DNA of 64,000 nucleotides from an uncultured Phycisphaeraceae bacterium (GTDB lineage Bacteria > Planctomycetota > Phycisphaerae > UBA1845): positions 3,182-67,181 of the forward strand of contig CAZMVD010000008.1 in assembly GCA_964569425.1 (NCBI GenBank). Direction: 5' to 3'. Each line of letters starts with the position of its first letter. Position 1 is the stretch's first letter. Position numbers and translations under genes: made by a program. The notes below the pieces were generated by a model. That model worked only from the letters and a program-made list of their open reading frames with translations, did no database searches and was not told where the DNA came from. Shown one piece after another: positions 1-64,000 of this stretch.

Positions 1-387
1 AACAATGCGTTCCTGGGAGTGCAGCTTACGCGACGCGACAGCAGGGAATACACCGTGCGGGACGATCGCGGCGGCGCGGCGCTGCGCTTTATCCGGCGGC
101 CGGCGGAGACACTGATGTTCGCCGACGCGGCCTTCGCCGCCCATCGGCTGATCGAATACAGCTTTGTCGAGCCGCGCTTTCAGCCCGCGTTTCCGACCTT
201 TCGCATGGATCCGTCGATTCACTTTCGCCATCGCGGCCGGGCGAATACGGCCTGGTGCGATGGGCGGGTCGAGTCGCAGCGCCGGTCGTTCAGCTGGTCA
301 AGCGGGCTGTATCGAACGCAGCCGCAACGTTACGACATCGGCTGGTTTGGCCCGGCGGACGACAACCGCTTGTTTGATCTGGATTGA
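1..387 (+). CDS. C-terminal part of a prepilin-type / DUF1559-like protein with H-X9-DG motif (5' truncated by window)
   Basis: Frame is open from base 1; HRGRANTAWCDG is H-X9-DG, preceded by 'LMFAD', as in Planctomycetota DUF1559 proteins. Confidence 0.75.
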   Translation, partial: NNAFLGVQLTRRDSREYTVRDDRGGAALRFIRRPAETLMFADAAFAAHRLIEYSFVEPRFQPAFPTFRMDPSIHFRHRGRANTAWCDGRVESQRRSFSWSSGLYRTQPQRYDIGWFGPADDNRLFDLD

Positions 388-403
388 CGGATGCGAGGCT
401 CCG

Positions 404-1621
404 TCAGGTCGCGCGGCGGCGCAGGGGCATGGTCATGCAGCGTGGGCCGCCAAGCCCGCGGACGAGTTCCGAGCCCTCAATGATCACGCAACGAACCCCC
501 GCCTTTTCCAGCGCCTCGGCGGTACGCTCGTTGCGTTCGTAAACGACGGCCACCCGTGGAGCGATGGCGAAGGCATTGGTGCCGTCCGTACGCTGCTCGC
601 GCGAGCCGAAGTGCCGCGAGCCGCCAGCCGTCTCGATGATCGTCAGATCGCAGGCGAACTCGTCGCGGAGAATGTCCGGCAGCGTTCGGTCTTCGGGCAC
701 ACGCTGAACGCCGGAACTTCCGCCCACGGGTTCGTAACGGTGAATGTACTTGAGGTCGGCCATCACCGGCGCAAACCACAGGACCACGCCGCGATCGATC
801 ACCGTAAAGACGGTGTCGAGGTGCATGAAGGCGCGCTCGGTGGGGATGGGGACCTCGTAGACGCGCAACACCTGCCCCACGCGGAGGCACTTGGCGGCCA
901 GCCGCTCGATCGTTTCGCTGCGGGTCCGTTCGCTGGCGCCGATGAGCACCGCTTGGGGTGACAGGATAATGACATCCCCGCCTTCGATGGTGTAGGGGCG
1001 GTCCTCGGTCGGTTCGGACGTGCCCCCGTAGGTGATGGCGTTGCCGGCGAATTCCGGGTGGTTTTCCAGCACTGCGCGGATCAGCAGCGTCTCCCGCACG
1101 CGCTGCGTGTAGTGCATCTTGCAGGAGATCGCGGCGCCGTGAACCACCACCGCCGGGTCGCGGCTGAAGTACGCGTTGGGAATCGGCGCCAACAGGAATG
1201 ACTCGTCGTCGGCGGTGCTTTCCATACTCTGTCCGCTGCGCTGGCGGAACTCGGCGTAGGTGAGGCCGGCGAACATCATTTCCACCAGCGCGGGCACGTT
1301 CCAGTGTTTGAGCGAAACGAGTTCCTCGCTGATCGCCGGAACGCCCTCGACGCGGCAGACGGACCCGAGCAGCGCCGCACGGGTCGGCTCTTCCTGTATC
1401 AGATCCTGAAGGAACGCCTCGAGGTAATACACTTGCACACCATGATCACGCATGCGCGCGGTGAAGGCGTCATGTTCGCGCTGCATCCGCCTGAGGTAGG
1501 GGATATCTTCAAAGAGAAAGCTGCGCATAGTGCCATGCGTAAGGCGTTCGATCTCTGCCCCGGGACGGTGGACCAGCACCGCCTCCAGAGGGTCGTACTC
1601 GTTGTCAATCTGCAAACGCAC
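404..1621 (-). CDS. arcA: Arginine deiminase
   Basis: N-terminal EYDPLEAVLVHRPGAEIERL, FSRD, IEGGD, MHLDTVFT, C-terminal GGPRCMTMPL catalytic Cys; GTG start at 1621 chosen from the family N-terminus (ORF extends to 1708). Confidence 0.92.
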   Translation of the reverse strand: MRLQIDNEYDPLEAVLVHRPGAEIERLTHGTMRSFLFEDIPYLRRMQREHDAFTARMRDHGVQVYYLEAFLQDLIQEEPTRAALLGSVCRVEGVPAISEELVSLKHWNVPALVEMMFAGLTYAEFRQRSGQSMESTADDESFLLAPIPNAYFSRDPAVVVHGAAISCKMHYTQRVRETLLIRAVLENHPEFAGNAITYGGTSEPTEDRPYTIEGGDVIILSPQAVLIGASERTRSETIERLAAKCLRVGQVLRVYEVPIPTERAFMHLDTVFTVIDRGVVLWFAPVMADLKYIHRYEPVGGSSGVQRVPEDRTLPDILRDEFACDLTIIETAGGSRHFGSREQRTDGTNAFAIAPRVAVVYERNERTAEALEKAGVRCVIIEGSELVRGLGGPRCMTMPLRRRAT

Positions 1622-1931
1622 CGAACACCTGTGCTCAGACGGGACGACACCCCGGCACCGCCATAATCCCAGCCGACCCGATCGTAGAGTCAACGTGGTC
1701 AAAGTCAATGTCGGCCTCGCTTTCCCTGATCGCTATCATGCACTGATCGAGAATCGCGACTTTCGGCGTAGAGGGCATCAGCCGAATCCGCATTGACAAC
1801 CCGGAAGCGGCCACCGAGTGATGCAAGATTCGCATCCTGCCCGCGTTTGAAAACTCGCCGAATCACATTTGACAGGCGACATTCGTCAGCCAACCATCCG
1901 GGCAGTAGAGTGGTGAAGGGTACACGGGACA

Positions 1932-3143
1932 TTGGAAATGGCGGCAAACGAAGCCTTCAAGTATGCAATGTTGTTGCCCGACGGAGCGGCGGATGAGCCC
2001 GTGGCGGCGCTCGGCGGGCGTACGCCGCTGGAAGCGGCGCATAAACCAAACATGGACGCCCTCGCGCGCAGCGGGCGGCTGGGGCGGGTGGTCACCGTGC
2101 CCGCCGGTCTCTCGCCGGGCAGCGATGTCGCCACCTTGTCACTCTTCGGTTACGATCCGCGCGTGCACCACCCCGGCCGCGCAGCGCTGGAAGCGGTCGC
2201 GCGCGGATTGAGCATCAGTTCTGAAGAACTCGTCTTCCGGTGCAATTTCGTTACCCTCGCAGATGGCGCCATGCAGGACTTCACCGCCGGGCACATCGCG
2301 CCGCTCGAGGCCGAACGGTTGATCGACGACCTGAATGCAAAGCTCCGCGATCTTGGCTGTCGCTTTTACGCGGGGGTTTCCTATCGCAACCTGATGACCC
2401 TTTCAGACGCGCGGCACATCGAAGTGCAATGCACGCCGCCGCACGATTTTCCCGGTGAACCGGTGGCGCGGCATCTGCCCAAGGGGCGCGGCGCCGATCG
2501 CGTGCGCATGGTCATGGAGCGGGCCCGCGAGTTGCTGGCCGGGCACGAAATCAACCTGGTGCGTGCCGACCTGGGCGAAAACCCGGCCACCGACATCTGG
2601 CTGTGGGGGCAGGGCCGACCCCGGACGCTGCCCGGTTTTGCGCAGCGCTTCGGCGTGTGCGGCGCGTGCATCGCCGCCGTGGACCTCATCCGGGGCATAG
2701 CGCAAAGTGTGGGCATGACGTTGATCGACGTGCCGGGAGCCACCGGCTATCTCGATACCGATTACGGCGCCAAAGGTCGCGCTGCGGTGCAGGCATTGGA
2801 ACAGTTCGATCTCGTCGTGGTTCACGTGGAGGCGCCGGACGAAGCGGGGCACCTGGGCGACGCGGCCGCCAAGGTAAACGCCATCGAGCGGGTGGATGCG
2901 GAAATCGTGGGTCCGCTGATGGAACGGCTGCGCGGTTTTCCAGCGTGGAGGATGTTGATCGCTCCCGATCACCCCACACCGGTGGAAACCAGGGTCCACT
3001 CCGCGGCGCCCCCGCCCTTTTGTCTGGCCGGCACGCGGATTCCGAGCGTTGTGTCGCGTTCCTTCGGTGAGACGTCCGCGAGAGAAGCAGATCTGTTCAT
3101 TGAGAACGGCCATGAACTGATGGAGTTCTTTCTCCGCGGGTGA
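1932..3143 (+). CDS. apgM: Cofactor-independent phosphoglycerate mutase, ApgM/AlkP superfamily
   Basis: DGAADEP...TPLEAA, PGSDVA, HVEAPDEAGH and PDHPTP metal-binding motifs. Confidence 0.88.
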   Translation: MEMAANEAFKYAMLLPDGAADEPVAALGGRTPLEAAHKPNMDALARSGRLGRVVTVPAGLSPGSDVATLSLFGYDPRVHHPGRAALEAVARGLSISSEELVFRCNFVTLADGAMQDFTAGHIAPLEAERLIDDLNAKLRDLGCRFYAGVSYRNLMTLSDARHIEVQCTPPHDFPGEPVARHLPKGRGADRVRMVMERARELLAGHEINLVRADLGENPATDIWLWGQGRPRTLPGFAQRFGVCGACIAAVDLIRGIAQSVGMTLIDVPGATGYLDTDYGAKGRAAVQALEQFDLVVVHVEAPDEAGHLGDAAAKVNAIERVDAEIVGPLMERLRGFPAWRMLIAPDHPTPVETRVHSAAPPPFCLAGTRIPSVVSRSFGETSAREADLFIENGHELMEFFLRG

Positions 3144-3335
3144 CTTTCGATCGCCTTTGCGCTGGGTGGTCGCGAAGCACCCACTGTGTTCGGCCGGCAG
3201 TATGGGAGGGAAAGCGTAGAACCGCATTTCGAAGTCTGGTCAGGAACTTTGCCGCGGGGCGAAGGACCGGATATGGTAAGTGCCGGGACGGGACGGGTTA
3301 GCGCCGCATTCGCACATTGTTCAGGGGATTTGATC

Positions 3336-3947
3336 ATGAGCGACGATCCACGCATCCAACAATTCAAGAAAATGGCCGAGGAAGATCCGGAAAATGAACT
3401 GGGCCACTTCAGCCTGGGCCGCGCGTATCTTGAGGCCGGGCGTTTCCAGGAGGCCGCCGCTTCGCTTGCGCGCGTGATTGAACTGAATCCGCGCATGTCC
3501 AAGGCGTATCAGTTGCTCAGCGAGGCGCATGACCAGGCGGGCAACCGTGATCAAGCGATTGTGACGGCTACGCGCGGTGTCCAGGTGGCCGATGCGCAAG
3601 GTGACCGCATGCCCTGCAAGGCGTTGATCGGATTGTTGGAGTCGTGGGGTGCGTCGGTGCCCGTGCTGCAAAAAGTGACGGTCGATGGCACGGAGGCACC
3701 CGCCGGCGGGGCGGAAGGTTTTCAATGTGTTCGTTGCGGACGGCCGGAGGGTCAATTGGGCAAGCCCCCCTTTAAGGGCGACCTGGGCCAACGTGTCTTC
3801 GGGCATGTTTGTCAGGGATGCTGGCGCGAGTGGATCGGGATGGGAACTAAGGTAATCAACGAACTTGGTCTCCAGCTTAGCACCAAGCATGGCCAGGACA
3901 CCTACGACCAGTACATGATCGAATTCTTGCAGCTTGACCAGGTATAG
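3336..3947 (+). CDS. TPR-repeat protein fused to Fe(II)-trafficking (YggX-like) domain
   Basis: TPR helices (ELGHFSLGRAYL...KAYQLL); C-terminal PPFKGDLGQRVFGHVCQGCWREW...KVINELGL resembles YggX. Confidence 0.8.
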   Translation: MSDDPRIQQFKKMAEEDPENELGHFSLGRAYLEAGRFQEAAASLARVIELNPRMSKAYQLLSEAHDQAGNRDQAIVTATRGVQVADAQGDRMPCKALIGLLESWGASVPVLQKVTVDGTEAPAGGAEGFQCVRCGRPEGQLGKPPFKGDLGQRVFGHVCQGCWREWIGMGTKVINELGLQLSTKHGQDTYDQYMIEFLQLDQV

Positions 3948-4351
3948 CTGGTTGCCCGGGGGGAAGCAGGCGACGGCGCGGCACCGGTGGCGAAAAACCA
4001 CAGAGAATGGGGCAAGAATCGCTTCGGGCCTGCCCCGCGTCGGTAGTAGTTGGGTAATCTCGACCGCGACCTGGGGTCGTGATTGATGAGCGATAGGCTC
4101 GCGGACACGCGCCTCCGGGTCATTCTCCGGCACGCGGCGGGTCCGAGGTCCTCCCTTGGATTCCCTGTAGCAGGGTTGCTGCGCGGGTAGACCGGAGGCG
4201 ATCTTTACCGGACGCGGTCCCCTGCCGACATAAAGTAGGGTTTATTTGCATTGATCCCGGAAGTATTACTGGAATCATCACCGCAAAGGGCCTATACTGC
4301 TTTGGGGATCAATAATCATGATTCTGGCAGAGGAGAGATCGGGCGGTCGGG

Positions 4352-5233
4352 GTGAGTTGTAATGCGTCCGTCACGATCTGCGAATTCTTGACGACTGCTC
4401 AGGTACAACCCGACATCATTCCAACCCTGCCGGAGGCCGCTCCGCGCATTCGCCTTGTACCACAATTATTCGGCAAGGACGGGCAGCCAGTGGCTTGTCA
4501 CCGGCTGATCACGCTACTGGGCGCGCGCGCGGGGTGCAAAATAGCCCTGCGCCACGAGACGGTTTCTCCGGTGCATGCCGCCATCGTCTGTCTGGGGCCC
4601 AAGGTGTTCGCGGTGGATCTCGCCAGCCAGAATGGCACACGGCTGAACGGACTCAAGCTGGAACAGGAGCGGCTCTCCGACGGCGACGTGCTGGAAATCC
4701 ACCCGTGGGAGTTTCGCGTTGAGCTACAGGTCCATAACGGTGACGACGCTGGCGAGGGCTTGCTCGGGCTTGAGCCGGCACCCCGCGTGGTGGCGCTCGA
4801 GCACCTGGAAACCAAACGGCTCCTCCATCCCGGCCGCGATATCTGCGTGATCGGCCGGCATCCGGGTTGCGACATCACCCTTGCAGACGATCGCGTGTCG
4901 CGCGCCCATGCCATGCTGATCAATTACCATGGCTACCCTGCTTTGGCAGACCTGGTCAGCCATCACGGAACCCTGGTTAACGAGGAGCCCATTCATTTCC
5001 GCGTGCTCCGCGCCGACGAAGTCGTCACACTGGGCAGTTCGAAGTTCCGCGTCCGCCTGGTTGGGTCGTCGGTGGTGGAGAAGGCGTCCGAGAACGGCAA
5101 GGTCGTTCCCGGTAAGCCGGCCATTCCGCGAAACGGCGCCGCCGGTCCTGACCTTATCAACATCAAAGCGGTGGAAGGCTCCCAACGATGGCACATCGCC
5201 GAAACGGCCGAGCGGACAGCGAAGAAGTCATAG
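4352..5233 (+). CDS. Tandem FHA-domain protein
   Basis: Two FHA signatures: G(A)R..C.I.L....VS..HA...DL.S.NGT and IGRHPGCDI...VSRAHA...DLVSHHGT; start uncertain. Confidence 0.85.
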   Translation: MSCNASVTICEFLTTAQVQPDIIPTLPEAAPRIRLVPQLFGKDGQPVACHRLITLLGARAGCKIALRHETVSPVHAAIVCLGPKVFAVDLASQNGTRLNGLKLEQERLSDGDVLEIHPWEFRVELQVHNGDDAGEGLLGLEPAPRVVALEHLETKRLLHPGRDICVIGRHPGCDITLADDRVSRAHAMLINYHGYPALADLVSHHGTLVNEEPIHFRVLRADEVVTLGSSKFRVRLVGSSVVEKASENGKVVPGKPAIPRNGAAGPDLINIKAVEGSQRWHIAETAERTAKKS

Positions 5234-5426
5234 CCCTTGCCAAGTCTCAGGCGGTAAGACCACGCAAGAACGGAGCAATCCTGAACGGCAGTCCTTGTTG
5301 ACCCCGCAGCCGAGCGGCTGGGCATGACGTAGCAATGCCATTACCATGGCTGAAGCGGTTTGCGGACCCTGACCGGTTCGCTCCGCAGCGCATTCGCAAC
5401 ATTGCGATCGTTCCGGAGATCATGTC

Positions 5427-7106
5427 GTGTCGACTAGTACGATGAACACTGCCGCAAAACCCATGACCGTTCGAGCGCCACGAGGACTTACGTTGTCGTG
5501 CAAGGGCTGGCAGCAGGAAGCAGCCCTGCGCATGCTGATGAACAACCTTGACCCGGAAGTGGCCGAGAACCCCGCCGAGCTTGTCGTTTATGGCGGCAGC
5601 GGTAAGGCAGTGCGGAGCTGGGCCGACTTTGATCGAATCGTCGCGGCGCTGAAGTCACTCGAAAACGACGAAACGTTGCTCGTTCAATCGGGACGCGCGG
5701 TGGGCATTCTGCGAACGCACCGCGATGCGCCGCGCGTGCTCATTGCCAACTCGTTGCTGGTCCCGCATTGGGCGACGTGGGAAGAGTTCCGGCGGCTGGA
5801 GTCGCTGGGGCTCACCATGTTCGGGCAGATGACCGCGGGAAGCTGGATATACATCGGCACCCAGGGCATCGTTCAGGGGACCTACGAAACCTTTGGTGCT
5901 TGCGCCCGGCAACACTTCGGCGGCTCGTTGGCGGGTCGGTTGCTGGTCACCGGCGGACTGGGCGGCATGGGCGGAGCACAACCGCTGGCGTGCACCATGA
6001 ATGAGGGAGTGGCGCTGTGCATCGAGGTGGACCCTCAGCGCATCGAACGGCGCCTGAAGACGCGCTACCTCGATCAATCCACCGCTGACCTGGACGAGGC
6101 GCTCGACTGGTGCCAGGAGTCGGTGCAGGCGAATCGGCCGCTTTCCGTCGGCCTGCTGGGCAACTGCGCCGACGTGCTGCCGGAGCTGGTCCGGCGCGGC
6201 GTCACGCCGGACATGCTGACCGACCAAACCTCGGCGCACGACGCACTGAACGGCTATGTGCCCAACCGCATGACGCTGCCGGAGGCCAACAAGCTGCGGG
6301 AGTCCGACCCCGAGCGTTACATCGCGGAATCCATGCGCGCCATGGCCGAACACGTTGGCGCCATGCTGGAACTTCAGCGACGCGGGTCGGTGACCTTTGA
6401 CTATGGCAACAACATCCGCGGACAGGCCAAGCTGGCCGGCGTAGCCAACGCTTTCGACTTCCATGGTTTTGTGCCCCTCTTCGTGCGGCCGCTCTTTTGC
6501 GAGGGGCAGGGGCCGTTTCGCTGGGCGGCGCTCTCCGGCGATCCGAAGGACATCGCCCGCACGGACCGCGCGGTCCTCGAGACGTTTCCGCAAAACGAGC
6601 ACCTGTGCCGCTGGATTCGTTTGGCGGGCGAGCGCGTCGCTTTTCAGGGGCTGCCGGCGCGCATCTGCTGGTTGGGCTACGGCGAGCGCGCCCGCATGGG
6701 GCTGGTGTTCAACGAACTGGTGCGCAATGGCGAGATTTCCGCGCCCATCGTTATCGGGCGCGATCACCTCGATTGCGGCAGCGTGGCCTCGCCCAATCGC
6801 GAGACGGAAGGCATGAGGGACGGCTCCGACGCCATCGCCGACTGGCCGATCCTGAACGCCCTGGTCAACACCGCCTGCGGCGCGACCTGGGTCAGCGTGC
6901 ACCACGGCGGCGGCGTGGGCATCGGCTATGCCATCCACGCCGGTCAGGTGATTGTCGCCGACGGAACGAAAGAGGCCGACGCGCGACTGGAGCGCGTCCT
7001 CACTGCCGACCCGGCCATGGGCATCTTCCGTCACGTGGATGCGGGGTATGAAGAAGCCATACAAGTGGCGAGCGATCGTGGTGTGTTGATTCCCGGTCGC
7101 GGATAA
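5427..7106 (+). CDS. hutU: Urocanate hydratase
   Basis: [59 protein letters not shown]. Confidence 0.97.
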
Positions 7107-7133
7107 GCCGCACACCCGGGCCACCGGCCCAAT

Positions 7134-8204
7134 TCAAAGATAATGCTCGCCGTGCTCGCGGCGGACGTTGTCCACCAGTTCCTTGATGCTCTGCGCGTCG
7201 CGTTTGGTGCACACCAGCGTCACGTCCGGCGTGTGCACGATCACCAGATCGTCCACGCCGATGGTCGCCACCAGGTGCTTTTCCTCGGAGATCACGATGT
7301 TGCCGCGCGAACCGAGATGCGACACTTGTGCGCAAGCGGTGATGTTATGGTCCGCATCGGCTTCGAGCACCGTTTCGATTGCCGGCCAGGAACCCACGTC
7401 CACCCATTGGCAGCCCATCTCCACCACGATCACCCGTTCGGCGCGCTCCAGCACTGCAAAATCAATGCTGATCTTCATCAGCTTGGGATAAATCGCCTCC
7501 AGCTTGGCCTGCCGCCCGTCGCTTCCCCACGCCTGCGCGATTTCCCGGATCGGCTCATACGACTGCGGCAGGTGCTTGCGAATCTGGTCGAGAATGGTGG
7601 CAGCGCGCCAGGCGAACATCCCGCTGTTCCAGTAGTATTCGCCGCTGGCGAGGTACTTCATCGCCTCGGCTACGTTGGGCTTCTCGGTGAACTGGCGGAC
7701 CACGTACACGCCGTCCGACAGTCGCTCGCCGCGGCGCACGTAGCCGTAATTGGCGTCCGGGCGCATCGGACGGATGCCCATGGTCACCAGCGCGTCGGGC
7801 TGCTGCTCGGCAATGGCGTAGGCGCGCTCGACCGCTTCGCGGAATCGATCCAGCGGCGCGATGATGTGGTCGGCGGTGAATACGCCGACCACGGCCTCCG
7901 AATCACGCTCCGCCAGGATGGCGGCGGCCAGCCCCACGGCATTGGCCGTATCGCGCCCGATCGGCTCGCCGAACAGGTTCGCCGCGGGCAATTCCGGGAT
8001 TTCTGCCGAAACCACAGGCAGGTGTGCCTGGCTGGTGATGATGTGGATCTGCTCGGGCGGCAGCAGGGCGCTGACCCGTTCAAAGGACTGCCGCAGCAGG
8101 CTGGTGCCCTGGAAGATGCGCAGGAGCTGCTTGGGGTGGTTCTTGCGGCTCAAGGGCCAGAGGCGCACGCCGGCGCCCCCAGCCATGATGACGGCATGTC
8201 GCAT
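7134..8204 (-). CDS. manC: Mannose-1-phosphate guanylyltransferase
   Basis: MAGGAGVRLWPLSR..PKQ, EPIGRDTA, FTEKP, WNSGMF, SIDFAVLE, WVDVGSW. Confidence 0.93.
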   Translation of the reverse strand: MRHAVIMAGGAGVRLWPLSRKNHPKQLLRIFQGTSLLRQSFERVSALLPPEQIHIITSQAHLPVVSAEIPELPAANLFGEPIGRDTANAVGLAAAILAERDSEAVVGVFTADHIIAPLDRFREAVERAYAIAEQQPDALVTMGIRPMRPDANYGYVRRGERLSDGVYVVRQFTEKPNVAEAMKYLASGEYYWNSGMFAWRAATILDQIRKHLPQSYEPIREIAQAWGSDGRQAKLEAIYPKLMKISIDFAVLERAERVIVVEMGCQWVDVGSWPAIETVLEADADHNITACAQVSHLGSRGNIVISEEKHLVATIGVDDLVIVHTPDVTLVCTKRDAQSIKELVDNVRREHGEHYL

Positions 8205-8235
8205 GGGTTCCTCCCTTCCGACATCGCTTGCGCGC

Positions 8236-10407
8236 TCAGTCCACGTCGTCGAATTCGACCCGCGTAAGGTCGGCGTGCTCCAAGATCAGCGAGTGCCGCG
8301 ATCCTTCTTGAAAATGCACGTCCACGTGCGTGCGGCTGGCCCCGCGATAGAATAACTGAATCTGGCCCAGCCCGTATTCCGGGTGTCGTACCAGCGTGCC
8401 CACGCCCCATTCGGCGATGTCCGGGGGGAGCTTACCCACCGTGGCGGCGGCGCGGCTCTTCCTGTCGCGGCGTTGGCCATCTCCCTGGCATTCTACCTGA
8501 TCGCCCGGCATCTCGTCGAGGAACGGGCTGCGCACCGTCCGTTCGGTCACGCCGCGAATCAAACGATAGCGCGCCCGCAGCAGCGTCAACTGCTTGCGCG
8601 CCCGCGTGATGCCCACAAAGCAGAGCCGCCGTTCTTCCTCTTCGTCCACGCCCGCGTCGTCATGCCTTCGAAACGGCAGCAGCCCGTCTTCCAGTCCGAT
8701 CATGTACACCGTGTCGAATTCCAGCCCTTTTGCCGCGTGCAGTGTCATCAGCGTCACGGCGCCGCTGCCGTCCATTACCGCGTCTACGTCGCTGATCAGC
8801 GCCGCGTGCTCCAGCCAATGCACGAGCGTGGCTTCCGGCTGCTCCTGGTGAAAGGCCGAAGCCGCGCTGACCAGTTCGTCGAGGTTGGCGGACGGATCCT
8901 CGGCCGAATCACCTTCCGCGGCGTACATGGCGCGCAGGCCCGACTGACTGATGACGAAATCCAGCGCCTGCGGCGGCGGCAGCTCCAGCGCCGCACGCAG
9001 CTTGTCGAGCAGCAGGACGAATTGTTGGACTCGTGCCGCGGAGCGCCCGAGGGCTTCGACCGTTTCCTGCCGACGAAGCTCATCGTGGACGCCGCGACCG
9101 CTCTGGCGCGCCCGCTCGACGAGCCGTCGCACCGTGGTGTCGCCGATGCCCCGCGCCGGTGTATTGACGATCCGCAGCAGCGATATTTCGTCCGCAGGGT
9201 TGACCAGTACGCGCAGGTAGGCCAGGACGTCCTTGACTTCCTTGCGGTTGTAGAATTCCACGCCGCGCGCGATTTGATAGGGTATTCCCTTGCGCAGGAA
9301 GGCCTCTTCGATCGCGCGGCTCAGGGCATTGATACGGTAGAAGATGGCGATCTGGCTCGCCGCGGCGCCCTCCTGCAAAGCGCGTGCGATCTGGTCTGCG
9401 ACGTACGCCGCCTCTTCGTCGCCGGATTCCACCTCGCGCACCTGGATCGGCGGCCCGTCGTCGTTTTCCGTCCACAGGCTCTTGGCTTTGCGCTGCAGGT
9501 TGCCCGCGATGAGGGCGTCGGCGGCGGCGAGGATGCGCTTGGTCGATCGGTAGTTCTGTTCCAGCCGCACCACCGTCGCACTCGGATAATCGCGCTCGAA
9601 GCTGAGGATGTTCTCTATGTTAGCCCCGCGCCAGCCGTAGATGGACTGGTCGGGATCTCCGGTGGCGCAGATGTTGTGGTGCGCCTCGGCCAGTTTCTGG
9701 GCGATGAGGTATTGCGCGGCGTTGGTATCCTGATACTCATCGATCAGCAGGTATTGGAACCGCCGGGAAAGCTCTTCCCGCAGTTCGTCGTTCTCCGCCA
9801 GGGTCAGGGCCATGCGCATCAACAAGTCGTCGAAGTCGAGCCCCCCCTGATCGTGAAGCAGCTTCTCGTAGTGCAGGTATACCTTGGCGTATTGGCGTTC
9901 CCGCCAGTCATTGGCCTGCGCCGCGAATTGGGTCGCGGTCTGCATGGCGTTCTTGGCGTGGCCGATGACCGTGTCCGCGGCCGAAGGGGTCAAGCGCTCC
10001 GTAGAAAGGTCGCATTCTTCAATTGCCTGCTTGAGCAGTTTGCGTCGGTCGTCGCGGTCGAAGATGGTGAAGTTCCTCTGGACGCGCGCCTGATCGGCGT
10101 ATTCCCGCAGCAATCGGGCGCACAGGGCGTGAAAAGTGCTAACGATCATTCCGGGGGCCACATCCAGCGCCGCGATGCGCTCGCGCATCTCCTTGGCCGC
10201 TTTGTTGGTGAAGGTAATCGCGAGGATCTGCCGCGGGCGCGCTACCGTGAGCGCCAGATGGGCGGCGCGGCGCGTGACCACCCGCGTCTTGCCGCTGCCG
10301 GGACCGGCCAGGATGAGCAGGGGGCCGTCAGTGTGCAATACCGCCTCGCGCTGCGGCGGGTTGAGGTCCGCCAGCAGCGGTTTGATCGCGTCCGTGCCTC
10401 GAGTCAT
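8236..10407 (-). CDS. pcrA: UvrD/PcrA ATP-dependent DNA helicase
   Basis: AGPGSGKT, TFTNKAA, DEYQDTN, GDPDQSIYGWRGA, LEQNYRST, TLHAAKGLEF, EERRLCFVGITRA; C-terminal Tudor-like VRHPEYGLG. Confidence 0.95.
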   Translation of the reverse strand: MTRGTDAIKPLLADLNPPQREAVLHTDGPLLILAGPGSGKTRVVTRRAAHLALTVARPRQILAITFTNKAAKEMRERIAALDVAPGMIVSTFHALCARLLREYADQARVQRNFTIFDRDDRRKLLKQAIEECDLSTERLTPSAADTVIGHAKNAMQTATQFAAQANDWRERQYAKVYLHYEKLLHDQGGLDFDDLLMRMALTLAENDELREELSRRFQYLLIDEYQDTNAAQYLIAQKLAEAHHNICATGDPDQSIYGWRGANIENILSFERDYPSATVVRLEQNYRSTKRILAAADALIAGNLQRKAKSLWTENDDGPPIQVREVESGDEEAAYVADQIARALQEGAAASQIAIFYRINALSRAIEEAFLRKGIPYQIARGVEFYNRKEVKDVLAYLRVLVNPADEISLLRIVNTPARGIGDTTVRRLVERARQSGRGVHDELRRQETVEALGRSAARVQQFVLLLDKLRAALELPPPQALDFVISQSGLRAMYAAEGDSAEDPSANLDELVSAASAFHQEQPEATLVHWLEHAALISDVDAVMDGSGAVTLMTLHAAKGLEFDTVYMIGLEDGLLPFRRHDDAGVDEEEERRLCFVGITRARKQLTLLRARYRLIRGVTERTVRSPFLDEMPGDQVECQGDGQRRDRKSRAAATVGKLPPDIAEWGVGTLVRHPEYGLGQIQLFYRGASRTHVDVHFQEGSRHSLILEHADLTRVEFDDVD

Positions 10408-10498
10408 GGACTTGCTCTATAGCCGTTCTTCGCGTTTTCGTCCAACGGCGCCGCTCCCCGCCCTTGCCGTGGAATCGCACACTTCGATAATCGCGTTC

Positions 10499-12487
10499 AT
10501 GCCGGGTGCAAAACAACCCCTCGACGCGTTGACCGCATCGAACCAAGGTGAACGCCCGCTGCGCCATTTTATCCTGGGAACCGCCGGGCACATCGACCAC
10601 GGGAAAACTTCGCTCGTTCGCGCGTTGACCGGCGTGGATACCGATCGGCTTCCCGAAGAGCAGCGCCGCGGCATGACCATCGAGCTGGGGTTCGCCGATT
10701 TCACCATCGACGATGCGCATTTCGGGATCGTCGATGTGCCCGGGCACGAACGATTTGTGCGCACCATGGTGGCCGGCGCTACGGGCATCGACGTCGCCCT
10801 GCTGGTGGTCGCCGCCGACGACTCGGTCATGCCCCAGACGCGGGAACACGTGGATATCCTCCATCTGCTGGGCATCCGCCATGCGGTCGTCGCGCTGACC
10901 AAGATCGACGCCGTGGCGCCGGACCTTGCCGAGTTGGCGGCCGAGGAGATTCGAGAGTATCTGGCCAAAACACCGCTGGCCGCGGCCGCGGTGTGCCCGG
11001 TTTCGTCGATCACCGGTGCGGGTATCGAAGCGCTCAAGCGGGAGATTCTGGCGGTGGCGCGATCCGTTGCGGAGTCGCCGGCGGTGCGGCCATTTCGCCT
11101 GGCGGTCGATCGCGTCTTCACCGTGCAGGGTCGCGGGACCGTGGTGACCGGATCAGTGCTGCGCGGCGAGGTGGCGGCGGGGGACACGCTGGAGGTGTTT
11201 CCCGGGGGGCTCACCTGCCGGGTGCGTGACTTGCAGTCGCACGGTGCCGCCTCCGCCGCGCTGCATCGCGGTCAACGCGCGGCCCTCAATCTCAGCGGGA
11301 TCGACCGCGATGCCCTGGAGCGGGGGGCGGAGTTGGCTACGCCCGGCTACCTTCAGCCGTCGCACCTGGTGGACGTGCACTTGCGCGTGCTGGCGGGGTG
11401 CGACCGGCCGTTGAAAAATGCCCGCGTCATGCGTCTGTGCATCGGCACGACGGAGCTGGCGGTGCGCGTGGTGTTGCTGGGGCAAGCGCAACTCGATCCC
11501 GGGGCCGCTGGTTTTGCGCAACTTCGCAGCGGCAGCGCCATTCCGTCAGCGTACGGGCAGCGCTTCATACTGCGTGACGAAAACGCCGCGCACACCATCG
11601 GCGGGGGTGTCGTGTTGCGCCCGGTGGCGCACCGCCGGAGGCTCGCCCACGAATCCGAGGTCCAATCGCTGGAAACGCTGTTCGACGGCACGGCCGACCA
11701 GCGGGTGGAACAGGTGCTGCGGGCATCGGGCTTCACAACGCCCAGTGACTTGCAGGTGTGCCTTCGATCGGGGGTCGAAGTGGCGGAATTGCCTGCCGTG
11801 TACGCGCGATTGCGTCAGGAGGGAAGGCTTGTCCGCGTCTCCGACACCGAACGTTGCATGGTTCCTGCGGCACTCGACGACCTGGCCCACCGCCTGGCCG
11901 GATGGCTGGAGCGATTTCACCGCGCGCACCCCGACCTGCCCGGCCGGCCCCTCGATGCCGTGCTCGGCTGGATCGGCCGGATGACCGACCGCCCGCTGGC
12001 CCGCCCGTTGTTCGATCGGCTGGTTTCCAATGGCACGCTGAAACTGATGGGGCGGTTCGTGTGCCTGCCGGCGTTCGCTCCGGCGCTGTCGGCGGCAGAC
12101 GAGAAATTGCTGGCGGGGATTCTTAGCGCGGTACGGGGGGGTGGGTTCCAGCCGCCTATCCTGGACGAATGGCCGCTGCCCGGCGCGCCGGACCGCAAGC
12201 GCCGCGAGCGTCTGGCTACGCTGGCGGTGGCGCTGGGGGAACTGGTGCTGATCGAGCCTGGCATGTTTCTGTCTGCGGAGGGCGAATCGCAACTCCGGCA
12301 GAAGGTGCGCGACCTGATCGCCGCCTGTCCGGAGGGTGTTACGGTGGCGCAGGTGCGCGAAGCGCTGAACTCCAGCCGCAAGTACGTCGTACCGTTCCTG
12401 GAGCATCTCGACCGCGTCGGGTTTACCCTTCGCGCGGGCGATCGACGTGTGCTCGCCAACCGCGTAGACGAGCCGCCAGAAGCTTAA
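10499..12487 (+). CDS. selB: Selenocysteine-specific translation elongation factor
   Basis: [33 protein letters not shown]-terminal winged-helix [19 protein letters not shown]-binding region. Confidence 0.95.
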
Positions 12488-12676
12488 TTGGGGCAGCGCG
12501 GGGCGGCTGTCCGTATTATGCTGCCCTGGTCCAATGGTCCCGGCCGACGTAAATCGGTATGCTTTCCGGTTTCGGGGCGCGCATTGCGCGAGAAGCGAGA
12601 ACCGCGGCGGCACGGGTCGGCGTTGTTATGGTCTGGTCACCTATTGTTTGAGCGGGCGAGTGCGAATTGGAACAGC

Positions 12677-13426
12677 ATGACCGAACCACCGCTTGATCCG
12701 CGCGTCGTGCTGGGCCTGTCGCCCGGGCAGCTTCCGCGGCACATCGCCATCATCATGGATGGCAACGGGCGTTGGGCGAAGCAGCGCGGGTGGCCGAGGA
12801 TTCGCGGCCACGAGGAGGGGGCCAAGGCGGTGCGGCGCATCGTCACCCATTGCGCCCGGCTGGGAATCAACGCGCTCACGCTCTACAGCTTCAGCACGGA
12901 GAACTGGAAACGTCCCGCCGACGAGGTGGGATTCCTCATGGACCTGTACGTGCGGTACCTGATCGGCGAGCGCGAGACGATCATGAACAACGACGTGCGG
13001 TTCGTGCACGTGGGGAAACGTGCGGGGCTGCCACCGCGGGTGCTGGAGGAGATGGACCGTACCGTGGCGGAAAGCCGCCACAATCCCGGGCTGACGCTGT
13101 GCCTGGCGCTGAATTACGGTTCGCGGGATGAGATCGTCGAGGGCGTGCGGCGGATTGCGCGCGAGGTGAGCGCGGGAAAGCTGGCGCCGGACGCGATCGA
13201 CGAGGCCCGGATTTCGGCGTCGCTGTTTACCGCCGGGCTGCCCGATCCGGACCTGCTCATCCGCACGGCCAACGAGCGCCGGGTGAGTAATTTTCTGCTC
13301 TGGCAGATCAGCTACGCGGAGATCCACGTGTGCCCGGCGTTGTGGCCGGACTTCGGCGAGGCCGAGCTGCACGCGGCCATTCGCGATTTCGCGGGCCGCG
13401 AGCGGCGGTTCGGGGGGGTCCAATAG
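12677..13426 (+). CDS. uppS: Undecaprenyl diphosphate synthase (cis-prenyltransferase)
   Basis: HIAIIMDGNGRWA, FSTENWKRP..EV, LNYGSRDEI, PDLLIRT, RVSNFLLWQ, RRFGG. Confidence 0.96.
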   Translation: MTEPPLDPRVVLGLSPGQLPRHIAIIMDGNGRWAKQRGWPRIRGHEEGAKAVRRIVTHCARLGINALTLYSFSTENWKRPADEVGFLMDLYVRYLIGERETIMNNDVRFVHVGKRAGLPPRVLEEMDRTVAESRHNPGLTLCLALNYGSRDEIVEGVRRIAREVSAGKLAPDAIDEARISASLFTAGLPDPDLLIRTANERRVSNFLLWQISYAEIHVCPALWPDFGEAELHAAIRDFAGRERRFGGVQ

Positions 13427-13619
13427 AAGTTGGTTTGACATCCGTACCCAAGGGTATTCTGATGTTCAGCCAGGGCGTAGCGGGCCGTTCAATGTACCGC
13501 CGTTGCCCCAGGGGTCACCGAGCCGTCGCCGAACGGCGGGCCGGCCGGGCAATGTCAAGCGGTGGCAACCACCGGACCCTCCGAAGTTCCGGTTCCGGCG
13601 CGGCGGTGGGAGCGTATCG

Positions 13620-13919
13620 ATGGTGCTCGACGTATCGGCCGTAGCGACCCTGGTTAAACGGGACGCCGTCCAACTGAAGGGGATGGGTGTCCGTCGCCTG
13701 GCGTTGTTCGGTTCGTGCGTTCGCGGAGGTCTGCGCGGTGACAGTGATCTCGATTTTCTGGTAGACCTGCATCCCAAGACTTTCGACAACTACATGGATG
13801 TCAAGGAAGCGCTGGAATCGAGATTAGGGCGGCGCGTAGACCTGGTGCTGTTCAGTGCCATCAAGCCCGCCTTGCGCGCCGCGATCTTGCAGGAGGCGGT
13901 CGATGTCGCGCTCGACTGA
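13620..13919 (+). CDS. Minimal nucleotidyltransferase antitoxin (MntA-like)
   Basis: LFGSCVRGGLRGDSDLDFLV matches GS-X10-DXD; LGRRVDLV; about 99 aa. Confidence 0.88.
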   Translation: MVLDVSAVATLVKRDAVQLKGMGVRRLALFGSCVRGGLRGDSDLDFLVDLHPKTFDNYMDVKEALESRLGRRVDLVLFSAIKPALRAAILQEAVDVALD

Positions 13920-14256
13920 AGTCTATCTTCGCGATATCCTGGAAGCCTGCGGGAAGGTCAGACAATACGTTGACGGGCTGAGTTTCAGCACATTTGTCGC
14001 CGATGGTCGAACGGTGGACGCCGTGGTGCGCAATCTCGAGATCATCGGTGAAGCGGCGAAGTGCATTCCGAGCGACGAGAGGCACAGAAACCCGAATGTT
14101 CAATGGAAGCGCCTGGCGGGACTTCGCGATATTCTCATTCATCAGTATTTCGGCGTGGATGTGGAGTTGATCTGGAACCTCGCGCAGGAGAAACTGCCGC
14201 ACCTGGAACGGGAAATTGCCGCAATGCTGGGCCGCGGAAGCGCATCAGAACGATAG
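13903..14256 (+). CDS. HEPN (DUF86, HepT-like) RNase toxin
   Basis: DAVVRNLEIIGEAAK and RDILIHQY (RX4HXY); overlaps the MNT gene. Confidence 0.9.
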   Translation: MSRSTEVYLRDILEACGKVRQYVDGLSFSTFVADGRTVDAVVRNLEIIGEAAKCIPSDERHRNPNVQWKRLAGLRDILIHQYFGVDVELIWNLAQEKLPHLEREIAAMLGRGSASER

Positions 14257-14346
14257 GCCGCAGCCATCGGAAGCGGGGTTGCGTACGCGATAGAAGACCA
14301 ACAGAAATCCAGGTCGGGTTGCCGACCGCTTGAAGAGAGTATTCCC

Positions 14347-15126
14347 ATGAATCTACTCGCCGGCCGCAAAGGGCTCGTATTCGGCATCGCCAACGACCGC
14401 AGCATCGCCTGCCACATCGCCAAGGCGGTTTTGGGGCAGGGGGCGGCGTGCGGCTTTCCTTACCTTCCGGGCGAAAAAAACGAACGCCGGGTGAGCAAGG
14501 CGCTCGAGGAAATCGGCGTCACCGATCCGTGGCTGCTGCCGTGCGACGTAGCCAAGGACGTCGACCTCGACGCCACCTTCGCCGCAGCCAAGGAGCGCTT
14601 CGACACCCTCGACTTCGTGGTCCATTCACTGGCCTACGCCGATCGCGCCTATCTCAAACCCGGTCTGTTCGTGGAGACGCCGCGCGAGGTGTACACCCAA
14701 GCGCTGGATATTTCCGCCTATTCGCTGGTCGCCATCGCCAAGCGCGCCAAACCGCTGATGACCCGCGGCGGCTCGATCCTGGCCATGACCTATTACGGCA
14801 GCGAAAAGGCCGTGCCGGGGTACAACGTGATGGGCGTCGCCAAAGCAGCGCTGGAGGCGTGCACGCGCTACCTGGCGTTGGAGCTGGGCGAGTTCGGCAT
14901 CCGCGTGAACACCATCAGCGCGGGACCGATCAAGACACTCTCGGCCATGGCCGTCGGCGGCATCGACGAGATCTTTGAGTGGGTCCAGAAGAAGGCCCCG
15001 CTGCGCCGCAACATCGACGCGGGCGAAGTCGGCCGCACGGCCGTCTACCTGGCGAGCGACCTATCCAGCGGTGTCACCGGAGAGAACATCTTCGTGGACG
15101 CGGGCTATCGGATTGTGGGGCTGTAG
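14347..15126 (+). CDS. fabI: Enoyl-ACP reductase
   Basis: GIANDRSIA, DISAYSL, YNVMGVAKAALE, RVNTISAGPIKTL. Confidence 0.95.
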   Translation: MNLLAGRKGLVFGIANDRSIACHIAKAVLGQGAACGFPYLPGEKNERRVSKALEEIGVTDPWLLPCDVAKDVDLDATFAAAKERFDTLDFVVHSLAYADRAYLKPGLFVETPREVYTQALDISAYSLVAIAKRAKPLMTRGGSILAMTYYGSEKAVPGYNVMGVAKAALEACTRYLALELGEFGIRVNTISAGPIKTLSAMAVGGIDEIFEWVQKKAPLRRNIDAGEVGRTAVYLASDLSSGVTGENIFVDAGYRIVGL

Positions 15127-15478
15127 GGAATCAATCCGCCTTGACCGATCGCATGGCGGCGTAGCTCAAAGCGGACTCTTAGCCTCAGGTTGTTTTGCAC
15201 TGCCGCAATCAGGTTTGGCGCTACCCAGAACCGGCAAGGACGCGCCGCGACCACCGATGCCGTCCCCCGCCAACTTGCTGGCCCTTCCTGAGCGCGTCCG
15301 ACCTTCGCCCACGAAACTCAGCCGACCTCGCCCCCCGTCGAGAGTAAACCAGCCCGAGCGCCCGCAACGTCGAACCCACCCGCCGCAATCGGCCAAGCCG
15401 CCGACGGCTACGCTGGCAGCCGGCGACGAAGCTCACCAGAGACTTATCGGTCCCGTTCAGGTTTCCCGGATGTGTGCC

Positions 15479-15506
15479 AAAAGACCCGCCGCCAGCGTGC
15501 CGATAA
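15479..15506 (+). promoter_or_regulatory. Possible sigma-28 (FliA-type) promoter of the FG-GAP lipoprotein gene
   Basis: Perfect GCCGATAA -10 at 15499-15506 with AAAAG upstream at roughly canonical spacing. Confidence 0.4.
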
Positions 15507-15572
15507 CCCAGCGGTATCCGCAAAGGGTCGGCGCTAGAGGGTCGGCTCAGGTCCACACTGAGGAAATAGCTC

Positions 15573-17090
15573 ATGAATGCTTCTCGCTCCAAAGGCGGAT
15601 GGCTGGTGGTTTCGGCAATGCTCACGTTGGGGCTGGGCGTGCCCGGCAGCGGTTGTGCCGGCGGCGGCTTCGCCGGCGTTATCGTGGACCGTGACGATTT
15701 TCTCAGTTCCGGAAGAACGCGGAGTTTTTTCCGCGCGATCCAGGTCGATCCTCCCAGCGAGGACTCGGCTGGACCGCAGTTCGTGGTGGCCGCCGATCTC
15801 AACGGCGATGGTCGAATGGACCTGATCTCGGCGTGGAATCAGTCACAGCCGGTTCAGGTTCACTTGCAGGGGCGCACTGCGACGGGAGGCATGAGTTTCG
15901 AAACCGTCACCATCGCCGGAAGCGTGCCCGTGGTTTCCGTAGCTGGGTTGGGGGTCGCCGACATCGACGGCGATGGTGTGCAGGATATTGTCGTGCTCGT
16001 GAAGCAGGCGCTGCTTGATGGCCCGGAATGCCTGAGCGAGGAACGTCCCGTCGAGGGTCTGGGCGGCATCATTCTGGTTTACTTCGGCCCGAGCGACGTC
16101 AGCCTGATGAACCGCGCATTGGCCTGGCAAGAAGTCCGGGTGGGCAATTCCTTCCTCCAGGGAACGGGTGAAATCTCCGCGTCGCCGGAGGTTGGCGGAT
16201 TCACCAGCATGGTTCTGGGGGACATGAACAACGACGGCAATGTTGACATCGTCGCCGCCTGGAACTCATCCTGTGGCGAGGGCGGCACGCAGGCGGCGGT
16301 GCTCTTCACCAATCAAGGCCGGGGCCCCGCACGCGATGGTACCTGGTCGGCCGCTGTAATCCCCGACGCGCTGCCGAAGGGTACGGCGATCAAGAGCGTG
16401 GCATTGGGCGATATCGACGGCGACGGCGATCTCGACGTGGTGGCAACCTATCCCGATGCGCCCACCGGCAACGTACGCTGGTATCGCAATCCGACGCTTG
16501 ATGTTCCCGATGATTACCACTTTTCCGACGGCAACTGGCAAACAGGGACCATCGGCCAGATCGCTACGGGCGCCGATATCGCCCGCGTGGCCGATATCGA
16601 TGGTGACGGCCTGCTCGACGTCGTCGTGCGTTCCAGTGGAGGCCGGGTCATTCAGTGGTTCCGCGGACCCGCCGGAGCGACGACAGCGCCGCTGCGGGCA
16701 TTGCCATGGCAGGTCTTCACCCTGGCCGAGTACCGCGAGCGAACGCCCTCGGCGCTGGCACTGGGCGATCTGACGGGCAACGGGCGACTCGAGGCCGTCG
16801 CGGCAGCGGAGGGTGGATTGTCCTGGTTCGGCGCCGCCAGCGCGACCAACCCGTATAGTCAGTGGACCGAGACGCTGATCGTCGACGACGCCCAGGGCGG
16901 CACCGGCGCCGCTGCGACCACCGACCCCAACGTGGCTGCCGAGGAAATCGCCGACACTTCGATCATGAACGGCATCACGATCGTGGACCTCGATGGCGAC
17001 GGGCGCAACGACATCGTGGTCACGCTCGACCGCAACAGTTTGAGCGGGCTGACCAACGACGCCATCGTGTGGTTCCGCAACGAACGGTAG
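15573..17090 (+). CDS. FG-GAP/VCBS repeat beta-propeller protein, probable lipoprotein
   Basis: Seven DxDGDG-x-xD-like repeats; signal peptide ending PGSGC. Confidence 0.85.
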   Translation: MNASRSKGGWLVVSAMLTLGLGVPGSGCAGGGFAGVIVDRDDFLSSGRTRSFFRAIQVDPPSEDSAGPQFVVAADLNGDGRMDLISAWNQSQPVQVHLQGRTATGGMSFETVTIAGSVPVVSVAGLGVADIDGDGVQDIVVLVKQALLDGPECLSEERPVEGLGGIILVYFGPSDVSLMNRALAWQEVRVGNSFLQGTGEISASPEVGGFTSMVLGDMNNDGNVDIVAAWNSSCGEGGTQAAVLFTNQGRGPARDGTWSAAVIPDALPKGTAIKSVALGDIDGDGDLDVVATYPDAPTGNVRWYRNPTLDVPDDYHFSDGNWQTGTIGQIATGADIARVADIDGDGLLDVVVRSSGGRVIQWFRGPAGATTAPLRALPWQVFTLAEYRERTPSALALGDLTGNGRLEAVAAAEGGLSWFGAASATNPYSQWTETLIVDDAQGGTGAAATTDPNVAAEEIADTSIMNGITIVDLDGDGRNDIVVTLDRNSLSGLTNDAIVWFRNER

Positions 17091-17124
17091 CGTCCTTAAT
17101 CCCGGGTCATCCGGTTCTTGAACG

Positions 17125-17173
17125 GCGGCGAATGCGCGCGATGCTCGCGCCATTCGCTGCTCTCTTTTTTTTT
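17125..17173 (+). terminator. Rho-independent terminator
   Basis: Long hairpin GCGGCGAATG-C-GCGCGA-TGC-TCGCGC-CATTCGCTGC followed by TCTC and T9, between convergent genes. Confidence 0.8.
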
Positions 17174-17194
17174 AGAACGCACCTCGCGGAAAGC

Positions 17195-17668
17195 CTATTT
17201 TTTTCCGAGGTCACGTTGCGCCTGGAAGAAACTCCGGAGCAGGTGCGCGCACTCGTCGGCGAGTACCCCGCCGCACATTTCCACCCGATGGTTCAGACGT
17301 GGATCGATGGGTATCGAAAAAAGCGATTCACAGGCCCCGGCCTTGGGGTCGCTGGCCCCAAAGACCAACCTGGGCAGCCGGGCCTGAACGACCGCGCCCG
17401 CGCACATTACGCACGGTTCCAGGGTCACATACAGCGTACAGCCTTCCAGCCGCCAGCTTCCCAACTCGGCCGCGGCTGCGGTGAGTGCAATCATTTCGGC
17501 GTGCGCCGTGGGATCCTGCAAGACTTCCCGTTGATTGTGCCCGCGACCAATGATGCCCCCGTCGTATGCCACCACCGCCCCCACCGGCACGTCGCCCGCG
17601 TCGAGCGCAGCTTGTGCCTCGCCGAGCGCTGCGCGCATGAATCGTTCATCATCCGACGGAAGTGTCAC
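17195..17668 (-). CDS. tadA: tRNA adenosine(34) deaminase
   Basis: [34 protein letters not shown]; start approximate. Confidence 0.93.
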
Positions 17669-17673
17669 GGGTG

Positions 17674-18153
17674 TTACACCTCGGCCAGGAATTGAATGCG
17701 CCGTTGCAGCTCGTCCCGTGGGCCGGACCAATCAAGGGCCGCGAGTCCTTCGATCTTGCGCCGCAGACTCTCCGCCACGCGCAGCGTGAACTCGATACGT
17801 TGATCGTCACTGCCTGGAAAGTACGCGGGATCGGGAACGGACCAGTGGACGTGAATAGGCTGGCCCGGGAACACCGGGCAGTTCTCGTGAGCGGCGGCGT
17901 CGCAAAGCGTGATCACCGCGTCAAAGCCGGATTCTGCATACTCGTCCCAACCCTTCGAACGTTGACCCTCCAGGGATACGCCCAGTTGCCGCATGGCCTC
18001 TATAGCCAGTTCGTGGATGAACCCCGCAGGACGCGCCCCCGCGCTGAACGCCTCCAGCCGCGCGCCGCCGACGTGCCGCGCAATGGCTTCCGCCATCTGC
18101 GAGCGGCAGGCATTGGCGGTGCACAGAAACAGGATGCGAGGACGCGGCGGCAT
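17674..18153 (-). CDS. arsC: Thioredoxin-coupled arsenate reductase (LMWP family)
   Basis: [17 protein letters not shown]-loop; ITLCD...CPVFPG; HWSVPDP. Confidence 0.85.
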
Positions 18154-18301
18154 AAGACCCCTGCTAATCAGACCTAATGCAAGGGTTATAGCGGGAAACC
18201 GCGCAAGAGCCAACGAACCGCCGGACGTTCCATTCCCCGTGGAGGTTGAAGGTGCGCCACGTCCGGCGAATGAGCGCGACCGTTGCTCCTACCTTGTCCG
18301 A

Positions 18302-20140
18302 CTATCGGCAAACGCCCTGCTGCCGCAAGGCCACTGCGCGATCAGAGCAGACTGTGTCCCACGCCACGTTGCAGCAATCCGGGTCGTCCACGCACACCGC
18401 GTTGCAGCAGGCTTCCAGGTTGCAGCCGGGCGTGGTACGTGCCGAGAAGCAGCTTCCCGTACCGTTTACGCACGCGGCGAACAAACCGCATTCGAACCCC
18501 ACGCTCTCCACGCAGAAATCGTCCCACTCGCTCAGGCAGCAGAAGGGATCCTGCGTGCAGACGGCCTGGCACACGGTATCGGTCGCATCAGGAGTGGTTG
18601 CGCAATTCAGATCGTTGCAGCCGGGATTGGTGTGGGCGGACAGGCAGCTTCCCGCACCGGACGCACTGCACGTCGGAAAGCCGTTGACGATGCCGTCCGC
18701 CTTCTCGCCGCAGACGTCATCCCATTCGCTGTCGCAACAGAACAGGTCCACGGCGCATACCTGTTGACATGTGCTCTGGGTTTCACAGCCCGGCTGTGCG
18801 TGCGCGGCAAAGCAGTCTCCGCTGCCGTTGATGCAGGCGTTGGTTCCGCGAGTCGGATCACTCGAACAGAAAACGCTCAGCCGGCCGAGGCCCGTTACCC
18901 CTTCAAAGCCGCCCACCCGAATCATGTAGGACTGTCCCGCGGTCGCCGAAAAGGTCGTGCGCGAGTCTGTTCCCGTCCCGCAGTCGTCGTCGCTGCACGC
19001 CAATGGCTGCGCACTCGGGCACCCGCAACCGTTATAGACCATCACTTTGGTGTCGAAACTGCTGCCGCACAGGCTGACCACCACTTCTTCCGTGCAGGTG
19101 GCCGTGTAACAGTACCAGATGTCCGCGTCGACCTGCGTGTAGCCTTGCACCACACAGTGACCGGGCTGATCGGGACCGTCAGTGGTTGCCCCCGTGTTGG
19201 TAAAGGAGCGTGAAGTCTCGCCGATCGCCGTGGGGTTGGCGCAGTTGTTGTTGGCCAGCGCGCCGCCGATCGTGTTCTGACAGTTGGCGTCGCACTGCGA
19301 CGTGTTCGGCGGCTCGCACTGTTCGCCGGTCTCCACCGTGCCGTTGCCGCACACCGGTCCCGTCGGGATCCCACCGCCCCCGCCCGTGGGACACCCGGCG
19401 GCATCGACCACCGTTCCGGCGGGGGTGACCGGGCACTCGTCAAGGTCATCGGTCACGCCGTCGCCGTCGGCATCGCGCTGACTGGCCGCACAGCCCTCGG
19501 CATCCACGGCGGCCCCTGCCGGTGTATTCGGACACTGATCGTCGTCATCGAACACGCCGTCCGCGTCTGCATCCTCCAGCGGGCAGCCGTTGGCGTCGAC
19601 CTCCGTTCCTTCTGGAGTGGCGGGGCACTGGTCAATGTCATCGTTGACGCCGTCGCCGTCGGAATCGGGCGTGCCTGGGGCGCTGACCGGGCAACCCACG
19701 TCATCCACTGTAACTGTTGCCGGTGTGCGCGGACATTGATCCAGGTCATCTGTGACGCCGTCGTTGTCAGTGTCTCGCTGGCTGGCAGCGCAGCCGTTAC
19801 TGTCCACCGCCGCGCCCGCAGGAGTGTTCGGACATTGGTCCACATCGTCGCCCACGCCGTCCTCATCGGCATCGGGTGACCCAGGTGCGCTGATCGGGCA
19901 GCCCACTTCATTGACCGTGGTGTTCGGTGGCGTGGCGGGGCACTCGTCGATCTCGTCGCGCACCCCGTCGCCGTCGGTATCGGTGGGCGCAGGCGGCGGC
20001 GGATCGTTGTCGTTGCCGTTCGTGTTGGTATTGCCGTTGTTGTTTCCCGCGGGAGGGGGGCAGCCGACCGCGAAAAGACAAACCGCTACCGCCAGCGCCG
20101 AAACGATCAAGCGTGTGCTGTGAATCCCGTGGACAATCAT
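18302..20140 (-). CDS. Cys-rich lipoprotein with thrombospondin type-3 repeats
   Basis: Lipobox AVGC; six DxDxDGVxDxxDxCP repeats; CGNGTVETGEQC; three C-terminal CC-x3-WD-x2-C repeats; GAGG RBS upstream. Confidence 0.85.
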   Translation of the reverse strand: MIVHGIHSTRLIVSALAVAVCLFAVGCPPPAGNNNGNTNTNGNDNDPPPPAPTDTDGDGVRDEIDECPATPPNTTVNEVGCPISAPGSPDADEDGVGDDVDQCPNTPAGAAVDSNGCAASQRDTDNDGVTDDLDQCPRTPATVTVDDVGCPVSAPGTPDSDGDGVNDDIDQCPATPEGTEVDANGCPLEDADADGVFDDDDQCPNTPAGAAVDAEGCAASQRDADGDGVTDDLDECPVTPAGTVVDAAGCPTGGGGGIPTGPVCGNGTVETGEQCEPPNTSQCDANCQNTIGGALANNNCANPTAIGETSRSFTNTGATTDGPDQPGHCVVQGYTQVDADIWYCYTATCTEEVVVSLCGSSFDTKVMVYNGCGCPSAQPLACSDDDCGTGTDSRTTFSATAGQSYMIRVGGFEGVTGLGRLSVFCSSDPTRGTNACINGSGDCFAAHAQPGCETQSTCQQVCAVDLFCCDSEWDDVCGEKADGIVNGFPTCSASGAGSCLSAHTNPGCNDLNCATTPDATDTVCQAVCTQDPFCCLSEWDDFCVESVGFECGLFAACVNGTGSCFSARTTPGCNLEACCNAVCVDDPDCCNVAWDTVCSDRAVALRQQGVCR

Positions 20141-20429
20141 GTGGTTCCTCCCCCTGGACCATCCCCGGCGCGCGACCGGATCCCATGCGTCCTGTAGTCC
20201 CGCCTGTCGAAAAGGGAGCTTGCCGTCGCGGGGGCCACACAAGGGGATCGTCTGACCCACTTTATGCGGCACCCAGGTTTCAAGGCAAGGGCGCCGTCGT
20301 GAGCGCCGCTTATCGGAGGAAGGCGCCGCCGAGCCTGTCCGGGGCTTGAATCCGCGTGGCGATACCTATAGCGTAGGGGTTTAGGCGCAACGGACAGGGG
20401 CAGAAAGCCGTCCTCGGCAAGGATACACC

Positions 20430-20918
20430 ATGGAGCGGACCATTCGCGTAGGTGTGGGCTACGATATTCACCGCCTGGTGGAAAACCGCCGACTGATTAT
20501 CGGGGGAATGGAGATCCCCCACGCCAAGGGTCTGATCGGACACAGCGATGCCGACGTCGTCTTGCACGCCGTGTCCGACGCCCTGCTCGGGGCCGCCGGT
20601 TTGCCCGATATCGGTGATCTATTCCCCGACGATGACCCGAAATTCAAGGACGCCGACAGCCGAAAATTGCTCGGTGAAGTAGTCGCCAAGGTTCACGAGA
20701 AAGGCTTTCGGGTGGGCAACCTGGACGTTATCGTCCACGCCGAAGCGCCGAAACTCTCGCCCTATAAGCGGCAAATGGCGGAACGCATTGCCGCCCTCGT
20801 GGAGCTGGCGCCCGATGCGGTTAGCGTCAAAGCCAAGACCAACGAGGGGCTGGGCCCGTTGGGGCATGCCGATGCCATCGCTTGCACCGCCGTAGCACTG
20901 GTCTACATGCAACGCTGA
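20430..20918 (+). CDS. ispF: 2-C-methyl-D-erythritol 2,4-cyclodiphosphate synthase
   Basis: RVGVGYDIHRL, GHSDADVVLHA..DALLGA, DIG..F, KAKTNEGLG. Confidence 0.96.
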   Translation: MERTIRVGVGYDIHRLVENRRLIIGGMEIPHAKGLIGHSDADVVLHAVSDALLGAAGLPDIGDLFPDDDPKFKDADSRKLLGEVVAKVHEKGFRVGNLDVIVHAEAPKLSPYKRQMAERIAALVELAPDAVSVKAKTNEGLGPLGHADAIACTAVALVYMQR

Positions 20919-20958
20919 TTGCCGCGCTGCCCGGCCGCCACGATCAAGGAACTGCCGT

Positions 20959-22449
20959 ATGGGTCTGGTTGTGTATAACACGCTGACGCGAACCAAAGAG
21001 CCGTTCGAAACCGTGCGCCCCGGTCACGTGGGCATTTACCTGTGCGGACCGACGGTCTACAAGCCCAGCCACATTGGCCATGCGGTCGGACCGATCATCT
21101 TTGACGCCATCAAGCGTTACCTCATTTTTCGCGGCTACCAGGTCACCTGGGTCGTGAACATCACCGACGTGGACGACAAACTTATCGTTGAAGCCGCAAA
21201 ACAGAACACGTCCACTCTCGCGCTCGCCGAGCGCGTGACCGGGGACTACCTGGCCGCGATGAAAACGCTGCACGTCGACGGCATCGACCTTATGCCCAAA
21301 GCGTCGGAGCACATCGGCGACATCATCGACATCATCCAGCGCCTACAGCAACGCGATGCCGCGTACGTGTCCGGCGGCGACGTCTACTTCGACGTGACCA
21401 AGGACGCCGACTACGGCAAGTTGTCCAATCGCCGTGTCGAAGACCAGGAAGGCCAGCGCGACCTGCAAAGCGGGGACAAGCGCAACCCCGGCGATTTTGC
21501 CCTCTGGAAAGCGGCCAAGCCCGGCGAGCCGGATGAGGTCAAGTTCGACTCCCCCTGGGGCAAAGGCCGGCCCGGCTGGCACATCGAATGCTCCGCCATG
21601 GCCATGCGCTACCTGGGCGAGACTTTCGACATTCACGGCGGCGGCATGGACCTGATCTTCCCTCACCACGAGAACGAGACGGCGCAGTCGGAAACCTGCA
21701 CCGACAAGCCCTTCGCCAAGTACTGGCTGCACCACGGGCTCACCCGCTTCAACACCAAGAAGGTGGCCAAGTCCGACACCGACCCGGAAATGCAGGCGGC
21801 GCTGCTGCGCATGACGCTGCACAATCTGCTGGCCACCTATCCCGGCGAGTTGATCCGCTTCTTCGTGCTGAGCACGCACTATCGCCGGCCCATCGAGTAC
21901 TCCGAGGCGGAAATCGAAAGCAAGCGGAAGGGGTTGGATACGTTCTATCGTCTGTTCGAGCGCGTGGAGCGGGTCAGCGGCGCATCGCCCTATGGGGTCG
22001 CGACGGCCGACGGCGCCATCGCCAGCGCCACGCTTGCTTCGGCCTGTGACGAGCAGGCGGCCGAATTCGTTCGCGCCATGGACGAAGATTTCAACACCGC
22101 CGGCGCCATCGCCGCCTTGTTCGAGTGGGCCGGGGCGGTCAATCGCCATGTGGAGCAGGAGCGGCTCGAGTCCGGCGGGGCTGATTCGGCGAAACGCGAT
22201 GCGCTGCACGCCGCCGGCCGGCTCATCGCCACGGCGCAAACCATCGGGTTGTTCCTCGAGCCGCCACCGAAAAAGACCGGCGCCGACGACGGCCTGATGG
22301 ACAAAGCCATGCAGGTGCTCATCCACATCCGCCAGCACTTGCGCAAGAAAAAGGACTTCGAGTCCGCGGACCTCATCCGCAACCTGTTGGCGGAGCGGAA
22401 GATCACGCTGGAGGACCGCGCCGACGGCACCGTGTGGCGCGCCGAGTAA
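20959..22449 (+). CDS. cysS: Cysteine--tRNA ligase
   Basis: YLCGPTVY, HIGH, NITDVDDK, DFALWK, GRPGWHIECSAM, DLIFPHHENE; KMSKS variant KVAKS. Confidence 0.97.
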   Translation: MGLVVYNTLTRTKEPFETVRPGHVGIYLCGPTVYKPSHIGHAVGPIIFDAIKRYLIFRGYQVTWVVNITDVDDKLIVEAAKQNTSTLALAERVTGDYLAAMKTLHVDGIDLMPKASEHIGDIIDIIQRLQQRDAAYVSGGDVYFDVTKDADYGKLSNRRVEDQEGQRDLQSGDKRNPGDFALWKAAKPGEPDEVKFDSPWGKGRPGWHIECSAMAMRYLGETFDIHGGGMDLIFPHHENETAQSETCTDKPFAKYWLHHGLTRFNTKKVAKSDTDPEMQAALLRMTLHNLLATYPGELIRFFVLSTHYRRPIEYSEAEIESKRKGLDTFYRLFERVERVSGASPYGVATADGAIASATLASACDEQAAEFVRAMDEDFNTAGAIAALFEWAGAVNRHVEQERLESGGADSAKRDALHAAGRLIATAQTIGLFLEPPPKKTGADDGLMDKAMQVLIHIRQHLRKKKDFESADLIRNLLAERKITLEDRADGTVWRAE

Positions 22450-22454
22450 CCTGC

Positions 22455-24167
22455 TTACTCCTCCTCCTGCTGGTCACTTGGTCTTTCAACCCCCGGCGCT
22501 ACCTTCGTCCGGTCCGGCACTTGACCGGCCAGCACCACCGTGCGCGCCAGAATGTCACCCAGCCGCTGCCGCGCGGGGGTCAGCACCACCAGCAGCACCA
22601 GCGGGGGAAAGTAAAACTCCACGCAGCGCAACGCGTTGCGCACCAGGATCGCGCCCGGCCCGCACGGCTTGCCGGAATGGCCGACCACATACAGACCCAG
22701 CAGCCGCTTACCCACCGTCGTTCGCGCCGCCAACTCCATCACCGCCGTGTACACGCCGACAATGCTTCCCATCACCGGAAGAAAAAGAAATCGCGTCGCG
22801 GATTGCGCCGCCGGTGTCGCCTGCGCGTATTCCGCAACATCCAGCCCCTGCCGCAGAACCATGACGTACAACGCCGCTCCCCAGAATGGAAAAACCAGCA
22901 CGACGTCGATGAGCAGCGCGGCCGCGCGGCGCCCCAGCGGCGCCAACACCGCGTGGGCGGTCAACGGCACTTCGACAAGCACGCTGTCGCGCCGCCAGAT
23001 GAAGATTGCCGAGAGAATCCCCGCCAGCACCGCGTATTGCAGCAGCATCGATGCTGAAGGGCTTACGACCGGCTGCGGCGCACGAGAAAGTGCCTTCACC
23101 GTCGTCCATGGCTCGACCGGCGTGCGAGACTCGGAATCCCAGAGTGCCATTCGCGCTTCGCCGCCGCGGTCGGCAATCGCCACCGCCATTCGTCCCGCAA
23201 ACACGCCCACCGCAAACGGATGTTGGAGCCGCAGCGCCGCGCCCCCGTCCTCCTGAAGTTCCGCGCCCGTCCGCCAGTTTCCGTCGGTGAACCGAAAGGG
23301 CTGTACCGCGTGTCCGTCCGACCGGCGGAGAACCGCCAGCACCACCGGATCTTCCCCCGTCCAGCCGCCAGCCAGGGCGCTGGGCACGTCGTTAAACGAA
23401 AGGGTGGCCACGGTCGACCAGTCCGTGTTGATCCCGGAAGAGACGTGATGGCGGTAGCCGGCCCCGTCGGGCGAAAACCGGTGCAGGCAGTGAACGACGC
23501 CGCCGCGCGCCAACAGGATCAACGACGAAAAATGCGGCCCCAGGCCCTCCGGACCGGCACGATCCAGCTCCCATTGACCGTGCGCGTAACGCACCAGAAC
23601 CAGCTCCGTGTCCGGCACGGTCGTTGGCGCATCCGTCGGCGCCGCCGTTTCCGCGCCCTCCGGCGTGTCCCAGGCAGCGGATTGTGTTCGAGCCTCGACA
23701 ATCTGCTGCGCCTGGCGGTGCGTGACCAGCGCATACAGCACCGGCCGCTCCTGATCGGCCGTCAGCGCCAACGGCAACGCAGAGCGCGGAAGGGTGAGTT
23801 CGTTGAATTGCGTTCGCGAAGGCGTAGCCTCCCAGAGCGACGCACGCGGCGCATAGCGGCGATGCGTCCCGTCGCGATAGATGGCATGGAGTTGGGTCTC
23901 TCTCACCGCGGCGAAGCGAATGCTGCCGGTGGCAACGTTGCGCAACGCGAAAAACCGCCCTGCCGTGGCGTCACCGGCGCTGCGATACGCAAACCGCAGC
24001 AACAGCGTTCCATCCGGTTCCGGTTGGCGTTGGAACACCCAGAGTATCTCGTCATTGCCGACCAGCACGAGTTCCTGCGGATCCGCGGCCAGGCTCGCGT
24101 CGCTCGCCAGCGCCGAACTCACCAGGACCAGTGCAATGCGCATCAATCGGAGAGGTCGTCCAAACAT
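22455..24167 (-). CDS. Membrane protein with large N-terminal extracytoplasmic domain and C-terminal RDD domain
   Basis: RRAAALLID, TVGKRLLGLYVV, RN, QRLGDILARTVV; signal-like N-terminus; start uncertain. Confidence 0.8.
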   Translation of the reverse strand: MFGRPLRLMRIALVLVSSALASDASLAADPQELVLVGNDEILWVFQRQPEPDGTLLLRFAYRSAGDATAGRFFALRNVATGSIRFAAVRETQLHAIYRDGTHRRYAPRASLWEATPSRTQFNELTLPRSALPLALTADQERPVLYALVTHRQAQQIVEARTQSAAWDTPEGAETAAPTDAPTTVPDTELVLVRYAHGQWELDRAGPEGLGPHFSSLILLARGGVVHCLHRFSPDGAGYRHHVSSGINTDWSTVATLSFNDVPSALAGGWTGEDPVVLAVLRRSDGHAVQPFRFTDGNWRTGAELQEDGGAALRLQHPFAVGVFAGRMAVAIADRGGEARMALWDSESRTPVEPWTTVKALSRAPQPVVSPSASMLLQYAVLAGILSAIFIWRRDSVLVEVPLTAHAVLAPLGRRAAALLIDVVLVFPFWGAALYVMVLRQGLDVAEYAQATPAAQSATRFLFLPVMGSIVGVYTAVMELAARTTVGKRLLGLYVVGHSGKPCGPGAILVRNALRCVEFYFPPLVLLVVLTPARQRLGDILARTVVLAGQVPDRTKVAPGVERPSDQQEEE

Positions 24168-24298
24168 GGAGATTCGGCGTCGTGCGCGATTCGCGGGTGC
24201 AGGGAAAGGCATCGATGGCATTATGGTGAAGGCCTGCGTCCGCGGCAAGGCAAGCCCCCGCTGCGGCGAAGCGTGATCACCGGCGCAGCTCACCTGCC

Positions 24299-25147
24299 TT
24301 AATGGGTTCGCGAATCGAATTGGCAGGCCGGGGGCGCGGCGAATTGAATACTCGACTCCGTGACTTCGCTCACCAGCGACCACTTGCGAATCTGAAAACG
24401 CAACGCACTATCCGATTGCGGCCAGCTCACCGAAACTTCCCCCGGCAGGAACACGTCGCCCAGATCCTGGCGGCGATACCCGTCCAGCCGCGCGTCCATC
24501 ACCACGTCGCCCCTCGAATCTCGAAAGATTACCCGTCGCACCAGTCGCGGCGCAAACCGATCGAGCCAATACTCTTTCTCCAGCACCAACTGCCCGCGAT
24601 CGTCGCGCGGCAGAAACATCACCTGCTGATGCTCGTCCTCTATGCGCTGGACCTGGCGAACACCGCCCGGACCCAGCCAGTGCGTCGGAATCGGTCGCAG
24701 CCCCAGCGCGTCGATCATCTGATCCGCCCGCAGGGGAATGCCCTCCGGCAGGTCGTCCTCCCGGTCATGGCGACCGCAATAGAATTGCTCATCATCCCTT
24801 GTGTATACCCAGTACGCCTCCTGATTCGAGCCCACCAGCACTTGCGACTCGCCGAACTTCCTCAGGTCAAAGCGCAGGTTTCGCGGCCCAAGGTAGAAAA
24901 GCGTTCCGTCGGCGTGGTAACTCCGCCGCCGTCCCTCGAGCCGTACGTGGCCGTCCACCGTGCCGATTGCCCGGACCGTTCCGGGAATCGCCGCTATGTT
25001 CGCATTGACAATGCGCGCCGCATCCGCCAACGGCAGCGCTTCCAACGGCACCCGCACCACGGGACGATGGCATCCGCCAATCCCGCCCAAGGTTGCCGCC
25101 AATGCACCGGCTATACTGTGGACCCGCCAGGTCGCGTTAATGCCCAT
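24299..25147 (-). CDS. Hypothetical lipoprotein
   Basis: Lipobox-like IGGC; beta-rich sequence; overlaps the stop of the upstream gene. Confidence 0.65.
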   Translation of the reverse strand: MGINATWRVHSIAGALAATLGGIGGCHRPVVRVPLEALPLADAARIVNANIAAIPGTVRAIGTVDGHVRLEGRRRSYHADGTLFYLGPRNLRFDLRKFGESQVLVGSNQEAYWVYTRDDEQFYCGRHDREDDLPEGIPLRADQMIDALGLRPIPTHWLGPGGVRQVQRIEDEHQQVMFLPRDDRGQLVLEKEYWLDRFAPRLVRRVIFRDSRGDVVMDARLDGYRRQDLGDVFLPGEVSVSWPQSDSALRFQIRKWSLVSEVTESSIQFAAPPACQFDSRTH

Positions 25148-25718
25148 CGTCGGCGATCCCCCCTTCCTGGGGATGATCCGGCGCATCTTCCTCGCTCGCC
25201 AGTTCCTGCGCCCAGGGCCCCATGTCGCCGTGGAGTATGGCGCTCAATTGTGCGCTCACCGATTGAACTTCCGCGTCCGAAAGTCGGGGATTGACCACCG
25301 TGTGCCGGGACTGGTCCTTCACCAGCGTCATGTCCCAGGTTTCAACGCCCCCAACACTGGTAGTGCCTTCGTAGCGCAGTTTTCGCTTGCGCATCAGGAT
25401 CAGCGCCAGCACAAATCGAAACTGCACGCGGGCCGGTTCCACTTCGCGCGCCAGCCGCAGGAAGAACTGCACCAGCAGATCGTCATCCACCAGCAGCCGT
25501 TTCCGCTTCCGACTGACCGGCACCCGCGTCTTGAAGAAACAGAATGCCCCTTCCGGCGCGCCCTGCCATCCCCCCAGGCTGTAGTCCGCCCGCCGGAAAG
25601 TCTCACCCTCTTCGAAAAGAACGGTGTAGAACTCCTCCCCCTCCTCCAGCTTGTGCCCGGTAACCGCGCACACTCCATGAGGGCTGTCCACCTGCCAGGT
25701 CGTTTTGAACATCGCCAT
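25137..25718 (-). CDS. Conserved hypothetical protein (Planctomycetota-type)
   Basis: CAVTG..L..GE.FY, FVLALILMRKRKL and VVNPRL pattern; operon position. Confidence 0.7.
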   Translation of the reverse strand: MAMFKTTWQVDSPHGVCAVTGHKLEEGEEFYTVLFEEGETFRRADYSLGGWQGAPEGAFCFFKTRVPVSRKRKRLLVDDDLLVQFFLRLAREVEPARVQFRFVLALILMRKRKLRYEGTTSVGGVETWDMTLVKDQSRHTVVNPRLSDAEVQSVSAQLSAILHGDMGPWAQELASEEDAPDHPQEGGIADDGH

Positions 25719-25972
25719 GATCTTCCCTGATCGCCTTTCCCGGTCCGCCGGCCGTTTGAGGGCGCCGCGCGTTCTCGCCCGCGCCGTGGTTGGCCATTGA
25801 AGATGCACCAGCCGCCAACGTCAAGGCAGCCTCAGACCTTTCGCCGTCGTCTCCTTTTTTCTTGGTTTGCAATCCCGCGCACGATGACTATGCTGGGCAA
25901 GACTCCGTTGGGTATCGGCTGACGCTCGAAACTTCCTCGCTCGTGGGGGGATTTCCGCAGGGAGGCACTTCC

Positions 25973-27073
25973 TTGGCCAGACGTCGAAGAAAAAGAAAAA
26001 TTCCCGCATTTACCGCCGCAATCATCGTCGGCTGCGCAGCGTTCGGTTGGTGGTGGATGGGTGGAGACCAGCAAAGCACCAGCGACCTCCGGCCCGCGTA
26101 CACCCTCGGCCCGCCCATCTCGGCGAACCGCCGTGCCGACGCGCCGCGGGAGCGCGCCACGCCTGCCGCTCCCCTCAGTGGACCGCAACCGGCGCAATTG
26201 TCACCGCCGCCGGCCCAGCCCACGCTGGCGGCGGCCGATTCCGAAACGCCCCGGCAAACCGCCGCCAACACGCCCACGCCCGCCCGCACAGAGGGTGCGC
26301 CGCGTCCCGCGCCGTCGGCCGTTCCGCAGGAATCCGCCTCGTCGCTGCTGGCTGCCGGCCGGCAGGCCGCCGCGGCCGGCGAACTGGTCGCCGCACGTAC
26401 TCGCTTCGCCGAGGCGCTCCAGCGCAACCCCGCCCCCGACGAAGCAAAACTTCTGCGTTCCGAACTAGTTCGCCTCGGCGAAGAGACCATTTTTTCGCCG
26501 CGCATCCTCGAAAACGACACGCTCACCGAGCGTTACATCATCCAGACCGGCGATTCCCTCGCCAAGATCGCCAACAGATTCAAGGTCTCCGCCGATCTGC
26601 TCGCCGCCGTTAACGGCATCGCCGACAAGAACCGCATCCGCGCCGGCCAGGCCATCAAGGTCGTGCACGGGCCCTTTCGCGCCGTCGTCGATAAGAGAAG
26701 TTACACCTTGGACCTGCTTCTCGCTGACGTCCTCGTCCGCCAGTTTCCCGTCGGCCTCGGTGCCGACGGCAGCACCCCCACCGGCCAGTGGCAGGTCAGC
26801 ACCAAGCTCGTCAATCCGACCTATTACCCCCCGCGCGGCGGTGCCATCATCGCCGCCGACGACCCCAAGAACCCCCTCGGCGAGCGCTGGATCGGCCTCG
26901 TGGGGCTCGCCGGCGAAGCCCTCGGCCAGGAACGCTACGGCATTCACGGAACCATCGAGCCCGAAACCATCGGCCGCGATGCCTCACTCGGCTGCATTCG
27001 CCTTCATAACAAAGACGTGGAATCGCTCTACATGTGCCTGGTGGAAAAGCACTCCACGGTGATTGTGAAATGA
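25973..27073 (+). CDS. LysM + L,D-transpeptidase (YkuD/ErfK family), membrane anchored
   Basis: TTG start after GGAGG; TM segment, Pro/Ala linker, LysM (YIIQTGDSLAKIA), YGIHGT...SLGCIRL catalytic motif. Confidence 0.9.
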   Translation: MARRRRKRKIPAFTAAIIVGCAAFGWWWMGGDQQSTSDLRPAYTLGPPISANRRADAPRERATPAAPLSGPQPAQLSPPPAQPTLAAADSETPRQTAANTPTPARTEGAPRPAPSAVPQESASSLLAAGRQAAAAGELVAARTRFAEALQRNPAPDEAKLLRSELVRLGEETIFSPRILENDTLTERYIIQTGDSLAKIANRFKVSADLLAAVNGIADKNRIRAGQAIKVVHGPFRAVVDKRSYTLDLLLADVLVRQFPVGLGADGSTPTGQWQVSTKLVNPTYYPPRGGAIIAADDPKNPLGERWIGLVGLAGEALGQERYGIHGTIEPETIGRDASLGCIRLHNKDVESLYMCLVEKHSTVIVK

Positions 27074-27106
27074 CCGCTTGCTTCGGCCCCCTGGCCGGAG
27101 GATACC

Positions 27107-27664
27107 ATGGCCTGGATTTCCATCATTCCCGAACACGAAGCCCAGGGCCTGCTGGCTGAAATCTACGCCACCGCCGCCCGTCGCGCCGGCCGCGTGTTTA
27201 ACATCCTGAAAATCCAGAGCCAGAATGCCGAAGCGCTTCAGGCGTCGATTCAGATGTACCTCGCGCTCATGCACGGCCCCTCGCCGCTGACCCGCGCCCA
27301 GCGAGAAATGCTCGCCGTCGTGGTGTCCAGTGCCAACGAGTGTCACTACTGAGCCACCGCCCACGCGTGGGACCTCCGGTCGGAGGTCGACAATGACCGG
27401 TTCGCGCAGCAGGTTCTCACCGACTTTGCTCGCGCGCCCCTTTCGCCCGTGGACCGCGCGCTCTGCGACCACGCCATCAAACTCACCCGCGCCCCCGCCA
27501 GCGTGCGCCCTGCCGACCTCGACCGCCTTCGCCAACTCGGCCTCACCGACCGCGCTATTCACGACGCTACGCAGGTGATTGCCTACTTCAACTACATCAA
27601 CCGAATCGCCGACGGCCTCGGTGTCGATCTCGAACCCGAAATGACCCCTGGCAGCCCACTATAG
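27107..27664 (+). CDS. AhpD/carboxymuconolactone-decarboxylase-like peroxidase-related selenoprotein (Sec at UGA 27350-27352)
   Basis: ORFs 27107-27352 and 27449-27664 share one frame with a single TGA between them, in NEC-H-Y-*; downstream AYFNYINRIADGLG; SECIS-like hairpin; selB present. Confidence 0.88.
27371..27388 (+). promoter_or_regulatory. Candidate bacterial SECIS element (apical stem-loop)
   Basis: GACCTCC-GGTC-GGAGGTC: 7-bp stem with a G-initiated loop, stem begins 18 nt after the UGA. Confidence 0.75.
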
Positions 27665-27722
27665 TAGTCGTCAAATACATCGCGGGGCCGGGCGAGTCGC
27701 CGCAGGATCGGCAGCGGGGCTA

Positions 27723-27745
27723 TGGGACCGGCTTTCCAGCCGGTC
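27723..27745. repeat. REP-like palindrome
   Basis: TGG-GACCGGCT-TTCC-AGCCGGTC: perfect 8-bp stem in intergenic DNA. Confidence 0.5.
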
Positions 27746-28237
27746 GTCTCGGCTTTCGGCGTGTCGCCTACTCTGCTTATTCACTCCCGCTCTCCGCCAA
27801 GCTCGCCGCTCATGTTGTTCTTTCCGGCGTTTCAGGACCCGTCACCCGAGCCGGCACCGCCGGCGCCTGCGGCTGCACCGCCTCGCGATCGATTTGTTGA
27901 AGCGTCATCCGTCCGAGAACAGCGTCAATGGCAGGAGCCGTATGGCCGGAGCAGCGAGTTCGTAACAGAAATCCGGACGAGGCGAGGAACTTGTTGTGAG
28001 CCAGCCCGATATGGGACGGAGGGCACGAGGAAGTTCACGCGGGGATTGAGGCTCTCTCCGGGCGATTATCGGGTTTCGGCGGTCTTGGGCGCGGAAACTG
28101 CGAGCTTCATTTGCCCGGGGGTCGCGTGTATTGGAAATTGTGTATGCCGCTCCTGCTCGGATGTCGATGCAGAGCGGGGTGTCGTCGCCATAGGGTGACG
28201 AGGCCACACCAAACGTGGTTGGGGAAAGGGTGATCCC

Positions 28238-28417
28238 ATGAAGGCATTCATTCAGAAAGCACGCGCGTTTTGGCGCAACGAAGACGGTCCGACGGCGACT
28301 GAGTATGCGGTGCTGCTGGCGCTGATCATCGTCGGGGTCCTGGCGACAATGTCGCAGTTCGGGGCCCGGGTGGATTCGATCTACGTGACCATCGCCACAG
28401 CATTCGGGCAGATTTGA
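28238..28417 (+). CDS. flp: Flp family type IVb/c pilin 1 (absent from ORF track)
   Basis: Hand translation MKAFIQKARAFWRNEDGPTATEYAVLLALIIVGVLATMSQFGARVDSIYVTIATAFGQI; G-x4-EY Flp motif. Confidence 0.92.
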   Translation: MKAFIQKARAFWRNEDGPTATEYAVLLALIIVGVLATMSQFGARVDSIYVTIATAFGQI

Positions 28418-29287
28418 GCGCGACCGTGCGGCGGCGGGCGCTGGTGTACGCGGCAGCCTCGGGGCGGTCGGGTATGTGGCGCGTTTGCCGGTTCTCGTCC
28501 GAAGAGATTGACTGGGGGGATGGGCGTATCAAGTCAACCGCGCGTTCGCGCCGTCGGTATTCGACGGGGTGACCGCACAGTCAAGCACAACGGTCATTCC
28601 TCCGGTTTCCAGGAAACGCTGATGGGGGAGCATTGCAATTGCGTCCGGGGAGTCATGGATGTCCCGGGCGCAGGTGGGCGGCGAGTTCGACGGATGGGCG
28701 TCGAGGATCGCCATGAGCCGGAAACCAGAGCGTTCATCGCGATGGGTTTGCTTGCTCCTGAATATCCGGAGGTGCTGATGGGACTGGTTTCCTCAGCCAA
28801 GTTTCCCGCGGCGTCGACCGAAGAAGCGGGACCAATGGTCCGGGAATCTGTGGATGCACCGGCGGAGTGCCGGGGTCGTCCCAGGGGACGGGCCGGGTTT
28901 GATCAGCCGGCAGCGGTTGGTTCCACCGCTGCATCATCAGGTGTTTTCCAGTGCCATTTGCCTGGCACTTGTTTGTTTCGTACGGTGTATTCGTGAGGGC
29001 GGTCGCAGCCGCCACGATGTGTGTGGCCCGGTGCGACTGAGGGGAAGGAAGGCGTCACATCGGACCACCTTTCCCGAACCCGTTCGGGATTGTGACTTCC
29101 GGGGGATTGCGCCTGAGAAAAGGTGCACCAGGTTCCCGGAATCCACCAGGGGTGTTCAAACTCGTTACCCGCAGGAGGTTCGAGTCGTTTACAAGGGAGG
29201 GGTTGCGGCGCCACATCGGCGCTGCGGCGACCTTCGGGTAGCAAAGGGCTGCGAGGTCAGTCCTATGTCTTGGAAGGGAGATTACCA

Positions 29288-29467
29288 ATGGTCAATTTCG
29301 TGAACACTGCGAAGCGTTTCCTGAAGTCTGAGGATGGCCCGACGGCGACGGAATACGCGGTCATGCTGGCCCTGATCATCGTGGTATGCATTGCCACGGT
29401 GTCTTCGCTGGGCAGCAGCGTGGACGGCATTTTCAGCGACGTAGACACGGCGCTGAAGGCGATGTAG
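29288..29467 (+). CDS. flp: Flp family pilin 2
   Basis: MVNFVNTAKRFLKSEDGPTATEYAVMLALIIVVCI...; GGAG RBS. Confidence 0.93.
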   Translation: MVNFVNTAKRFLKSEDGPTATEYAVMLALIIVVCIATVSSLGSSVDGIFSDVDTALKAM

Positions 29468-29696
29468 TCCGCGGTTGCGGACGCGGTCTTCCGGCGGGTC
29501 GGGCAGCGGCCTGGTCCTGACCGGATGACTCGGGGGGATTCAAGGGGGGTGGGCGTCGCCGGCGACGGTGGCGCCCACCACCTTATCCCGCGGGTGCGGG
29601 GGAACGGGAAACGAAGCGCAAGACCAAGCGGTGGGGGAACGGGCGGTACGCTACCGACCGGTCGCCACGGCGATGTTCCAATGGGGGACGCAGACA

Positions 29697-30251
29697 ATGG
29701 ACATGGGATTCTGGACAGTGACTTGCGCGATCCTGGTTCCCGGTACGCTATTGGCATCCTGGATTGACTACGCCCAGCGGCGGGTGCCCAACTGGTTGAA
29801 TGCGACATTGATTGCGCTGGGGTTTGTGGTCCAAGGCATTTACTTCGGGTGGTCGGGACTGGGCGTCGGACTGCTGGGGTTGTTCACAGGGTTTGGGCTG
29901 TTGATTGTGCCCTGGCTGATGCACGGGATGGGCGCGGGGGACGTGAAGCTGATGGCCGCCATCGGCGTATTCCTGGGACCGTTGCTGACCTTCTATTCGT
30001 TTGCGCTTGGCGCGGTCATCGGCGCCGGGGCGGCGATCGTGATGATTCTATCGACGGGGCGTGCGCGGATGGCGCTGTCCAACATGGGGATCATCATGAT
30101 GAAGTGCTCGAATCGCCAGACCATGTTCAGTGACTTTGGTTCGGCGAAGAGCTTCGGGGCGACGTCGCAACTGCTGCCGTACGGGGTGCCGTTGACGGCG
30201 GGGACGTTGCTGGTTCTGGGGGCGAAAATGTTCGGCTGGTGGGGGATTTGA
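29697..30251 (+). CDS. cpaA: Prepilin peptidase CpaA/TadV (A24)
   Basis: D...RRVPNWL, GMGAGDVKLMAAIG, LPYGVP. Confidence 0.92.
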   Translation: MDMGFWTVTCAILVPGTLLASWIDYAQRRVPNWLNATLIALGFVVQGIYFGWSGLGVGLLGLFTGFGLLIVPWLMHGMGAGDVKLMAAIGVFLGPLLTFYSFALGAVIGAGAAIVMILSTGRARMALSNMGIIMMKCSNRQTMFSDFGSAKSFGATSQLLPYGVPLTAGTLLVLGAKMFGWWGI

Positions 30252-30253
30252 CC

Positions 30254-30694
30254 ATGAGGCGAGGCCTTTTCATCAAGCGGAAGGCTACGGGCGACGGGTT
30301 CCGCGCCCGTGCCGCGGCGATCGTGGAGTTTGCGGTGGTGCTGCCGCTGCTGCTCACGATTCTTTTCGGGATTATCGAGTACGGGTTTGTGTTCCTGATT
30401 CGGCAGTCGCTCCAACATGCGGCGCGGGAGGGATGCCGCCTGGCGGTGCTGCAAACGTCGGTCGAGCCGTACGCCAACGTGACGGCTCGGATTGCCGAAG
30501 TGATGGGGCCCACCGGGTTGACGACCTATACGGTGAACATGACCCATGCCACACCGGCCAATCCGGTGGAGACGGTCACAGTGACCGTGCCGTACAACGA
30601 CGTTTCGCTGGTGGGCGGTTTTTTCGGCACGCAAAACTATGACCTGACGGGAAGCTGCAGCATGCGCAAGGAAGGATTCGATGACGGTTCGTGA
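30254..30694 (+). CDS. tadE: TadE-like pseudopilin
   Basis: AAAIVEFAVVLPLLL...IIEYG...AAREGCR. Confidence 0.9.
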   Translation: MRRGLFIKRKATGDGFRARAAAIVEFAVVLPLLLTILFGIIEYGFVFLIRQSLQHAAREGCRLAVLQTSVEPYANVTARIAEVMGPTGLTTYTVNMTHATPANPVETVTVTVPYNDVSLVGGFFGTQNYDLTGSCSMRKEGFDDGS

Positions 30695-30765
30695 CCGTGG
30701 TCGATTCGTGCATGCCGAAAAGAGATTGACAGGCAAGCCGGTCCCGGCGGCCTGACGAAGGAGCG

Positions 30766-30806
30766 GCGCCCCCGCGTCCGGCGTGACGCGGGGGACGCGC
30801 CTTTTT
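30766..30806 (+). terminator. Probable Rho-independent terminator after flp-cpaA-tadE
   Basis: CCCCCGCGTC-CGGCGT-GACGCGGGGG hairpin followed by T5. Confidence 0.6.
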
Positions 30807-32132
30807 CAGGCGGCGTTCGATTGGCGGAGAAGGCCGGGTTGCGGCCGGCGGTCGCAGGGCAAGTTCAGTGCCTCCCCGTTCGCGCCGGAAGGGCAATTCT
30901 TGCTGACGATACCGTTGAAAGGATGGACAGCGGCGCCGGGGGCCAGCGCGCCGTCGGTTCCGGCGCCTGCGCTGGCGGTGCGAACGCGGCTTGCCTCGGT
31001 GGACATTCTACGCGGCATCGTCATGGTGCTGATGCCGCTGGACCACCTGCGGGAGTATTTCGCGCATCGGGTGACGGCGCCGCATCCGGTAGAGTTTTCG
31101 GAAGCGGGCGCGGCGCTGTTTCTCACGCGGTGGCTCACGCATTTCTGCGCCCCGGCGTTCGCGTTTCTGGCGGGGACGGGCGCGTTTCTTTCGCTATCAC
31201 GAGGCAAATCTCGGTCGCAGCTCTCCCGGTACCTCTTTTCACGCGGTGCGTTTCTGGCATTGCTCGACCCGACGGTGATGAAGTTCTTCTGGTCTTTCAA
31301 TCTGAACTATCGCTATACGGAAGTCGGGATCTTGTGGGTCATCGGATGGTCGTTGATGGCGCTGGCGGCGCTGGTTCACCTTCCCCGCTGGGCGGCGTTG
31401 CTCTTCAGCGTGTCGATCATCGCGGGGCACAACGCGCTCGACGGGATTCGCCCGGAGTCGTTCGGAGCATGGGCGCCGCTGTGGAACCTGTTGCACGTGC
31501 AGGGTCAGGTCGAGGTGATCACGGGATTCAAGGTGTGGGTGGTCTATCCGCTGGTGCCGTGGATCGGCGTGGCCGCCGGGGGCTATGTCTTCGGGTCGCT
31601 GGTGGCGGATGAGGCGGGAATGCTCCGGCGGCGACGTGTGTTGTTTGTGGGGGTGGCGATTTCGGCCGTGTTTGTGTGGCTGCGGTGGTGGAACGTTTAC
31701 GGCGATCCGCGTCCGTGGACCGAACAGCCGCAGGGGGTGTGGACGCTGTTTTCGTTTCTGCACTGCACGAAGTTTCCGACGTCGCTGCTGTTTTTGTGCA
31801 TGACGCTGGGGCCGGCGATTGCGGCGCTGGCGATGGTGGAGCGACTGCCGGCGCGGATGGGTCAGTGGCTCGCGACGTTGGGTCGCGTTCCGTTGTTTTA
31901 TTACCTGGTGCACATCCCTTTGATTCACGTGCTGGCGATCATCATTGCGCACCTCACGCTGGGATCGGAGGTGATGCGGAGTGCGACCACGAGTCCGCCG
32001 CCGGGCTGGGGATTCGGCCTTCCGGTCATTTACCTGTTGTGGTTGGGTGTGGTGCTGGCGATGTTTCCGGCGTGCCGCTGGTTTGCCGGCGTGAAGCAGC
32101 GTCGCACCGAGTGGTGGTTGGGGTATCTGTGA
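30783..32132 (+). CDS. DUF1624 / HGSNAT-like polytopic membrane acyltransferase family protein
   Basis: RLASVDILRGIVMVLM.LDH, TRWLTHFCAP.F.FLAG, YPLVPW, K(F)P.SLLF, GRVPLFYY; true start probably near 30900-30980. Confidence 0.85.
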   Translation: MTRGTRLFQAAFDWRRRPGCGRRSQGKFSASPFAPEGQFLLTIPLKGWTAAPGASAPSVPAPALAVRTRLASVDILRGIVMVLMPLDHLREYFAHRVTAPHPVEFSEAGAALFLTRWLTHFCAPAFAFLAGTGAFLSLSRGKSRSQLSRYLFSRGAFLALLDPTVMKFFWSFNLNYRYTEVGILWVIGWSLMALAALVHLPRWAALLFSVSIIAGHNALDGIRPESFGAWAPLWNLLHVQGQVEVITGFKVWVVYPLVPWIGVAAGGYVFGSLVADEAGMLRRRRVLFVGVAISAVFVWLRWWNVYGDPRPWTEQPQGVWTLFSFLHCTKFPTSLLFLCMTLGPAIAALAMVERLPARMGQWLATLGRVPLFYYLVHIPLIHVLAIIIAHLTLGSEVMRSATTSPPPGWGFGLPVIYLLWLGVVLAMFPACRWFAGVKQRRTEWWLGYL

Positions 32133-32461
32133 GTTGCGCTCCATCGTGGTCGACTGTGGCGCGGAAGGCATCGCGTTTCGAGGGATAGGGGGTGCGGGTG
32201 TCGCGGGCCGGGGCGCGGCGTTGACTGCTGCGCGCCATCGGGCGGAAAGTATCGGACCGGCAGAGTTTGCGCCGGGGCGTCGAAAATTCCGTAGCTGCGC
32301 AGCTGGAATGTGCCGACCAGTCATCCGATAAGCACGGAGGTTCCACGGGCGATGGATCGGGATGGTTCGGGCGCAAAGCGAACCGGGGTTCCGAACCGGA
32401 TGCGGAGTGACGTACTCGCCATCCTCCGCGAGATTCCCGACGTGCGAGAAGAGGATCGAAC

Positions 32462-33547
32462 ATGAAGAGCAAGGCAATTATCCCGCTGGTGCTGGGCCTG
32501 GGCGTTGGCCTGGTGGCCGTCAAGTTTCTGATGGACACGGTGAAGAAAGCCCAGGGTTCCAATACCCAGCAGACGCAGGTTACCGCGGTCCGGGCCAAGA
32601 TGGACATTGAGGCGTTTCAGGAGATCACGCCGGACCTGGTGGAGCAAATCGAGACGGCGGCCAGCCCGCTGTTGCCCGCCGGCGACCGAATTGCCAAGTT
32701 GGAAGACGCCCTGGGGCGCGTGACGTCGAAAGCGATTCCCAAGCAGTCGCCGGTCCTGCAATCGATGCTGGCGCCGAAAGGCACGCCCGCAGGCATGTTC
32801 GGTCGAATTCCGTCGGGCTACCGCGCGGTGTCGGTGAAGATCGATGAAGCGTCTGCGGTGGCCTACCAACTGAAGCCGGGCGACTGGGTTGACGTCGTCG
32901 TGGTCATGGACCTCGACACCGGCAACCGCGGCCGGAAGAAGCAGACCATCGCGGAAGTGATTCTGCAGCACGTTCAGGTGGGCGCGGTGGGGCAGATCAC
33001 CGGGGCCGCTTCGGGATCGGCCGATTCGAGAGTGAAGCCGGCCAAGTCGGTGACGCTGATCGTTGCCGAGGAAGACGTGCCGAAGCTGCACCTGGCGGGG
33101 ACTCGAGGGAAGATCACGCTGGCGATGCGTGGTGCCGACGACCAGGTATCGGACCGGCCGCTGGTTGCGGACAGCGATCAGGTGTTCAGGTTCCTGAATG
33201 AGGATCCGATCGAAGTGCCACCGCCGGCGACGACGATCACATCGTTGACGACGGAGCCGGCGCAGCCGATTGAGATGCCGCACGGTGTGACGGTTTTCTA
33301 CGGTGCACCGCGCGGCCTGAAGGTCGAGCAGACGACGTTTTCGAACAAGGATTCGCGGATGATCGTGGAACAGGGCGAAGGGCGCGGAAGTCGTACGTCC
33401 GCATTGCTCAATCGTCCGGGTCGTTCCAGCGGCGCGCCGGCGCGACCGGCGGCGCCGGTGCCGCCCTTGCCGACGCCGGAAGCGAATCCTCAGGATGAGT
33501 ACACCGGGCCGGGTGACGAAAACGGCGGCGCAAACGAGGACGAATAG
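32462..33547 (+). CDS. cpaB: Flp pilus assembly protein CpaB/RcpC
   Basis: SAF-like region, IPSGYRAVSVKID, LKPGDWVDVV, GKITLAMR. Confidence 0.9.
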   Translation: MKSKAIIPLVLGLGVGLVAVKFLMDTVKKAQGSNTQQTQVTAVRAKMDIEAFQEITPDLVEQIETAASPLLPAGDRIAKLEDALGRVTSKAIPKQSPVLQSMLAPKGTPAGMFGRIPSGYRAVSVKIDEASAVAYQLKPGDWVDVVVVMDLDTGNRGRKKQTIAEVILQHVQVGAVGQITGAASGSADSRVKPAKSVTLIVAEEDVPKLHLAGTRGKITLAMRGADDQVSDRPLVADSDQVFRFLNEDPIEVPPPATTITSLTTEPAQPIEMPHGVTVFYGAPRGLKVEQTTFSNKDSRMIVEQGEGRGSRTSALLNRPGRSSGAPARPAAPVPPLPTPEANPQDEYTGPGDENGGANEDE

Positions 33548-33583
33548 TTGACGTGTCGAAGGGTCAGGGAACCCGTGCAGGAC

Positions 33584-35116
33584 ATGACGAAGATGAACAA
33601 AATGATGACAACGGTACGAACAACGGCAACGATGGTGAGCCTTCTGGCGGCATGGGCCATGCCGAGCGGCGTGTACGCCCAGGCGAGCGGCGAGTTCCAG
33701 GCATCCATCGTGGACATGACCGCCGCCTCTCGGAGCGTTTCGGTGCCGCTGAACCGCAGCGTCATCATCAAGACGACAGTGGAGGTATCGCGTGCGGACG
33801 TGGTTTCGGCTGAGATTGCGCTGGTGCAGCCGGTGAGTCCGACGGAGCTGCTGGTCACGGGGAAGAACTACGGGCAGACCCACGTGGTTCTGTGGGACAA
33901 GGCCAACAAGCAGTACTTGCTGGACGTCAGCGTGGAGGTTGACCTGAAACGGCTCAACGACGCGCTGCGGGGTATCGATCCGTTGTCGAGTGCGGAAGCG
34001 CGCTCGATCATGGGCAATATCGTACTGATGGGCTCGGTGACCAGCGCGGAGCGTGCCAAGCGCATGGTGGAGCTTGCGCAACTGCTGGTGCCCGCGGTCG
34101 AGGGGCGCGGCGGCCCCATGGTCCAGAACCACCTTGACGTGGCCGGTGAACAGCAGGTTCTGCTTCGTTGCGTGGTTGCGGAGATGAACCGTCGGGCGGT
34201 TCGCGATCTGGGAGTAAACGGTTTTCTGGCGGGGGACGATTTCAAGGACGCCTTCCTTGTCAACCAGATCGGCGGCATCAATCCGATCAACATCGGCGCG
34301 GCGGCGGCGGCGGAAGCCACGAGCCGGATTCCGTTTCTAACCGGTGCAGAAGGCATTCCACTGCTGGACGCCACAACGCTTTCGCTGGGGTTTCCGCGCG
34401 TGCAAATGCAGTTGTTCATCCGGGCGATGGCCGACAACCAGTTGGCCAGCATTCTGGCCGAGCCGAACCTGGTGGCGATCAGCGGGGAGACGGCGAGTTT
34501 TCTGGCGGGCGGCGAGTTTCCCATTCCGGTTCCGCAGGGCAATCAGCAGGTCACGATTCAGTTCCGCGAGTTCGGTGTGCGATTGAACTTCACGCCGGTG
34601 GTCAAGTCGCACCAGCGCATCCGGTTGCGGGTGGCGCCGGAAGTATCGGAGCTGGATTTCTCGAGCGCCGTGCAGATCGAAGGGTTTGTGGTTCCCGGAC
34701 TGACCTCGCGGGCGACGGAGACGACGGTAGAGATTGGCAACGGCCAGACGATCGCGATTGCCGGCCTGCTGAACGAGCAGATTCGCGGCGTATCGAGTCG
34801 CGTTCCGGGCATCGGCGACGTGCCGATTCTCGGAGCCTTGTTTCGGTCCGTTAATTTCCAGCGATCCTTGAGCGAACTGGTGATCCTGGTCACGCCGGAG
34901 TTGGTTGCGCCGCTGGATGCCCACCAGCGCATCCGCCTGCCGAACGAAGATTTGCGGACCCCCGACGCCTACGAACTTTATATGTTAGGCTTGCTGGAGG
35001 GATCCGCGAGTGCGGAGGGACCGGCGTCCCCCGAGGACGGTCTGGCAACCGCGAGTCTGCTTCGCTCGCAGCCTGATCTGGTTTCGCTACACGGGCCATG
35101 GGGGTACACGGAATAG
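33584..35116 (+). CDS. cpaC: Tad secretin CpaC/RcpA
   Basis: QVLLRCVVAEM, LAEPNLVAISGETASFLAGGEFPIP, FREFGVRLNFTP, PGIGDVPILGALF, ELVILVTP. Confidence 0.93.
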   Translation: MTKMNKMMTTVRTTATMVSLLAAWAMPSGVYAQASGEFQASIVDMTAASRSVSVPLNRSVIIKTTVEVSRADVVSAEIALVQPVSPTELLVTGKNYGQTHVVLWDKANKQYLLDVSVEVDLKRLNDALRGIDPLSSAEARSIMGNIVLMGSVTSAERAKRMVELAQLLVPAVEGRGGPMVQNHLDVAGEQQVLLRCVVAEMNRRAVRDLGVNGFLAGDDFKDAFLVNQIGGINPINIGAAAAAEATSRIPFLTGAEGIPLLDATTLSLGFPRVQMQLFIRAMADNQLASILAEPNLVAISGETASFLAGGEFPIPVPQGNQQVTIQFREFGVRLNFTPVVKSHQRIRLRVAPEVSELDFSSAVQIEGFVVPGLTSRATETTVEIGNGQTIAIAGLLNEQIRGVSSRVPGIGDVPILGALFRSVNFQRSLSELVILVTPELVAPLDAHQRIRLPNEDLRTPDAYELYMLGLLEGSASAEGPASPEDGLATASLLRSQPDLVSLHGPWGYTE

Positions 35117-35243
35117 CGTTACTGAGACGATGGACAAGTCATACGGTGCGCCTTGCCCTGATGGAGGCGATCGACTCGCGCCGCAATTCTGATCGTGGGC
35201 TGTAGCCCAGGTCGAGGGGACCAATTGGTGGGAGGGAAAGAAG

Positions 35244-37082
35244 ATGCAAGCGTACGAGAAAGTGGAGAGACAGCACGGTCGTCGGCGGGCGGTGATTGCC
35301 GTGCAGATTGCCGTGATCGGGGTGGTTCTTCTCGGGTTTGCGGCCCTGACCTTTGACGTCGGGGCGGTGTACAACGCACGGGCGGACCTTCAACGGACCG
35401 CCGACTCCGCGGCGCTGGCGGCGGCGTCTCAATTGTCGGACTTCGAGTTCGGGAATCCGCAGGAACTGGCGCGCGAGGCGGCACGAGAATACACTGAGCG
35501 CAACCGGGTGATGGGCAAACAGGTGACGCTCGATCCGGCCACCGACGTGGTGTTCGGAAGGGCGAGCCTCGATCCGGCAACCGGTCAATACGATTTTACG
35601 CCGACGGATATCCTGCCGGATGCGGTGCAGGTGCGGGTGCGGCACACCAACGACTCGCCGAACGGGGCGGTGTCGCTCTATTTTGCGCGCATATTCGGCA
35701 AGACTGGCACGCAGTTGTCGGCGGAGGCGCTGGCGATCATTGCGCCGCGGGACATCGCGATCGTGGCCGATCTGTCGGGTTCGCACAACGATGATAGCGA
35801 GCTGCGGAACTATCAGCTCACTGAAATCAACATGTTCGACGTGTGGAACGACCTTCCGGGCGGCGATGACGATATTCCGGCGTGCGAGGGTGTGGCCTGC
35901 GACAGCGGGCAGACCTGCGTGGGCGGGACGTGCATGTCCGCGGGTCCGGGCGCTCAGTCGGGTCCGACCTGGGGGGTGATGGATGACCTGGGATTCGGTA
36001 CGGAGCCGATCACCACGTCGTACGATCCGACCACCGACCCGGGGCTCGTATACCTACCGTACAACCAGAACTGGTCGAACGCGCAAATCGAAAGCTTGCT
36101 GTTTGCCCGTGGTTACAACGCGTCGGAAGTCAGCGCTTTGATGAGCAAGGCGAACGACTCCGGCGGGGCGTGGCCCTATCGCACGGCCGTGGCGCTGGGT
36201 CTGGCCGAGTGGAACAGCGGCATCGCCGGCGGACGCTGGACGACGACCGGCGGTTCGGGAGGCAACGGCAACACCGCGGTGGGCAGTTCGGAGCTGGTGT
36301 GGACGGAAGGGATTCTGAGTCGGTCGGCTTCTCAGTCGACCAGCATCTGGCTGGACTACATCAACAACTACGCCAACAAGACGACGACCTATATGTACGA
36401 TGCCAATCCGGCGTTTCGATATCGGTTCGGCGTCAAGACATTTCTCAATTATTTGATGGAACGTCGCGCTGCGCATAATCAAACGCCTGAACTGGCCAAT
36501 GTGCCTACGCAACCGATGGAAGCGGTGAAGGACGCCGTGGGCTTCTTGACCGGACTGCTGGACAGTCTGGACACTGACGACCGGCTGTCGCTGGAGATTT
36601 ATGGGACGACAGCGCGACATGAAGTCGACCTGACCCACGATTATTTCGAGATCAGTGATCGGCTCCATGCCATGCAAGCTTCGCATTATGACTCGTACAC
36701 GAATACCGGCGGGGGCATCCAGAAGGCGGTGGCCGAGCTGACCGGGCCGCGAGCGCGAGGCTCTGCGCGCAAGGTGATTCTGCTGCTGACTGACGGCAAC
36801 GCGAACTGCGACGCCTCGGGATCCTGCGGGTTGAAAGAGGACCATCTGGTGGGCGGAAACGAGTTCGCGTTGGCCGCTGCGCGAGATGCCGTGGCGCAGG
36901 GAATTCGCATCGTGGCGGTGAGCGTGGGTGCCGACGCCAATGCGGACTTGATGCGTCAGATAGCCGATATAGGCCAAGGCGAGCACTTCCACGCGGAAGG
37001 CTCGATCGCAGAGTACAGTCAGCAACTACGGGACATTTTCGAGCGTATTGGAGGTCGCCGATCAGTGGAGTTGATTCGCTGA
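35244..37082 (+). CDS. tadG: TadG-like pilus tip protein with vWA domain
   Basis: AALTFDVG...LQRTADSAALAAA; MIDAS-like DLSGS, TNTGGG, LLTDG. Confidence 0.85.
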   Translation: MQAYEKVERQHGRRRAVIAVQIAVIGVVLLGFAALTFDVGAVYNARADLQRTADSAALAAASQLSDFEFGNPQELAREAAREYTERNRVMGKQVTLDPATDVVFGRASLDPATGQYDFTPTDILPDAVQVRVRHTNDSPNGAVSLYFARIFGKTGTQLSAEALAIIAPRDIAIVADLSGSHNDDSELRNYQLTEINMFDVWNDLPGGDDDIPACEGVACDSGQTCVGGTCMSAGPGAQSGPTWGVMDDLGFGTEPITTSYDPTTDPGLVYLPYNQNWSNAQIESLLFARGYNASEVSALMSKANDSGGAWPYRTAVALGLAEWNSGIAGGRWTTTGGSGGNGNTAVGSSELVWTEGILSRSASQSTSIWLDYINNYANKTTTYMYDANPAFRYRFGVKTFLNYLMERRAAHNQTPELANVPTQPMEAVKDAVGFLTGLLDSLDTDDRLSLEIYGTTARHEVDLTHDYFEISDRLHAMQASHYDSYTNTGGGIQKAVAELTGPRARGSARKVILLLTDGNANCDASGSCGLKEDHLVGGNEFALAAARDAVAQGIRIVAVSVGADANADLMRQIADIGQGEHFHAEGSIAEYSQQLRDIFERIGGRRSVELIR

Positions 37083-37202
37083 CGGTGCCGTCGTTGACCC
37101 CGCGCGGCGCGGGACGCTCCGTCGGGCGGCTCGGCGACATGTAAGCCGCCAGCCGTGAGAGGGTTCCGGGCAGTTCGCCAGAAGGAGCGTTAACCGCGGC
37201 TC

Positions 37203-38393
37203 ATGGCGCAGGACGTCAAGTTTATTGTCTATAACGGGGAGGAGCAGCACGCGGCCCAGTTTCGCGCGCTGCTCCTCGCCTATGATAACGTGAAGATCGT
37301 CGCCGAGGTGGACGAATCGGCGCTGCTATCGCAGGCGGTCCGGCAGTTTCCGGTCGACGTGGTTTTCGCCAATCTGGACCCCGCGCCGGAGGCGGTGCTG
37401 CCGGCGTTGTCGGAGTTATTGGCCGCCGCACCCCACCTGACCATTTTCGCCACCAGCGAAGCCACCGATGGTCCATTGATCCTGAAGATCATGCGACTGG
37501 GCGTGCGCGAGTTTCTTCCCAAGCCGATCGACGCCGGCGCCCTTTCGGAAGCCCTTCAGAAATTGCTGGCCCATCGCAGCGAATCGGTTTCGATGGGAAC
37601 GCTGATCACGGTGATGGGCGCGGCGGGCGGGGTCGGCGCATCAATGCTGGGTACAAACCTGGCGGTGGAACTGGCCGCACTGGCCAAGGGACAGGTGACC
37701 ATTGTCGATTTGGACTACCGTTTCGGCCAGGTGGCGACGCTGCTCGACGTGGAACCGACCTATACGGTTGCGGACCTTTGCAATACCCCAGAGCAACTGG
37801 AAGCCAGCGTTGTCGAGCGTGCGCTGGTCAAGCACAGCAGCGGGGTGCAGGTTTTGAGCCGTCCGGCGAGTTTTGCGCAGGCGGACACGATTACCGCGGC
37901 ATCGTGCGTGGGTTTGTTATCGTCCCTGCTGCAAATGAATGAATACGTGGTGGTGGATGGTCCGATACGCTCTGACCTGAGCGCCAAGTCGGTTCTGGAT
38001 CTTTCCGACGTGCACTTGCTGATGGTTCAGTTGCTGGTGCCGACGGTGCGAAACGCGGCACGAATTCTGGAGGGGATGCGCGACGGCGGCTTCAACCTTG
38101 ACCGAGTCCGCCTGGTGTGTAACCGCACGGGGCGCGAATCGGCGTCGCTTTCGGTGGATGACGTTGCGGAGACGCTCAATCTCAAGCCGTTTGCGTGCAT
38201 TCCGGACGACTGGCCCACGGTCAGCGGGATAATGAACCTCGGGGAGACGCTGGCGAGCCAGGGTCCGAAAAGCAAGGTTCGTCAAGCGGTGCGTGAATTG
38301 GCCGAGCGGCTGCATCAGCCGCCCGCGGGGTCCGATGATAAGGATACGAAGAAATCCGGCGGGTTGATCGGGCGGATCTTTTCCCATTCGTAA
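37203..38393 (+). CDS. cpaE: CpaE/TadZ receiver-like + MinD-like protein
   Basis: Atypical receiver domain (GVREFLPKP), GAAGGVGAS, VDLD..FG. Confidence 0.9.
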   Translation: MAQDVKFIVYNGEEQHAAQFRALLLAYDNVKIVAEVDESALLSQAVRQFPVDVVFANLDPAPEAVLPALSELLAAAPHLTIFATSEATDGPLILKIMRLGVREFLPKPIDAGALSEALQKLLAHRSESVSMGTLITVMGAAGGVGASMLGTNLAVELAALAKGQVTIVDLDYRFGQVATLLDVEPTYTVADLCNTPEQLEASVVERALVKHSSGVQVLSRPASFAQADTITAASCVGLLSSLLQMNEYVVVDGPIRSDLSAKSVLDLSDVHLLMVQLLVPTVRNAARILEGMRDGGFNLDRVRLVCNRTGRESASLSVDDVAETLNLKPFACIPDDWPTVSGIMNLGETLASQGPKSKVRQAVRELAERLHQPPAGSDDKDTKKSGGLIGRIFSHS

Positions 38394-38510
38394 GCGCGCA
38401 GCCCATGACGCATGGATCGGCGCCTGCGGCCGGTGCAAGCGGGAATCAATGGCGCGCCGAGGCATGGCCTTCGGGGTCTACGGGAACACCAGCGGGGGAA
38501 TGAATACGTT

Positions 38511-39959
<1,449 letters not shown>

Positions 39960-39983
39960 GCGCTACCGCGGAAGGACTGTCGT

Positions 39984-41018
39984 ATGTCACCGATATTCGC
40001 TGAGACCACGATCGCCGCACCGACGGCGGTGCTGCTGCAAGCCGGGGCGGGGGGCATGGCGGTCTATGCACTTCCCGTCATCGGATCGATGCTGCTCTTT
40101 TATGGCATCTACCAGGTGGTGGTGGAGTCGCGGACCTCCAGCCGCCAACGGATGCAGGACCGGTTGCACGGCAAGCGGGCCAAGTCGGACAAGCCGACCG
40201 TCGATTCCATTCTTCGTCGCGGCGCGCTGGGACATTCGAAGAGCCTCGCCGATTCGCTGATGGGCGGATTGAGCGTTGTTCCCAAGGTACAGGTGCTGCT
40301 GGACCAGGCGGACGTGCACTGGTCGGCGGCGCAGGTGATGCTGAATCTCGCGGCGGGGGCGCTGCTGGCGAGTGTGGCCCTGTTTGCGCTGGGGATCAAT
40401 CTCCTGGTCGCCGTGGGTTGCGGTCTGGCGGTCATCGGTCTGCCGCTGATCGTCCTCAATTTCATTCGCCGGCGGCGGATGATGAAACTTACCAGTCAGC
40501 TTCCGGACGTTTTCGACATGATGGGTCAGGCTTTGCGTGCGGGGCATTCGCTGGGCGGCGCCGTGCAGAACATCTATGAACAGATGCCACCGCCGATCGC
40601 CACTGAATTTGCCAAGGTGTATCACGAGCAGAACCTCGGCGTGAAGATCGAGGACGCGCTTCAATCCATGGCCAACCGGGTCGACTCGCTTGACGTTCGA
40701 TTCTTCGTTACCGCGGTCATCATCCAGCGCCAAACCGGCGGCGACCTGGCGGAAGTGCTTGATAACATCAGCAGTGTCATTCGCGAGCGCATCGAACTCG
40801 CCGGTCTGGTCCGCGGACTGACGGCCGAGGGCCGATTGTCGGGGTGGGTGCTGTTCTCGCTCCCCCTGGCGGTCTTTCTGGCGATGTTGCAGCTCAACCC
40901 CGATTACGCCAGCGTGTTGCTGGAGGATCCCAAGGGGCAGTTGATGCTGATGGTCGCTGCCGGGATGCAGTTGATGGGCATCGCGATGATCCGCTGGATC
41001 GTCAATATCAAAGTGTAG
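39984..41018 (+). CDS. tadB: TadB inner-membrane platform protein
   Basis: QLPD......ALRAGHS, IQRQTGGDLAEVL, LTAEGRLS. Confidence 0.93.
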   Translation: MSPIFAETTIAAPTAVLLQAGAGGMAVYALPVIGSMLLFYGIYQVVVESRTSSRQRMQDRLHGKRAKSDKPTVDSILRRGALGHSKSLADSLMGGLSVVPKVQVLLDQADVHWSAAQVMLNLAAGALLASVALFALGINLLVAVGCGLAVIGLPLIVLNFIRRRRMMKLTSQLPDVFDMMGQALRAGHSLGGAVQNIYEQMPPPIATEFAKVYHEQNLGVKIEDALQSMANRVDSLDVRFFVTAVIIQRQTGGDLAEVLDNISSVIRERIELAGLVRGLTAEGRLSGWVLFSLPLAVFLAMLQLNPDYASVLLEDPKGQLMLMVAAGMQLMGIAMIRWIVNIKV

Positions 41019-41195
41019 GTCGTGAACGAAAGTCATTGCGAACTCGCGCCTTCTGATTTCAAGGGGTCCATCGGACCCAAGATTGCGGAGCCCGGCCGTC
41101 ATGCGGGTTCGCCATGGCGGGCGGCTATTGCGGCGACGCCGGGGCCAGCGGTCGGGGGCGCGTCCTTCTGCGCGGTAGAGCGGAGTAACTGAACC

Positions 41196-42134
41196 ATGAC
41201 CAGCGTGTACCTCATTGCCTTGATGCTGGCCGGCGCCGTGGGCCTCGTGATCTACGCCCTGCTTCCGAAGAAGAACTCGGAAGAGGACACGATCAAGCGG
41301 CGTATGACCGGACGCAGCGCCCAGCAGAACGTGGCCAACATCCGGCAGCAGGCCAAGGAGTCGGTGGCTAAGCGGGTGATGCAGTCCGTTGCGCCTATCG
41401 CCGTGCGCCCCGTGATGGTCACCAGCGCTGAGGAAATGTCGAAGCTGCGCATGAAGCTGGCCAATGCGGGCTTCCGCGGTGAGGGTGTGGCGACGACGTT
41501 CCTGGCGTCCAAGACGGTCATGGCGATCTGCCTGGCGATCATCGGGGCGATTTACGCCTGGTCGAAGGGTCAGCCGCTGCTGGATGGGATGGGTTCCACG
41601 CTGATCGGTGCGGGTGTGGGTTTTATGGCGCCGAACGTGTGGCTGAAGATGGCGATGCAGAAGCGGCAGGACCTGGTCCGCAAGGGTCTGCCCGACACGC
41701 TCGACATGCTGGTGATTTCCGTGGAATCGGGCCTGGGTCTTGACGCTGCGTTTCAGCGTGTCGGCGATGAGATGAAGGGCGTTCACCCGGCACTGGCGGA
41801 GGACCTTCAACTGGTCACGTTGGAATCACAGATGGGCATTCCACGGTCTGAAGCGCTGGCCAACTTTGCGACCCGCGCGGGCATTGAAGAGGCGCGATCG
41901 CTGGTGGGCGTGGTCAACCAGGCGGAACGCTTCGGAACAAGTATCGCCAGCGCGCTGCGGCGGCAGTCGGAAGCCTTGCGCGTCAAACGGCGCCAGGCGG
42001 CTGAAGAGCGTGCCCAGAAGACCACGGTCAAGCTGATGATGCCGCTGATTCTCTTCATTTTTCCCGCGATTCTGGTCGTGCTCGCGGGGCCGGCGGCGTT
42101 GCAGATGATCGAAACGCTCGGCGGCAATTTCTAG
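41196..42134 (+). CDS. tadC: TadC inner-membrane platform protein
   Basis: LPDTLDMLVISVESGLGLDAA, QAERFGTSIA, AEERAQK..VKL..PLILFIFP. Confidence 0.93.
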   Translation: MTSVYLIALMLAGAVGLVIYALLPKKNSEEDTIKRRMTGRSAQQNVANIRQQAKESVAKRVMQSVAPIAVRPVMVTSAEEMSKLRMKLANAGFRGEGVATTFLASKTVMAICLAIIGAIYAWSKGQPLLDGMGSTLIGAGVGFMAPNVWLKMAMQKRQDLVRKGLPDTLDMLVISVESGLGLDAAFQRVGDEMKGVHPALAEDLQLVTLESQMGIPRSEALANFATRAGIEEARSLVGVVNQAERFGTSIASALRRQSEALRVKRRQAAEERAQKTTVKLMMPLILFIFPAILVVLAGPAALQMIETLGGNF

Positions 42135-42391
42135 GAACCTCATTGGGTCATCACGTCAGCACCTGACCCGGCGAACGTTTGCCCTGGCGAATTCGGCTGG
42201 GTACATGCGGGGAATGCGCGCGGCGCCACCAAGTCCGGGTTGACCCCACTACGTCCGGTGCCTTAGGCTCTTCATCATTCAGGAAGTTCGCGGCGTGCGC
42301 ACCCACCCGATCCTTCGGAAGCGCGGTGGATCGAGCGGCTGCCGCGGTCACTATTTCCTGGCAGATGGCGGCGGGCCGAGGGAGTGAAGCC

Positions 42392-43039
42392 ATGAGTGTA
42401 GTCGAGCAGGTGCTGGTCGTGGAGCGCAATGTCTTCGACCGGGTGGGCAGTTTCCAGGGGATTCAATTCTCTATTGATGCCTATCTCGACGCGTTTTTCG
42501 CCGCGGGGGTGCTTCGGTTCATGCCGCGGCCGCAGGCGGAAGAAGACCCGGCGTTCAAGCAGATCATACCCTATGTGCTCATGACCGACGGCGAGACGTA
42601 CCTTACCTATGTGCGGGGACGCAAAGCGGGCGAGCAGCGTCTGGTCGGACGGCGTTCGCTGGGGATCGGCGGGCACATCAACCCGGCGGACGATTTGCCC
42701 CTTTTTGACGCCGACTATCGTGCGGCCTATCGGGCGGCGGTGGAACGTGAGGTGGCCGAGGAGGTGGTCGTTGAGTCCGCGCCACCCGACCGCATGGTGG
42801 CGTTGCTGAACGATGATTCCACGCCGGTGGGCCGCGTGCACCTGGGCATTGTGCATTATTGGCGATTTGCGCGGCTCAGCGTTCGCAAGCGCGAGCAAGT
42901 CATTACTCAACTTTCGTTCCTGACGCTGCCGGAGCTTGGTGCAGTGCGCGATTCGCTGGAGTCGTGGTCGCAGTTGTGTCTCGATCATCTCGACCGACTG
43001 GCGCAGGCCGCGGCGCCGCGGCTATGCGGGACTTCCTGA
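42392..43039 (+). CDS. NUDIX-like phosphoesterase
   Basis: AEEDPAFKQIIPY, SLGIGGHIN, REVAEE, NDD..VG.VHLG, LESWS. Confidence 0.82.
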   Translation: MSVVEQVLVVERNVFDRVGSFQGIQFSIDAYLDAFFAAGVLRFMPRPQAEEDPAFKQIIPYVLMTDGETYLTYVRGRKAGEQRLVGRRSLGIGGHINPADDLPLFDADYRAAYRAAVEREVAEEVVVESAPPDRMVALLNDDSTPVGRVHLGIVHYWRFARLSVRKREQVITQLSFLTLPELGAVRDSLESWSQLCLDHLDRLAQAAAPRLCGTS

Positions 43040-43109
43040 CCCTCCGGTGCACCCGGGGGGTTGCCCGTGGCTACACAAAGCGCGGGCGGGACGCGCGGCG
43101 TGCGGTGCG

Positions 43110-44225
43110 TCAGTGGAAGTCCTCCGGCAGGCGGAAATCGGCGATGAATACCTGGGGATGCTCCAAGCCGCCGCGGCGCGATGTCCACATCAACATTCGC
43201 CCATCGGGGCTGAAGACGGGCAGGCCGTCGAACGCGGGGTCGGTGGTGATGCGCACCATGGACTCCGGCGTGGGCGCCGGTTTCGCAGTGTCGCCTTGTG
43301 GCACTTTCATCAGGTAGAGGTCGTAATTTGGTTTTTCGCCGCGGGCCCGGAGTGAATGATCGGCCTGGGTGAAGATGAAACTTTTCCCGGAGGGGTGCCA
43401 GAAGGGGCACCAGTTGAACAGTTCGTTGTCGGTCAGGGCGCGGTCGTGGCTGGCGTCGGCGCCGACAAGGCGAATCTGGAGGTTCTGCTTGCCGTCGTTG
43501 CGGCGGTCGCCGCGGTAAAGAATGGACCTGCCATCGGGTGAGAAGAATGGTCCGCCGTCGTAGCCCTTGCCGTGGGTGATGCGTCGCTGGTCGGAGCCGT
43601 CGGCGTTCATGACATAGATTTCCAGGTCGCCATCGCGTTGGGAGGTAAAGACGATGAATCGACCGTCGGCGGAGTAGGAGCCCTCGGCGTCGTAGCCCGG
43701 CGCGTCGGTCAGCCGCTTAAGATTGGCGCCGTCTGGGTCGGCCTCGAAGATGTCCATGTGGGCGTTGAAGTCCCATTCGTACCCCTTTTTTGGCGACGTT
43801 TCTTTGGGCTTGTCGAGATCGGGGTCAAGGTGGCTGGAGGCGAAGATGATCTTCTTGCCGTCGGGTCGGTAATAGGCGCAGGTGCAGGCGCCTTTGCCGG
43901 TGCTGACCATCCGCGGTTCGCCGCCCTTGAGGTTCATCGTGTAGATCTGGTAGTCCGTCTGGCCGATCGGCGTGGCCTGGAAGATGATGTCCTTGCCGTC
44001 GGGTGAGAAATAGGCTTCACCCGCGTTGTGGAAACCCATGTCGCGGGTGGTGATCTGACGGATATTGGAAAGGTAGCGTGCTTCGGGGCCCGCGGCGTCG
44101 GCGGGAGGCGCCGTTTGTGCCTGGAGCGGCGCGCTCCCGGCGGCCCAAAGCGACAAGACGGCCAAAGTCGAGCCTGTCAGGGCGCGGTTGATCGATGAAG
44201 AAAGGGTACGGTGCATGCTGACCAT
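43110..44225 (-). CDS. Secreted TolB-like PD40 beta-propeller protein
   Basis: Repeated FSPDG..I.F motifs, GYDAEGSYS, YDGGPFFSPDG; signal peptide. Confidence 0.88.
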   Translation of the reverse strand: MVSMHRTLSSSINRALTGSTLAVLSLWAAGSAPLQAQTAPPADAAGPEARYLSNIRQITTRDMGFHNAGEAYFSPDGKDIIFQATPIGQTDYQIYTMNLKGGEPRMVSTGKGACTCAYYRPDGKKIIFASSHLDPDLDKPKETSPKKGYEWDFNAHMDIFEADPDGANLKRLTDAPGYDAEGSYSADGRFIVFTSQRDGDLEIYVMNADGSDQRRITHGKGYDGGPFFSPDGRSILYRGDRRNDGKQNLQIRLVGADASHDRALTDNELFNWCPFWHPSGKSFIFTQADHSLRARGEKPNYDLYLMKVPQGDTAKPAPTPESMVRITTDPAFDGLPVFSPDGRMLMWTSRRGGLEHPQVFIADFRLPEDFH

Positions 44226-44330
44226 GCCGTGCTCTCCTGAAAAGGGAATATCCTCCGGGGTAACCGATACTGCCGCCGAGCACGCTATGCGACGTTGGCG
44301 AGGCGCACAAGTCGCCCACGGGCAGTGCGC

Positions 44331-45902
44331 TTACTTCGCCCGGTCAAACCGCACGTCCGTATCGCCCAAGGCAAACGCAATCACGATGGCCGCCACACCT
44401 TCCGCAGAGGTTTCGAATCGACCCAGTTCCTGCTGATTCTCTCCGACCAGGACGGAGAATCGATTTTTACCCTCCGGCGAGAGCATCAGGGGAAGGGTCC
44501 CGACGCGCGCGGAAAGGCGATTGTCGGATCGTTCCACGACGACGGTGCCCCACACGGGGTTCGTGTAGTTGCCCGCATAATCGGCGATCGGGAGCGAAAG
44601 GGCTTCCTGGGTGACCGGATTCTGCTCGTAGTGAGTTACTTGTTCCTGTTGTTGTTTCATCCTGCCTTTGGTGCGCTGGGCGATTTCCGGGATGATGTCG
44701 GCGCCTTCGAGCTTGAGCAGCCGGTCGTAGACGTCCCCCGCGACAATGATGGGCAATGGGAAGGACGCATTTGCAACCGCGGCCACGCCGATCTTGTGTT
44801 GCGGCATGAAGGAAATGTGCGCCGCTGCACCGGTGTAGCCACCGCCGTGCTCGATCCGTGGTACCTGCTTGTAAAGGCCGATCGTCCAGCCGAGTCCGTA
44901 ACCCTCGCGCATGCTGTTGGGTAGGAATTCCTCGGGCTTGGCCATTCTGGACTGCAAGCGCTGCATTTCCAGGATCCACTTTTCGGGCAAGACGTTGCGG
45001 TCGCCGACCTTGCCGCCGTTCAAGTTCAGGATGAGCCATTTCGACAAGTCGTTGATCGACGCGCCCAGGCCGCCCGCGGCGTGCATGGTTTCGTCGAACT
45101 TGCGAACGGTCGCGGGCACCGGCCGGTTGTTTTTCAATACGCAGGGTATGCCGGCGTCTGGGTCGCCGTACATTCGGCTGGCGGATGGGGTGGTGCGCGT
45201 CATGCCGGCGGGCTTCAGGACGCGTTCGGTCAACACATCCCTCCACGGTTTTTCCTCCACCGCCTCCAACACGCGGCCTGCCAGCGTGTAATGAAGGTTG
45301 GAGTAGGCGAATGAGCCGCGGATGGTGGCGGCCGGGAGCCACTGGTAGTACCTATCCTCGGTGATTTCCCCTGAGAAGGCATCGAGGAAGACGATGGGCT
45401 GACTGTTAATGCCCTTGGCGTGGGAGAGCAGGTCACGGATGGTCAGTGTCTGGGTCAGCGAGGGATCGGAGAGTTCGAACCGGGGAAGATAGCGCTTCAC
45501 CGGTGCGTCGAGGTCGACTTTTCCTTCCTCTACGAGCGACAACATGGCCATGGCGACGAATGACTTGGTGCAGGACGCGATGTAGAAGATCGTATCGGGC
45601 GTGACCGGCAGGTGGTTTTGGGGATCGCGCTCGCCAAACGCGGCGGTGTAGATTACGTCATTACCGCGGACGACGGTGACGGCCAATCCGGGCACGCCCA
45701 TTTCCTTCATGGCGGCTTCCCACCGTTGCGGCAGGCCTTCGAACTCGGGGGGAAGGGTGGACGGCGGCGCTGCCTGCGCCGTCGCATCAGGCTTCGCCCC
45801 TTTCGTCTGGGGCCACGCCGGCGCCGCGCTGCCCCACGCGGCGAGGATTAATGTTCCATACACCGGGAACTTTGAGTGTTGCTGCACCATGTTCATTTGC
45901 AT
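44331..45902 (-). CDS. Serine hydrolase (beta-lactamase class C-like) with C-terminal DUF3471-like domain
   Basis: F.IASCTK (SxxK), DLLSH, FAYSN, HGGG, YAGNY.NP.WG. Confidence 0.88.
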   Translation of the reverse strand: MQMNMVQQHSKFPVYGTLILAAWGSAAPAWPQTKGAKPDATAQAAPPSTLPPEFEGLPQRWEAAMKEMGVPGLAVTVVRGNDVIYTAAFGERDPQNHLPVTPDTIFYIASCTKSFVAMAMLSLVEEGKVDLDAPVKRYLPRFELSDPSLTQTLTIRDLLSHAKGINSQPIVFLDAFSGEITEDRYYQWLPAATIRGSFAYSNLHYTLAGRVLEAVEEKPWRDVLTERVLKPAGMTRTTPSASRMYGDPDAGIPCVLKNNRPVPATVRKFDETMHAAGGLGASINDLSKWLILNLNGGKVGDRNVLPEKWILEMQRLQSRMAKPEEFLPNSMREGYGLGWTIGLYKQVPRIEHGGGYTGAAAHISFMPQHKIGVAAVANASFPLPIIVAGDVYDRLLKLEGADIIPEIAQRTKGRMKQQQEQVTHYEQNPVTQEALSLPIADYAGNYTNPVWGTVVVERSDNRLSARVGTLPLMLSPEGKNRFSVLVGENQQELGRFETSAEGVAAIVIAFALGDTDVRFDRAK

Positions 45903-45944
45903 TCCTTTCGAGGTATTGAACCGTTTGACATCAACTCACTGTGT

Positions 45945-46838
45945 TTATCCGGGTTTAATTGAACCTGAGTTTTCCTGGGGCGGCACCTGGCCCAGATGCT
46001 TCATCAAGTTCTGGTAGGCCGGGCCGCGCGATGAGGCCGGGTGCAGGTGCCGAAGGCTGAGGAACACGGCGCGGAGGCGCTCGACGGAAGTATCGTGCTC
46101 AAGCTCGGCCATGGCCGCGGCCTGTGAGGCTTCGTTGATCAGACCGTTGTAAAGCACGTAGGAGATGATGGGGCTGGCGGTCCAGAAGGCCTGGTGGACG
46201 TCGTCCCCGTCTTTCTTGAGCAGGGCCAGCAGGTGCTCGCGGCCGTCGATGTTCAGGTTGAGCAAGTCGCCGGGGATGGCGCTGAGGATTTCATTGCCGC
46301 GCGGCCGGACGATGGTGTGCGCGGCTTCCACGCCGGTCTGGCGATAGGTCTTGACCACCATTTCGATGCCGCGTGAATGCGCGGTCTCGATGGCGCTGCG
46401 TAATTCGAGCAGCAGCGTGGGGAATACATCCATGACGGCTACGTGGCCGGCGCGGTCAAACATGGCCCGTGCCCGTTCGAGGACCTGCGACCGGTTCTGC
46501 AACTGGTAGAGCCGATCGTCGGATTCGCTGCGGCGGATCTGCGACAGAAACCCCGCGGCCGACTGTTTGGATTCGCGAAAGCGCACCTCTAGTAGTTTGA
46601 GCAGTTCGTCGGGGGGGACGGCGCGGCAGAGGCGGTTGCGGGCGTCGTCGACGATGACAGCGCCCTTGCGTTGGAGGGATGCGAGCGCCTTGTAGGTGTT
46701 GGCCGCGGGTTTGCCGATCGTTTGGGCGACCCGGTATCCCGTTGCGGGCGATTCGCGAACGAGGCAGACGTAGACTTCGGCCTCCAGCGATGTAAATCCA
46801 AGTTCTACAAGAGTTTGCAGTTGTCTGTCGGTGGTCAT
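45945..46838 (-). CDS. TrmB family transcriptional regulator
   Basis: LGFTSLEAEVYVCL...TGYRVA...YKALASL..KG wHTH plus sensor domain. Confidence 0.85.
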   Translation of the reverse strand: MTTDRQLQTLVELGFTSLEAEVYVCLVRESPATGYRVAQTIGKPAANTYKALASLQRKGAVIVDDARNRLCRAVPPDELLKLLEVRFRESKQSAAGFLSQIRRSESDDRLYQLQNRSQVLERARAMFDRAGHVAVMDVFPTLLLELRSAIETAHSRGIEMVVKTYRQTGVEAAHTIVRPRGNEILSAIPGDLLNLNIDGREHLLALLKKDGDDVHQAFWTASPIISYVLYNGLINEASQAAAMAELEHDTSVERLRAVFLSLRHLHPASSRGPAYQNLMKHLGQVPPQENSGSIKPG

Positions 46839-46949
46839 TGTGCGGCGTCCTATTAGTAGCACATACTACTGATTCGAGAGTCGAGCGAGAATATTTCCAA
46901 AACTCATTCGGGTCAAAGCGCGGTTCAGGGGCGGAGAATCTGGTGCCGC

Positions 46950-47825
46950 TCAGGATGGGGCGGAGGATGGCTCGCGCCCTGGGGGGGCGATATTCGCGGA
47001 CGTGGTCACGCGCCGGCCGCATTCGGGGCAGGCGCCCGAGGAAAGCTGGTACAGCGGGTACCCGCAACCGGGACACAGGTCTTCTTCGATTTCCAGGAGG
47101 AACCCCAGGTTGCACTGAACGCAGCGTGATCGGCCCACGGCAACCGTTTGCGTATGCGCGCAGCGTGGGCAGGTGAGCGACAGGCGCAGGTCGGTGGTGC
47201 GTACCGCTTCGCGGGCGCGGATGGTGGTGATGCGATGAAGCACCGGGACCGCGAGCGAACCGCAACCCAAGATGATGAAGAGGACGTTGATATGCCGAAA
47301 TGCCGTACTCTCGTCGATCAGGGGTCGTCCATTCCACACCCAATGGGCGACGTACGCGGCCAGCAGCAGATTGACGATGATCGTCCAGCGCCGGACCCAT
47401 CGGTAGCGCGGGTCAAGCTGCGCCAGCGAGAGCGCGGCAACGATCGTTATGGCCACGGCAGCAATCCAGGCAATGCCCGATATGCGACACATTAAGTCGT
47501 AGTAGGGGTGGGGGCCGGGGCCGAATACTCGCCAAGTGCCGACGCATTCGATCCAAACGACCGGCGATGACAACGCGAACGCCGCGATGGCAAACGCCAG
47601 ACCCACGAGCCCGACCGGGTGCCAGCGCCTTCGCGCCCACACAACTACGTCGACCAATCCCAGGATCGAGGCCGCGGCAAATAAAGCGGTTATCGCCAGA
47701 ATGGCCCACGCCGTCGCGGACCGCGTGTCGCTGGCGATGACGAAGACTCCCATGGCAGCGCAGATGACGAGTGAGCCGACGAAGGCGAGAAGCAGGTAGC
47801 GTTGAGCGCGGGCAGATGTTCGCAT
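46950..47825 (-). CDS. Polytopic membrane protein with C-terminal double zinc ribbon
   Basis: About six hydrophobic segments, then CPRC..CVQC and CPGCGY.L....CPECG. Confidence 0.75.
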   Translation of the reverse strand: MRTSARAQRYLLLAFVGSLVICAAMGVFVIASDTRSATAWAILAITALFAAASILGLVDVVVWARRRWHPVGLVGLAFAIAAFALSSPVVWIECVGTWRVFGPGPHPYYDLMCRISGIAWIAAVAITIVAALSLAQLDPRYRWVRRWTIIVNLLLAAYVAHWVWNGRPLIDESTAFRHINVLFIILGCGSLAVPVLHRITTIRAREAVRTTDLRLSLTCPRCAHTQTVAVGRSRCVQCNLGFLLEIEEDLCPGCGYPLYQLSSGACPECGRRVTTSANIAPPGREPSSAPS

Positions 47826-47875
47826 GACCGTTTATGTCCGTGCGACTGTTCTCGTCAACGCACGCGGCCCGCAAG

Positions 47876-48550
47876 TCAAGCGGCGCCGTCCGGCGGTCGA
47901 TGTTCTTCCCATCCTTCGCGCCCGATCAGTTTGACGAAGCGGCATGCGAGCAACGGCGTCTCGATCGTGGTTCCTCCGTAGCGCTCTACACAGACAATGG
48001 TTTGGTCGTTTGTGCCGCCGACGGGCAGCACCATTCGCCCCCCCTCCACGAGCTGGTCCACCAGCGCGGGCGGTACGCGGGGGGCACCGGCGGTGACGAT
48101 GATGCGGTCGTAGGGTGCGAATTCGGTCAGGCCGAGGCTGCCATCTCCGCCGCGCAAGGTGACGTTGGATATTCCGAGTTGGGCCAACGTGGCGGCGGCC
48201 TGATGGCGCAGCTCATCCAACCGCTCGATGGAATAGACATGAGCGGTTAGTTGGGCGAGCACGGCTGTCTGGTAGCCGCTGCCGGTGCCCACTTCGAGCA
48301 CGCAACAGCGCGGGGTGAGGTTCAGCGCCGCGGTCATAAAGGCGACAATGTACGGCTGGCTGATGGTCTGGCCGCAGGCGATGGGCAGCGCGGCGTCGGC
48401 ATAGGCCTGATGACGTTCGCTATCTGGAAGAAACCGTTCGCGCGGTACGGATTCCATGGCGGCAAGGACCGGAGCATCGTGCACGCCACGGGCGCGCAGG
48501 TGCTGTTCCACCATGCGATGCCGCTCCAGAATCCAATCGCGTTGCGGCAT
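47876..48550 (-). CDS. pcm: Protein-L-isoaspartate O-methyltransferase
   Basis: VPRERF, GQTISQPYIVA, LEVGTGSGYQ, APYDRIIVTA. Confidence 0.95.
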   Translation of the reverse strand: MPQRDWILERHRMVEQHLRARGVHDAPVLAAMESVPRERFLPDSERHQAYADAALPIACGQTISQPYIVAFMTAALNLTPRCCVLEVGTGSGYQTAVLAQLTAHVYSIERLDELRHQAAATLAQLGISNVTLRGGDGSLGLTEFAPYDRIIVTAGAPRVPPALVDQLVEGGRMVLPVGGTNDQTIVCVERYGGTTIETPLLACRFVKLIGREGWEEHRPPDGAA

Positions 48551-48673
48551 GAGGTCCAGGCTCCACCAGGCAGCGCACCGCAGCGCGCGCCATCGTGGAA
48601 AGACGACCTCCGAAGCCTTATCGGGCAAGGACCGCGGGGCGACTCTCGCGCCGGCTGCGCCCCGGCGAGCCGC

Positions 48674-49759
48674 CTATTTCTTCAACTCGACGACGATATT
48701 GGCGTAGTACGTACTGTCCAGCCTTTCGACGCCGGGCGGCGGCTGCGAGTTGTAATCCTTCTTGACGCCCAGTTTCAACTTCATGTAATCGCTCTTGAGC
48801 GGAAAGATCAATCCGGTGTCCGCCACCAGGCGGTAGTCGCCAAAGTCGTCCCACGCCGGGCTGTAGGTAGTGGATTGGGTGAACTGCATCCATGTTTTCA
48901 CGTCCAAGCGATAATCCCAGCCCAGGTCGAGAATGGCGTCGTCCTGCGAACCGCCGGTGCTGTACGTCTCGTGGCGATAGCCGATGCCCGCGCGGGTCTT
49001 GAATTCGTGTTCGGGTTTCTTGAGCCAGTAGTAGCCCGCACCGGTGCTGGCGGTGGCGCGAATGTCGATGTTCTCAAACTCGTCATACTCCAGCCCGAGG
49101 CGCGCGTACCAATACCAACGTTCGGTCAGCAGATACTCGTAATTGACGCCGCCGAGATACTCGTTGCGATTCCGCTGATTGTTCTGTTCGCCATACTCTG
49201 CGGCGAGGTAGAATTGCAGAAGGTCCTTGGCCGTCGTGCGCTTGAGGTCGATGCGGCCGCGCGCGTTCTTGGTATCGGTGTTTCCTTCGGAGCGGCTTCC
49301 GCCGGCTTCGATGGTCAGTGTCCATTGCGGGGTCAGCGCCAGTCGGAGTTTTTCCTCTTCGACTTTGATGGCCGCAACTTCAGGGCTGTCGGCGCCGGGC
49401 ATCCACAGCGCGGTGATGCTCTCCGTGGGCACCGCCACCTCGCCGATGGCGGTATGCATGATTGACTTGCCCGGTTCGGCCGATTCAGAGACCGTTCCGA
49501 CGAGTCGGTCGCCGCTTTCAAACTGGACATTGACCGATTCGTCGGTGGCGACTGAGACGATCAGTTTGGGGTCGATCTCCAGCTTGCCCGCGATTTGCGT
49601 AACAATGATCAGCTTGTCGCCGGACATGGTCTCGATCTTGCCAACGATCCTACTGCCGTCGCTGGTCACGATGACGTCCGCGCGCCCACCGGTATGGCAG
49701 AACAGGCTCGCGGCGAGTGCCAGGACCATGCTCGGCAATTGTCTGGGGAGGGGTCGCAT
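48674..49759 (-). CDS. DUF481 (YdiY-like) outer-membrane beta-barrel protein
   Basis: Signal peptide, DG.RIVG N-domain, GNTD, alternating beta strands, YNSQP near the C-terminus. Confidence 0.78.
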   Translation of the reverse strand: MRPLPRQLPSMVLALAASLFCHTGGRADVIVTSDGSRIVGKIETMSGDKLIIVTQIAGKLEIDPKLIVSVATDESVNVQFESGDRLVGTVSESAEPGKSIMHTAIGEVAVPTESITALWMPGADSPEVAAIKVEEEKLRLALTPQWTLTIEAGGSRSEGNTDTKNARGRIDLKRTTAKDLLQFYLAAEYGEQNNQRNRNEYLGGVNYEYLLTERWYWYARLGLEYDEFENIDIRATASTGAGYYWLKKPEHEFKTRAGIGYRHETYSTGGSQDDAILDLGWDYRLDVKTWMQFTQSTTYSPAWDDFGDYRLVADTGLIFPLKSDYMKLKLGVKKDYNSQPPPGVERLDSTYYANIVVELKK

Positions 49760-49938
49760 GATCGCATCCTCTTTTTTCAATATTGGGATCGAAGTCCAAG
49801 CGATTCGGAAGCCCAGCGCCAGTCCGTCGGTGCCGGCGTCTTCCGCGGAGACCGAGGCAAACGGCTTGTTGTTCGGTTCCTGCCGGTTATCGTCCGGCGG
49901 GCCGAGTCAATCAGGCCGATCCCCGGTCCGAACAGTTG

Positions 49939-50157
49939 TTAGTTGTCGTCCGCAAAAACGTCGTTGATGGAATCAGTGATAAACTGGTCAAGGGGCGTGA
50001 GGATGGCCGTCCGGATGAGCGCGATGATCAACTCTCGCCCGTCCAGGGTCACGCTGGTTGCGACATTGCCGAAGTTGCACGAGCCGAGCTGCATGAGAAA
50101 CCCGCCCGTTAAAAGCCAAGTGAGGCATCGCTTGCGCTTCAAGTTCGTGTTCATCAT
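49939..50157 (-). CDS. Small hypothetical membrane/lipoprotein
   Basis: Basic N-terminus, hydrophobic stretch, QLGSC; purine-rich RBS upstream. Confidence 0.55.
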   Translation of the reverse strand: MMNTNLKRKRCLTWLLTGGFLMQLGSCNFGNVATSVTLDGRELIIALIRTAILTPLDQFITDSINDVFADDN

Positions 50158-50518
50158 CTCCCACTCTCGCTCTCAGTACTGGAACTTGGACTTCGAACCG
50201 CCGAAATCCGCCGGCAGTGTAGTGAGGCGTCCGACGTCCTGCAACAGCGCGCCCGGAGGTCGGCGCCCTTCCCGTTTTTGACGGTTAGGCGGATTTCGAT
50301 TATACTTCCTCTCCATAGCATGGACGTGTGATCGCCTGAAATGAACACCCGGTGGTCGGCGGCGCATCCGTTTAGGCTTGTTGCCACCCGGCGCATTGGG
50401 CGTCCTGCCGGTGGCCGGTGGCGGCTTTGCGCCGACTCACGAGCACCGGTAGAGCCCACCGCCAAGCCGCACTTCCTCCGGGCGGCGAAGAGTGGCCTAA
50501 CGTGGATCAAGGTGTTTC

Positions 50519-50968
50519 ATGACGCCCGACGAGAAAGCCCAAGTCTTGGCGCTGTTTGATGAAGCGCATCGGTGGTGCCAGGATAGCGAGGCGCGCGACG
50601 GCGCCGGCAATCCTGTGACGTATAACGACGAGAACGCAGTGTCCTGGGATCTGGTCGGGGGCATTTGCCATCTTTTTGGGTGGAAGCGGGGATCGCAGCT
50701 CGCGGGCCAGATTCACCGGCATATCACCAAAGGCGTTGCGGCGCGGTTTGCACCTTGTTCGGAAGCGGCGTCCATTACCGCCCTTCTGGATTTCAATGAT
50801 GACGCGGCGATGAGTTTTGACCAGTTCGTCAGCACGTTGCGTGCCGTTCCGGTTTGGCGGGGTGGCGCTCAGGTTCCCGAGGCGGATGAGTCCGCGGCGC
50901 ACGCCGAGCGCGATCGACATCCCGACGCCCACGATCATCGATCTTTGGCGGCCAGGCACGACCGCTGA
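50519..50968 (+). CDS. Hypothetical protein, DUF6197-like
   Basis: WCQ..ARD..G.PV...W.L.G and LDFND...V...L pattern. Confidence 0.55.
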   Translation: MTPDEKAQVLALFDEAHRWCQDSEARDGAGNPVTYNDENAVSWDLVGGICHLFGWKRGSQLAGQIHRHITKGVAARFAPCSEAASITALLDFNDDAAMSFDQFVSTLRAVPVWRGGAQVPEADESAAHAERDRHPDAHDHRSLAARHDR

Positions 50969-51035
50969 TTTTCGGCGCCCTGTGGGGGACGTCGGATGGG
51001 GGGAACGGGCACGCGGCCATTGCGGCAGGACACGT

Positions 51036-53573
51036 TCAACCGCGAATGTCGTGGTCGTCGCTGAGGGCGGGCACTTCGTCGTCCCAGGGTGTGTCGTCGG
51101 CGTGGTCGTGGCTATCGGCCGCAAAGCCCGCCTGCAAGTCGGCATCCAACTGAGCGCGCATGGCGTCCCACTGATCCAGGTTGATGAGCACTTCGCGCGC
51201 CTGTGAACCCTTGTAGTCGCCGACGATGCCCGCTTCGGCCATCTGGTCGATGAGGCGGGACGCGCGCGAATAGCCGATGGTGAGCCGCCGCTGCAACAGG
51301 CTGACGCTGCCGCGTTTGGATTCGAGAATGATTCGCACGGCGTCATCGAACAACGGATCGCGCAGGCTCAAGTCGCCGTCGGTGTCTCCACTGCGAATCT
51401 GAATCAGCTCGGGATGGAATTCCGGCTTGGCGCGCGAGGCGAGGTCCTCGAGCACGGCCTGCACTTCCCCATCTTCCAGGAAGGTTCCCTGGGCGCGGAG
51501 CAGTTTGTGCGAGCCGGGCGGCAGGAAGAGCATGTCGCCCTGGCCCATGAGCACCTCACCGCCGTTCTGATCGAGGACGATGCGCGAGTCCATGCGGGAG
51601 GCGACGCGGAAACAGATGCGTGTGGGGAGGTTGGACTTGATCAGCCCGGTGACCACCTTGGCCTCGGGACGCTGCGTGGCCACGATAATGTGAATGCCCA
51701 CGGCGCGGGACTTCTGCGCCAGGCGCGAGAGGTGGTGCTCGACCTCTTTGGCGGAGGTCATCATGAGGTCGGCGAGTTCGTCGATGATGATGACGATGTA
51801 GGGCAGGTGGGTGGCGATCTGGGCGCGTTCGTCGTCGTTGGTGGGTTCGAACCGTTTGTAGATTTCGTCGGCGCCGAGCGCGTTGTAGCCGGCGATGTTC
51901 TTGACCCGGGCCTCGGCGAGGACTTCATAGCGCTCGTCCATTTTGGTGACCGCCCATTCGAGTATTTTTTCCGCACGGGCCATGTCGGTGATGATCGGGC
52001 ACATCAGGTGGGGGATGTCCTTGAACTGGCTCATTTCCACCATTTTGGGGTCGACGAGGATCATCTTCACGTGGTCCGGGCGTTTGGTCATCAGCAGGCT
52101 GAGGATGACCGAATTGATGCACACGCTCTTGCCTGAGCCGGTGGTGCCGGCGATGAGCAGGTGGGGCATGCGGGTCAGGTCGGCGACGAGTGCCGCGCCG
52201 CCGGCATCTTTGCCCAGAAACAGCGGCAGGCCCATGTCGGTGGCTTTTTTGCCCGCGAGGGTCATCAGCTCCTTGAGGCGCACCTTTTCCTTTTGGGTGT
52301 TGGGCACCTCGATGCCGATGGTGTTCTTGCCGGAGATGGGCGCCACCACGCGGATGGCGTGGGCCTTCAGCGCGCGGGCGATGTCGTTGGACAGCGTGGC
52401 CACCTGCGACACCTTGATTCCCGCGCCGAGGCGCAGTTCGAACATGGTGATGACCGGGCCGGTGTCGATCTCCACCACGCGCGCGTCCAGGCGGAACTCT
52501 TCCAGGGTGCGCTCCAGCACCTTGGCCTGCTCGCGGACGTGCATTTCCTGTTGCGCGGTGAAGCCGTATTCGGGTTCCTGCAGCAGGTCGAGCGCGGGCA
52601 GCGTCCAGTTTTCGATCTGGCGGGGATAGGGTTCGGCGCGGCTGGTTCGCGCCGCGGACGGGAAGTTGACCTTCAGGCTCAGCGGCGCAGCGGGCACCTT
52701 GACCACGACGGCCTTCGATTCCGGCTGCGGCTCAGCAAGCGCATCGAGCTTGTGCGCTTTCGCGTCGGCAGGCTTCTCATTGGACGCGCCGGCGGACTGC
52801 GGTTCGTTTCGGGTGCTCGCTGTGTCGCCTGGCTCGCCCGACTCGGAAAACAGCGACGCTTCTTCGTCGGCCGGTGCGGCCCTTTTGGTCTTGGCTCGTA
52901 CCTTGGGGACCTGGAGCAGCGCCGCGCTCTCGGCACGCGATACGCCCTCGCCGATGGTGACCGTCGCGGTTCGCGGCAACACCGAGGCAGCCGCAGCCGT
53001 CGCCCGCGCCGCCACCTGGCCAGAGGCGCGCCCCGCGCGCACCAGCATGGAGGGCAGCTTCAGCACCCACCCTTCAGTGGTGAACAGCAACCCGACCAGC
53101 AGGCTGGAAGCGAGCACGATGATGGTGCCCAGTCGATCGAGCTGCTCGGCCAGGAACCGCCCCAGCGCAAAGCCGATCAACCCGCCGTGCCCGGTGGGCA
53201 TGGCATTGACCGACCCGAGTGTTACCAGGTGCGAGGCGGCGGCGATGCTCGCCACCACCAGCGTCAAGCCGAAGGCGCGCTCCCAGGCGTTTCCGACGGA
53301 CCCGTGCCGCAGCTTCATCAGCGCTGCCAACGAGGCAAACAGCAGCAGCGGATAGACGCCGTCGCCGAGCATGTAGATCAGGTGATAGGCGCACCAGGCA
53401 CCCGCCGCTCCGCAGGCGTTGCGCGCCGGGTCGTGGTGGGGGAACTGATTGGGGCTTGGCCAGTCGCCGGGGTCGAAGGTGAGCGTCGCCGCCCAGAGAA
53501 ACAGGGTGCCCATCAGCGCGCAAAACGCCGGGGCAATGGAGCGCGGCTTGGCCGTCGGCGACGCTGCTGTCAT
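51036..53573 (-). CDS. ftsK: DNA translocase FtsK
   Basis: 4TM N-domain, PHLLIAGTTGSGKS, DPKMVE, IIDELADLM, RRLTIGYSRASRLIDQM gamma domain. Confidence 0.97.
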   Translation of the reverse strand: MTAASPTAKPRSIAPAFCALMGTLFLWAATLTFDPGDWPSPNQFPHHDPARNACGAAGAWCAYHLIYMLGDGVYPLLLFASLAALMKLRHGSVGNAWERAFGLTLVVASIAAASHLVTLGSVNAMPTGHGGLIGFALGRFLAEQLDRLGTIIVLASSLLVGLLFTTEGWVLKLPSMLVRAGRASGQVAARATAAAASVLPRTATVTIGEGVSRAESAALLQVPKVRAKTKRAAPADEEASLFSESGEPGDTASTRNEPQSAGASNEKPADAKAHKLDALAEPQPESKAVVVKVPAAPLSLKVNFPSAARTSRAEPYPRQIENWTLPALDLLQEPEYGFTAQQEMHVREQAKVLERTLEEFRLDARVVEIDTGPVITMFELRLGAGIKVSQVATLSNDIARALKAHAIRVVAPISGKNTIGIEVPNTQKEKVRLKELMTLAGKKATDMGLPLFLGKDAGGAALVADLTRMPHLLIAGTTGSGKSVCINSVILSLLMTKRPDHVKMILVDPKMVEMSQFKDIPHLMCPIITDMARAEKILEWAVTKMDERYEVLAEARVKNIAGYNALGADEIYKRFEPTNDDERAQIATHLPYIVIIIDELADLMMTSAKEVEHHLSRLAQKSRAVGIHIIVATQRPEAKVVTGLIKSNLPTRICFRVASRMDSRIVLDQNGGEVLMGQGDMLFLPPGSHKLLRAQGTFLEDGEVQAVLEDLASRAKPEFHPELIQIRSGDTDGDLSLRDPLFDDAVRIILESKRGSVSLLQRRLTIGYSRASRLIDQMAEAGIVGDYKGSQAREVLINLDQWDAMRAQLDADLQAGFAADSHDHADDTPWDDEVPALSDDHDIRG

Positions 53574-53892
53574 GCTCTGGCCGTCCTCCCCTCGAGACCG
53601 TTTGTTGGCCGTGCCTGCGGCGCATGTTTGTGCCGGGGCGTTCTGGGCAATGCGAGCCCCTGTGCGCGACCGGGCTTGCCATTTCGGCGCGCACCGCCCG
53701 CGGCGCTACTGAGAACCGCGTTTTGTTCATATCGGCCAACCCCCCCCGCCCCGCTGGAGTCAAAGTCGGCCGGCCCACGTGAAGGCGAGCGAATCGATGC
53801 TGGGGATTCCGTACCGTCTCGTAACGTCGTTGTCGCTGACAGGACTTGGCGCCGTCGCGCTATGGCGGCGCGCCGATGGACTGTAGGCGGGG

Positions 53893-53919
53893 TTGCAGGA
53901 CTGGTGTTTACGCTATAAT
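53893..53919 (+). promoter_or_regulatory. Probable sigma-70 promoter of the three-gene cassette
   Basis: TTGCAG-N15-TATAAT (perfect -10 at 53914-53919); AGGAG RBS before the TTG at 53966. Confidence 0.5.
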
Positions 53920-53965
53920 CACTCTGGCATACAAGAGGCTGGGCTAAAGGCAGGAGTCGAACCCC

Positions 53966-54736
53966 TTGACCGCGTCCCTCGAGTTTGAAAACCTTCCGCT
54001 TGTCGAGGCCGCGCTGCGAACGAGCTTTCGTTCGCCGCTTCCGCTGCGCTTTTCGGTCCTTAATGAACTGCATTCTAACCTGGCATCAGAGTTTCGCAAT
54101 CTTGAAGTGACTTCCCAGTTCGAAGCGGCGCCGGGAATGAACTTGGCGCTTCCGTCCGATGTCGGACCGATTCCCGGGGCCGTCCTGTCAGGTCATGAGC
54201 AGGGGCTTCGAGTTACGCTCCAACAGCACTTGGTCGTGACCAGGTGGATTCGCCAGCCTTACCAAAGCGCCCCGCCGTATCCACGTTACGCCGCAATCAG
54301 TGAATGCCATTGGCAGGTCGCGCACGCGCTACTAAAGGCAACAAAGGTTGCCGAACCGGAATGCGCTGCGGTGAATATGTCGTACGTCAACTTTCTGGCC
54401 GTGGAAGAGGGCGCCAACTTCCTCTTTGAGTATTTCTCGCCACAGGCACATGTGGAACTGGTGAGGGGCGGCCGCCTGTTGCATAAGTACGAACTCGCTT
54501 GGCAGACTACCGGCGCCGTTGACCTGCGCATCCGACTCGAACGTGCAAGGTTGGCCTTTGGCGATGAGCAAAAAGAAGGCTATAACCTCACAACCGTTGG
54601 TGGCATGGGCGTAACCACCTTGACCGACGCAAAAACAGACCTCGAAACTGCACACGGGCAATTGCAGGAATTTTTTGGGCGGTTGATTTCGGATAGGGCA
54701 AAGGACGAATGGAGGCTACGTAATGCCTCAGCTTGA
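53966..54736 (+). CDS. TIGR04255-like protein
   Basis: N-terminal FENLPLVEAAL, central PYPRY, MSYVN, C-terminal AH..L..FF..LIS..A...W; pattern recalled from the family, not searched. Confidence 0.65.
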   Translation: MTASLEFENLPLVEAALRTSFRSPLPLRFSVLNELHSNLASEFRNLEVTSQFEAAPGMNLALPSDVGPIPGAVLSGHEQGLRVTLQQHLVVTRWIRQPYQSAPPYPRYAAISECHWQVAHALLKATKVAEPECAAVNMSYVNFLAVEEGANFLFEYFSPQAHVELVRGGRLLHKYELAWQTTGAVDLRIRLERARLAFGDEQKEGYNLTTVGGMGVTTLTDAKTDLETAHGQLQEFFGRLISDRAKDEWRLRNASA

Positions 54737-55364
54737 TGACGCGACATGTTTGCTTGACGGTGATGATATCGGAGACGTGGCTTCGATTCCGTACCCCGCT
54801 TGCAAAGACGGCACCTACTCCCCGAGGCGATTAGATTCGCTGCGAAATCGGTTAGTTGATCGGTTAGTTGAACATTCAGGCGAGCACGATGTTTCCACGA
54901 CCCGTTTCTCAGTGGGGAGTATTCCCTATTATTCGCACGTCGTAAACACTACGTTGGCGATGCCAGAGGCGTTCCGTCGATTGGACGACCGCGGTCAACT
55001 CATTTGCGATAAGATTGACCAGGACATTAGTGACGACTGCAATGATGCTATGCAAGAGGGAACGACTCTGCCAACTCTGTCGGCCAGGAAGGTTGCCCGA
55101 GAACTTACTGAGGCTATTGCCCCGACTGTGTCGCAGGAGCATGGTATGAAGTATGCGGCGTTCGTAGAAGAAGAAGGCGGGATTTCGGTAACGTTCCAGT
55201 CGGTCGTAACGGATCGTCGGGTGAACTTCCGCATCTCGCGTGACGGCTCCAGCCTCACAATCGTCAGCGTGGACTCCGATGGGCGGGCCGATTCGAATCC
55301 GACCCATTTCAATGACATTCGACTCGTTCGCAACTGGGCCGAGTGGCTGCTCCAGCCGAAATGA
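54723..55364 (+). CDS. Hypothetical protein (candidate antitoxin)
   Basis: 213-aa ORF overlapping both neighbours; acidic N-terminus; C-terminal P..SA...A..L...EEGGISVTF...FRISRDG fold-like region. Confidence 0.7.
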   Translation: MPQLDDATCLLDGDDIGDVASIPYPACKDGTYSPRRLDSLRNRLVDRLVEHSGEHDVSTTRFSVGSIPYYSHVVNTTLAMPEAFRRLDDRGQLICDKIDQDISDDCNDAMQEGTTLPTLSARKVARELTEAIAPTVSQEHGMKYAAFVEEEGGISVTFQSVVTDRRVNFRISRDGSSLTIVSVDSDGRADSNPTHFNDIRLVRNWAEWLLQPK

Positions 55365-55792
55365 CCTCGTTCGCGCCGAATGACGGCTTTCTTCGGCGAA
55401 CGGCCGGAAAGCGCTATATCAAGAATGGCGTCGTCGGTTGGGAAGCATTCAAGCCGCGAGAGGGGGAAGACGGCCTTTCGTTTACTTATCAATCGCCGTC
55501 CCTTCAGTCACCTGAAGGAATTCGTAGTTTCCAATTGGACAAGGTACTTCCTTCGGGAGACCTTCCCGGCATCTGCAAACTGACCTATTCCAATCTTGCG
55601 GTCGGGCTTTCACCTCCCCTTCTACCGAGATTCAAGATGGACCTTGATGATGCGAAATACGGCGCCCTGCATTGTCTAACAGAGTTGCCCCAGGACCAGG
55701 AACAAATGGAGGCCATGGCTCAGCTCGCGTCGAGGAACACTGATTCGGGACTTCCTATCCCGTTTGTTCCCAAGGAAAAACGAATTGCGTGA
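55361..55792 (+). CDS. Hypothetical protein, possible ADP-ribosyltransferase-fold toxin
   Basis: ATGA overlap with the upstream stop; FLRR...AFKP...GLSF...ALHC motif order. Confidence 0.55.
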   Translation: MTSFAPNDGFLRRTAGKRYIKNGVVGWEAFKPREGEDGLSFTYQSPSLQSPEGIRSFQLDKVLPSGDLPGICKLTYSNLAVGLSPPLLPRFKMDLDDAKYGALHCLTELPQDQEQMEAMAQLASRNTDSGLPIPFVPKEKRIA

Positions 55793-56444
55793 ACCAACCA
55801 GAGCGGTGTTGGGCCGCGTCCGCTCTATCATGCCCCCCGTCATCCGGCCAGCCCATGCGGGAACGGCTCTCATCCAGCTGCCGAAACCGCGCCAGGTCCA
55901 TCCGCACCGAATCCCGCGGATGGTGCCCCGGGGCCCCTGCCGCGCAGCGCCAGTCGCCACGCGTGAACTTCGTTTTGAACGGTGGGTCTTCGTCCACCGT
56001 GAATTGTACCACCACGTTCGCGCCTGCCGGAATCATCTGCCGCAGCCGATACCGAAAAGTCGGTTCCGCCACCCGCATGGTGAACGTCTCGCCCCGCGTC
56101 ACGTTGCCGGCCGTCCAGCCGATGTTCGCCCGGTAGCTCCGTTTCGGTTTCTCCAACTCCTCCGGCATATCGCACACGATGCGCAGCAGCGTTCCCGCCG
56201 GCTTGCTGGCGGGTGCGGGTTCAATCGCCGCCGGAATCGCTTCCGGCGGTAACCTTGTGCCGCAACCCAAACCACCCATCCCGATTCCCCCGATCAGCGC
56301 GAGCAATGGCGGTAGGCTGGTACGGCTCCGAAGGCGCTGAGGCGGCAGACCGCGCCGGGCATGATTCGACGTTGGGCGCTCGGGCGGCGCGGTACTTCGT
56401 TCTGCAAGCATGCCGGTTCCGAAGGCGCGTGGATGGTTCTTCAT
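55755..56444 (-). CDS. Hypothetical protein, possible lipoprotein
   Basis: Hydrophobic stretch ending GGLGC; convergent overlap with the cassette; boundaries uncertain. Confidence 0.4.
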   Translation of the reverse strand: MKNHPRAFGTGMLAERSTAPPERPTSNHARRGLPPQRLRSRTSLPPLLALIGGIGMGGLGCGTRLPPEAIPAAIEPAPASKPAGTLLRIVCDMPEELEKPKRSYRANIGWTAGNVTRGETFTMRVAEPTFRYRLRQMIPAGANVVVQFTVDEDPPFKTKFTRGDWRCAAGAPGHHPRDSVRMDLARFRQLDESRSRMGWPDDGGHDRADAAQHRSGWFTQFVFPWEQTG

Positions 56445-56703
56445 GACGTTACACCCAAGAAAGCATGTCCTTTCGGGGATTGAGCCTCAGGGGCCGCTGC
56501 ACCAGCCCCCGAGATCCCTGTGGGTTAGACGGTTATCGCTTGAATTGGTTCCCGAATCGTGCAGGCGTTTCCCGATTCGCAATCGGGCCCAAGAGGTGTG
56601 ATCACGGGCCGGCGCACGGGACGCTGAACACTTACGCCGATTCGGGTCGGACCAACGGAGCGGATGACTAGCGGCCCGTTGGAACAAGTTGTCGGTGGGA
56701 CGA

Positions 56704-57777
56704 TTACCTGGTGGCTGCCTGGAGTTCTTTGCACTTGGTGTAGAAAGCGAGCGTGTCGGCGGCCTGGCGACCTGCTTCTTCGCCTGCGGCGGCGATGGCC
56801 TCCTTCTGCAATTCGATGGCCCGGTCCAGTGCCCCCACCTGGTAGAGCGCCTGCGCGTAAGCCGCGGTGATCATCGGGTCTTTGCGGTCCGAAGCCTCGT
56901 AGCCGGCTTTGGCCGCTTCGATGGCCAAGTCCGGCACTCGGGCGCCCAGGTCCTCGATGCTGCATAGCACGGTGGCCAGCCGCAGCATGACCGTGGCGCT
57001 GTTCTTCTGCGTGGCGATGTGCTCGCTGACGAAGCGGCGGAACTGTTCGGCGTCGCGCGTTTCGTTGACGTAAATCTGGGTGAGCACGTCCATGGCGTCC
57101 ATGTTGCCGGGGTCGAGTTTGAGAATGCCGATCAGGCCGTCCCACACCTTGGAAAACTCGCCACGCTGCACGTAGGTGAAAAGCTCCTGGAAGCGGCGCT
57201 GCACTTCGCGTTCGGTTTCCGCAGCCTTTTTGGCGGATTCCGCGTCGTACTTGCCGGCGACGAGCTGAGCGACGATATCTTCCATCGCCGGGTCGAGTGG
57301 ACTGCCGTGCCAAGCCACCTTGCCGTCTTTGCCCACGAGGTAGGCGTACGGGATGCCGGGAATGCCGGTGCTGGCGAGGTACGCGGTGGTGGTGCGTTCG
57401 TCGCGGTCCATGGCCACGTGATAGATCATGCCGGCGCCGTGCTCCTTCACGAAGCGCTTCACGGCGGACACGGTATTGCCGCGGTCATCGGCGGAGGTGA
57501 CGCCGATGATTGCCAATTCGTTCTTGAAGCGGTTTTGAATCTTGTTGAGGACGGGCACGCTGATTTTGCACGGCGGGCACCAGGTGGCCCAGAATTCGAC
57601 CATGTAGATCTTCTTGCCGATGTCCTTGGCGAAATCGATCGGCTCGCCCTGAACCCATTCGGCGATGGCGAGCGCGGGGGCCTTGTCGCCCACGTTGAGC
57701 GCCAGCGCGGGCGCCGCGGCAGCGCCCACTCCCAAGACGATCGCCCAAGCGAACCGTGATACCAAGCCGTTTTTCAT
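56704..57777 (-). CDS. Exported TlpA-like redoxin with C-terminal TPR region
   Basis: Signal peptide, VGDKAP, EFWATWCPPC, GIPYAYLV..DG, helical TPR-like tail. Confidence 0.88.
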   Translation of the reverse strand: MKNGLVSRFAWAIVLGVGAAAAPALALNVGDKAPALAIAEWVQGEPIDFAKDIGKKIYMVEFWATWCPPCKISVPVLNKIQNRFKNELAIIGVTSADDRGNTVSAVKRFVKEHGAGMIYHVAMDRDERTTTAYLASTGIPGIPYAYLVGKDGKVAWHGSPLDPAMEDIVAQLVAGKYDAESAKKAAETEREVQRRFQELFTYVQRGEFSKVWDGLIGILKLDPGNMDAMDVLTQIYVNETRDAEQFRRFVSEHIATQKNSATVMLRLATVLCSIEDLGARVPDLAIEAAKAGYEASDRKDPMITAAYAQALYQVGALDRAIELQKEAIAAAGEEAGRQAADTLAFYTKCKELQAATR

Positions 57778-57976
57778 ACGATGCCATCTCCCCGAGGGCG
57801 GTGCCCCGCTCATTCCCTAGACCCTAAGCCGACGAGTTCGGCGGCGGCGCGGCGCCCCTGCCCGATGCTGTTATACTCGAAATCGGCCCTTATGGTTCAT
57901 CGGCCGGCGTATGAACCGGCGTGGCCGGCACCCCGGCATACCTCTGCGCGGCCCGCACGCGGGCGGCTCGTGTCGT

Positions 57977-59158
57977 TCACCCCGCCGCGACCGCTTTCCG
58001 CGCCCCGCGCAGTTTCTTCAGCCGGGCGCAGGCGTCCTGCAGGACCGGCATTTCCTTGGCGAAGCAGAAGCGCAATTGATCGTCGCCGTCGGCGGGGTTC
58101 CGGTAAAAGGCAGACCCGGGCACGGTGGCCACGCCCACCTGTTCGAGGATGGACTCGGTGGCGGCCACGGCGCCGGGCCAGCGGCCCTTTTCGAAGGCCG
58201 CGAGCATGTAGTAGCTGCCGTCGGGCACGAATGGCGAAAAACCGATGTCGCGCAGAGTGTCGGCGAGCAGGTCGCGCTTGGCCAGGTAGTCGGCGCGCAT
58301 TTGATCATAATAAGAATCCGGCAGTTCCATGCCGGCTACGATGCCATGCTGCAAGGGCGCCGGAGCGCAGATGTACAGCAAATCGTTGACCACCGCCATG
58401 CGGTCGATGAGCGCGGCCGGGCCCACCGAATAGCCCACCCGCCAGCCGGTGACCGCGTAGGTCTTGGATGCGCCGCTCATGGTGATGGTACGCGCTTTGG
58501 CCTCGGGAAAGCCGCCGATGCTGACGTGGGGCACGCCGTAGGTGATGTATTCGTAGATTTCGTCGGTGGCGATCCAGACGTCGTGCTGTTTGGCCAGCGC
58601 TGCGATCTGCCGCAGCTCCGCCTCGGTGAACACCTTGCCGGAGGGGTTGGCGGGGGTGGTGATGACGATCATGCGGGTGCGCTCGGTGAAGGCCGCGGCT
58701 AGCTCTGCGGGATCGTAGTGCCACTCGGGCGGTACGAGATCGACAAATTTCACCGTGACCCCGAAAAGCTTGAGCAGGTTCACGTGGTAGGAGTAAAAGG
58801 GCGAGAAGACAACGGCTTCGTCGCCGGCGTTGAGCGTGGCGAGCACGGCGCAGGCGAAGGAGCCGGCCGAGCCGACGTTGACGGCCACCTCGGTTTCCGG
58901 ATCGCACGTGATGCCATTGAAGGCGTGCATTTTGCGCGCGATGACTTTGCGCAGCTCGATGATGCCGCGCAGGTTGGTGTAGCTGGCATGGTCGGCGTCG
59001 ATGGCCCGTTTGGCCGCCTGTTTGACCTCGGGCGGGGCGGGCTGGTCGCACACGCCCTGCGAAAGGTTAACGCCTTTCATGGCGGCACAAATGGCCGAAA
59101 AACGGCGGATGTCCGACTGTCGGATCGACTGCACGCGCTGCGCAAAGGGCTTGTTCAC
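57977..59158 (-). CDS. PLP-dependent aminotransferase class I/II
   Basis: NLSQG, PANPSGKV, TDEIYE, SKTYAVTGWRVGY, RFCFAK; GTG start after AGGAG. Confidence 0.92.
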   Translation of the reverse strand: MNKPFAQRVQSIRQSDIRRFSAICAAMKGVNLSQGVCDQPAPPEVKQAAKRAIDADHASYTNLRGIIELRKVIARKMHAFNGITCDPETEVAVNVGSAGSFACAVLATLNAGDEAVVFSPFYSYHVNLLKLFGVTVKFVDLVPPEWHYDPAELAAAFTERTRMIVITTPANPSGKVFTEAELRQIAALAKQHDVWIATDEIYEYITYGVPHVSIGGFPEAKARTITMSGASKTYAVTGWRVGYSVGPAALIDRMAVVNDLLYICAPAPLQHGIVAGMELPDSYYDQMRADYLAKRDLLADTLRDIGFSPFVPDGSYYMLAAFEKGRWPGAVAATESILEQVGVATVPGSAFYRNPADGDDQLRFCFAKEMPVLQDACARLKKLRGARKAVAAG

Positions 59159-59410
59159 CGGTTGGCTCCTGTCGTCTGGCCCCCCGCGGGAATCCGTTCC
59201 CGCCGAACGGTTTGCGAGTATACGCTTTGGCGGCGGCGGACACAATTGAATCTTGTGGGGCGCGGGATGGGCGCGAGGGGACCCCACACCGTCGGAACAA
59301 GCCTCATGGGCACCGTGTCGTTATCGCGGCCGGCGCGAGAAACTGGTAAGGTCTTGTGCCGCTGACGGGCGGTGTGGCCGTGGCAGGGAGCCGTAGGGCC
59401 GGGAGGTGCT

Positions 59411-60196
59411 ATGTCATCGTTTGTTCGTCAATCAGTAGAGCAGGGCATAGACATGGTGACCCTGGCCCGCGCTGAGCTGCACAACGCCTTCAACGAGGTG
59501 GTGATTGCGGAGCTGACCGAGGCGTTCGCAGAAGTCGGTCGGCGCGACGACGTCCGCGTGGTGGTGCTGGCGGGGGAGGGAAAGAGCTTCTGCGCCGGGG
59601 CGGACGTGAACTGGATGAAGCGAATGGTGGGCTACTCCTTCGACGAGAACGTGGCGGACGCCATGGCCATGGCGCGGATGCTGCGCACCATTCGCGAATG
59701 CCCCAAGCCGGTGATCGCGCGGGTGCACGGGGCGGCGATCGGCGGGGGGGTGGGGCTGGTGGCGGCGTGCGACATGGCCGCGGCGGTGGAGTCGGCAGTG
59801 TTTTCCCTCAGCGAGGTCAAGCTGGGGATCATCCCCGCGGTGATTTCGCCCTTTGTGCTGGAGAAGATCGGCCCCGGACAGGCGCGGCGGTATGCCTTGA
59901 CGGCGGAGCGCTTCAGCGCGGCCGAGGCGCAGCGCATCGGCCTGGTCCACGAGGTGTTCCCGACGGCCGAGGCGATGGATGGATGGATCGCCCAGACCTG
60001 CGACACGCTCAAGGCCAACGGCCCGGCGGCGCTGGCCGAGGCGAAGCGGATACTCACGGAAGTGGGGGGTGTGAACTGGGACGAGGTGCAGGCGAAGACG
60101 GCGGAGCGGATCGCGCGCGTGCGCGTCTCTCCAGAGGGGCAGGAAGGGCTGAAGGCGTTTCTCGAAAAGCGCACGTCCGGGTGGCACAAGACCTGA
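59411..60196 (+). CDS. liuC: Enoyl-CoA hydratase, probable methylglutaconyl-CoA hydratase
   Basis: FCAGAD, GAAIGGGVGL, LSEVKLGIIPAVISP, EGLKAFLEKR; context with HMG-CoA lyase. Confidence 0.85.
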   Translation: MSSFVRQSVEQGIDMVTLARAELHNAFNEVVIAELTEAFAEVGRRDDVRVVVLAGEGKSFCAGADVNWMKRMVGYSFDENVADAMAMARMLRTIRECPKPVIARVHGAAIGGGVGLVAACDMAAAVESAVFSLSEVKLGIIPAVISPFVLEKIGPGQARRYALTAERFSAAEAQRIGLVHEVFPTAEAMDGWIAQTCDTLKANGPAALAEAKRILTEVGGVNWDEVQAKTAERIARVRVSPEGQEGLKAFLEKRTSGWHKT

Positions 60197-60197
60197 A

Positions 60198-60267
60198 GAA
60201 ACGCCGAAACGCCGAAACGCCGAAAGCCGAAACGCCGAAACGCGGAAATCCGAAACTTCGAAAGTCG
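60198..60267 (+). repeat. Degenerate 7-8 bp tandem repeat (GAAACGCC), nine units
   Basis: GAAACGCC x3, GAAAGCC, GAAACGCC, GAAACGCG, GAAATCC, GAAACTTC, GAAAGTCG. Confidence 0.9.
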
Positions 60268-60346
60268 CATCCACCGACGTAATTGCCAGGACAGAGAAAA
60301 TGGCGCTGCGTCCCACGTTGGCCCTTGCCGAACGTTTTCGACAACT

Positions 60347-60374
60347 CATTCGCCATTCGCTATTCTGCCTTCGC
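60347..60374 (+). repeat. Degenerate heptamer tandem repeat (CATTCGC), four units
   Basis: CATTCGC CATTCGC TATTCTG CCTTCGC. Confidence 0.65.
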
Positions 60375-60399
60375 TTTTTCCCTGATGCCGGTGCCGACC

Positions 60400-61902
60400 A
60401 TGATCAGAAAAATCCTAATCGCCAACCGCGGCGAGATTGCCGTGCGGATCGCGGGCACGCTTCAGCAGATGGGCGTGACGGCGGCGGCGGTGTATTCGGA
60501 GCCGGATCGCCGGGCGCTGCACGTGCAGGCGGCCGACGAGGCCTATCCGCTGGAGGGGCAGACCTCCGCGGAGACCTATTTGCGCGGCGATAAGATCATC
60601 GAGATCGCGCAGCGGCATGGTTGCGACGCGATCCACCCCGGCTACGGGTTTCTATCGGAAAACGCCGGCTTCGCCCAGGCGTGCCGCGATGCGGGCATCA
60701 CCTTTATCGGCCCTGCGCCGGACGTGATCCGCGCCATGGGCGACAAGATCACGGCCAAACAGGCGTTTGTGGCCGCGGGGGTGCCGGTGGTTCCCGGCTG
60801 GTCGGGCGACGGACACGAGAGCGCGGATGCCATCGCGCGTGAGGCGGTGCGCATCGGCTTTCCGGTGCTCATCAAGGCGGCGGCGGGGGGCGGCGGCAAG
60901 GGCATGCGCGTGGTGGAAAGTGCCGCGGAGCTGCGCGGCGCGGTCGAGGCGGCGCAGCGCGAAGCAAAGGCCGCCTTCGGCGATGGACGTGTTTTTCTGG
61001 AGAAGTTCATCCGCCGCCCGCGGCACGTGGAAATCCAGATTTTCGGCGACGCGCACGGCAACGTCGTGCACCTGTTCGAACGTGAGTGTTCCATCCAGCG
61101 GCGGCACCAGAAGATCATCGAGGAAACGCCCTCGCCCGCGTTGACCGCGGCGCTGCGCGCGGAAATGGGGGCGGCGGCGGTGAAAGCCGCGAAGGCGATC
61201 GGCTACACCAACGCGGGGACCGTCGAGTTCATGGTCGACGATGCGGGGCACTTTTATTTTCTGGAAGTCAACACGCGGCTCCAGGTCGAGCACCCGGTGA
61301 CGGAGATGGTTACCGGGCATGATCTGGTGCGGGCACAGGTGCTGGTGGCGGCCGGCGAGCCGCTGCCGTTCACGCAGCAGGATCTCCGCCAGGAAGGGCA
61401 CGCGCTCGAATGCCGCATCTACGCCGAGGACGCCGCCCGCGGCTTTCTGCCGGCGACGGGAACCCTCGAGCGTTATCGTCCGCCGGCCGGTCCGGGCATT
61501 CGAGTGGACAGCGGCGTGTACGAAGGGGCGGCGGTGAGCGTTTTCTACGATCCGCAACTGGCGAAGCTGATTGTGTGGGAGCGCACGCGCGACGCGGCCA
61601 TTCGCCGCATGGCGTGGGCATTGCGACGTTACGTGGTACTGGGCGTGACGACCAACATCGAGTTTCTGCAGTCGCTGATCGACCATCCGGAGTTGCGCGC
61701 CGGGCGTTTGCACACGCAGTTCTTGGACGAGCATGACGTGCCGACAAGCGCCGCCGATGGCCCGGACGAAGCGCTCATTGCCGGCGCGCTGGCGATGCGT
61801 TTCGGTGAGGTCGCACGGGCGAGTCAGGATGGTCGGGCTGAGGGAGCCCGCGCGTCGGATGCCAACCCATGGCACGAGGCGCGCGCCTGGAGGACCATCT
61901 GA
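60400..61902 (+). CDS. Biotin carboxylase subunit (acyl-CoA carboxylase alpha, probably methylcrotonyl-CoA carboxylase)
   Basis: KILIANRGEIA, IHPGYGFLSEN, GGGGKGMR, ERECSIQRRHQK, EVNTRLQVEHPVTE. Confidence 0.93.
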   Translation: MIRKILIANRGEIAVRIAGTLQQMGVTAAAVYSEPDRRALHVQAADEAYPLEGQTSAETYLRGDKIIEIAQRHGCDAIHPGYGFLSENAGFAQACRDAGITFIGPAPDVIRAMGDKITAKQAFVAAGVPVVPGWSGDGHESADAIAREAVRIGFPVLIKAAAGGGGKGMRVVESAAELRGAVEAAQREAKAAFGDGRVFLEKFIRRPRHVEIQIFGDAHGNVVHLFERECSIQRRHQKIIEETPSPALTAALRAEMGAAAVKAAKAIGYTNAGTVEFMVDDAGHFYFLEVNTRLQVEHPVTEMVTGHDLVRAQVLVAAGEPLPFTQQDLRQEGHALECRIYAEDAARGFLPATGTLERYRPPAGPGIRVDSGVYEGAAVSVFYDPQLAKLIVWERTRDAAIRRMAWALRRYVVLGVTTNIEFLQSLIDHPELRAGRLHTQFLDEHDVPTSAADGPDEALIAGALAMRFGEVARASQDGRAEGARASDANPWHEARAWRTI

Positions 61903-62435
61903 TGCAGCGCGTCCATTTCCAGTTTCCCGGTCGCGCCGCGCCGGTCGAGGTGGCGCTGGAGCGCGGCGACAGCGACGGCGCGTTTCACGCGCGGATCGGC
62001 GAACATCGTTCGAGCGTGGCGGTGGAGTGGACCGGGCCGCAGCAGGGCTTCGTGCGCGTCGGCGGGCGGGTGCTGGCGTTTCACGCGCTGGTGCGGAAGG
62101 GCGTGGTGGAGGTGTGGATGGCGGGCCGCCGTATTGCGCTGGAGGTTATCGACCGCAGCGCGCGGCGGGTGCGGGGCGGCGCGGGGCGCGAGGCGCTGGC
62201 CGACGTGATCGCGGCCATGCCCGGTACCGTGCTGCGCATCGACGTGAAGTCGGGTGATGGGTTCGCGGCCCACCAGCCGCTGGTGGTGATGGAATCCATG
62301 AAGATGGAAATGACACTCACCGCGCCGCACCCTGGCCGGGTGAAGGCCGTCCGCTGCCAGGTCGGCCAACTCGTGGATATGGGTGCCGTGCTGATCGAAG
62401 TGGAGCCGGTGAAAGCCGATGCCGATCTGGCCTGA
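61902..62435 (+). CDS. Biotin carboxyl carrier protein with N-terminal linker domain
   Basis: AMPGTV, ESMKME biotinylation motif; TGATG coupling to the upstream gene. Confidence 0.88.
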   Translation: MQRVHFQFPGRAAPVEVALERGDSDGAFHARIGEHRSSVAVEWTGPQQGFVRVGGRVLAFHALVRKGVVEVWMAGRRIALEVIDRSARRVRGGAGREALADVIAAMPGTVLRIDVKSGDGFAAHQPLVVMESMKMEMTLTAPHPGRVKAVRCQVGQLVDMGAVLIEVEPVKADADLA

Positions 62436-63336
62436 GCGCGTCAAGATCGTGGAAGTGGGCCCGCGCGACGGGTTGCAGAATGAGCACACGCCCGTGTCCA
62501 CCGAACGCAAGGTCGCGTTTATCCGCAAGCTGGTCGAGGCGGGCCTGAAGCACGTCGAGGCGACTTCGTTCGTTCATCCGCAGGCCGTGCCGCAACTGGC
62601 CGATGCCGCCGAAGTGGTGGCCGCGCTGCCCGAGGCCGAGGGCGTCGAATACGCCGCCCTTGTGCCCAACGAACGCGGGCTGGAGCGGGCGCTGGCCGCG
62701 GGGGTACGGCGCGTGGCGGTGTTCACGGCTGCGTCGGAGTCCTTCGTGCAGAAGAACATCCGCATGAGCATCGCCGAATCATTGGCGTTGTTTGGCGGCA
62801 TGATTCGCACCGCGTTGTCCGCGGGGGTGAGCGTGCGCGGCTATGTATCCACTTGTTTCGTGTGTCCGTTCGAGGGTGAAGTGGCCAAAGAAAAAGTGCG
62901 CGAGCTGTGCGAGTCGCTATTAGCGCTGGGGGTGGATGAGGTGGCGATCAGCGACACCATCGGCGCCGCCGCCCCGCGCGACGTGTACGAAACGGTGGGG
63001 TACCTGTTGCAAAGCGTGCCGAGTGAGCAAATTGCGCTGCACTTTCACGATACCTTTGGCACGGCGCTGGCCAACGTGTGCGCCGGGCTGGAGTTGGGCG
63101 TGACCACGTACGACGCGGCGGCCGGCGGGCTGGGCGGTTGCCCCTTCGCGCCCGGCGCGGCGGGAAACCTCGCCACCGAGGACCTGGTGTATCTGCTCGA
63201 CCGTATGGGCATTGCCCACGGGGTCGATCAAGCCAAAGTCATCGACGCAGCAGAAGTCATCGCCGCCGCCCTCGACCGGCCGTTGACCAGCAAGCAGCGG
63301 ATGCGCTTGCGTGGCTCCGGCGGAGCGTGCGAATAA
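62419..63336 (+). CDS. liuE: Hydroxymethylglutaryl-CoA lyase
   Basis: EVGPRDGLQNE, LHFHDT, GLGGCPFAPGAAGNLATED. Confidence 0.95.
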   Translation: MPIWPERVKIVEVGPRDGLQNEHTPVSTERKVAFIRKLVEAGLKHVEATSFVHPQAVPQLADAAEVVAALPEAEGVEYAALVPNERGLERALAAGVRRVAVFTAASESFVQKNIRMSIAESLALFGGMIRTALSAGVSVRGYVSTCFVCPFEGEVAKEKVRELCESLLALGVDEVAISDTIGAAAPRDVYETVGYLLQSVPSEQIALHFHDTFGTALANVCAGLELGVTTYDAAAGGLGGCPFAPGAAGNLATEDLVYLLDRMGIAHGVDQAKVIDAAEVIAAALDRPLTSKQRMRLRGSGGACE

Positions 63337-63528
63337 GGTCGGAGGACTCGTTCTAGACCTTGCAACAGGATCAATCGCTGGCGCCGGACCGCAATCCCAA
63401 TTCGGCGAATAGGCCGATTCACTTCGAGTCAGATTATTACCTGTGCATTCCGAGGGTCGGAGCGCGGACTGCGACGGTATTGGCGTTGTGATGCTGCGAT
63501 GCCGGCGCTGTCCGCTCGATGGGCTGCG

Positions 63529-63972
63529 TTAAAAGCCTGCGACCTTCCAGGCGCCGTCCACGAAAGCGAATTGCAGAAACCAGGTATTGGCCTTGGTTTC
63601 GAAGTACACGACCGCACGGTCACCATGCCTTTGCATGGACGTGACAAGGCGCTTTAGCGCGACCGGGTCATCCGGAAGGTCGTCGAGCATCATGGTGCGC
63701 ATTTCCTGGAATTCCGTGGTTGGCTGCTGCACTTCCTGCTGAATCCTCGTGATTTGTTCTGCCGTCGCCAGCTTGGCGATGGTGTCCGCATCCATCGAAC
63801 GAAGGGCGCCGAGGAAGTCGATGGCGAGCTTGGCCTGCGGACTTTCCCGGGCGTCGTCGTCGGTCAGGGTAACATCTCTGTTGCGTAGCATTAAGACTGA
63901 AACAATGATGGCCAGCGCGATGACGGCGGCCCCGGGAATTAGGGTAGGTCGCGAACCTTGAGCCAAGCTCAT
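63529..63972 (-). CDS. Hypothetical membrane-anchored protein (NTF2/DUF4878-like)
   Basis: GGAG RBS, N-terminal TM, C-terminal GDRAVV...VDGAWKV. Confidence 0.6.
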   Translation of the reverse strand: MSLAQGSRPTLIPGAAVIALAIIVSVLMLRNRDVTLTDDDARESPQAKLAIDFLGALRSMDADTIAKLATAEQITRIQQEVQQPTTEFQEMRTMMLDDLPDDPVALKRLVTSMQRHGDRAVVYFETKANTWFLQFAFVDGAWKVAGF

Positions 63973-64000
63973 GAGAATTCTCCTATGTCTGAATGACTAG

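Follow-up and report, generated by a model that had tools for sequence, protein, structure and literature searches.

The two apparent gene fragments at positions 27,107 to 27,664 of the 64,000-nucleotide stretch of DNA that was analyzed (hereafter the window) are one intact gene, which codes for an AhpD-like protein of 185 residues and is interrupted by a single in-frame TGA. We consider it very likely that this UGA is read as selenocysteine (Sec) by means of a hairpin that follows it, giving a CxxU site predicted to work as a thiol/selenol peroxidase-reductase. The gene is a further member of a catalogued selenoprotein family and not a new kind of system.

The frame starts with the ATG at 27107, meets the TGA at 27350-27352 and is then open to the TAG at 27662-27664, and both the sequence and its translation agree with the sequence-only reading, which had described one 185-residue frame broken solely by that TGA. 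The context of the stop is VVSSANECHY*ATAHAWDLR (CHY-U), and translation with TGA as U yields the 185 residues. The read-through product scored 154.2 bits against TIGR01926 over residues 3-177, well above the cut-off of 81.8, whereas the separate halves reached 54.1 and 79.3 bits and both fell below it. Neither half is present among the open reading frames of at least 90 residues. Pfam identified a CMD domain in the read-through protein, the sole CMD match across the genome. It aligned over nearly its full length with Cys-type AhpD-like proteins of solved structure (2PFX, 6K40, 3C1L, 2OYO and 2PRR; E values of 3e-28 to 7e-22), a sequence match that supports the predicted all-helical AhpD fold with a two-helix catalytic hairpin. 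In the alignment with 2pfx, 6k40 and 3c1l, the TGA of codon 82 faces a Cys, and its earlier placement at the second Cys of the CxxC motif was borne out accordingly. The closest named relatives were Phycisphaerae/Planctomycetota MAGs, with 60-69% identity, and 4 of the 5 rows for public runs containing the DNA of the gene carry a sludge metagenome label; an RNA run was absent from those listed. The features discussed below are collected in Table 1.

Table 1. Positions of the AhpD-like gene, its elements and other genes discussed (window numbering, except where a contig is named)
Feature	Position	Strand	Details
Genes around and between selB and the AhpD-like gene	5427-24383		hutU, nucleotidyltransferase, UvrD helicase, uppS, fabI, cysS, RDD protein
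selB, Sec-specific elongation factor	about 10529..12487	+	TIGR00475 347 bits (cut-off 242); SelB winged-helix Pfams
FG-GAP repeat protein	15573-17090		Within 5427-24383; a TSP3-repeat protein also lies in that region
LysM + YkuD L,D-transpeptidase	25790..27073	+	Ends 33 nt 5' of the ATG; Pfam
Shine-Dalgarno-like GGAGGA	27097..27102	+	4 nt 5' of the ATG; sequence
AhpD-like (TIGR01926) selenoprotein gene (Sec predicted)	27107..27664	+	185 aa with U82; passes TIGR01926 only when read through
Glu67 codon, proton-relay residue	27305..27307	+	Glu in 100/100 unique loci; equivalent to PA0269 Glu36 and M. tuberculosis Glu118
Cys79 codon, first position of CxxU	27341..27343	+	Cys in 100/100 unique loci
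In-frame TGA, inferred Sec codon (codon 82)	27350..27352	+	Second Cys of CxxC in homologues
His86 codon, proton-relay residue	27362..27364	+	His in 100/100 unique loci; 3' of the TGA
Predicted SECIS hairpin	27371..27388	+	Stem of 7 bp; energy of -11.6 kcal/mol; the GGUC loop begins 25 nt 3' of the UGA
Tad/Flp pilus cluster	29568-41018	+	A24 prepilin peptidase, TadE, CpaB, secretin, TadG/VWA, CpaE/MinD-like ATPase, TadA ATPase
Five other candidate selenoprotein genes	C62:10499(-), C28:10943(+), C59:8414(+), C36:20715(-), C18 selD (L212-L216)		TGA at the family Cys/Sec position

We determined whether the TGA is genuine by searching public runs for the same DNA. Three contigs showed 0 differences across the TGA, namely X1 (27315-27476), X2 (27039-27378) and X5 (27340-27490); X5 belongs to another study, X1 may represent the source sample, and only the X1 piece spans more than 31 letters on each side of the TGA. 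A TGC or TGT in the reads had been named as the mark of a sequencing error, and no public-run contig has another letter at the TGA.

The stop is also widely conserved. TGA occupies codon 82 in 109 of 110 loci of named and related genomes, a set that counts some duplicates and the copy in the window itself; the exception, L131, came from picking the wrong piece of a split match and was excluded from then on. Distant or paralogous copies gave a similar picture, with TGA in 21 of the 22 examined and TGC in one (L233). In a survey of Planctomycetota, 136 of 401 sampled genomes had a match at E <=1e-25, and among the matches listed all but one contain TGA. The TGA-bearing homologues span several phyla. 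Each of Glu67, Cys79, Tyr81, U82 and His86 was found in 100/100 unique loci, none of which (0/100) has a second stop before codon 172. We compared 14 close relatives on the two sides of the UGA and obtained uncorrected pN/pS values of 0.245/0.613 upstream and 0.240/0.664 downstream, with pS near saturation, so that the ratios overstate omega. Purifying selection is therefore equally strong before and after the UGA, and the homologue alignment shows both the Cys/UGA pairing and the conservation on either side that the sequence-only reading had looked for. The stop itself is the only feature that would speak for a pseudogene or for a sequencing or assembly error. The identical letters in public-run contigs, the same TGA across several phyla and the equal selection on either side make such an origin of the TGA exceedingly improbable.

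In protein databases the same position appears in a different guise. Among 121 database rows, codon 82 is given as W in 48 and as G in 2, and 49 rows are devoid of positions 79-82, most of these being orphan C-terminal halves whose first residue comes directly behind the TGA. The W-type and orphan-half proteins are P0003-P0068, and the corresponding DNA loci are L132-L211. The W and G rows could indicate that UGA is decoded as Trp, Cys or Gly because the genetic code is altered or a suppressor tRNA is at work. We fetched metagenome DNA loci with one database protein showing W as the query, and all 80 of 80 have TGA; in addition, the sole UCA-anticodon tRNA among the tRNA calls of the genome is tRNA-Sec, and TGA terminates ordinary genes here, such as the upstream L,D-transpeptidase. 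Decoding as one of these other residues is thus very improbable. As all 80 DNA loci of the sampled W group carry TGA, the database W most likely reflects a code choice made by gene callers, and a real Trp or Gly substitution at position 82 was rejected for that group; the check at the DNA level applies to the sampled W group, with the G, R and S rows outside it.

The orphan halves raise another possibility, that translation does end at the TGA and then restarts, producing two polypeptides that assemble into the enzyme. Many stand-alone C-terminal halves that begin just after the TGA exist in public databases, and some homologues have a GTG directly after it. In the present gene, the TGA is followed by GCC at codon 83, and no alternative in-frame start occurs before the GTG of Val115, so the invariant His86 would be lost. 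Since it lies between the TGA and Val115, His86 is made by read-through alone. Such a split would, in addition, cost the enzyme its second redox residue and leave without explanation both the SECIS-like constraint and the joint occurrence with selA described below; the database halves are accounted for by gene callers. We therefore give this two-polypeptide arrangement very little credence. The prediction that standard annotation would split the gene proved correct, as gene callers either split it or read its UGA as Trp. As a consequence, a widespread selenoprotein is under-counted, and the present result is mainly an annotation fix.

Read-through as Sec calls for a dedicated machinery, which we searched for in the genome examined (4.4 Mb, 92% complete). 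ARAGORN and RF01852 (66.5 bits) both detected selC, the gene for tRNA-Sec, and selA (578.6 bits) and selD (378.3 bits) scored over their cut-offs, with one TGA in selD. The selA, selC and selD genes sought to back the initial proposal are hence all present, and together with the TGA-identical contigs and the equal selection, they support recoding rather than a pseudogene, as first suggested. The start of selB is inferred at 10529, while the list of open reading frames gives 10136. The gene lies 14.6 kb upstream of the AhpD-like gene, in good agreement with the initial estimate of about 15 kb. The proximity of selB was rejected as evidence for an operon, given that the gap is filled with unrelated genes.

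The presence of selA was then compared with that of the TGA-bearing gene. Among 60 relatives, selA was found in 52; it was present in 33/33 of those with a TGA-bearing match, and 0/8 of the selA-less relatives have such a match, seven of them being without any match and one having a weak stop-free match. Of 80 more distant carriers, 50 chosen mostly outside Planctomycetota were analyzed, and 49/50 had a selA match (Acidobacteriota, Chloroflexota, Gemmatimonadota, Actinomycetota and others), the unmatched one being G087, whose completeness is not given. In these counts, the relatives are not independent, the genomes are MAGs, and selA is the gene that was searched.

Five further candidate selenoprotein genes were found in the genome, coding for a glutathione peroxidase, a TlpA/ResA-like UxxC protein, a MerB-like alkylmercury lyase, SelW/Rdx and SelD. 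Each of the four other than selD has a model-type hairpin, three of which are weaker than -7.5 kcal/mol or near that value. The genome-wide TGA scan listed no model-type hairpin for selD, which came from its own search and was unranked by the scan. That scan is a heuristic that returns many false candidates, and 6 of 11 read-through frames were dropped by eye; the resulting selenoproteome count is a minimum. These data indicate that the Sec trait is active in this probable Phycisphaerae genome, where at least six genes are candidates for selenoproteins. The core of the glutathione peroxidase hairpin, CTCC-GGTCT-GGAG, closely resembles that of the AhpD hairpin.

We next considered the hairpin itself. 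A 7-bp hairpin beginning 18 nt 3' of the TGA had been noticed at the outset, and RNA folding formed GACCTCC-GGTC-GGAGGTC in 4/4 folds tried. According to the available part of PMC13188914, the bSECIS model specifies a loop of 3-9 nt starting with GG or GU, a stem of 4-16 bp, a spacing of 16-37 nt and a folding energy of <=-7.5 kcal/mol. In our own implementation of the model as set out in that part, the hairpin fits, with its 4-nt GGUC loop, 7 bp, 25 nt and -11.6 kcal/mol. By itself, its folding energy included, it is weak evidence for a SECIS, because the genome has 64% GC, a hairpin that fits the model follows 5666 (5.2%) of the 109795 TGAs in its six frames, and the dinucleotide-shuffle z-scores of the folding energy are modest (-0.31, -0.86, -2.0 and -0.05). 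Only in the tightest window, of 31 nt, does the energy stand out from such shuffles. When the window's own peptide was recoded synonymously, an equally stable hairpin arose in just 13 of 5000 recodings.

The comparative evidence for a SECIS is stronger than that from folding. Leu90 is encoded by CTC in 94/94 loci (background, 34%) and Arg91 by CGG or CGT in 96/99 (background, 32%), while codons are mixed at other conserved Leu and Arg columns, and among well-filled columns none besides these and Ser38 is strongly skewed. The hairpin codons have a pS of 0.24, compared with 0.61 and 0.66 on the flanks. Over 144 distinct sequences, the six-pair stem was 88% paired, versus 82.9% in shuffles and 27-54% in slid controls. 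Two-sided changes, chiefly from C-G to U-A and at two of the pairs, numbered 69 versus 30 in shuffles, in a covariation test that is inflated by the relatedness of the sequences and by the derivation of the structure from those same sequences. Three pairs showed a two-sided change, a number matched by 187/500 shuffles and therefore not above chance. The innermost, seventh pair occurs in a minority of relatives; there, the loop is 6 nt long with G in second place. The large set of homologues provides a well-supported natural alignment of SECIS elements.

That alignment also revealed relatives in which the hairpin appears to be displaced. A tree built by quick search without the hairpin codons placed 25 rows on one branch (SH-aLRT 96), 23 of them labelled Acidobacteriota and 2 unassigned, L126 having been excluded from the tree as too short; the rows include L037, L039-L041, L043, L046, L048, L052 and L055-L058. 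In this clade the window-type stem is mostly lost, but a different hairpin, of 8 bp and with GGA as its loop at +17, is kept; codon choice at positions 86-91 is fixed or restricted in 25/25 rows, against mixed backgrounds. A group of paralogues (L128, L224-L232) retains most of the +17 register, and in 9/21 paralogue rows the innermost pair of the +17 hairpin is C-G in place of A-U, a compensatory change. Both registers are possible in eleven marine-clade rows, and paralogues with HHRRGLRR have a third hairpin. On balance we lean slightly toward the view that the SECIS slid along the coding sequence, with CUCC serving as the 5' arm (loop at +24/+25) in most members, the present gene among them, and as the 3' arm of a different hairpin (loop at +17) in the Acidobacteriota clade and the paralogues. 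This putative shift concerns one clade plus paralogues and hence few independent events. Searching the literature for shifts in SECIS register, too narrowly to show that they are unpublished, gave nothing relevant among the papers listed. If the shift is true, the family would be a natural experiment on the rebuilding of an in-frame SECIS within a constrained coding sequence and on what SelB actually reads.

From established SelB/SECIS biology, we infer that Sec is inserted at residue 82. SelB carrying Sec-tRNA(Sec) would bind the GGUC loop 25 nt past the UGA and place Sec at that residue. The Sec82 selenolate would then attack either a peroxide or the disulfide of a protein to form a Cys79-Sec82 selenenylsulfide, which may be re-reduced through a dihydrolipoamide/Lpd/NADH route; Lpd was found in the genome. 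In the AhpD of M. tuberculosis, it is the second Cys that attacks. Two Cys homologues have a TxxC motif, with Thr at position 79 and Cys82 kept, and position 82 as the attacking residue fits with this arrangement. The series Glu67-Cys79-Tyr81-Sec82-His86 maps one-to-one on Glu36-Cys48-Tyr50-Cys51-His55 of PA0269 (2O4D), with the same spacing of the Glu-Cys-x-x-Cys-His relay, as far as the available text of PMC3141380 describes it. Unlike the Cys-type AhpD proteins, including PA0269 and M. tuberculosis AhpD, the protein would have Sec in place of the second Cys. It also differs from them in that the AhpC-type partner domain was not found in its genome: the AhpC-type C-terminal domain (PF10417) had no match in the 92%-complete assembly, where 14 matches to the AhpC-TSA domain were obtained.

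A peroxidase activity may be assigned to the protein on the basis of its Cys homologues, and its role is most likely the direct reduction of peroxide or the reduction of a non-AhpC thiol peroxidase. The accessible portion of PMC3141380 reports a weak cysteine-dependent H2O2-reducing activity for PA0269. In the parts available of PMC8945050, PMC6300522 and PMC10460364, a mutant in DR1765, an AhpD-like protein from D. radiodurans, is described as H2O2 sensitive, and AhpD proteins are described as being reduced through lipoamide/NADH and able to regenerate peroxidases. A real selenoprotein with a role unrelated to peroxide, as a disulfide reductase or redox adaptor, or one that handles another electrophile or a metal, is a possibility to be taken seriously, although we do not favor it. 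Such a role would accord with the AhpD proteins of Corynebacterium and Mycobacterium, which, according to the sections available, are chiefly reductases of peroxidases, with the 14 AhpC-TSA-domain matches as possible targets, and with the rubredoxin-like C-terminal domain of some homologues. The activity of PA0269 and the phenotype of the DR1765 mutant argue against it, as does the absence of a candidate target gene adjacent to the gene within the window. It alters only the substrate step of the peroxidase-reductase mechanism proposed above.

The sequence-only reading had treated AhpD-like CxxU selenoproteins as known, and the published selenoproteome tables confirm it, to the extent that their available text covers the family. 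The 2005 Sargasso Sea survey lists 27 sequences under COG2128 with a SECIS figure (PMC1088965), the GOS survey counts 299 (PMC2398784), a 2026 review tabulates TIGR01926/CxxU (PMC13188914), and the family can be browsed in BSepDB (PMC13326102). The gene resembles 'AhpD-like 1' (COG2128/TIGR01926) in scoring over the cut-off of the same model and in having the same CxxU and the same downstream SECIS. It shows no difference in kind from that family, its host here being most likely a Phycisphaerae planctomycete. The use of Sec in planctomycetes has already been published, as the available part of PMC4807772 indicates. In a literature search combining Phycisphaerae and selenocysteine, none of the titles and abstract openings returned was on the topic. 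Other selenoproteins, NF041238, CMD-like PF02627 and NF041047, have CxxU in the same fold class, according to the parts of the sources available. Membership in NF041238 was rejected at 73.7 bits versus a cut-off of 175 (the model is 357 positions long), and NF041047 was absent among the profile hits of the read-through protein.

Several homologues depart from the architecture of the protein described here. A C-terminal rubredoxin-like/DUF7130 region, below or just over the Pfam cut-off, is present in some of them (P0090, P0097), and others have an insertion just past the segment that codes for the SECIS; such cases, split matches included, occur in G009, G012, G019, G029, G032, G041, G051 and G055. 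Many planctomycetes (e.g., G014, G017, G019, G021, G022, G023 and G031) have at least two TGA-bearing AhpD-like paralogues, and one is present here.

Finally, we looked at the surroundings of the gene. A scan of 25000-29000 for promoters and terminators gave counts at chance level. An L,D-transpeptidase gene lies beside the AhpD-like gene in 27/190 locus rows, many of them from Phycisphaerae relatives; some duplicates and the row of the window itself are counted here, and flank lengths differ between rows. The association with the L,D-transpeptidase is one of position. On the other side, the Tad/Flp pilus cluster includes a gene for an HGSNAT-type acyltransferase.
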